A stretch of DNA of 32,000 nt from Cylindrospermopsis raciborskii Cr2010 (GTDB taxonomy: Bacteria; Cyanobacteriota; Cyanobacteriia; Cyanobacteriales; Nostocaceae), in contig NZ_CP065936.1 of the NCBI RefSeq assembly GCF_003367075.2, positions 2,940,001-2,972,000 on the forward strand, given 5' to 3'. This document shows positions 1 to 32,000 of the stretch, one piece after another. Positions within the stretch are counted from its first letter, which is position 1. Every line of letters starts with the position of its first letter. Below the pieces are notes generated by a model. The model saw nothing but the letters and a program-made list of their open reading frames with translations. It did no database searches and had not been told where the DNA came from. Made by a program: the position numbers and the translations under genes.

Positions 1-1
1 T

Positions 2-493
2 TTAATAGTGGAATTATTATCACCAGGTACAGAAGGGGAAGATTTAGGAAAAACATTAAGAAGTGCCAATAAACCCCCAACAAAATGGCAAACTTATGAG
101 CAGTATTTGCGCTCACCTTACTATATCATTTTCGACAGATATGAAAATCAACTGCGAGTATTCCAACTATTGGGAATAAAATATCAAGCGGTGGAACTGA
201 CAGAGTCAAAATTCTGGTTTCCTGAGCTAAAATTGGGGGTAGGAGTTTGGTCAGGAAAATATCAAGGTATAGAAGGTTTATGGCTACGTTGGTATAATGA
301 AGATGGTGATTGGATAGCTACTTTAGCTGAAACAGCAGAACAGGAAAAACTACGAGCAGAACAGGAGAAACTACGAGCAGAACAGGAAAAACTACGAGCA
401 GAACAGGAAAAGCAACGAGCAGAACAGGAAAAACTACGGGCGGACAAATTAGCTGAAAAATTGGCAGCTCTGGGTGTAAGTTTGGATGAATAA
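2..493 (+). CDS. Uma2 family (DUF820) endonuclease, 5'-partial (runs off window start)
   Basis: Frame is open from nt 2. Motifs LIVELLSPGTEGEDLGK..PPTKW..YYIIFD..LWLRWY fit the cyanobacterial Uma2/DUF820 restriction-endonuclease-like family. Paralog of 845-1624. Nt 1-184 recur at 2760-2944. Confidence 0.75.
   Translation, partial: LIVELLSPGTEGEDLGKTLRSANKPPTKWQTYEQYLRSPYYIIFDRYENQLRVFQLLGIKYQAVELTESKFWFPELKLGVGVWSGKYQGIEGLWLRWYNEDGDWIATLAETAEQEKLRAEQEKLRAEQEKLRAEQEKQRAEQEKLRADKLAEKLAALGVSLDE
335..439 (+). repeat. 21-nt in-frame tandem repeat x5 (AEQEKLR heptads) in Uma2 C-terminus
   Basis: gcagaacaggaaaaactacga repeated five times with single-base variants. Confidence 0.9.
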
Positions 494-635
494 AATCCGC
501 CACCACAAAAGCTGGAGGGAAAACCCTTCATGAAGTCGGGTTCGTTTTCAGTCGCAGCAAGCGTAACTTCATTTAACCGCATTGAGAATAAGCTAAGATA
601 GACCAGTATGGTTTATCTTAACCCAGCCCACAAAT

Positions 636-726
636 CATCTACGACAGAACAAGTCGCTTGAAAACCGAATTAGGCTTTGAGACAGGGAATTGATTCCTTG
701 TCTCCCCCAGGGACAGTCTCCAGGTG
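636..726 (+). repeat. H-element (multi-hairpin intergenic repeat), diverged copy
   Basis: Aligns with copies at 3419, 8401, 14281 and 17011. Hairpin gagacagggaattgattccttgtctc (679-704) keeps pairing via a C:G to A:T compensatory change relative to gagaccgggaattgattcccggtctc. Confidence 0.6.
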
Positions 727-844
727 TGGGAAGACAGGTTGAGTATTTATTGATCGGCGGTTATGCTTTAAGATACTATGGTTAAAGAGACAAGTATATA
801 ATTCAATCTTGGGAACAGCGATTAAATACAGGAGATGTTTAATA

Positions 845-1624
845 ATGTATCAAAGTGATGTGTATAGCAAACCCAGCTATGAGCCATTACCTCCTCAAGA
901 AACATTACCAACAATGTATGACCTACCTAGCGAATATCCGGAGGAACCAGGCTTGCCAGACGAATTTCACCTTTTACAACCAGAATTATTGCGTAGCACC
1001 TTTTGTCCACCTTCTTATCCAAAAGATAATGTATTCATAGGTAGTGACTTAAATTTATACTATGACAGTAAGCATACACAATGGTATAAACGCCCTGATT
1101 GGTTTGCAGTTTTAGGTGTATCCCGTTTTTATGAACAAACAGAACTAAGATTAAGTTATGTTACTTGGTGTGAAGGAACATATCCATTTGTTGTGGTAGA
1201 ACTAATATCACCAGGAACGGAAAAGGAAGACCTAGGTAAAAATTTACGAGAAGTTAATCAACCCCCTAATAAATGGACAGTATATGAGCAAATTCTAAGA
1301 ATCCCCTATTATTTTGTCTATAACCGTTATACCAACGAATTTCACTGTTTTGGTTTAGTAATGAACCGTTATCAACCGCTATCTATTAATGGATTAGGAA
1401 TATGGCTAGAAGAAGCTGAATTGGGTTTAGGATTATGGGTTGGAGAATATCAAGGACTAACCAGACAATGGTTGCGTTGGTATGATAAAGATAATAATTG
1501 GTTGCCTACTCCAGAAGAAAGAGCAACCCAACTGGCAAAACAAGAAAAACAGCGGGCAGATTTAGCGGAAGCAGAATTAGCTAAACTAAGACAATTAATA
1601 GCAGAACAAGGAATTAATTTGTAA
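845..1624 (+). CDS. Uma2 family (DUF820) endonuclease, full length
   Basis: ATG 845 has GGAG at 831-834. N-terminal LPTMYDLPSEYPEEPGLPDEFH signature and VVELISPGTEKEDLG core. The TTG at 809 in the ORF track is a less likely start. Confidence 0.85.
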   Translation: MYQSDVYSKPSYEPLPPQETLPTMYDLPSEYPEEPGLPDEFHLLQPELLRSTFCPPSYPKDNVFIGSDLNLYYDSKHTQWYKRPDWFAVLGVSRFYEQTELRLSYVTWCEGTYPFVVVELISPGTEKEDLGKNLREVNQPPNKWTVYEQILRIPYYFVYNRYTNEFHCFGLVMNRYQPLSINGLGIWLEEAELGLGLWVGEYQGLTRQWLRWYDKDNNWLPTPEERATQLAKQEKQRADLAEAELAKLRQLIAEQGINL

Positions 1625-1680
1625 GTACAAAGTACAGATGGTGGGTTTTCTCAACCCCTCCTATTTTTGAGGTATACACA

Positions 1681-1758
1681 ATGCGAATTGTCGATTATGA
1701 GGCGGACTTTTATGCTTGGGCTAACCAGCAGGCAGAACTTCTGCGACAACAGCGGTAA
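1681..1758 (+). pseudogene. DUF29 gene fragment (first 25 codons only)
   Basis: MRIVDYEADFYAWANQQAELLRQQR* parallels the start of the DUF29 ORF at 13053, including the upstream tttttgaggtatacac. The match ends abruptly at a junction. Confidence 0.7.
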
Positions 1759-1763
1759 TTCCT

Positions 1764-1838
1764 TCTTCCTTGCTACCGTTTGTCCCAATTTTGAAGGGGG
1801 GTAATAGTGAGGTAAATCTGCGTCAGGCTCTACTCAAT
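1764..1838 (+). pseudogene. Rpn-type gene B internal fragment (75 bp)
   Basis: Matches B segment 4312-4386 (SSLLPFVPILKGGNSEVNLRQALLN). Flanked by unrelated sequence on both sides. Confidence 0.85.
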
Positions 1839-1962
1839 ATGATCTCGGTTCATACCAACCAGACTCACCCACAGCTACGAGAGTCGAGTGGCAGGGTTTT
1901 TCTGTCTCAATTTTAACCTATAACCAATAATCACCCACGACAAAACCAGTCGGGTTTAACCC
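1839..1962 (+). repeat. X-module 3' portion running into an H2-type hairpin
   Basis: atgatctcggttcataccaaccagactcacccacagctacgagagtcgagtgg...caattttaacctataaccaataatcaccc aligns with 16150-16286 and 20495-20632. Confidence 0.75.
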
Positions 1963-2372
1963 ACTTGAGCTTTGCGATCTTCTGTATGGAGTGCTTAGCA
2001 ATCGCATTTATACATATACAGTTGGTTTGTTGGGTTTCGTGCCTCAACCCAACCTACGACTATTCACGACAAAACCACTCGGTTTCAACCGACTTGAGCT
2101 TTGCGATCTCCTGTATGGAGTGCTTAGCAATCGCATTTATACATATACAGTTGGTTTGTTGGGTTTCGTGCCTCAACCCAACCTACGACTATTCACGACA
2201 AAACCACTCGGTTTCAACCGACTTGAGCTTTGCGATCTCCTGTATGGAGTGCTTAGCAATCGCATTTATACATATACAGTTGGTTTGTTGGGTTTCGTGC
2301 CTCAACCCAACCTACGATTATTCACGACAAAACCAGTCGGTTGAAACCGACTTGAGCTTTGCGATCTCCTGT
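1963..2372 (+). repeat. 129-bp tandem repeat, 3 full units plus a 23-bp partial unit
   Basis: Unit starts at 1963, 2092, 2221 and 2350. The unit is built from H-element hairpins H1/H2 plus a DR-like segment (ctcctgtatggagtgcttagcaatcgc). Confidence 0.9.
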
Positions 2373-2716
2373 TATGAGTCCGAAATTATGGGTTGTAGGG
2401 CCTATCAGGACTATCGGGTGATTAATTTGTGGGAGATTGAGGGGGAGACGGTGTTTGAGCAAAATCTGTCTTCCTTGCTAGAGACTATACTAGCAAATAA
2501 GTTCCCAGATTTGACGAAGGAGATGATTATGCAGTTGCTGGATTTGAAACAAACGGATATTACCCAGTCTCGTTTTTATCAAGAGATTCGAACGGAGTGT
2601 CTTGAGGAAGGTCTCCAGGAAGGTCGTCAGGAACAGGCGATCGCCATGGTGATTCGCCAACTAACTCGGCGACTGGGGGAGTTGTCGGAGCGACGGGTGG
2701 GACAGATCCGGAAGAT
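2373..2716 (+). pseudogene. Chimeric Rpn-family remnant: B internal fragment (to 2480) fused to the C-terminal region of another Rpn/DUF4351 paralog
   Basis: 2373-2480 matches B (YESEIMGCRAYQDYRVINLWEIE..FEQNLSSLL). 2481-2712 encodes KFPDLTKEMIMQLLDLKQTDITQSRFYQEI..EGLQEGRQE..MVIRQLTRRLGEL, a DUF4351-type tail cut short. Confidence 0.7.
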
Positions 2717-2944
2717 ATGCGGTTGAGTTACGTAATTTGGCAAGAAGGATTCGCTCCATTTTTAATAGTGGAATTATTATCACCAGGTACAGAAGGGGAA
2801 GATTTAGGAAAAACATTAAGAAGTGCCAATAAACCCCCAACAAAATGGCAAACTTATGAGCAGTATTTGCGCTCACCTTACTATATCATTTTCGACAGAT
2901 ATGAAAATCAACTGCGAGTATTCCAACTATTGGGAATAAAATAT
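2717..2944 (+). pseudogene. Uma2 endonuclease internal fragment
   Basis: 2760-2944 duplicates window nt 1-184. It ends at a junction with the DUF4160 tail (microhomology atat/tat). Confidence 0.8.
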
Positions 2945-2996
2945 ACTGAATAATCAAGTAGAATTACTGGAGAAATGGCATGAACTCTCAGATTAA
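2942..2996 (+). pseudogene. DUF4160 gene 3' remnant
   Basis: tatactgaataatcaagtagaattactggagaaatggcatgaactctcagattaa matches the end of the intact gene 13379-13606. Confidence 0.8.
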
Positions 2997-3264
2997 AACT
3001 CCCTGGCTAAAAGCGATAAAGGTAGTTCCTTTGGATGGTTTTCGTTTGCAGGTCATCTTTGAAAATGGGCAAGAGATGAGGCTTTCCCTGGAAAAATTAA
3101 TTCAAACCCGAGAGCGTTACTGGCGTCTAAAGAGTCCTCGTTATTTTCGTCAGGCTCAGATAGATACACTAGGGGGGATTTGCTGGCCTGAAGGGGAAGA
3201 TTTGGCACCGGATGGATTGGAACGGTATCTGATAATAGATACAACAAACTCACATATACCATAA
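2980..3264 (+). CDS. DUF2442 domain protein (copy 1, partner gene truncated)
   Basis: The 94-aa ORF is identical in translation to 13590-13874. The KAIKVVPLDGFRLQVIFENGQEMRLSLEKL pattern is typical of DUF2442. Confidence 0.75.
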   Translation: MNSQIKTPWLKAIKVVPLDGFRLQVIFENGQEMRLSLEKLIQTRERYWRLKSPRYFRQAQIDTLGGICWPEGEDLAPDGLERYLIIDTTNSHIP

Positions 3265-3285
3265 TTTAGCCAGTAACACTTCTAT

Positions 3286-3321
3286 CTCAATGACGATAAA
3301 TTTAGACCTCGGGGGTGGTAG
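3286..3321 (+). pseudogene. Relic of the DUF3782-family gene 3' end (ILNDDKFRPRGW*)
   Basis: Same sequence as the end of 15034-15867. Recurs at 7692-7727 and 13896-13931, always just downstream of DUF2442 copies. Confidence 0.7.
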
Positions 3322-3418
3322 TTAACAGCAGTGTGTGCAAAACAGACTGGCGATCGCCCATAGGGAGTGCTTCCCAATCGCCCTTTTAATTTGAAACAAA
3401 TTCACATACACCATAATT

Positions 3419-3543
3419 ACCCACGACAAAACCAGTCGGTTTTCAACCGACTTGAGCTTTGAGACCGGGAATTGATTCCCGGTCTCCCCCACGGACAGTC
3501 TCCAGGCGCAGGTTAATTCAAACAATCACGGGTAATTCCTTGG
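3419..3543 (+). repeat. H-element copy (H2+H3 hairpins and tail, lacks H1)
   Basis: acccacgacaaaaccagtcggttttcaaccgacttgagctttgagaccgggaattgattcccggtctcccccacggacagtctccagg...cacgggtaattccttgg. Confidence 0.75.
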
Positions 3544-3556
3544 CGAGATCCTGTGA

Positions 3557-3642
3557 GGAGTGCTTCCTAATCGCCCTTTTAATTTGAAACAAATGTTGGG
3601 TGGTGTAGAAACCAGCTCACCCTATGTGTAATAAGCCATCAG
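3557..3642 (+). repeat. DR (terminator-like) + Y hairpin module, variant a
   Basis: ggagtgcttcctaatcgcccttttaatttgaaacaaatgttgggtggtgtagaaaccagctcaccctatgtgtaataagccatcagc. The closest relative is at 17216-17300. Confidence 0.7.
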
Positions 3643-3666
3643 CCTTTTTGCCCAGTCCAGGTTATA

Positions 3667-3870
3667 ATGTGGGTGCGGAGTTACCTAACGGATTTGAGGG
3701 AAAGGCAAAACCTAAGTCCTAATGTAACCTTGTTACAGTTGTTAGGAACGAATGAAGAGGAGATAGGTAAGGAACTGTTGCAAAATGCAGAAGTTGAATC
3801 TTTACTGGATTTTAGACAGGTTTCTGATTTAGAAGCATGGTTAAAAGACGCAGAAAAATCCATTGTGTGA
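3667..3870 (+). other. Leader region with 67-aa relic ORF; last 29 codons derive from the 3' end of gene A
   Basis: Ends ESLLDFRQVSDLEAWLKDAEKSIV* followed by ttgtttATG, exactly as at the A/B junction 18306-18388. Its ATG overlaps the TATAAT box, so it is probably not translated from that codon. Confidence 0.5.
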
Positions 3871-3876
3871 TTGTTT

Positions 3877-4875
3877 ATGGTAAAAAAATCAGATATTGGC
3901 GGTAAACGTTTAATTGGACTTAGTCCACAAGCTTGGGGGCGTTGGGTCACGGGGGATAAAACGATCAAAGTTCAGGAAATTATTAACAGTGAACTTCAAT
4001 GGATCGAGCGGGAAAGTGATGTTTTGCTCAAGGCCCATAGTCCTGAGTGTGGCGATTTTATTCTACTGAATGAGCTACAACTGCGCCATGATGCTAAGAT
4101 GCCCCGAAGAATGCGAGCTTATGCTGCTCTAGTAGAGGAAAAGTATGGGCTACTAGTCTATCCAGTGGTCGTCAATATTCTTCAACCTGGGCCGACGGAG
4201 ATAATTCGCAACCGTTATGAGTCCGAAATTATGGGTTGTAGGGCCTATCAGGACTATCGGGTGATTAATTTGTGGGAGATTGAGGCGGAGACGGTGTTTG
4301 AGCAAAATCTGTCTTCCTTGCTACCGTTTGTCCCAATTTTGAAGGGGGGTAATAGTGAGGTAAATCTGCGTCAGGCTCTACTCAATCTTCGCAAGAATCA
4401 AGTGTTGGGGGATTTGGAGCCGTTGTTGTCTTTTTTTGCTAGCTTTGTATTTGATATCCCTTTAGTACAACAAATGATGAGGTGGGACATGACGGTATTA
4501 CGTGAATCGCCCTGGTACAACGAAATTCTTAAGGAAGGTCTTCAGGAAGGTCTTCAGAAAGGTCTTCAGGAAGGAAGACAAGAAGGTCTTCAGGAAGGAA
4601 GACAAGAAGGAAGACAAGAAGGAAGACAAGAAGGAAGACAAGAAGGACAGCGAAAGATAATATTACTGTTGCTGAATCACAAGTTTGATGGAATCGAGTC
4701 ACCTGTGGTGGAAAGGATAAACAGACTATCACTAGAGCAATTAGAAGCAATGGGTGAATCTTTACTGGATTTTAGACAGATTTCTGATTTAGAAGCGTGG
4801 TTAAAAGACGCAGAAAAATCCAATGATCTAAAACCACAAGTTGATATCCAAAATGGCAATCAACTGGATGTGTAA
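3877..4875 (+). CDS. Rpn-type PD-(D/E)XK nuclease / putative transposase with DUF4351 tail, copy B1 (9 VNTR units)
   Basis: ESDVLLKA...FILLNELQLRHDAKMPRRMRAYAAL..YGLLVYPVVVNI matches the D...ExQ..R..Y core of the YhgA/Rpn family. The C-terminal RINRLSLEQLEAMGESLLDF..DLEAWL is DUF4351-like. ATG 3877 is preferred over TTG 3871. Confidence 0.75.
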   Translation: MVKKSDIGGKRLIGLSPQAWGRWVTGDKTIKVQEIINSELQWIERESDVLLKAHSPECGDFILLNELQLRHDAKMPRRMRAYAALVEEKYGLLVYPVVVNILQPGPTEIIRNRYESEIMGCRAYQDYRVINLWEIEAETVFEQNLSSLLPFVPILKGGNSEVNLRQALLNLRKNQVLGDLEPLLSFFASFVFDIPLVQQMMRWDMTVLRESPWYNEILKEGLQEGLQKGLQEGRQEGLQEGRQEGRQEGRQEGRQEGQRKIILLLLNHKFDGIESPVVERINRLSLEQLEAMGESLLDFRQISDLEAWLKDAEKSNDLKPQVDIQNGNQLDV

Positions 4876-4897
4876 TCGGTTACAGTGTCTACAACGA

Positions 4898-4916
4898 GCG
4901 ATTGCGAAGCAATCGC
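4898..4916 (+). terminator. Perfect 8-bp stem hairpin gcgattgc-gaa-gcaatcgc after the B stop (HIP1-like half sites)
   Basis: Seen directly. Also at 6140-6158 and 19395-19413. Loop-flipped version (ttc) at 7430-7448 and 9740-9758. This variant has no clear U-tract. Confidence 0.35.
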
Positions 4917-4928
4917 CCGTGGCAAGGT

Positions 4929-4958
4929 TTGTTGATTTTGCCCAGTCCAGGTTATAAT
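4929..4958 (+). promoter_or_regulatory. Sigma70-like promoter of unit 2: TTGTTG - 18 nt - TATAAT
   Basis: Consensus -10 at 4953-4958. Alternative -35 TTGATT at 4932-4937 with 15-nt spacing. Identical site at 6171-6200. Confidence 0.5.
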
Positions 4959-5160
4959 GTGGGTGCGGAGTTACCTAACGGATTTGAGGGAAAGGCAAAA
5001 CCTAAGTCCTAATGTAACCTTGTTACAGTTGTTAGGAACGAATGAAGAGGAGATAGGTAAGGAACTGTTGCAAAATGCAGAAGCTGAATCTTTACTGGAT
5101 TTTAGAAAGATTTCTGATTTAGAAGCATGGTTAAAAGACGCAGAAAAATCCATTGTGTGA
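4957..5160 (+). other. Leader/relic ORF of unit 2
   Basis: Same as 3667-3870 but with three amino-acid differences (A, K, I), matching the gene A tail more closely (FRKISDLEAW). Confidence 0.5.
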
Positions 5161-5166
5161 TTATTT

Positions 5167-6117
5167 ATGGTAAAAAAATCAGATATTGGCGGTAAACGTT
5201 TAATTGGACTTAGTCCACAAGCTTGGGGGCGTTGGGTCACGGGGGATAAAACGATCAAAGTTCAGGAAATTATTAACAGTGAACTTCAATGGATCGAGCG
5301 GGAAAGTGATGTTTTGCTCAAGGCCCATAGTCCTGAGTGTGGCGATTTTATTCTACTGAATGAGCTACAACTGCGCCATGATGCTAAGATGCCCCGAAGA
5401 ATGCGAGCTTATGCTGCTCTAGTAGAGGAAAAGTATGGGCTACTAGTCTATCCAGTGGTCGTCAATATTCTTCAACCTGGGCCGACGGAGATAATTCGCA
5501 ACCGTTATGAGTCCGAAATTATGGGTTGTAGGGCCTATCAGGACTATCGGGTGATTAATTTGTGGGAGATTGAGGCGGAGACGGTGTTTGAGCAAAATCT
5601 GTCTTCCTTGCTACCGTTTGTCCCAATTTTGAAGGGGGGTAATAGTGAGGTAAATCTGCGTCAGGCTCTACTCAATCTTCGCAAGAATCAAGTGTTGGGG
5701 GATTTGGAGCCGTTGTTGTCTTTTTTTGCTAGCTTTGTATTTGATATCCCTTTAGTACAACAAATGATGAGGTGGGACATGACGGTATTACGTGAATCGC
5801 CCTGGTACAACGAAATTCTTAAGGAAGGTCTTCAGAAAGGTCTTCAGGAAGGCGAACTTCGAGGAGAACAACGTGGAAGACAAGAAGGACAGCGAAAGAT
5901 AATATTACTGTTGCTGAATCACAAGTTTGATGGAATCGAGTCACCTGTGGTGGAAAGGATAAACAGACTATCACTAGAGCAATTAGAAGCAATGGGTGAA
6001 TCTTTACTGGATTTTAGACAGATTTCTGATTTAGAAGCGTGGTTAAAAGACGCAGAAAAATCCAATGATCTAAAACCACAAGTTGATATCCAAAATGGCA
6101 ATCAACTGGATGTGTAA
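5167..6117 (+). CDS. Rpn-type nuclease with DUF4351 tail, copy B2 (5 VNTR units)
   Basis: Translation is identical to B1 outside the linker repeat. Confidence 0.75.
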   Translation: MVKKSDIGGKRLIGLSPQAWGRWVTGDKTIKVQEIINSELQWIERESDVLLKAHSPECGDFILLNELQLRHDAKMPRRMRAYAALVEEKYGLLVYPVVVNILQPGPTEIIRNRYESEIMGCRAYQDYRVINLWEIEAETVFEQNLSSLLPFVPILKGGNSEVNLRQALLNLRKNQVLGDLEPLLSFFASFVFDIPLVQQMMRWDMTVLRESPWYNEILKEGLQKGLQEGELRGEQRGRQEGQRKIILLLLNHKFDGIESPVVERINRLSLEQLEAMGESLLDFRQISDLEAWLKDAEKSNDLKPQVDIQNGNQLDV

Positions 6118-6170
6118 TCGGTTACAGTGTCTACAACGAGCGATTGCGAAGCAATCGCCCGTGGCAAGGT

Positions 6171-6200
6171 TTGTTGATTTTGCCCAGTCCAGGTTATAAT
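6171..6200 (+). promoter_or_regulatory. Sigma70-like promoter of unit 3: TTGTTG - 18 nt - TATAAT
   Basis: Identical to 4929-4958. Confidence 0.5.
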
Positions 6201-6402
6201 GTGGGTGCGGAGTTACCTAACGGATTTGAGGGAAAGGCAAAACCTAAGTCCTAATGTAACCTTGTTACAGTTGTTAGGAACGAATGAAGAGGAGATAGGT
6301 AAGGAACTGTTGCAAAATGCAGAAGTTGAATCTTTACTGGATTTTAGACAGGTTTCTGATTTAGAAGCATGGTTAAAAGACGCAGAAAAATCCATTGTGT
6401 GA
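6199..6402 (+). other. Leader/relic ORF of unit 3
   Basis: Identical in translation to 3667-3870. Confidence 0.5.
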
Positions 6403-6408
6403 TTGTTT

Positions 6409-7407
6409 ATGGTAAAAAAATCAGATATTGGCGGTAAACGTTTAATTGGACTTAGTCCACAAGCTTGGGGGCGTTGGGTCACGGGGGATAAAACGATCAA
6501 AGTTCAGGAAATTATTAACAGTGAACTTCAATGGATCGAGCGGGAAAGTGATGTTTTGCTCAAGGCCCATAGTCCTGAGTGTGGCGATTTTATTCTACTG
6601 AATGAGCTACAACTGCGCCATGATGCTAAGATGCCCCGAAGAATGCGAGCTTATGCTGCTCTAGTAGAGGAAAAGTATGGGCTACTAGTCTATCCAGTGG
6701 TCGTCAATATTCTTCAACCTGGGCCGACGGAGATAATTCGCAACCGTTATGAGTCCGAAATTATGGGTTGTAGGGCCTATCAGGACTATCGGGTGATTAA
6801 TTTGTGGGAGATTGAGGCGGAGACGGTGTTTGAGCAAAATCTGTCTTCCTTGCTACCGTTTGTCCCAATTTTGAAGGGGGGTAATAGTGAGGTAAATCTG
6901 CGTCAGGCTCTACTCAATCTTCGCAAGAATCAAGTGTTGGGGGATTTGGAGCCGTTGTTGTCTTTTTTTGCTAGCTTTGTATTTGATATCCCTTTAGTAC
7001 AACAAATGATGAGGTGGGACATGACGGTATTACGTGAATCGCCCTGGTACAACGAAATTCTTAAGGAAGGTCTTCAGGAAGGTCTTCAGGAAGGTCTTCA
7101 GAAAGGTCGTCAGGAAGGTCTTCAGGAAGGCGAACTTCGAGGAGAACAACGTGGAAGACAAGAAGGAAGACAAGAAGGACAGCGAAAGATAATATTACTG
7201 TTGCTGAATCACAAGTTTGATGGAATCGAGTCACCTGTGGTGGAAAGGATAAACAGACTATCACTAGAGCAATTAGAAGCAATGGGTGAATCTTTACTGG
7301 ATTTTAGACAGATTTCTGATTTAGAAGCGTGGTTAAAAGACGCAGAAAAATCCAATGATCTAAAACCACAAGTTGATATCCAAAATGGCAATCAACTGGA
7401 TGTGTAA
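6409..7407 (+). CDS. Rpn-type nuclease with DUF4351 tail, copy B3 (9 VNTR units, different unit order from B1)
   Basis: Translation is identical to B1/B2 outside the linker. Confidence 0.75.
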   Translation: MVKKSDIGGKRLIGLSPQAWGRWVTGDKTIKVQEIINSELQWIERESDVLLKAHSPECGDFILLNELQLRHDAKMPRRMRAYAALVEEKYGLLVYPVVVNILQPGPTEIIRNRYESEIMGCRAYQDYRVINLWEIEAETVFEQNLSSLLPFVPILKGGNSEVNLRQALLNLRKNQVLGDLEPLLSFFASFVFDIPLVQQMMRWDMTVLRESPWYNEILKEGLQEGLQEGLQKGRQEGLQEGELRGEQRGRQEGRQEGQRKIILLLLNHKFDGIESPVVERINRLSLEQLEAMGESLLDFRQISDLEAWLKDAEKSNDLKPQVDIQNGNQLDV

Positions 7408-7450
7408 TCGGTTACAGTGTCTACAACGAGCGATTGCTTCGCAATCGCCC

Positions 7451-7670
7451 TTTGCAGGTCATCTTTGAAAATGGGCAATAGATGAGGCTTTCCCTGGAAA
7501 AATTAATTCAAACCCGAGAGCGTTACTGGCGTCTAAAGAGTCCTCGTTATTTTCGTCAGGCTCAGATAGATACACTAGGGGGGATTTGCTGGCCTGAAGG
7601 GGAAGATTTGGCACCGGATGGATTGGAACGGTATCTGATAATAGATACAACAAACTCACATATACCATAA
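7451..7670 (+). pseudogene. DUF2442 gene, 5'-truncated with in-frame nonsense (GAG to TAG at 7479-7481)
   Basis: Homology to 13590-13874 starts at tttgcaggtcatc. caatagatg here versus caagagatg in intact copies. Confidence 0.8.
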
Positions 7671-7768
7671 TTTAGCCAGTAACACTTCTATCTCAATGAC
7701 GATAAATTTAGACCTCGGGGGTGGTAGTTAACAGCAGTGTGTGCAAAACAGACTGGCGATCGCCCATA

Positions 7769-7884
7769 GGGAGTGCTTCCCAATCGCCCTTTTAATTTGA
7801 AATAAATTCATATAAACAACGCTGTTGAGGGGGTCAAAACCGGTTGACCCGATGTGTAATCGAAATCTGTAATGTTAAACCATC
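7769..7884 (+). repeat. DR + Y hairpin module, variant c
   Basis: gggagtgcttcccaatcgcccttttaatttgaaataaattcatataaacaacgctgttgagggggtcaaaaccggttgacccgatgtgtaatcgaaatctgtaatgttaaaccatc. Copies at 15899-16014 and 16379-16494. Confidence 0.8.
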
Positions 7885-8083
7885 TTACCAATCTTTTAAT
7901 ACTCCTATATCAATCATTCGTCCTTTTAATACCTATGGACCTCGACAATCAGCACAGCTTGTGGGATGGGAACCTTTATATGGTGGGCGTGAGGGATTTA
8001 AGCAGGGTTTGGCAGAAACGGCAGAATGGTTTATGAACCCGACAAATTTGGCAGGGTATAAGAGCGATCGCTACAACATTTGA
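7885..8083 (+). pseudogene. legB: LegB-like NAD-dependent 4,6-dehydratase remnant (5'-truncated, internal deletion)
   Basis: PISIIRPFNTYGPRQSA joined directly to LVGWEPLYGGREGFKQGLAETAEWFMNPTNLAGYKSDRYNI*. These are SDR dehydratase motifs separated by a missing block of roughly 100 aa. Confidence 0.6.
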
Positions 8084-8372
8084 GGGTCACTGGGGAAGTG
8101 GAAAAACTGGAACAGAATTTTTTATGCGGGCTAAAAGCTGTATTGGGAGAGCCGAATCCTTTTGTGCCACTCCATGAGCCTGAGTTTATGGGTAATGAGT
8201 GGGAATTGGTCAAAAATTGCCTTGATTCCACCTTTGTTTCGTCTGTTGGTAAATACGTTGATCGCTTTGAGGTCATGCTGGCGGAATATACAGGAGCAAA
8301 ATATGCTGTAGCGGTAGTAAATGGCACTGCTGCTCTGCATATCGCTTTGTTATTGGCAGGGGTTAGACCGGT
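8080..8372 (+). pseudogene. legC: LegC-family (DegT/DnrJ/EryC1) aminotransferase, N-terminal ~95 codons only
   Basis: FVPLHEPEFMGNEWELVKNCLDSTFVSSVGKYVDRFEVMLAEYTGAKYAVAVVNGTAALHIALLLAGVRP, then a junction into the H-element. Confidence 0.65.
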
Positions 8373-8400
8373 GCTTTGAAGTTGCATTTATATATATCCC

Positions 8401-8565
8401 GTTGGTTTGTTGGGTTTCGTGCCTCAACCCAACCTACGATTACCCACGACAAAACCAGTCGGGTTTAACCGACTTGCGCTTTGAGACCGAGAATTGATTC
8501 CCGGTCTCCCCCACGGACAGTCTCCAGGTAAGGGTTAATTTAAACAATGACGAGTAATTCCTTGG
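8401..8565 (+). repeat. H-element, full copy (H1, H2, H3 hairpins + tail)
   Basis: H1 ttgggtttcgtgcctcaacccaa. H2 cagtcgggtttaaccgacttg. H3 gagaccgagaattgattcccggtctc. Then ccccacggacagtctccagg...gagtaattccttgg. Confidence 0.8.
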
Positions 8566-8579
8566 GGATCTCCCAATGA

Positions 8580-8826
8580 TGTAAAGAAATGTAAAATAAT
8601 CGCAATCCTTGGTTTATTTATGCAACAAGTTATGATATTATGCCGGCATGAGGTAATTGTTCCTCCTGTTTCTAAATGAAATATAAACTAAACCATAAGG
8701 TGCAGAGCTTTGACGGTCTATATGATCTCAGTTCGTACCAACTAGACTCATCTACCTAGGTGGCTAGTGGTAGGATGTCTCTGTCTCAATTTTAAACTAT
8801 AACGAATAATCACGGGTAATTCGTTG
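8580..8826 (+). repeat. X-module, diverged copy X1 (promoter TTGGTT-16-TATGAT at 8609-8636)
   Basis: Aligns with 16015-16286 and 20360-20632. Conserved core ataaggtgcagagctttgacggtcta.atgatctcagttcg. Confidence 0.7.
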
Positions 8827-8865
8827 GCGATCGCACTCTCCCTAGTCCGGAGCATCAGGCCTCCT

Positions 8866-9717
8866 TGGATCGAGCGGGAAAGTGATGTTTTGCTCAAGGC
8901 CCATAGTCCTGAGTGTGGCGATTTTATTCTACTGAATGAGCTACAACTGCGCCATGATGCTAAGATGCCCCGAAGAATGCGAGCTTATGCTGCTCTAGTA
9001 GAGGAAAAGTATGGGCTACTAGTCTATCCAGTGGTCGTCAATATTCTTCAACCTGGGCCGACGGAGATAATTCCCAGCCATTATGAGTCGGAAATTATGG
9101 GCTGTAGGGCCTATCAGGACTATCGGGTGATTAATTTGTGGGAGATTGAGGCGGAGACGGTGTTTGAGCAAAATCTGTCTTCCTTGCTACCGTTTGTCCC
9201 AATTTTGAAGGGGGGTAATAGTGAGGTAAATCTCCGTCAGGCTCTACTCAGTCTTCACAAGAATGAAGTGTTGGGGGATTTGGAGCCGTTGTTGTCTTTT
9301 CTTGCTAGCTTTGTATTTGATATCCCTTTAGTGCAACAAATGATGAGGTGGGACATGACGGTATTACGTGAATCGCCCTGGTACAACGAAATTCTTAAGG
9401 AAGGTCTTCAGGAAGGTCTTCAGAAAGGTCTTCAGGAAGGCGAACTTCGAGGAGAACAACGTGGAAGACAAGAAGGAAGACAAGAAGGACAGCAAAAGAT
9501 AATATTACTGTTGCTGAATCACAAGTTTGATGGAATTGAGTTACCTGTGGTGGAAAGGATAAACAGACTATCATTAGAGCAATTAGAAGCACTGGGTGAA
9601 TCTTTACTGGATTTTAAACAGATTTCTGATTTAGAAGCATGGTTAAAAGACGCAGAAAAATCCAATGATCTAAAACCACAAGTTGATATCCAAAATGGCA
9701 ATCAACTGGATGTGTAA
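8866..9717 (+). pseudogene. Rpn-type nuclease copy B4, 5'-truncated (lacks ~43 N-terminal codons), 7 VNTR units
   Basis: Homology to B begins at ggatcgagcgggaaagtg. Upstream is an unrelated 40-mer. Several substitutions (IIPSHYESE, LSLHKNE, GIELPV). Confidence 0.75.
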
Positions 9718-9739
9718 TCGGTCACAATGTCTACAACGA

Positions 9740-9770
9740 GCGATTGCTTCGCAATCGCCCTTTTGATTTA
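9740..9770 (+). terminator. Hairpin gcgattgc-ttc-gcaatcgc followed by cccttttgattt (intrinsic-terminator-like; this is the DR motif)
   Basis: 8-bp GC-rich stem with a T-rich tract 3 nt downstream. The same 3' half recurs about 10 times in the window. Confidence 0.4.
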
Positions 9771-9817
9771 AAATAAATTTACATGTACCACAATTAATAG
9801 ACTACAATCACCCACCC

Positions 9818-11656
9818 ATGTCCCTACCTCAAGACCTCCACCGACTATACCGCCTGCTCCCTTCCCATCGTCGTCAACAACTACTGTGGTTATTTATCCT
9901 CATGCTGCTCACTGCTACTAGTGAAGTCATTAGCCTAGGAGCAGTCCTCCCCTTTTTAGGTGCCCTAAGTAACGCCAACGGAGTGCTACAAAATCCCACA
10001 TTCCAACCCCTTTGGCAGAAATTAGAAGTCTCCACCACCTTTCACCTGGTACTTTGGTTGGCTGGAACCTTTGGTATGGCAGTCATATTAGCCAATATCC
10101 TACGCATAATTACTCTCCGCTCCCAATTGAGATTTGCAGCCGCCATAGCCAGTGAACTCAGTTGTGAAGTGTATCGCCGGGTTTTGTATCAACCCTACAG
10201 CTTTCATGTTCGCCACAGCAGTAACGAATTAATTGCCGGGATTACAAGTGATATTAGTCTGGTGAGTAACACTATTTTACCCCAAACTCTATTGTTGGCG
10301 GTCAATACAATGATTGTCATTGCCCTGGTGCTATCGGTTGTGATCATCAGTCCAGGAATTGCTATTGGGACAGCAGTAACCCTGGGGGTCAGTTACTGGA
10401 TTTTGCTAGAAGTGAGCAAACACACTTTAGCTAATAATAGCCATACTATTACCAGTCAGAACCGATTTTTGATTAAGTATCTGCAAGAGGGTTTAGGGGG
10501 AATCAGAGATGTAATTCTGGAAAGGAACCAAGGCATATTCGTCAATAGCTATGGTCAGGTAGATAGACCACTGCGGTTGGCAAGTGCCAATAATGTTTTA
10601 ATCAGCTCAGTACCTCGTTATGTTATTGAACCTATAGCCATGGTGGCAATCTGTACCATTGCCGTGGTCATGGCATATCAGCAGGAGCAATTAGCTAGAG
10701 TAGTTCCCATTTTAGGGGCTTTAGCTTTAGCTGCCAACCGCCTCTTACCAGCTTTACAGGGATGCTTTGGTTCAATTGCATCCCTGCGGGGGAACCAAGT
10801 ATCTCTGCAAAAGGTTTTAGAGAAGTTGGCCATGCCCGTGGATATGTTGCCCATCCCCCAGGGAATGGGAAAGCCTTTAAATCAGAGCTTACAGTTACGG
10901 AATATCTGGTTTCGTTATAGTCCATCCACACCTTGGGTATTACGGGATTTGTGTTTGGAGATTAAAGCCAATACCACCGTGGGTTTTATCGGTACCACTG
11001 GTAGTGGTAAAAGTACCACAGCAGACCTGATTCTGGGGTTATTACAGCCAGAAAAGGGAGAGATTTTAGTAGATGGGGAACCCCTAGAAGGAGAAAGATT
11101 AGCCAATTGGCAACGCACTATTGCCCATGTACCTCAAAGTATTTTTCTCAGTGATGCTACCATAGCGGAAAATATTGCCTTTGGTGTACCCCTGGGTGAA
11201 ATAGATATGGAGCGAGTGCAGGAAGCAGCAAGACTAGCTCAAATTGCGGATTTTATAGAAGGTCGAGAGGGAGGATATGAAGAAATTGTGGGTGAGCGGG
11301 GTATTCGGTTATCTGGTGGTCAGCGTCAACGAATTGGCATTGCCAGGGCATTGTATAAACGAGCTTCTGTAATTGTTTTGGATGAGGCCACCAGCGCCCT
11401 AGATAATACCACAGAAAAGGAAGTGATGGCAGCAATTGAGGGGTTAAGTCATCGGTTAACTGTGATTTTGATTGCTCATCGATTGAGTACGCTGGAAAAA
11501 TGCGATCGCATTTTTCAGTTGGATCAGGGACAGGTTTGTCAAGAAGGCGATCGCCATGGTGATTCGCCAACTAACTCGGCGACTGGGGGAGTTGTCGGAG
11601 CAACGGGTGGGACAGATCCGGCAATTGTCAGTACCTCAATTAGAAGCACTGGCTGA
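9818..11656 (+). CDS. ABC transporter permease/ATP-binding fusion protein (MsbA-like exporter), native 3' end replaced after ~nt 11548
   Basis: N-terminal TM region. Walker A GTTGSGKST, signature LSGGQRQR, Walker B VIVLDEATSALD, H-loop IAHRLST. After ..LDQGQVCQEG the frame reads out-of-frame DUF4351-tail DNA. Confidence 0.85.
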   Translation: MSLPQDLHRLYRLLPSHRRQQLLWLFILMLLTATSEVISLGAVLPFLGALSNANGVLQNPTFQPLWQKLEVSTTFHLVLWLAGTFGMAVILANILRIITLRSQLRFAAAIASELSCEVYRRVLYQPYSFHVRHSSNELIAGITSDISLVSNTILPQTLLLAVNTMIVIALVLSVVIISPGIAIGTAVTLGVSYWILLEVSKHTLANNSHTITSQNRFLIKYLQEGLGGIRDVILERNQGIFVNSYGQVDRPLRLASANNVLISSVPRYVIEPIAMVAICTIAVVMAYQQEQLARVVPILGALALAANRLLPALQGCFGSIASLRGNQVSLQKVLEKLAMPVDMLPIPQGMGKPLNQSLQLRNIWFRYSPSTPWVLRDLCLEIKANTTVGFIGTTGSGKSTTADLILGLLQPEKGEILVDGEPLEGERLANWQRTIAHVPQSIFLSDATIAENIAFGVPLGEIDMERVQEAARLAQIADFIEGREGGYEEIVGERGIRLSGGQRQRIGIARALYKRASVIVLDEATSALDNTTEKEVMAAIEGLSHRLTVILIAHRLSTLEKCDRIFQLDQGQVCQEGDRHGDSPTNSATGGVVGATGGTDPAIVSTSIRSTG

Positions 11657-11738
11657 ATCTTTACTGGACTTTAGACAGATTTCTGATTTAGAAGCATGGT
11701 TAAAAGACGCAGAAAAATCCAATGATCTGAGGAGATAG
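11556..11738 (+). other. Free-standing DUF4351-domain mini-ORF (60 aa) starting at the HIP1 junction
   Basis: MVIRQLTRRLGELSEQRVGQIRQLSVPQLEALAESLLDFRQISDLEAWLKDAEKS. It is a relic of a third Rpn paralog (cf. 2645-2712). Expression is unknown. Confidence 0.45.
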
Positions 11739-11848
11739 GTAAGGAACTGTTGCAAAATGCAGAAGCTGAATCTTTACTGGATTTTAGACAGATTTCTGAT
11801 TTAGAAGCATGGTTAAAAGACGCAGAAAAATCCATTGTGTGATTATTT

Positions 11849-12871
11849 ATGGTAAAAAAATCAGATATTGGCGGTAAACGTTTAATTGGACTTAGTCCAC
11901 AAGCTTGGGGGCGTTGGGTCACGGGGGATAAAACGATCAAAGTTCAGGAAATTATTAACAGTGAACTTCAATGGATCGAGCGGGAAAGTGATGTTTTGCT
12001 CAAGGCCCATAGTCCTGAGTGTGGCGATTTTATTCTACTGAATGAGCTACAACTGCGACATGATGCTAAGATGCCCCGACGAATGCGAGCTTATGCTGCT
12101 CTAGTAGAGGAAAAGTATGGGCTACTAGTCTATCCAGTGGTCGTCAATATTCTTCAACCTGGGCCGACGGAGATAATTCGCAGCCGTTATGAGTCCGAAA
12201 TTATGGGTTGTAGGGCCTATCAGGACTATCGGGTGATTAATTTGTGGGAGATTGAGGCGGAGACGGTGTTTGAGCAAAATCTGTCTTCCTTGCTACCGTT
12301 TGTCCCAATTTTGAAGGGGGGTAATAGTGAGGTAAATCTGCGTCAGGCTCTACTCAATCTTCGCAAGAATCAAGTGTTGGGGGATTTGGAGCCGTTGTTG
12401 TCTTTTTTTGCTAGCTTTGTATTTGATATCCCTTTAGTACAACAAATGATGAGGTGGGACATGACGGTATTACGTGAATCGCCCTGGTACAACGAAATTC
12501 TTAAGGAAGGTCTTCAGAAAGGTCGTCAGGAAGGTCTTCAGGAAGGTCTTCAGGAAGGCGAACTTCGAGGAGAACAACGTGGAAGACAAGAAGGTCTTCA
12601 GGAAGGAAGACAAGAAGGAAGACAAGAAGGAAGACAAGAAGGACAGCGAAAGATAATATTACTGTTGCTGAATCACAAGTTTGATGGAATCGAGTCACCT
12701 GTGGTGGAAAGGATAAACAGACTATCACTAGAGCAATTAGAAGCAATGGGTGAATCTTTACTGGATTTTAGACAGATTTCTGATTTAGAAGCGTGGTTAA
12801 AAGACGCAGAAAAATCCAATGATCTAAAACCACAAGTTGATATCCAAAATGGCAATCAACTGGATGTGTAA
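11849..12871 (+). CDS. Rpn-type nuclease with DUF4351 tail, copy B5 (11 VNTR units)
   Basis: 340 aa. N to S at IIRSRYESE plus synonymous differences. Preceded by a shortened leader relic at 11738-11848. Confidence 0.75.
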   Translation: MVKKSDIGGKRLIGLSPQAWGRWVTGDKTIKVQEIINSELQWIERESDVLLKAHSPECGDFILLNELQLRHDAKMPRRMRAYAALVEEKYGLLVYPVVVNILQPGPTEIIRSRYESEIMGCRAYQDYRVINLWEIEAETVFEQNLSSLLPFVPILKGGNSEVNLRQALLNLRKNQVLGDLEPLLSFFASFVFDIPLVQQMMRWDMTVLRESPWYNEILKEGLQKGRQEGLQEGLQEGELRGEQRGRQEGLQEGRQEGRQEGRQEGQRKIILLLLNHKFDGIESPVVERINRLSLEQLEAMGESLLDFRQISDLEAWLKDAEKSNDLKPQVDIQNGNQLDV

Positions 12872-13052
12872 TCGGTTACAGTGTCTACAACGAGCGATCG
12901 CAAAGCAGATCTCCTGTAAGGAGTGCTTCGCAATCGCCCTTTTAAACCGTTCATGAAGTGGGATTCGTTTTAAACTCAACCTACCAAGTGTTATACTTAA
13001 TTAGATACTAATACGGCGAGCGAGGCGACCTGCCATTTTTGAGGTATACACG

Positions 13053-13346
13053 ATGCAGATTATCGATTATGAAGCCGACTTTTATGCTTGGGCAAGCCAG
13101 CAGGCAGAACTTCTGCGACAACGGCAAGCGAGTTTCTTAGACTGGATGAATCTCGCTGAAGAAATCGAAGCAATGGGTCGTTCAGAAAAACGCCAGCTTG
13201 CCACTCGCCTGGAGGTGCTCATCATGCATCTGCTAAAGTGGCACTATCAGCCCAATCTCAGATCTCAGAGTTGGCAGTTGACCATCCAAGAACAACGCCT
13301 GCGGTTAGGCAAGCTTTTGCAAGAAAACCCGGTGCGTAATATGTGA
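13053..13346 (+). pseudogene. DUF29 family protein, probably 3'-truncated
   Basis: IDYEADFYAWASQQAELLRQ..LAEEIEAMGRSEKRQL..LLKWHYQP is the DUF29 signature. The ORF ends after LQENP, where family members normally continue for about 40-50 aa. Confidence 0.55.
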
Positions 13347-13378
13347 TAATAATTGAACCTAGTAGCGAGAATTTGACA

Positions 13379-13606
13379 ATGCCGCGAGTCGCTTTTTTCT
13401 TTGGAATTTCCATTTATATGTACATGGATGACCATGGGATACCTCATTGTCATGCCATGTATGGAGATTTTGCCGGTTCATTTAGCCTTGAAGACGGTGA
13501 ACCTCTAGCGGGGGAGATGCCCCCTGCTCAAGCAAAAAAAATCAAAATATTTATACTGAATAATCAAGTAGAATTACTGGAGAAATGGCATGAACTCTCA
13601 GATTAA
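13379..13606 (+). CDS. DUF4160 domain protein
   Basis: MPRVAFFFGISIYMYMDDHGIPHCHA motif. Overlaps the downstream DUF2442 gene by 17 nt, the usual paired arrangement. Confidence 0.75.
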   Translation: MPRVAFFFGISIYMYMDDHGIPHCHAMYGDFAGSFSLEDGEPLAGEMPPAQAKKIKIFILNNQVELLEKWHELSD

Positions 13607-13874
13607 AACTCCCTGGCTAAAAGCGATAAAGGTAGTTCCTTTGGATGGTTTTCGTTTGCAGGTCATCTTTGAAAATGGGCAAGAGATGAGGCTTTCCCTG
13701 GAAAAATTAATTCAAACCCGAGAGCGTTACTGGCGTCTAAAGAGTCCTCGTTATTTTCGTCAGGCTCAGATAGATACACTAGGGGGGATTTGCTGGCCTG
13801 AAGGGGAAGATTTGGCACCGGATGGATTGGAACGGTATCTGATAATAGATACAACAAACTCACATATACCATAA
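13590..13874 (+). CDS. DUF2442 domain protein (only copy with an intact DUF4160 partner)
   Basis: 94 aa, identical in translation to 2980-3264. Confidence 0.75.
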   Translation: MNSQIKTPWLKAIKVVPLDGFRLQVIFENGQEMRLSLEKLIQTRERYWRLKSPRYFRQAQIDTLGGICWPEGEDLAPDGLERYLIIDTTNSHIP

Positions 13875-14044
13875 TTTAGCCAGTAACACTTCTATCTCAA
13901 TGACGATAAATTTAGACCTCGGGGGTGGTAGTTAACAGGAGTGTGTGCAAAGGCAATCTCCCATAAGGAGTGCTTCGCGATCGCCCGTAGAGAGTGCTTC
14001 CTAATAGCCCTTTTAATTTGAAACAAATTCACATACACCATAAT

Positions 14045-14084
14045 CGCCCACAGCAAAACCAGTCGGTTAAAACCGACTTGAGCT
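14045..14084 (+). repeat. H-element partial copy ending at the H2 hairpin, abutting the intron 3' end
   Basis: cgcccacagcaaaaccagtcggttaaaaccgacttgagct. Other copies continue ttgagaccg..., whereas here the intron remnant follows. Confidence 0.7.
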
Positions 14085-14290
14085 GTCGGGTAAGGGTTGG
14101 ACATCACTATCCTTCCCTCCCCTAAGAACCGGACTTGACGGTTTCCCATCATCCGGCTCAAGCCTTACTTCAAGCCTTTCAACTTGGGTTTTGAGTGTAC
14201 CTGTTTATGACACGCTGAGTGCAAATGCTTCAGGTTTTCTATGTCGTCCAGACCACCTTTTGCAACAGGTACTATGTGGTGGGTTTCGAT
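14085..14290 (-). mobile_element. Group II intron 3' remnant: HNH end of the RT/maturase ORF, domain V, domain VI
   Basis: The minus strand encodes IETHHIVPVAKGGLDDIENLKHLHSACHKQVHSKPKLKGLK* (14290-14168, stop 14167-14165). The 34-nt domain V GAGCCGGAUGAUGGGAAACCGUCAAGUCCGGUUC (14159-14126) has the AGC triad, GAAA tetraloop and 2-nt bulge. Domain VI has a bulged A 7 nt from the 3' end ...cccttAcccgac (end at 14085). Confidence 0.85.
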
Positions 14291-14432
14291 TCCATCTCCA
14301 TTTACGATTACCTACGACAAAACCGGTCGGGTTTAACCGACTTGGGCTTTGAGACCGAGAATTGATTCCCGGTCTCCCCCACGGACAGTCTCCAGGTTTG
14401 GATTAACTCAACCAAGTCACGGGTAATTCCTT
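14281..14432 (+). repeat. H-element copy joined to the truncated side of the intron remnant
   Basis: The junction shares tgggtttcg between the intron HNH coding sequence and the H1 hairpin. Then acgacaaaaccggtcgggtttaaccgacttgggctttgagaccgagaattgattcccggtctccc... Confidence 0.75.
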
Positions 14433-14497
14433 CCCAATCGCATCCCCCTCTTACTAAAAAGCGATCTCCCATTTGGTTTTTCTCAACTCAACCTACA

Positions 14498-14692
14498 ATG
14501 ACCCATATAGACAAATCCTGTGACATCTTAATAGTCGGAGGTGGTATTGTCGGTTTAGCTACAGCCTTCCGTATTTTCCAATCCCGCCCGGATCTCCGAT
14601 TAGTCCTCCTAGAAAAAGAATCCACCCTGGCTAAACATCAAACCGGCAATAATAGCGGTGTCATTCACTCCGGTCTCTATTTAAGTTGGTGA
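14498..14692 (+). pseudogene. lhgO: L-2-hydroxyglutarate oxidase (LhgO-like FAD oxidoreductase), first ~60 codons only
   Basis: [16 protein letters not shown] dinucleotide-binding motif and [15 protein letters not shown], then loss of homology and a stop. Confidence 0.6.
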
Positions 14693-14823
14693 CTACGGGG
14701 TTTAGTCCTCAGTATTCGGTGGATGATGCTATTGAGGAGATTATTGCTAAGTATCAATCAGGAGAATTGGTGGAGAGCGATCGCTGTTATACTGTGAGAT
14801 GGATGAAGCAGTTGAATCTTTGA
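14689..14823 (+). pseudogene. C-terminal tail of an NAD-dependent sugar epimerase/dehydratase (SDR)
   Basis: [44 protein letters not shown] resembles the C-terminus of WcaG-like epimerases. It is in a different frame from the lhgO fragment. Confidence 0.45.
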
Positions 14824-14917
14824 AATCATCAGAGGTCTGTTGTTATATTGACTAACTCAGAACTTTGTGGCACACAAAAGCATTGTTTGGAAAACTAACT
14901 GGCGATCTCGCGAGTGC

Positions 14918-15012
14918 GAGTGCTTCGCAATCGCCCTTTTGATTTAAAATAAATTCATATAAACAACTCCTGTGGTTGAGCGGAGTCGAAATCAGCTAAG
15001 CTGATGTGTAAG
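14918..15012 (+). repeat. DR + Y module, variant d, forming the 5' flank of the DUF3782 gene
   Basis: gagtgcttcgcaatcgcccttttgatttaaaataaattcatataaacaactcctgtgg...cagctaagctgatgtgtaagag. Confidence 0.65.
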
Positions 15013-15033
15013 AGTATATTGGAGCGGGAGAAT

Positions 15034-15867
15034 ATGGCGACTACTGCTGATGAGGTATGGAAACTGCTGGGAGAACTTATTGAGTCTCAGAAAGAGACGG
15101 AACGGAAATTCCAAGAAACAGAACGTCTCTTGCGTGAGCGGTCCCAAGAAACAGAACGTTTCCTGCGTGAGCAGTCCCAAGAAACGGATCGGAGGTTCCA
15201 AGAAACAGAACGTCTCTTGCGTGAGCAGTCCCAAGAAACGGATTGGAAGTTCCAAGAAACAGAACGTCTCTTGCGCGAGCAGTCCCAAGAAACGGATCGG
15301 AAGTTCCAAGAAACAGAACGTCTCTTGCGTGAGCAGTCCCAAGAAACGGATCGGAAGTTCCAAGAAACAGAACGTCTCTTGCGCGAGCAGTCCCAAGAAA
15401 CGGAACGTTTATTACGTGAAGAATCCAAAAGGGTTAATAACCAAATTGGTCAATTAGGCAATCGACTGGGAGAGTTCGTCGAATCACAGGTGCGTCCAGC
15501 AGCGGTGAAATTATTTCAAGAAAGAGGTATAGCGGTCAAAGAAATAGCCAGCAACACTTATATCCAAACGGGAAAAGAAGGATTAGAAATTGACCTATTA
15601 GTTATTAATAGTTCTGATATTATTTTAATTGAAGCGAAAAGTAAAGTATCAGAAGATGATGTCAATGAACATTTAGAAAGACTATCAAAATTCAAGCGTT
15701 TCTTCCCCAGGTATGAAAGTTACCGGGTATTGGGAGCAGTAGCGGGAATGGTAATTCCACTGGATGTTTCTCGTTATGCTTATCGGAAGGGATTATTTGT
15801 AATTGGGCAGTCGGGAGATAATTTAGTCATTCTCAATGACGATAAATTTAGACCTCGAGGGTGGTAA
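15034..15867 (+). CDS. DUF3782-like protein: repetitive coiled-coil N-terminus + PD-(D/E)XK-like C-terminal domain
   Basis: ATG 15034 follows GGAGCGGGAG. QETERLLREQSQETDRKF repeats. The C-terminal EIDLLVIN..IILIEAKSK fits a D...ExK nuclease motif. Confidence 0.7.
   Translation: MATTADEVWKLLGELIESQKETERKFQETERLLRERSQETERFLREQSQETDRRFQETERLLREQSQETDWKFQETERLLREQSQETDRKFQETERLLREQSQETDRKFQETERLLREQSQETERLLREESKRVNNQIGQLGNRLGEFVESQVRPAAVKLFQERGIAVKEIASNTYIQTGKEGLEIDLLVINSSDIILIEAKSKVSEDDVNEHLERLSKFKRFFPRYESYRVLGAVAGMVIPLDVSRYAYRKGLFVIGQSGDNLVILNDDKFRPRGW
15112..15420 (+). repeat. 54-nt (18-codon) in-frame tandem repeat, ~5.5 units
   Basis: caagaaacagaacgtctcttgcgtgagcagtcccaagaaacggatcggaagttc with unit starts near 15145, 15199, 15253, 15307 and 15361. 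All other frames are open here, which explains the overlapping ORF-track entries. Confidence 0.9.
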
Positions 15868-15898
15868 TTAGCAGCAGTGGGTGGAACCATATCCCATA

Positions 15899-16014
15899 GG
15901 GAGTGCTTCGCAATCGCCCTTTTGATTTAAAATAAATTCATATAAACAACGCTGTTGAGGGGGTCAAAACCGGTTGACCCGATGTGTAATCGAAATCTGT
16001 AATGTTAAACCATC
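15899..16014 (+). repeat. DR + Y hairpin module, variant c
   Basis: Near-identical to 7769-7884 and 16379-16494. The hairpin is gggtcaaaaccggttgaccc. Confidence 0.8.
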
Positions 16015-16286
16015 AGGTTTGTAAAGAAATGTAAATTAATCCCTATAGCTTCTTGACTTATGCAACAAATCTGATATCATTCTGGCATGGGGTAATTAAT
16101 TGCCTCGTATCCAAATAAAATACAAGCTAAATCATAAGGTGCAGAGCTTTGACGGTCTACATGATCTCAGTTCGTGCTAACCAGACTCACCCACAGCTAA
16201 GAGAGTCGAGTGGTATGGCTTTTCTGTATCAATTTTAACCTATAACCAATAATCACCCACGGCAAAACCGGTCGGTTTTAACCGAT
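16015..16286 (+). repeat. X-module copy X2 (promoter + ~200-nt conserved downstream sequence)
   Basis: Near-identical to 20360-20632, with scattered substitutions. Confidence 0.8.
16053..16080 (+). promoter_or_regulatory. Sigma70-like promoter inside X2: TTGACT - 16 nt - TATCAT
   Basis: Hexamers at 16053-16058 and 16075-16080. Confidence 0.5.
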
Positions 16287-16345
16287 GATCTAAGACCAAA
16301 AATGGCAATCAACTGGATGTGTAATCGGTCACAATGTCTACAACG
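16287..16345 (+). pseudogene. Relic of the B-gene 3' end (with internal deletion)
   Basis: gatctaagaccaaaaatggcaatcaactggatgtgtaatcggtcacaatgtctacaacg. Confidence 0.75.
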
Positions 16346-16378
16346 GGCGATCTCGCGAGTGCTTTGCGATCGCCCATA

Positions 16379-16494
16379 GGGAGTGCTTCCCAATCGCCCT
16401 TTTAATTTGAAATAAATTCATATAAACAACGCTGTTGAGGGGGTCAAAACCGGTTGACCCGATGTGTAATCGAAATCTGTAATGTTAAACCATC
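16379..16494 (+). repeat. DR + Y hairpin module, variant c
   Basis: Part of the 777-bp duplication 16366-17142 = 7756-8532. Confidence 0.8.
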
Positions 16495-16693
16495 TTACCA
16501 ATCTTTTAATACTCCTATATCAATCATTCGTCCTTTTAATACCTATGGACCTCGACAATCAGCACAGCTTGTGGGATGGGAACCTTTATATGGTGGGCGT
16601 GAGGGATTTAAGCAGGGTTTGGCAGAAACGGCAGAATGGTTTATGAACCCGACAAATTTGGCAGGGTATAAGAGCGATCGCTACAACATTTGA
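16495..16693 (+). pseudogene. legB: LegB-like dehydratase remnant, second copy
   Basis: Translation is identical to 7885-8083. Confidence 0.6.
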
Positions 16694-16982
16694 GGGTCAC
16701 TGGGGAAGTGGAAAAACTGGAACAGAATTTTTTATGCGGGCTAAAAGCTGTATTGGGAGAGCCGAATCCTTTTGTGCCACTCCATGAGCCTGAGTTTATG
16801 GGTAATGAGTGGGAATTGGTCAAAAATTGCCTTGATTCCACCTTTGTTTCGTCTGTTGGTAAATACGTTGATCGCTTTGAGGTCATGCTGGCGGAATATA
16901 CAGGAGCAAAATATGCTGTAGCGGTAGTAAATGGCACTGCTGCTCTGCATATCGCTTTGTTATTGGCAGGGGTTAGACCGGT
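16690..16982 (+). pseudogene. legC: LegC-family aminotransferase N-terminal fragment, second copy
   Basis: Translation is identical to 8080-8372. Confidence 0.65.
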
Positions 16983-17010
16983 GCTTTGAAGTTGCATTTA
17001 TATATATCCC

Positions 17011-17143
17011 GTTGGTTTGTTGGGTTTCGTGCCTCAACCCAACCTACGATTACCCACGACAAAACCAGTCGGGTTTAACCGACTTGCGCTTTGAGACCGA
17101 GAATTGATTCCCGGTCTCCCCCACGGACAGTCTCCAGGTAAGA
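17011..17143 (+). repeat. H-element copy (H1-H3)
   Basis: Identical to 8401-8532, then diverges. Confidence 0.8.
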
Positions 17144-17215
17144 GTTGATTCAACCCAATAATAGTTAATTCCCCAGCGAACGCCCATAGGAAGTGCTTCG
17201 CGATCTCGCAAGTGC

Positions 17216-17300
17216 GAGTGCTTCGCAATCGCCCTTTTGATTTGAAACAAATGTTGAGTGGTGTAAAAACCACTTAAGCTAATGTGTAATAAGCCATCAG
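17216..17300 (+). repeat. DR + Y module, variant b (native 5' flank of gene A)
   Basis: gagtgcttcgcaatcgcccttttgatttgaaacaaatgttgagtggtgtaaaaaccacttaagctaatgtgtaataagccatcagc. The hairpin is agtggt/accact. Confidence 0.7.
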
Positions 17301-17336
17301 CTTTGTAAATAAATGTAAATTAAGCACCATATTCTC

Positions 17337-17367
17337 TTGACTTGTGTACCAAATACGAGTTTAAAAT
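17337..17367 (+). promoter_or_regulatory. Candidate promoter of gene A (TTGACT -35; TTTAAA/TAAAAT -10), homologous to the X-module promoter
   Basis: tgtaaataaatgtaaattaagc...ctcttgacttgtgtaccaaat parallels tgtaaagaaatgtaaattaatc...tcttgacttatgcaacaaat. Confidence 0.4.
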
Positions 17368-17434
17368 AAACTGCGATCGCTTAATGGGTGACACAAAGAA
17401 ATTTTGAGAGGAAAGAACAAGGAAGATTAAGAGA

Positions 17435-18379
17435 ATGACCCGATTCATTCACGACCAATTTGCCAAGGACTACTTAGAGGAAATACTCAGGCCCTATGGA
17501 GAAATAGAATCTTTTAAGCGAGTTCCAGGAGAAGTTAGACAAATAGACTGTTTCTTTTCTCCAGCAGGTGAAAAAATCACCAAACTATCGGGTTTAGGTG
17601 TACTAGGCAGTTTTGCCAGATTGCCAGGGATATTTGAACCATTTAGGAATGCAGCATCAGAGGAAGAAATATGTGATTGCATATTGAAGCTACTGGAAAT
17701 AAGAGGGTTAATGCAAAGGGAAGCAAAGCGAGATAAAAGAAAACTAGACAAAGAAAAAGTTCCCTATCTGTGGATTCTGACACCAACAGCCTCAAAGAAA
17801 ATACTAAAAGGGTTTAATGCTGTTGCAGAAAGCAATTCCTGTCAAGGAGTGTACCATTTAGGAAAAAGTCTGAGGACAAAGATTGTAGCGATTCACCACT
17901 TACCAAACACGCCGGAAACATTATGGCTAAGAATATTGGGAAGGGGGAAAGTACGAACAAAAGCAATTGATCAGTTAGAAAAACTGACAGAAGATCACCC
18001 ATTACGAAGAAAGGTGCTAGAATTGCTATATACTTTGAGACAAAACTTGGAGCAAAGTGGAAAAGCTGAAGAAAGGGAAGATAAGGAGTTAATTATGAGG
18101 TTAGCACCACTGTACCAGCAAGATATAGAAAAAGTGAGACAAGAAGGTCTTCAGGAAGGCGAACTTCGAGGAGAACAACGTGGAAGACAAGAAGGACAGC
18201 GAAAGATAATATTACTGTTGCTGAATCACAAGTTTGATGGAATTGAGTTACCTGTGGTGGAAAGGATAAACAGACTATCATTAGAGCAATTAGAAGCAAT
18301 GGGTGAATCTTTACTGGATTTTAGAAAGATTTCTGATTTAGAAGCATGGTTAAAAGACGCAGAAAAATCCATTGTGTGA
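17435..18379 (+). CDS. Gene A: cyanobacterial nuclease-like protein (distinct N-terminal domain) with the same linker + DUF4351 tail as B
   Basis: MTRFIHDQFAKDYLEE..EVRQIDCFF..IFEPFRN..LWILTPTAS..IVAIHHLPNTPETLWLRILGRG resembles a recurrent cyanobacterial family. The last ~75 aa are nearly identical at nt level to the B tail. The stop lies 6 nt before the B6 ATG. Confidence 0.65.
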   Translation: MTRFIHDQFAKDYLEEILRPYGEIESFKRVPGEVRQIDCFFSPAGEKITKLSGLGVLGSFARLPGIFEPFRNAASEEEICDCILKLLEIRGLMQREAKRDKRKLDKEKVPYLWILTPTASKKILKGFNAVAESNSCQGVYHLGKSLRTKIVAIHHLPNTPETLWLRILGRGKVRTKAIDQLEKLTEDHPLRRKVLELLYTLRQNLEQSGKAEEREDKELIMRLAPLYQQDIEKVRQEGLQEGELRGEQRGRQEGQRKIILLLLNHKFDGIELPVVERINRLSLEQLEAMGESLLDFRKISDLEAWLKDAEKSIV

Positions 18380-18385
18380 TTGTTT

Positions 18386-19372
18386 ATGGTAAAAAAATCA
18401 GATATTGGCGGTAAACGTTTAATTGGACTTAGTCCACAAGCTTGGGGGCGTTGGGTCACGGGGGATAAAACGATCAAAGTTCAGGAAATTATTAACAGTG
18501 AACTTCAATGGATCGAGCGGGAAAGTGATGTTTTGCTCAAGGCCCATAGTCCTGAGTGTGGCGATTTTATTCTACTGAATGAGCTACAACTGCGCCATGA
18601 TGCTAAGATGCCTCGACGAATGCGAGCTTATGCTGCTCTAGTAGAGGAAAAGTATGGGCTACTAGTCTATCCAGTGGTCGTCAATATTCTTCAACCTGGG
18701 CCGACGGAGATAATTCGCAGCCGTTATGAGTCCGAAATTATGGGTTGTAGGGCCTATCAGGACTATCGGGTGATTAATTTGTGGGAGATTGAGGCGGAGA
18801 CGGTGTTTGAGCAAAATCTGTCTTCCTTGCTACCGTTTGTCCCAATTTTGAAGGGGGGTAATAGTGAGGTAAATCTGCGTCAGGCTCTACTCAATCTTCG
18901 CAAGAATCAAGTGTTGGGGGATTTGGAGCCGTTGTTGTCTTTTTTTGCTAGCTTTGTATTTGATATCCCTTTAGTACAACAAATGATGAGGTGGGACATG
19001 ACGGTATTACGTGAATCGCCCTGGTACAACGAAATTCTTAAGGAAGGTCTTCAGAAAGGTCTTCAGAAAGGTCTTCAGAAAGGTCGTCAGGAAGGTCTTC
19101 AGGAAGGCGAACTTCGAGGAGAACAACGTGGAAGACAAGAAGGACAGCGAAAGATAATATTACTGTTGCTGAATCACAAGTTTGATGGAATCGAGTCACC
19201 TGTGGTGGAAAGGATAAACAGACTATCACTAGAGCAATTAGAAGCAATGGGTGAATCTTTACTGGATTTTAGACAGATTTCTGATTTAGAAGCATGGTTA
19301 AAAGACGCAGAAAAATCCAATGATCTAAAACCACAAGTTGATATCCAAAATGGCAATCAACTGGATGTGTAA
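18386..19372 (+). CDS. Rpn-type nuclease with DUF4351 tail, copy B6 (8 VNTR units)
   Basis: 328 aa from ATG 18386. Has IIRSRYESE like B5. Confidence 0.75.
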   Translation: MVKKSDIGGKRLIGLSPQAWGRWVTGDKTIKVQEIINSELQWIERESDVLLKAHSPECGDFILLNELQLRHDAKMPRRMRAYAALVEEKYGLLVYPVVVNILQPGPTEIIRSRYESEIMGCRAYQDYRVINLWEIEAETVFEQNLSSLLPFVPILKGGNSEVNLRQALLNLRKNQVLGDLEPLLSFFASFVFDIPLVQQMMRWDMTVLRESPWYNEILKEGLQKGLQKGLQKGRQEGLQEGELRGEQRGRQEGQRKIILLLLNHKFDGIESPVVERINRLSLEQLEAMGESLLDFRQISDLEAWLKDAEKSNDLKPQVDIQNGNQLDV

Positions 19373-19469
19373 TCGGTTACAGTGTCTACAACGAGCGATT
19401 GCGAAGCAATCGCCCTTTGCAGGTCATCTTTGAAAATGGGCAAGAGATGAGGCTTTCCCTGGAAAAATT

Positions 19470-20225
19470 GGCGTTGCATAATAGAGGTATGAATTGAGGT
19501 AATCTACTGTGCATTGTCCAAACTGCGGGTCTTCCAAAATCAGAAAGAATGGCAAACGTCGAGGTAAACAAAATCACATTTGTGTTGATTGTGGTCGTCA
19601 ATTTATCGATGTCTATAGTCCACCTAAAGGCTATTCAGAAGAAGTTAAACAAAGTTGCCTGCGCTCTTATGTTAACGGTATGGGATTTAGAGCAATTGAA
19701 CGCGATAAAGGCGTTCATCATACAACTATTATTTACTGGCTAAAACAAATTGGTTCCATACTTCCAGATGCTCCACCAGTTGAGGAAACACCCTTGGTAG
19801 GTGAGCTTGATGAGTTGGAGACCTTTGTGGGATCAAAAAAAAACAAAATATGGTTGTGGACAGCAGTAAATCACTTCCGTAAAAATATCCTGGCTTGGGT
19901 TGTGGGAGACCACAGCTCACAAGCATTTCAACCTTTGTGGGACATCGTTAAACTCTGGCAATGCTTTTTTTATGTTACTGATGGGTGGAGGGTTTATCCG
20001 AGTTTTATTCAGCCAGAGGATCATATTGTGAGCAAAACATATATGACTAGGGTAGAGGGTGAAAATACACGTTTACGTCACTACTTAGCGCGACTACATA
20101 GAAAAACGCTATGCTATTCAAAATCTGTAGATATGCTTAGGTATTCAATTAAATTATTACTTCACTATTTAAAGTATGAAGTAATACCCGCGTTTAGTTG
20201 ATTCATCCCGCAAATATGCAACGCC
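19470..20225 (+). mobile_element. IS1 family insertion sequence (756 bp)
   Basis: Terminal inverted repeats ggcgttgcata (19470-19480) and tatgcaacgcc (20215-20225). Single transposase ORF. Interrupts a recognisable gene relic. Confidence 0.85.
19509..20201 (+). CDS. IS1 family transposase (single-ORF type, GTG start)
   Basis: N-terminal zinc finger CPNCGS..CVDCGRQF, HTH, then a DDE region (WTAV.., FYVTDGW.., E..N..LR). Confidence 0.85.
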   Translation: MHCPNCGSSKIRKNGKRRGKQNHICVDCGRQFIDVYSPPKGYSEEVKQSCLRSYVNGMGFRAIERDKGVHHTTIIYWLKQIGSILPDAPPVEETPLVGELDELETFVGSKKNKIWLWTAVNHFRKNILAWVVGDHSSQAFQPLWDIVKLWQCFFYVTDGWRVYPSFIQPEDHIVSKTYMTRVEGENTRLRHYLARLHRKTLCYSKSVDMLRYSIKLLLHYLKYEVIPAFS

Positions 20226-20359
20226 ATTAATTCAAACCCGAGAGCGTTACTGGCGTCTAAAGAGTACTCGTTATTTTCGTCAGGCTCAGATAGATACACT
20301 AGGGGGGATTTGCTGGACTGAACCCGATGTGTAATCGAAATCTGTAATGTTAAACCATC

Positions 20360-20632
20360 AGGTTTGTAAAGAAATGTAAATTAATCCCTATAACCTCTTG
20401 ACTTATGCAACAAATCTGATATTATTCTGGCATGGGGTAATTAATTGCCTCGTATCCAAATAAAATACAAGCTAAATCATAAGGTGCAGAGCTTTGACGG
20501 TCTACATGATCTCAGTTCGTACCAACCAGACTCACCCGCAGCTACGAGAGTCGAGTGGCACGGGTTTTCTGTCTCAATTTTAACCTATAACCAATAATCA
20601 CCCACGGCAAAACCGGTCGGTTTTCAACCGAT
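20360..20632 (+). repeat. X-module copy X3, immediately upstream of the pse cluster
   Basis: Aligns with X2. Followed by the B-tail relic and then pseB. Confidence 0.8.
20398..20425 (+). promoter_or_regulatory. Sigma70-like promoter inside X3: TTGACT - 16 nt - TATTAT, oriented toward pseB
   Basis: Hexamers at 20398-20403 and 20420-20425. About 300 nt upstream of the pseB ATG, with no intervening terminator-like hairpin seen. Confidence 0.5.
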
Positions 20633-20704
20633 GATCTAAGACCACAAGTTGATATCCAAAATGGCAATCAACTGGATGTGTAATCGGTCACAATGTCTAC
20701 AACG
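20633..20704 (+). pseudogene. Relic of the B-gene 3' end (last ~24 codons + stop + 25 nt)
   Basis: gatctaagaccacaagttgatatccaaaatggcaatcaactggatgtgtaatcggtcacaatgtctacaacg. Confidence 0.8.
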
Positions 20705-20721
20705 GCGTAACTTTAAACTTA

Positions 20722-21738
20722 ATGAAAATTACTCAAGAAACTTCCATTCTACTCACAGGTGGTACCGGTTCCTTTGGCAAGAAGTTTGTGGAAATGCTGC
20801 TCCAACAATTCCCAGATATTCATCGCTTGGTGATTTATTCTCGGGATGAACTCAAGCAGTATGAAATGGGTCTTCAGTTCTCTGACATGCAATATCGAGG
20901 ACTACGCTATTTCTTGGGGGATGTTAGAGATAAACAACGGTTAGTCCGTGCTTGTGAAGGTATAGACATCATTGTTCACGCCGCTGCCCTAAAACAAGTA
21001 CCTACTGCAGAATACAATCCCATGGAATGTATTAAAACTAATGTTCTAGGCGCTCAAAATGTAATTGAAGCTGCATTGGATACTGGTGTAAAGCAAGTGG
21101 TAGCCCTATCTACTGATAAAGCCGCCGCCCCCATTAATTTATATGGAGCAACAAAGCTCTGCTCTGATAAATTGTTTGTTGCTGCCAATAATATCAAGGG
21201 GAAAAGAGATATTTCCTTTAGTGTGGTGCGTTATGGCAATGTTATGGGATCTAGGGGATCAGTGATTCCTTTTTTCCTCCAACAGCGTCACCAAGGAGTG
21301 TTACCTATTACCGATCCACAGATGACCCGGTTTAATATCACCTTAGAAGAAGGGGTAAAAATGGTGTGGTGGGCAATTGAAAACGGTTGGGGAAGTGAGG
21401 TCTTTGTCCCCAAAATTCCTTCCTACCGCATTACTGATGTGGCTACAGCTATTGCTCCTCAAGCTGAACAAAGAATAGTGGGCATTCGTCCAGGAGAAAA
21501 AATCCATGAGGAAATGATTACTAGTAGTGATAGTTACACTACCTTCGATTTAGGTTCTTATTATGCGATTTTACCCAGTCAGGTGGATAATAATTTACAA
21601 GAGCATTTTTTAAAAAATGGAGCAGTGAAGGTAAAGCCAGGTTTTAGTTATAATTCTGGTGATAATGATGTGTTTTTAACTGTGGACGAACTTAGACAGT
21701 TGATTCGTCATCATGTTGACTGTGAGTTTGCTATCTAA
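20722..21738 (+). CDS. pseB: UDP-N-acetylglucosamine 4,6-dehydratase (inverting), PseB
   Basis: ILLTGGTGSFGKKF Rossmann motif, YSRDELKQ, FLGDVRD, the YGATK catalytic motif, and ~338 aa length are typical of PseB/FlaA1. Followed by pseC. Confidence 0.85.
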   Translation: MKITQETSILLTGGTGSFGKKFVEMLLQQFPDIHRLVIYSRDELKQYEMGLQFSDMQYRGLRYFLGDVRDKQRLVRACEGIDIIVHAAALKQVPTAEYNPMECIKTNVLGAQNVIEAALDTGVKQVVALSTDKAAAPINLYGATKLCSDKLFVAANNIKGKRDISFSVVRYGNVMGSRGSVIPFFLQQRHQGVLPITDPQMTRFNITLEEGVKMVWWAIENGWGSEVFVPKIPSYRITDVATAIAPQAEQRIVGIRPGEKIHEEMITSSDSYTTFDLGSYYAILPSQVDNNLQEHFLKNGAVKVKPGFSYNSGDNDVFLTVDELRQLIRHHVDCEFAI

Positions 21739-21742
21739 ATAA

Positions 21743-22915
21743 ATGAATTCTTTTATCCCCTATGGTCGTCAGAATATAACTAAAGCAGATATTGCTGCTG
21801 TAGTTAAGGTCTTAGAAAGTGACTGGCTTACTCAGGGACCTACGATCCCCATGTTTGAGGAGTATGTTGCTACTGTATGTGGTGCCAGCTATGGTGTGGC
21901 AGTTAATAGTGCCACTTCCGCATTACATATTGCCTGTTTGGCTTTGGGATTGGGGAAAGGAGATATTCTCTGGACATCTCCAAATACTTTTGTTGCTTCT
22001 GCCAATTGTGGCTTGTACTGTGGTGCGGAAGTGGATTTTGTAGATATTCATCCCCATAGCTACAATTTAAGTGTTGATGCGCTGGAACAAAAGCTCGTTC
22101 AAGCCGAGCGGCAAGGGAAATTGCCCAAGGTGGTTGTACCTGTTCATCTTGCTGGTCAGTCCTGCGATATGGAAAAGATTGGGGCTTTGTCCCGCAAGTA
22201 TGGTTTTAGGATTGTGGAGGATGCTTCCCATGCTATTGGTGCCAAATATCAAGGCAGTTCCGTAGGAAATTGTCAGTTTTCGGACATGACAGTGTTTAGT
22301 TTTCATCCTGTAAAAATTATTACCACCGGAGAGGGGGGGATGGTGGTGACAAATCAGCAGGACTTGTATGAAAAGCTGATTCGCTTGCGAACCCATGGTA
22401 TTACCCGCAATCCAGATCTGATGCAGGGTAAGTCCCATGGATTGTGGTACTACCAGCAGCTGGATTTGGGATTTAACTACCGCATGACGGACATTCAGGC
22501 GGCCTTGGGTTTGAGTCAAATGCAGCGTTTGGATGATTTTGTGTCACGACGTAGGTTTTTGGCAGCTCGCTACAATCAGTTGCTTCAAGACTTTCCTCTG
22601 GTTTTACCCTGGCAACATCCTGAGACTGAGTCCAGCTGGCATCTTTATGTTATCCGGTTAAAGTTGGATAGGATTGCTAAGACTCATACACAGGTTTTTG
22701 AGGAATTGCGGCGAGCTGGGATAGGTGTTAATTTACACTATATTCCTGTGCATACTCAACCCTATTATCAGGGTTTAGGGTTTAAGTGGGGGGATTTTCC
22801 CGAGGCTGAACAATACTATCAGGAGGCTATTAGTATTCCTTTGTACTATGATTTAACGGAGGAAAATCAAGAGCAGGTTGGGAGTGTTTTGAGGAAAATT
22901 TTGAGTGAAGGGTGA
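21743..22915 (+). CDS. pseC: UDP-4-amino-4,6-dideoxy-N-acetyl-beta-L-altrosamine transaminase, PseC
   Basis: DegT-family PLP aminotransferase. IPYGRQNI..D...V..VL.SDWLTQGP start and FSFHPVKIITTGEGG lysine motif. Confidence 0.85.
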   Translation: MNSFIPYGRQNITKADIAAVVKVLESDWLTQGPTIPMFEEYVATVCGASYGVAVNSATSALHIACLALGLGKGDILWTSPNTFVASANCGLYCGAEVDFVDIHPHSYNLSVDALEQKLVQAERQGKLPKVVVPVHLAGQSCDMEKIGALSRKYGFRIVEDASHAIGAKYQGSSVGNCQFSDMTVFSFHPVKIITTGEGGMVVTNQQDLYEKLIRLRTHGITRNPDLMQGKSHGLWYYQQLDLGFNYRMTDIQAALGLSQMQRLDDFVSRRRFLAARYNQLLQDFPLVLPWQHPETESSWHLYVIRLKLDRIAKTHTQVFEELRRAGIGVNLHYIPVHTQPYYQGLGFKWGDFPEAEQYYQEAISIPLYYDLTEENQEQVGSVLRKILSEG

Positions 22916-22935
22916 AGAAATAGGAAAGTTCGACC

Positions 22936-23709
22936 ATGAATATGCAAACCTTAGAACCTAATTTTCCTTTAATAAAAACTGTAATAATTGTTCAAGCCAG
23001 GATGACCTCTACCCGATTACCGGGAAAGATACTGAAGCAGGTGTTGGGTAAACCCTTGCTCCAATACCAAATTGAGAGGTTGCAAGGGGTCAAACTAGCT
23101 GATGAAATAGTCATCGCGACAACGACAAATAAAACTGATGCTCCTATTATTGACTTATGTGATCGCCTCTCAGTCGCTTACTTTCGAGGTTCTGAAGCTG
23201 ATGTTTTAGAAAGATATTATCAAGCTGCTGTGGCACATCAAGCAAAAGTGGTGGTTCGCGTGACTTCTGATTGCCCTCTAATTGATCCTCAAGTGGTTAA
23301 TAGGGTAATCGATTACTACCTAAAAAACCATTCACAATATGACTATGTGTCTAACAGCTTAGAACGCACTTACCCCAGAGGGATGGATACTGAAGTCTTT
23401 CCATTTTCAGTGCTACAAGAAGCTTTTGTAAGGGCTAGGTCACAACCAGACCGCGAGCATGTTACGTCTTTTATTTATAGGCAACCACTACTATATCGTT
23501 TGGGTCACGTTCTTTATTCCCAAGATTGTAGTCACCACCGATGGACCGTCGACACCGCCGAAGATTTTGAGTTGATTCAGAAAATCATTGAAGCAGTTTA
23601 TCCCAATCTACCTAATTTTACATTAGAAGATTGCTTGCGACTGCTGGGAGAACGACCAGAATGGTATCTTATTAATAGTCATATAGGACAGAAGAAGTAT
23701 GGAGAGTGA
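22936..23709 (+). CDS. Cytidylyltransferase-domain protein (SpsF/FlmC-like, acylneuraminate cytidylyltransferase superfamily)
   Basis: IIVQARMTSTRLPGKILK..GKPLL..IERL motif. Whether it is the CMP-Pse synthetase (PseF role) is not certain. Confidence 0.7.
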   Translation: MNMQTLEPNFPLIKTVIIVQARMTSTRLPGKILKQVLGKPLLQYQIERLQGVKLADEIVIATTTNKTDAPIIDLCDRLSVAYFRGSEADVLERYYQAAVAHQAKVVVRVTSDCPLIDPQVVNRVIDYYLKNHSQYDYVSNSLERTYPRGMDTEVFPFSVLQEAFVRARSQPDREHVTSFIYRQPLLYRLGHVLYSQDCSHHRWTVDTAEDFELIQKIIEAVYPNLPNFTLEDCLRLLGERPEWYLINSHIGQKKYGE

Positions 23710-23876
23710 ATCTTTTTGACCTTAACAGGTGGTAAAAGGATAGTCTCCAAATAATTTAAACGCTAGAAAGATCTTCTGAGGTGATTAGAATTTCTCGGAA
23801 TTAGGCGAAAAAATTGTTGATTGAGAATATACATAATTTGTTATTGCAGATTGGAAATGACCCTTGGAGTATAAAC

Positions 23877-24494
23877 ATGAACTATAAAACACAGCAAGAA
23901 CAATTTTGGGCAGGTGATTTTGGTACAGACTATATTCAGCGTAATCAAAGCGAACAATTGCTTGCATCTAACTTAGCCTTTTTCTCAAGAACGCTCTACG
24001 CCGCTAAGGGTATAAGAAACTGTATAGAGTTTGGCGCTAACATTGGCATGAATCTAAAGGCTCTCAAATTGCTTTACCCTGGCATTGATTTGCACGGAAT
24101 TGAGATTAATCAACAGGCCGCCAGAGAACTAACCAATGTCATTCCTGCAGAGCATGTATATTCAGAATCAATACTTGAATTTTGTCAACCGCGTCACTGG
24201 GATCTTGTTCTTATCAAAGGGGTTCTTATTCATATCAATCCGGAATACTTACCCGTTGTCTATACTAAATTAAATAATGCCACTAGTAGATACTTATTAA
24301 TTGCAGAGTATTACAATCCCTCGCCAGTTGCCATTCCCTATAGAGGTCACTTAGATCGCTTGTTTAAGCGAGATTTTGCTGGTGAAATCTTAGATCGCTA
24401 CCCCGAATTCAGTCTAGTTGACTATGGCTTTTTTTATCGTCGCGATCCTAACTTTCCTCAAGACGATATTACTTGGTTCCTACTTGAGAAGTAG
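23877..24494 (+). CDS. Pseudaminic acid biosynthesis-associated methylase (class I SAM MTase)
   Basis: MNYKTQQEQFWAGDFGTDYIQRN...IEFGANIGMNL..IEIN matches the Pse-associated methylase family pattern. ATG 23877 is preferred over TTG 23814. Confidence 0.7.
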   Translation: MNYKTQQEQFWAGDFGTDYIQRNQSEQLLASNLAFFSRTLYAAKGIRNCIEFGANIGMNLKALKLLYPGIDLHGIEINQQAARELTNVIPAEHVYSESILEFCQPRHWDLVLIKGVLIHINPEYLPVVYTKLNNATSRYLLIAEYYNPSPVAIPYRGHLDRLFKRDFAGEILDRYPEFSLVDYGFFYRRDPNFPQDDITWFLLEK

Positions 24495-24539
24495 AAATAC
24501 TGACCATAAAACACATTATAACAAACAGGAGACAATCTT

Positions 24540-25691
24540 ATGCTCACCTACTGTAAACGTTGCGTGATGCCATCTACCAAGCCAGATTTATTTCTGGATG
24601 AGGAAGGTGTGTGTAACGCTTGCCGCAGCTATGAACGACGCAGGGAAGTGGACTGGGATGCCCGGTATAAAGAGCTAATTTTGTTACTGGACAAGTATCG
24701 TTCTAGAGATGGTACTAACTGGGATTGTATCGTTCCGGTCAGCGGTGGTAAGGATAGCACCTATCAGGTTGTGAGAATGCTACAACTTGGTTTAAATCCA
24801 CTTTGTGTAACTTCAACAACTTGTGATCTATCCCCTATAGGTAGGCGAAACATTGAAAATCTCAAGCAATTAGGAGTAGATTATATTGAGGTTACACCAA
24901 ATCCTTTGGTGAGGTCTAAACTCAATCGTATAGGACTGACTCAAGTAGGAGACATATCCTGGCCGGAACATGTGGGTATTTTTACTATACCGGTGCGCGC
25001 TGCTGTCCAATTTAATGTTAGTTTGATTATATGGGGTGAAAACTCACAAAACGAGTATGGTGGTCCTGCTGCTGCGTCAGAAAACAATGTACTTACACGG
25101 AGATGGCTAGAGGAGTTTGGCGGTTTATTAGGGATGCGTGTATCGGATCTGATTGGACAAGACGGAATTGAAGCAAAGCATTTGATTCACTACACCTATC
25201 CAAGTGATGACGAGCTGGCGCGGGTCGGTGTGACGGGGCTTTTCCTTGGTCATTATCTACCTTGGGATGGTTTATCTAATGGGCTGATTGCCATAGCTAA
25301 TGGTTTTACAACTTACTCTAAATCCGTTGAAGGATCGATGGTTAATTATGAGAATTTGGACAATCACCAGACCGGTATTCACGACTATTTCAAGTTTTTA
25401 AAGTTTGGCTTCGGACGCGCTACGGATCTGGCCTGTTTACATATTCGAAGAGAACGTCTAACTCGCCAGGATGGCTTAGACATAGTGAAACGTCTTGATG
25501 GTCAATTTCCCTGGGAATATTTGGGTAAGTCCCTTGAGGACATATTACGTCCTTTGGGTATGACGGTTCCAGAATTTACTACTGTGTGCGATAGATTTAC
25601 GAACAAGAAAATATTCAAACGAGATGTTTCAGGATCTCTGATTAAGGATAATGATGGAAACTTAACCAAGGTTAATTACGACAACTTATGA
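24540..25691 (+). CDS. N-acetyl sugar amidotransferase (PP-loop ATPase, WbuX/PseA-like)
   Basis: N-terminal CxRC..C..C zinc ribbon and the VSGGKDS PP-loop. Sits next to HisH/HisF paralogs, the usual acetamidino-forming trio. Confidence 0.8.
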   Translation: MLTYCKRCVMPSTKPDLFLDEEGVCNACRSYERRREVDWDARYKELILLLDKYRSRDGTNWDCIVPVSGGKDSTYQVVRMLQLGLNPLCVTSTTCDLSPIGRRNIENLKQLGVDYIEVTPNPLVRSKLNRIGLTQVGDISWPEHVGIFTIPVRAAVQFNVSLIIWGENSQNEYGGPAAASENNVLTRRWLEEFGGLLGMRVSDLIGQDGIEAKHLIHYTYPSDDELARVGVTGLFLGHYLPWDGLSNGLIAIANGFTTYSKSVEGSMVNYENLDNHQTGIHDYFKFLKFGFGRATDLACLHIRRERLTRQDGLDIVKRLDGQFPWEYLGKSLEDILRPLGMTVPEFTTVCDRFTNKKIFKRDVSGSLIKDNDGNLTKVNYDNL

Positions 25692-25751
25692 GACTTTATA
25701 AGCACTTTTCAGCAACGCCAACAAATCTTAGTAATGCTTGGGAAAAACAAA

Positions 25752-26664
25752 ATGCCAAAACTAAAGGTTGTGAGAATCGAACCTGCAAGCAAGTGTAATC
25801 TTGCATGTAGTCATTGCCCAACTGGGACTGTTGAAATGACTCGTGACATCATGAGTGATATAATTTTTGAGAAGGTTTTAGAAAATTTGTCGAAGTATGT
25901 CGAAGTATAAAGATGAAGTTGAAGTTGTAGTTCTATATCATGGTGGCGAACCTCTTTTAAACAAATCAATTTGCCAAATGATTACTGCTATTAAGTCTAT
26001 AAAACCCTTCTTTATAAAAATGGTTTCCAATGCAATGCTTTTGAGTCAAAGCAAGTGTGAATCCTTACTATCTACTCCTCTAGACGTCATTGAGTTTAGC
26101 CTTGATGGTTTAAATAAAAGTGAAAATCAACAGATACGTGTAAACTCTTCATCTTCACGAGTAATAAACAACATCACTCACTTTTTAACTAAAAAGGAAG
26201 AATTAAGACATCCAATCAGAGTGGCAATTTCCACAACACAATTTTTAGATTCAGAGAAATTCAAGAGAAATTCAGAGATTCAACCAGAAGTTCCAACATG
26301 GTTAAAAGAAATCTTTGAGGATAAAGTGGATGAATTTAAGCCCACATATGCAATGGTCTGGCCACATATGAATGTATCTGAAGAATACACGGTTTGGGAA
26401 GTTGATGGGACAGATTCAGTTGAATGTGATCATATTGAACACACTCTGACTATTCGTGCAGACGGTACAATAGTTCCCTGCTGTTATGATCTGACATCAA
26501 AACTGCCTATGGGAAATATTCTCACTGACGACATAAAAGAATTATTTACGGGTAGTAAATATCAGTATTTAAGAGAACTGATTATGAACAAGAATTATCC
26601 TGATCTATGTGCTAATTGTAATGTAGTGCGTCCCAGAAAGTATTTAGTTCCAAGGTGGCGATGA
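25752..26664 (+). pseudogene. Radical SAM (SPASM/twitch-type) enzyme, frameshifted by a 10-bp tandem duplication
   Basis: 5' ORF 25752-25910 carries CNLACSHC (CX3CX2C). The 3' ORF 25897-26664 carries GGEPLL and C-terminal Cys clusters. gtcgaagtat is duplicated at 25889-25908, and removing one copy gives a continuous 300-codon ORF. Confidence 0.8.
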
Positions 26665-26707
26665 CGTTCCCTCGAACAAGCAGATTGTTTTTTTCGGGTG
26701 ACAATTT

Positions 26708-27349
26708 ATGAAGGTAGGAATTATTGACTACGGTGTTGGTAATCTGGGGTCTATTGCAACGGCCGTTGAACAGCTAAGGTCTAAACCTGTTCTAATTGAC
26801 CGTGCCATTGATCTCCATGCAGTTGATGCACTTATTTTACCTGGCGTTGGTAACTTCACTGACTGCATGCAAGTTTTGGTAAAAGGAGGTTGGGTAGATG
26901 CAATTAAAGAAGAAGTCACTAGCTATCACCGACCCTTATTAGGAATTTGCCTTGGCATGCAACTCCTGGCCAATGTTGGTTTGGAGGGTGCATTAGATTC
27001 GACCACTGGGACTGAAGGCTTGGGGTTGATCCCTGGACGAGTGGTGAGTCTTAAATCTCAAGGCTGTTCTTTGCGAGTTCCTCATGTGGGCTGGAACAAC
27101 ATTACTAAGCTAGACTCGAAACTATGTCTTTTAAATGGCATTAGTGATGGTACAGACTTTTACTTTGTACACAGCTACGTGTTTATGCCAGACGAACAAA
27201 GTACTGTGCTGGCGAGGGCTGAATATGATATTTCATTTACGGCAGCAATAGGACTCGGAAGGGTCTGGGGTACACAATTCCACCCAGAGAAAAGTTCTCG
27301 GGCTGGGATACAACTTCTACGTAATTTTCTTGATGGTCAGCCATGCTAA
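26708..27349 (+). CDS. hisH: Imidazole glycerol phosphate synthase HisH-like glutamine amidotransferase (sugar-cluster paralog)
   Basis: IIDYGVGNLGS, GICLGMQLL (Cys nucleophile), and the FHPEKS motif. Confidence 0.85.
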   Translation: MKVGIIDYGVGNLGSIATAVEQLRSKPVLIDRAIDLHAVDALILPGVGNFTDCMQVLVKGGWVDAIKEEVTSYHRPLLGICLGMQLLANVGLEGALDSTTGTEGLGLIPGRVVSLKSQGCSLRVPHVGWNNITKLDSKLCLLNGISDGTDFYFVHSYVFMPDEQSTVLARAEYDISFTAAIGLGRVWGTQFHPEKSSRAGIQLLRNFLDGQPC

Positions 27350-28116
27350 AAGTGCGGGTAATACCAACCCTGTTGTGGAAACAGTTTGGACTGGTCAAGG
27401 GAACTCGATTTAATAGTTGGCGAAGAGTAGGTTCAGTTTTACCCGCAATTAAAGTGTACAACCAGCGTGATGTTGACGAGTTGATATTGGTGGATATTAC
27501 AGCCAATACTACGGGTGAATCTCCCGATTTTGAATCCATTGCTGACTTTAGTCAGGAATGCTTTGTGCCTTTTGCAGTCGGTGGTGGAGTCACTAATATT
27601 GATCATGTTCAAAATCTACTTCGATCAGGTGCTGACAAGATTGTAGTTAACACAGCAGCTTACAGTTCACCATCCTTAATAACTGATATAGCACGTCGTT
27701 ATGGGACACAGTGTGTTGTGTCAAGCATTGATGTAAAGCGTAAATCTAGGAGTGATTGGATTTGCTTTAGCCATTCTGGTTCTAAGGATACGGGACGAGA
27801 AGTCGTTTCTTGGGCACGAGAACTTGAGGATCGCGGTGCTGGTGAAATACTGATCACATCGATTGATAATGACGGTATGATGCAGGGGTACGACCTTAGT
27901 TTAATTGAGACTGTAAGCCAATCAGTAAAAATACCCGTTATTGCTTCTGGTGGTGCTGGTAACTATAATCATATGATTCAGGCAATAAAACAATCAGGTG
28001 CTTCTGCTGTTGCTGCTGCAAGCATGTTCCATTTCACAGAACAGACTCCAGCAGGTGCGAAAGAGGCCATGAAAAAGGCAGGTATACCAGTTCGTCTAAA
28101 CTTTGCTACAACATAA
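27343..28116 (+). CDS. hisF: HisF-like cyclase subunit (AglZ/HisF2-type acetamidino modification protein)
   Basis: RVIPTLL..G..VK...F...R.VG (beta/alpha)8 HisF pattern. Overlaps the hisH stop by 7 nt. Confidence 0.8.
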   Translation: MLKVRVIPTLLWKQFGLVKGTRFNSWRRVGSVLPAIKVYNQRDVDELILVDITANTTGESPDFESIADFSQECFVPFAVGGGVTNIDHVQNLLRSGADKIVVNTAAYSSPSLITDIARRYGTQCVVSSIDVKRKSRSDWICFSHSGSKDTGREVVSWARELEDRGAGEILITSIDNDGMMQGYDLSLIETVSQSVKIPVIASGGAGNYNHMIQAIKQSGASAVAAASMFHFTEQTPAGAKEAMKKAGIPVRLNFATT

Positions 28117-28118
28117 TA

Positions 28119-29128
28119 GAGCTGTTGGGAAATAAAAGCATATTTCCGGATGACAGAACTTCCCCCATCCCGATTGAATTTATGCTGCATCTAAATAGAA
28201 GTTCCATAGCCCTGCACTGACCAACATCAATTGATCATCAAAATCGGTCACACGATTCCTATATACAGAATGTACACAGTTATATCTCTTAATTCCAGAG
28301 TGAGCGTGCTCACACACAACTCGCTGACGACTGAGTTCTCGATTCTCCTCCTTTTGCTGCTGTGTTAACTCCTTACCTTTCGGTTTCTTGTGTGGTAAAT
28401 GGACATTGACAAATTCTTTCTCCAACCCATGAAAACCCAAATCTCCCTCTATTGCTACTTCATCAGGAATGTATTGCACTATCTCTGATTCATGGAGTAG
28501 CCGTTTGTCATGCACTTTACCTGCTCTGGTTTTCGTCCGAATAATCACTCGTTTCTCCCTTGTGCTGACTGTAATCTGCTTGCATGTATGCCGCTTTTTC
28601 TTGCCAGAGTAATACTCTTTTTGGCGTTCTCGGTTTTGAGGACGCTGGACTGGACGCTCCGTACCATCCACAATCACCTCCTTCACATCTGGAAACCTTT
28701 TGGTGAATTCCTGCTCCTGAGTTTGCGTGCTGGCAAAACTTGCTTTTCTCCTAAAGTGGTTTCTAGCACAGACAGTAGTCGATGTACCCAATCATGAGCA
28801 CAGGAGCGGTCAAAGTTGAACAACACACTCAGCAAGTCAAACGTCGGATAACATTTGCAGTACAGCAGGATATAAAATAGTTTTTCCTCTATACTTCTGA
28901 GTGTAGGCTTGCGTCCGCCCCCGGGCGCACGTTTGCGGTTTGCTAAGGAGTTGAACACGGTGCGTTCATAGGTATCAGCAAACTGAGATAACAGCTCGTT
29001 GAATGCTTGGCGGTTAAGTCCAGTCATTGCTCGTAGCAGTCGCTCTTGATTCAGGACGCGGTCTAACTTCAACATTAATGTCACCCTACTTGTCTGCTTG
29101 ATTATTATCCCTTATTTTCCAACAACTC
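28119..29128 (-). mobile_element. IS5-family (DDE_Tnp_4 type) insertion sequence
   Basis: Imperfect terminal inverted repeats gagctgttgggaaataa (28119-28135) and ttattttccaacaactc (29112-29128). TA flanks both ends. Inserted 2 nt after the hisF-like stop codon. Confidence 0.8.
28180..29084 (-). pseudogene. IS5-family transposase in two overlapping frames (28683-29084 and 28180-28791)
   Basis: The N-terminal HTH part has LLYCKCYPTFDLLSVLF. The DDE part has VIVDGTERPVQRP, IEGDLGFHG and VVCEHAHSGIKRY. The frame change lies near LPARK/QEQEF with no obvious slippery heptamer. Confidence 0.7.
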
Positions 29129-29430
29129 TATTAAACTCAACCTACGGTATAATACAGTATAGTGTTGATAACGACCATAGAAATTTTGTAGAGACCATAC
29201 ATACAAAGTCTACACAAGAGTTCTAAATAGACATCTCCGGAAATAGCCAAAGCGTTACCAATACTACTTTTTAAGGTGAGACACCCCAATACAAAAGTAG
29301 CTAACTGGTATGCTAAAATAAGCGTTAGAGATGCCTCTTGTTGGGAATTAACCAAAAGATAACACCTATGTGAGATAATTTATTTTTAGCCAAGTCCAAA
29401 TCTTGATAACTAAAATAAGTAGGTTCCCAT

Positions 29431-29601
29431 ATGGATGTCCAAATTTGGATAAATCTCGCACTTCAACATCCAAAAATTCAACTGTTAGCTTTAACACCAG
29501 AAATTGCGGTGCTGTCAACTAGATTACCAGGGAATTTTCATGGTGATCCAGCAGATCGATTGATTGTAGCCAGTAGTTTAGTTCACCAAAAGTTTCCTTG
29601 A
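29431..29601 (+). pseudogene. PIN-domain (VapC-like) toxin C-terminal fragment
   Basis: HPKIQLLALTPEIAVLSTRLPGNFHGDPADRLIVASSL resembles the C-terminal third of VapC toxins. No N-terminal part or antitoxin was seen. Confidence 0.45.
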
Positions 29602-29624
29602 AGTAGACATATCATACATAAAAA

Positions 29625-29664
29625 GCGATCGCACTCTCCCTAGTCCGGAGCATCAGGCCTCCTT
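29625..29664 (+). repeat. 40-nt repeat gcgatcgcactctccctagtccggagcatcaggcctcctt (second copy at 8827-8866)
   Basis: Exact duplicate. The reverse complement reads AAGGAGGcctgATGctccgg, i.e. SD + ATG of a lost minus-strand gene. Confidence 0.8.
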
Positions 29665-29731
29665 AGAACCCCAAGAATTAAATCAGCTGGTACGACAAAT
29701 TCGAGATTTACCCAAACTATTTTGCGCTGTT

Positions 29732-29900
29732 CTGAGTGTGGCGATTTTATTCTACTGAATGAGCTACAACTGCGCCATGATGCTAAGATGCCCCGACGAA
29801 TGCGAGCTTATGCTGCTCTAGTAGAGGAAAAGTATGGGCTACTAGTCTATCCAGTGGTCGTCAATATTCTTCAACCTGGGCCGACGGAGATAATTCGCAA
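29732..29900 (+). pseudogene. B-gene internal fragment (catalytic-core codons ECGDFILLNELQ...PTEIIR) fused in frame to the aminotransferase
   Basis: Matches B1 4056-4210. Ends at ataattcgca. Confidence 0.85.
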
Positions 29901-31080
29901 GGGTTGTCATGTTTGGGATCTGGACGGCCGAGAATACATTGATATGTCCATCATGGGCATTGGGACTAATATACTGGGTTATGGACACCCAGAAATAGAT
30001 GAAGTGGTACATAATACCGTTAGCCTGGGGAATATGTCTACACTGAACTGCCCTGAAGAAGTATATTTAGCAGAGCGTTTGGTAGAATTACATCCTTGGG
30101 CTGATATGGTGAGATTCGCCAGGACCGGGGGTGAAGCCAATGCCATTGCTATTCGGATTGCCCGTGCTGCTTCAGGAAGGGATAAAGTTGCTATTTGTGG
30201 TTATCATGGCTGGCATGATTGGTACTTAGCTGCTAACTTGGGAGATGAGCAAAACTTAGCGGGTCATCTTTTACCAGGTTTAGAACCCAATGGAGTCCCC
30301 CAGGATCTGCGGAATACAATTTACCCTTTTAACTACAATCACTTTGATGAGTTAGAAGCTCTGGTGAGAAATAATGATATCGGTGTCATCAAAATGGAGG
30401 TTTCTCGCAGTGAGGGTCCCCAAGCTGGTTTTTTGGAAAAGGTGAGACAACTGGCCACCGATAAAGGAATCGTTTTGATCTTTGACGAATGTACTTCTGG
30501 ATTTCGCCAAACTTTTGGTGGACTTCACAAGCTGTATGGTGTGGAGCCAGATATGGCGATGTTTGGTAAAGCCCTAGGCAATGGTTATGCCATTACGGCT
30601 ACAATCGGAAGGCGTGAGGTCATGGAAGCGGCTCAAACCACATTTATCAGTAGTACCTTCTGGACAGAACGCATTGGACCCACAGCTGGTCTAAAAACTC
30701 TAGAAGTTATGGAACGGATCCAATCCTGGGAACAAATTACTCAGACAGGCAAAAAGATTGGTGAAAGGTGGAAAAAATTAGCTGATAAGTATGGTTTAAA
30801 TCTAAAAGTTTCAGGCTTACCCGCATTAATTGGGTTTAGTTTCCCTGGTTCGAGAATGTTGGAATACAAAACACTGATTACACAAGAAATGTTAGCCCAG
30901 GGTTATTTAGCAGCTAATAGTGTTTATGTCTGCACAGAACATACTCAACAAGTATTAGATGGTTATTTTGATGCCCTTGATCCTGTATTTAGTTTAATTG
31001 CAGAATGTGAAGCAGGTCGAGACCTAACAACATTGCTCAAAAGTCCAGTTTGTCACAGTGGCTTCAAGCGCCTAAATTAG
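29899..31080 (+). CDS. Class III PLP aminotransferase (glutamate-1-semialdehyde aminomutase-like), 5'-truncated and fused to the B fragment
   Basis: G.HVWDLDGREYIDM..GTNILGY, FARTGGEAN, FDECTSGFR and MAMFGKALGNGY (Lys) motifs. About 30 N-terminal residues appear to be missing. The ORF-track entry 29722-31080 is the chimera. Confidence 0.75.
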   Translation, partial: KGCHVWDLDGREYIDMSIMGIGTNILGYGHPEIDEVVHNTVSLGNMSTLNCPEEVYLAERLVELHPWADMVRFARTGGEANAIAIRIARAASGRDKVAICGYHGWHDWYLAANLGDEQNLAGHLLPGLEPNGVPQDLRNTIYPFNYNHFDELEALVRNNDIGVIKMEVSRSEGPQAGFLEKVRQLATDKGIVLIFDECTSGFRQTFGGLHKLYGVEPDMAMFGKALGNGYAITATIGRREVMEAAQTTFISSTFWTERIGPTAGLKTLEVMERIQSWEQITQTGKKIGERWKKLADKYGLNLKVSGLPALIGFSFPGSRMLEYKTLITQEMLAQGYLAANSVYVCTEHTQQVLDGYFDALDPVFSLIAECEAGRDLTTLLKSPVCHSGFKRLN

Positions 31081-31083
31081 AAA

Positions 31084-31770
31084 ATGGTTAAGTCTATACT
31101 TGTTATAGCTGCTCACCCAGATGATGAAGTATTGGGCTGTGGAGGTGCGATCGCATCTTACACTGCTCAAGGGGTGCCAGTAAACATTATATTTTTAGCT
31201 GATGGCATTTCTTCCCGCGATGCCCACAACATATCAGAGCTGGAATGTCGTCACCTAGCTGCCAAAAAAGCAGCACACTGTTTGGGAATTTCTGACATCA
31301 GTTTCAGTGATTTTCCTGATAACCAACTGGATACAGTTCCCCTATTATCAATAGTAAAACAGGTAGAACAGGCGATCGCTCGTTATAGACCGGATACAGT
31401 TTTTACCCACCATGTTGGAGATGTAAACATAGATCATCAAAAAGTACATCAAGCGGTAGTGACAGCATGTCGTCCCCAACCCCAACATCCGGTCAAAACT
31501 CTCCTATTTTTTGAAGTAGCTTCCAGCACTGAGTGGCAACCCCCCGGATCGGCGCCCAATTTTCAACCCAACTGGTTTATAGATATTTCCCATACCTTGA
31601 CCTTAAAACAGCAAGCGTTGGCTTTTTACAAGGAGGAGTTGCGTCCTTTCCCCCATTCCCGCTCTCAAGAAGCAGTTACCGCTTTAGCACGATGGCGTGG
31701 AGCAACAGTGGGAGTGAAAGCAGCAGAAGCCTTTATTCTAGGGAGACACCTGGATGAAAGTAGCCATTAG
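31084..31770 (+). CDS. PIG-L/LmbE family deacetylase
   Basis: VIAAHPDDEVLGCGG signature and HxDH further downstream. Confidence 0.8.
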   Translation: MVKSILVIAAHPDDEVLGCGGAIASYTAQGVPVNIIFLADGISSRDAHNISELECRHLAAKKAAHCLGISDISFSDFPDNQLDTVPLLSIVKQVEQAIARYRPDTVFTHHVGDVNIDHQKVHQAVVTACRPQPQHPVKTLLFFEVASSTEWQPPGSAPNFQPNWFIDISHTLTLKQQALAFYKEELRPFPHSRSQEAVTALARWRGATVGVKAAEAFILGRHLDESSH

Positions 31771-32000
31771 AGTAGACTCTTCCCATCCCATGGGGTCTGG
31801 ACACTTAGTGCGTTGTCGCACCTTAGCAGAGGAATTACGCCTTCGAGGTGCGGATGTGAGATTTATCTGTCGGGATCACCCCGGTAATTTAGTCCACCTG
31901 CTTACCCGATCTGCTTTTTCTGTTACCGTTTTACCAGCACCGCCACTGTGTGAACCAACAGCAGAATACTACACTCAGTGGTTAGGAGTCAGTTCAGAAA
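31754..32000 (+). CDS. pseG: UDP-2,4-diacetamido-2,4,6-trideoxy-beta-L-altropyranose hydrolase PseG, 3'-partial (runs off window end)
   Basis: My own translation gives MKVAIRVDSSHPMGSGHLVRCRTLAEELRLRGADVRFICRD..., the PseG N-terminal pattern (R.D.S...G.GH..RC..LA). Overlaps the preceding gene by 17 nt. Absent from the ORF track because it has no stop codon. Confidence 0.7.
   Translation, partial: MKVAIRVDSSHPMGSGHLVRCRTLAEELRLRGADVRFICRDHPGNLVHLLTRSAFSVTVLPAPPLCEPTAEYYTQWLGVSSE

Follow-up and report, generated by a model that had tools for sequence, protein, structure and literature searches.

The closest known counterparts are the long-short (RpnL/RpnS) systems of Escherichia coli, RpnA-E and RpnP2, which act as toxin-antitoxin pairs against phage (Zhong et al., PNAS 2023, PMC10400941; Kingston et al., J Bacteriol 2017, PMC5350276). 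The internal start of rpn genes, a ribosome-binding site plus ATG, lies 8–20 residues before a run of repeats, and in E. coli only an RpnS of matching repeat number neutralises its RpnL (PMC10400941). Free-standing RpnS proteins are annotated as DUF4351/PF14261 (PMC10400941). Zhong et al. also describe tandem rpn arrays without terminal inverted repeats or target-site duplications, hypervariation of the 4-aa repeats, and array formation by tandem direct duplication; one Bacillus thuringiensis genome reaches 26 rpn copies. The array reported here is a cyanobacterial subfamily case of this known type. A previous sequence-only reading had called the multi-copy locus unusual, which the published arrays and multi-copy genomes contradict.

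The window, the whole 32,000-nt stretch of Cylindrospermopsis (Raphidiopsis) DNA analysed, carried three co-oriented, head-to-tail units of an rpn-like gene with periods of 1290 and 1242 nt (Table 1). Self-BLASTN aligned 3646–4928 with 6178–7459 (98.1% identity), 3646–4562 with 4936–5852 (99.3%) and 4633–5852 with 5875–7094 (99.6%). Outside a 12-nt VNTR the three genes were identical (0/657 plus 0/234 nt, 0 differences in 891 nt), and the 231-nt leaders were identical in units 1 and 3 and carried four substitutions in unit 2. The sequence-only reading had claimed a triplication of a complete gene unit, proteins identical outside the VNTR and further full and truncated copies nearby (11849–12871, 18386–19372 and 8866–9717); all of this was borne out. 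The array lies between 364-nt direct repeats, A and A' (3045–3408 and 7451–7814, 99.2% identity by self-BLASTN), with a spacer, B (3409–3645), that had 100% identity in loci L001 and L002.

Table 1 Coordinates of the array and related features in the window.
Feature	Position	Strand	Details
Unit 1	3646–4935	+	1290 nt
Unit 2	4936–6177	+	1242 nt
Unit 3	6178–7450	+	3' end approximate (~7450)
rpn-like long ORF, unit 1	3877–4875	+	332 aa; D48, E66-x-Q68 core, DUF4351 C-terminus
Gene, unit 2	5167–6117	+	316 aa
Gene, unit 3	6409–7407	+	332 aa
Internal SD + ATG (Met205), unit 1	4479–4491	+	GAGGTGGG; conserved
Same SD/ATG element	5769–5781, 7011–7023, 9345–9357, 12451–12463, 18988–19000		
Predicted internal RpnS-like ORF, unit 1	4489–4875	+	128 aa
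Predicted RpnS-like ORF, unit 2	5779–6117	+	112 aa
Predicted RpnS-like ORF, unit 3	7021–7407	+	128 aa
VNTR, unit 1	4534–4641	+	9 x 12 nt (EGLQ / KGLQ / EGRQ)
VNTR, unit 2	5824–5883	+	5 repeats
VNTR, unit 3	7066–7173	+	9 repeats; allele differs from unit 1
67-aa leader ORF, unit 1	3667–3870	+	others at 4957–5160, 6199–6402
19-nt perfect palindrome	4898–4916	+	GCGATTGC-GAA-GCAATCGC; 3' of gene; also 6140–6158
Junction 17-mer	4919–4935	+	GTGGCAAGGTTTGTTGA; also 6161–6177; includes TTGTTG hexamer
Left direct repeat A	3045–3408	+	3' part of DUF2442 gene 2980–3264 plus downstream sequence
Spacer B, A to unit 1	3409–3645	+	includes dispersed ~128-nt repeat 3413–3540
Right direct repeat A'	7451–7814	+	DUF2442 gene minus first 65 nt
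5'-truncated copy	8866–9717	+	begins at codon 42
Solitary copy 4	11729–12911	+	gene 11849–12871, 340 aa, 11 repeats
Solitary copy 5	18304–19424	+	gene 18386–19372, 328 aa, 8 repeats
Different Rpn-like gene	17435–18379	+	same C-terminal domain, 4 repeats
110-nt rpn fragment	2371–2480	+	= unit nt 4214–4323; inside chimeric ORF 1965–2726
172-nt rpn fragment	29729–29900	+	= unit nt 4040–4211; in-frame fusion to class-III aminotransferase ORF

On sequence grounds, the array's genes encode a divergent member of the Rpn family (COG5464). This protein combines a D..ExQ nuclease-type core with 4-aa repeats and a C-terminus of the RpnS type, DUF4351. DUF4351 (PF14261) matched residues 251–309 (E 2.5e-20). 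Profile–profile alignment (hhalign) of 26 homologues with 15 RpnA-like proteins gave 222 colinear columns (E 4.1e-5, probability only 70%), pairing D48 with D63 and E66xQ68 with E82-H-Q84 of the E. coli RpnA-like proteins; D48, E66 and Q68 were invariant among the 26 homologues. The AF2 model (pLDDT 68) placed these residues in an alpha-beta-beta-beta-alpha-beta order, which fits such a core, followed by a long helix (212–270) and three short helices. The helical DUF4351-type C-terminus is shared with E. coli Rpn, and the D..ExQ core, by its colinear alignment with RpnA, probably is too. The top PDB matches in Foldseek were PD-(D/E)XK nucleases (EndoMS, Hjc), although these were weak and not significant (best E 0.048). 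Unlike in E. coli Rpn, no Pfam model matched the N-terminal domain, PF04754 being absent even at E ≤ 10, and TIGR01784 reached 31.1 bits, below its cut-off of 52.1, over C-terminal residues 240–290 only. PADLOC returned no match. JGI and NCBI names indicate COG5464/Rpn, and close relatives are named 'Rpn family' at NCBI. Together, the RpnA-like alignment, DUF4351 and these source annotations uphold the earlier Rpn-type assignment.

As in E. coli Rpn, an internal Shine-Dalgarno and ATG precede the repeats. Met205 was invariant among the 26 homologues, and the repeats begin 15 aa past it, inside the published range of 8–20 residues (PMC10400941). The Shine-Dalgarno here is encoded by R-W-D, whereas the AAGGAG of E. 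coli is encoded by K-E, and the short protein is predicted at 112–136 aa compared with 49 aa for RpnA-S (PDB 7th0). The different Rpn-like gene at 17435–18379 has its own AAGGAG-6 nt-ATG (18083–18097), encoding K-E-x-x-M, the same arrangement as at the internal start that has been validated in E. coli rpnA. This analysis newly identified a codon constraint at Arg202, ahead of Met205: AGG was used in 90/90 homologues, compared to 7.7% at other Arg codons and 0–5% at five other conserved Arg positions. Fixation of AGG thus preserves the Shine-Dalgarno ahead of the internal ATG, as would be predicted if an RpnS antitoxin is started there; some other nucleotide-level constraint could in principle lie behind it.

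The copies carried 4–11 repeats of (E/K/R)G(L/R/E)(Q/L), each with one hydrophobic residue plus charged residues or Gly, and repeat number varied within the species, as in E. coli Rpn. The VNTRs of the three units (9, 5 and 9 repeats) each differed in composition. Across five genomes, 30 copies held 23 VNTR alleles, with no allele occurring twice in one genome, while the flanking coding DNA differed by only 0–10 of 657 nt. Elsewhere in the cyanobacteria, two to three adjacent near-identical copies occurred at 6/79 loci, and such copies in Sphaerospermopsis, Moorena, Aphanocapsa and Gomphosphaeria were likewise unequal in repeat number. A distinct allele in every copy points to diversification rather than dose. 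Selection for gene dosage, that is for more of one nuclease, was one suggestion of the sequence-only reading, and the identity of the non-VNTR coding sequence in the three units is what recent amplification predicts. However, two copies within a genome never had a VNTR allele in common, repeat number sets antitoxin fit in E. coli so that one copy is unlikely to substitute for another, and the wide range of copy number between strains revealed no preferred dose. We therefore consider dosage selection decidedly unlikely. Units 1 and 3 both have nine repeats, though of different composition; if number alone set the pairing, these two would not be strictly orthogonal.

The array lies in a 20-kb mosaic built up of segments that have been duplicated, fragments of genes and chimeric ORFs, in which truncated copies and relics are common. 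The truncated copy at 8866–9717 still has its internal SD/ATG, and its RpnS-like ORF of 120 aa (9355–9717, 7 repeats) is intact. In keeping its short ORF and Shine-Dalgarno it is comparable to the free-standing RpnS of E. coli (ypaA/rpnE-Ss and rpnC-Ss, downstream of rpn), but unlike those dedicated small genes it is a decayed long gene. The leader ORF, which is intact and annotated by gene callers in other strains, carries the 24 C-terminal residues of a DUF4351 domain: 3795–3870 matched the 3' end of gene 17435–18379, with 22/24 aa identical (92%). The leader relic of another gene's 3' end noted previously is thus real, and looks like that of a DUF2887/DUF4351-type gene; gene 17435–18379 has a DUF2887-type N-terminus (precomputed Pfam, other strains). 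A relic is more likely than a free-standing antitoxin because the repeat helix, through which RpnS dimerises, is missing from the leader ORF. Solitary copy 5 is linked to its preceding gene via a shared 3'-end segment. Such a background would suit an array that is a selectively neutral by-product of repeat-rich DNA prone to recombination, its genes now functionless. We regard this as very unlikely, since no arrayed ORF was disrupted in any of the genomes examined, conservation of the family across cyanobacteria is high, with invariant catalytic-type residues, and the synonymous-site constraint at Arg202 keeps the internal start.

The unit boundaries argue for unequal recombination, as the sequence-only reading had proposed, and not for transposition. 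Within the window, the junction 17-mer occurred only at the two internal junctions. The unit junction was also found in L001, L002, L083 and L084, and an identical 40-nt junction occurred 20 times in four other loci; it also lies upstream of solitary units, without an rpn gene ahead of it. The junction falls at a 19–21-nt palindrome that flanks single units on both sides. The 19-nt perfect hairpin claimed for each unit was present in all three, with its loop flipped to TTC in unit 3 (7430–7448). No T-run follows the palindrome, and the terminator scan did not list it. The promoter-like TTGTTG-18-TATAAT site, said to be carried by every unit, held only for the two internal junctions (4929–4958 and 6171–6200); in unit 1, TCAGCC replaces TTGTTG, and the putative promoter and TSS are missing there. 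The consensus promoter scan did not list this site, and its number of sites did not exceed that in shuffled sequence. The ATG of the 67-aa leader ORF falls within an overlap with TATAAT.

Repeated transposition of an IS-like element into one locus, with Rpn as the transposase, would account for several copies and fragments being scattered over 30 kb, and some relatives carry database names such as 'putative transposase', 'ISNCY family transposase' and 'predicted transposase YdaD'. An insertion sequence has defined ends, yet a search around the units found neither terminal inverted repeats nor target-site duplications, in agreement with the earlier reading and with E. coli Rpn. Homology of the solitary copies began at unit nt 112, 150 and 355 and differed in extent for each, whereas the array junctions were all identical, also upstream of solitary units, which is the pattern of tandem duplication. 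Zhong et al. (PMC10400941) likewise report no evidence for rpn transposition, and we consider this origin highly improbable.

Comparison with three complete genomes showed the same A-B-U(n)-A' architecture, with n = 3 (window), 6, 5+3 and ~2 in the four genomes. Copies of A also flank the array in L001, L002 and L084, and L002 carries a higher-order duplication. The array is therefore confirmed as real and variable in copy number between strains; with unit counts that differ between identical flanks and homology ends that differ among copies, the locus is the active, copy-number-variable one with ongoing sequence exchange that had been proposed. We give scarcely any credence to a single unit assembled as three, even though near-identical 1.25-kb repeats assemble poorly and the window's exact proteins are absent from the public collection, because the units are told apart by three different VNTR alleles and four leader substitutions private to unit 2, and arrays of ~2 to 6 units occupy the same locus and flanks in three independent complete genomes.

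We judge it likely, taking the whole explanation together, that this is a genuine tandem array of recombination origin composed of putative RpnL/RpnS modules with distinct alleles. A single unit lies between two 19–21-nt palindromes, and recombination or slippage between these produces the exact junction observed. After this first duplication at a short palindrome, the 1.25-kb units crossed over unequally by homologous recombination, which expanded and contracted the array and explains the 3, 6, 5+3 and ~2 units of the different genomes. The 364-nt repeats on both sides permit a further level of duplication, as in L002, and the copies, the relics in the leaders and the second Rpn-like gene swap short DUF4351-encoding 3' segments with one another. 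Like the rpn arrays of Zhong et al. (2023), this array is co-oriented, lacks target duplications and varies in copy number between strains; its defined features are the palindrome junction, the flanking 364-nt repeat, the higher-order duplication and an allele per copy.

The long ORF is predicted to encode the RpnL toxin, a DNA endonuclease of the PD-(D/E)XK type. The internal SD/ATG at Met205 would give a short C-terminal protein, the RpnS antitoxin, that inhibits the long form by binding to it; the 4-aa repeat helix is common to both proteins. In-frame variation of a 4-aa helix repeat resembles that of the TAEL repeats of EcoR124I / EcoR124II HsdS and of other defence-gene contingency VNTRs; in these, as in Rpn, repeat variation shifts specificity and the gene stays on (PMC10400941). 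In HsdS it is the spacing of DNA-target recognition that depends on the repeat, whereas here the repeat would set protein–protein pairing. By analogy, we infer a toxin-antitoxin role for the modules, probably directed against phage. Since a matching repeat number is needed in E. coli and all copies in the array differ in allele, each module would be controlled separately as a toxin-antitoxin pair, and the array would not simply raise the dose of a single gene.

Self-comparison of the window confirmed the head-to-tail triplication proposed by the sequence-only reading, with three co-oriented units each carrying an rpn-like gene. Outside the 12-nt (4-aa) repeat tract (VNTR), these genes had 0 nucleotide differences over 657 + 234 nt. 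The tracts themselves differed, with that of unit 1 reading EGLQ EGLQ KGLQ EGRQ EGLQ EGRQ x4 and that of unit 3, equal in length, having another composition. As the units in the window are individually distinguishable, it is very unlikely that the triplication is an assembly artefact. Two solitary full copies, a 5'-truncated copy and two short fragments were also found. The truncated copy retained an internal Shine-Dalgarno sequence (SD) and ATG together with an intact 120-aa short ORF, and could be a free-standing antitoxin gene.

Features of the array and its surroundings (window positions; the repeats column counts VNTR repeats)
Feature	Position	Repeats	Remarks
Array unit 1	3646-4935	9	rpn-like gene 3877-4875; leader ORF 3667-3870
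Array unit 2	4936-6177	5	rpn-like gene 5167-6117; leader ORF 4957-5160
Array unit 3	6178-~7450	9	rpn-like gene 6409-7407; leader ORF 6199-6402
Truncated rpn copy	8866-9717	7	first 41 codons missing; internal SD/ATG 9345-9357
Solitary rpn copy 4	11849-12871	11
Solitary rpn copy 5	18386-19372	8
Short rpn fragments	2371-2480; 29729-29900		unit nt 4214-4323 and 4040-4211, respectively
Internal start motif, unit 1	4479-4486		ATG at 4489 (Met205)
TTGATA-16-AATGAT	4451-4478		rejected as promoter
Palindrome, GAA loop	4898-4916; 6140-6158; 19395-19413		19 nt
Palindrome, TTC loop	7430-7448; 9740-9758		reverse complement
Second Rpn-like gene	17435-18379	4	internal start 18083-18097
Left chimeric ORF	1965-2726		129-nt tandem repeat at 1936-2726 (3.4 copies, 97% matches) runs into it
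Right chimeric ORF	29722-31080
Group II intron domain V/VI match (Rfam)	14085-14161 (-)		61 bits, E 6.7e-10
Dispersed ~128-nt repeat	3413-3540; 8435-8562; 14303-14430; 17045-17172		third copy adjoins the intron match
Putative nuclease ORF	15004-15867		54-nt (18-aa) tandem repeat, 4.8 copies, 96% matches
Segmental duplications	7756-8561 = 16366-17172; 15977-16346 = 20322-20705; 1-184 = 2761-2944		93-100% identity
Repeat in Uma2-like ORF	334-438		21-nt repeat, 5 copies (AEQEKLR x5)
Sugar-modification gene cluster	20.7-31.8 kb		downstream of array

Copy number varied between genomes. The array locus was found in three other complete genomes, always in the order A (a 364-nt repeat with the 3' portion of a DUF2442 gene), B (237 nt), units and a second copy of A. 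The three units of the window compared with six in CP195152 (locus L001), five and then three in CP073250 (L002; A-B-U5-A-B-U3-A) and about two in C. curvispora CP060822 (L084). A fourth other genome (L083) carried two adjacent units plus solitary units in a different arrangement. Among other cyanobacteria, 6/79 loci had two or three adjacent copies (L009 in Sphaerospermopsis, L027, L061 and L072 in Moorena, L019 and L065) that were 93-99% identical in the first 600 nt and differed in repeat number; their intergenic spacers were only ~80-150 nt and lacked the 67-aa ORF present in the unit leaders described here.

The window is of cyanobacterial origin. Exact-sequence look-ups of its Rpn and ABC-transporter proteins returned no match. 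The proteins most similar to the repeated one (93-97% identity) came from Cylindrospermopsis (Raphidiopsis) raciborskii and C. curvispora and were named 'Rpn family recombination-promoting nuclease/putative transposase', 'DUF4351 domain-containing protein' or 'predicted transposase YdaD' in their sources. A homologue search returned >4,000 relatives at E <= 0.001. Only the C-terminal DUF4351 was recognised by Pfam (E 2.5e-20); the N-terminal 200 residues matched no Pfam family, either as the N-terminal half alone at E <= 10 or across 26 homologues at E <= 1. TIGR01784 scored under its cut-off, PADLOC had no matching model, and PDB sequences yielded chance matches only, whether searched with a single sequence or with a profile. 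In an alignment of the 26 homologues, drawn from diverse cyanobacteria, D48, E66, Q68 and R70 were invariant. When profiles were compared, E. coli RpnA-like proteins (PF04754) aligned over 222 colinear columns (E 4.1e-5, probability 70%), with D48 falling on RpnA D63 and E66-x-Q68 on E82-H-Q84. With RpnA as a single sequence, hhalign was uninformative (probability 0.15); the comparison is supportive only with a profile. In the AlphaFold model (pLDDT 68), secondary-structure elements follow one another as alpha-beta-beta-beta-alpha-beta, as they should in a PD-(D/E)XK core, and a 59-residue helix containing the repeats comes next; the model's best PDB structure matches were PD-(D/E)XK nucleases (EndoMS, Hjc), albeit not significant. 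Having the C-terminal, repeat and predicted internal-start features of the Rpn family (COG5464), with nuclease-domain evidence that is supportive yet short of conclusive, the repeated protein was classified as a putative divergent member.

In E. coli, a ribosome-binding site and ATG inside the rpn genes give rise to a small C-terminal protein, RpnS, which blocks RpnL, the full-length nuclease, which is toxic; the 4-aa repeats start 8-20 residues past the internal Met, RpnL is neutralised only by RpnS of equal repeat number, and free-standing RpnS genes carry the annotation DUF4351 (Zhong et al., PMC10400941). In the array genes, GAGGTGGG lies upstream of the ATG of Met205, a residue invariant across the 26 homologues, and the repeats start 15 residues later. 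The Arg codon within this motif was AGG in 90/90 homologous genes (79 loci from other cyanobacteria and Chloroflexi), the pattern that an ancient, selectively maintained internal start would be expected to leave. Elsewhere in these genes, AGG accounted for 7.7% of Arg codons, and for 0-5% at five other conserved Arg positions, where codons were mixed; synonymous sites beside the motif varied freely. Judging by this codon usage, the fixed AGG is a constraint at the nucleotide level, such as a Shine-Dalgarno sequence would be expected to impose. The second Rpn-like gene has an AAGGAG-6 nt-ATG internal start encoded by K-E-x-x-M, the same arrangement as the validated internal site of E. coli rpnA. 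Given the placement of motif and ATG, the AGG constraint and this neighbouring start, each unit probably encodes both a long (316-332 aa) and a predicted short (112-128 aa) protein. A candidate short-ORF promoter, TTGATA-16-AATGAT, was rejected, as a transcript start there would remove the SD. The second Rpn-like gene differs in its N-terminal domain (DUF2887 in precomputed Pfam annotation of other strains), has a C-terminal domain almost identical to that of the rpn copies, and has its stop codon 6 nt upstream of the start ATG of the rpn gene that follows.

Across 30 copies in five genomes we found 23 VNTR alleles of 4-11 repeats, and no two copies of one genome ever shared an allele. Identical alleles occurred only between genomes, mostly at corresponding positions in CP195152 and CP073250. 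The first 657 nt of the gene had only 14 variable sites among 22 copies compared, and copies within tandem runs differed at 0-2 of these, except the last unit of the second run in CP073250. Because VNTR alleles differ while the flanking coding DNA is near-identical, and given the repeat-number specificity in E. coli, the most economical reading is that the array represents several toxin-antitoxin modules, each under separate control. Units 1 and 3 are equal in repeat number, so composition would also need to matter if the two are to act independently. A bolder reading, which we consider rather unlikely, is that the array is a self-diversifying repertoire of mutually orthogonal RpnL/RpnS pairs with the VNTR allele as pairing code, in which slippage of the 12-nt repeat and unequal crossing-over, perhaps promoted by the Rpn nucleases themselves, keep generating new specificities, and selection keeps co-resident copies different. 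If true, this would explain why within-genome alleles all differ, and the locus would be a bacterial counterpart of variable immune-gene clusters, located beside a variable surface-glycan locus.

Transposition had been doubted from the sequence and is indeed disfavoured, since no inverted repeats bounding the units were found and the extent of homology differed in every solitary copy. The inter-unit junction consisted of a hairpin, GCGATTGC-GAA-GCAATCGCCC, followed by GTGGCAAGGTTTGTTGA and then TTTTGCCCAGTCC, and was identical across all units in all genomes compared. This sequence also lay immediately upstream of solitary units with no preceding rpn gene, and the same palindrome followed the rpn stop codon; a single unit therefore has, as far as its sequence tells, a 19-21-nt palindrome on either side, the two being direct copies. 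We infer that the array originated at this palindrome. Recombination or slippage between its two copies would produce exactly the junction seen, after which unequal crossing-over between 1.25-kb units would expand and contract the array, and the 364-nt flanking repeat would account for the higher-order duplication in CP073250. Palindrome variants had an inverted loop and a retained stem. Segments of ~70-230 nt from the 3' DUF4351 end were common to the rpn genes, the leader relics and the second Rpn-like gene, and carried mosaic substitutions, a pattern that fits ongoing gene conversion.

The leader relic of another gene's 3' end and the 19-nt hairpin noted earlier are both real, and the TTGTTG-18-TATAAT site attributed to every unit was present only at the two internal junctions, being absent before unit 1. 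This site was not recovered by a consensus promoter scan, and promoter and terminator scans gave site counts not above those of shuffled sequence. The hairpin does not qualify as a canonical terminator (modest fold z-scores of -1.6 and -2.3), and Rfam and tRNA scans gave no match inside the array. Each leader contained an intact 67-aa ORF that gene callers annotate in other strains. Its N-terminus was weakly DUF2887-like (E 0.038), its last 24 aa matched the end of a DUF4351 domain, and all three substitutions of unit 2 within it were non-synonymous; it is probably a relic.

The array sits in a repeat-dense stretch with Uma2-type endonuclease genes and small genes of the DUF2442/DUF4160 and DUF29 types. 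Also present there are an IS1 transposase, an ABC transporter, a nuclease-like ORF containing an 18-aa repeat, and a fragment of a group II intron near which no intron ORF was evident. In C. curvispora, a different sugar cluster adjoins the array locus. The locus has been rebuilt repeatedly from the sequences of its neighbours. The segmental duplications contain part of a DegT-type aminotransferase gene (its 5' end) together with the region that precedes the sugar cluster. The two short rpn fragments, 27 kb apart, correspond to adjacent parts of the gene whose breakpoints abut within 2-3 nt, with the 3' piece lying left of the 5' piece; they may mark a recombination hot spot or an old crossover within rpn bracketing the whole region, or could be coincidence. 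The right chimeric ORF has an rpn-derived 5' end, with a 172-nt rpn fragment in native frame fused to a class-III aminotransferase (Pfam match only from residue 60). In the left chimeric ORF, the tandem repeat gives way to rpn residues 113-149, followed by a DUF4351-like tail from another gene; the ORF is probably a recombination scar, and its equivalent is present in CP195152 and CP073250. Near the array, the ORF with the 18-aa repeat in its N-terminal half showed weak C-terminal likeness to DUF3782/NERD and Csx1-type PD-(D/E)XK nucleases, making it another repeat-bearing putative nuclease. A further repeat encodes the C-terminus of a Uma2-like ORF crossing the left window edge.

Tandem arrays without target duplications, strain-variable copy number, 4-aa repeat hypervariation and an intragenic antitoxin are already published for rpn (PMC10400941), and the array phenomenon itself is not new. 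Our literature search found no description of the array locus in Cylindrospermopsis/Raphidiopsis. In the papers accessible to us, we found no account, for rpn, of the palindrome-defined junction, the flanking repeat with its higher-order duplication, the all-different within-genome VNTR alleles, or the codon-level internal-start evidence in a divergent cyanobacterial subfamily. For specialists, the locus is a good natural test system and not a surprise. It offers a natural series of 2 to 8 near-identical genes differing almost only in the repeat tract, which could be used to test repeat number versus composition in toxin-antitoxin pairing, as well as the rate of tract change. The idea of Rpn genes-within-genes toxin-antitoxin systems would extend to a large, sequence-divergent cyanobacterial subfamily, and bloom-forming cyanobacteria would have a candidate strain-variable antiphage locus adjoining a variable polysaccharide gene cluster.
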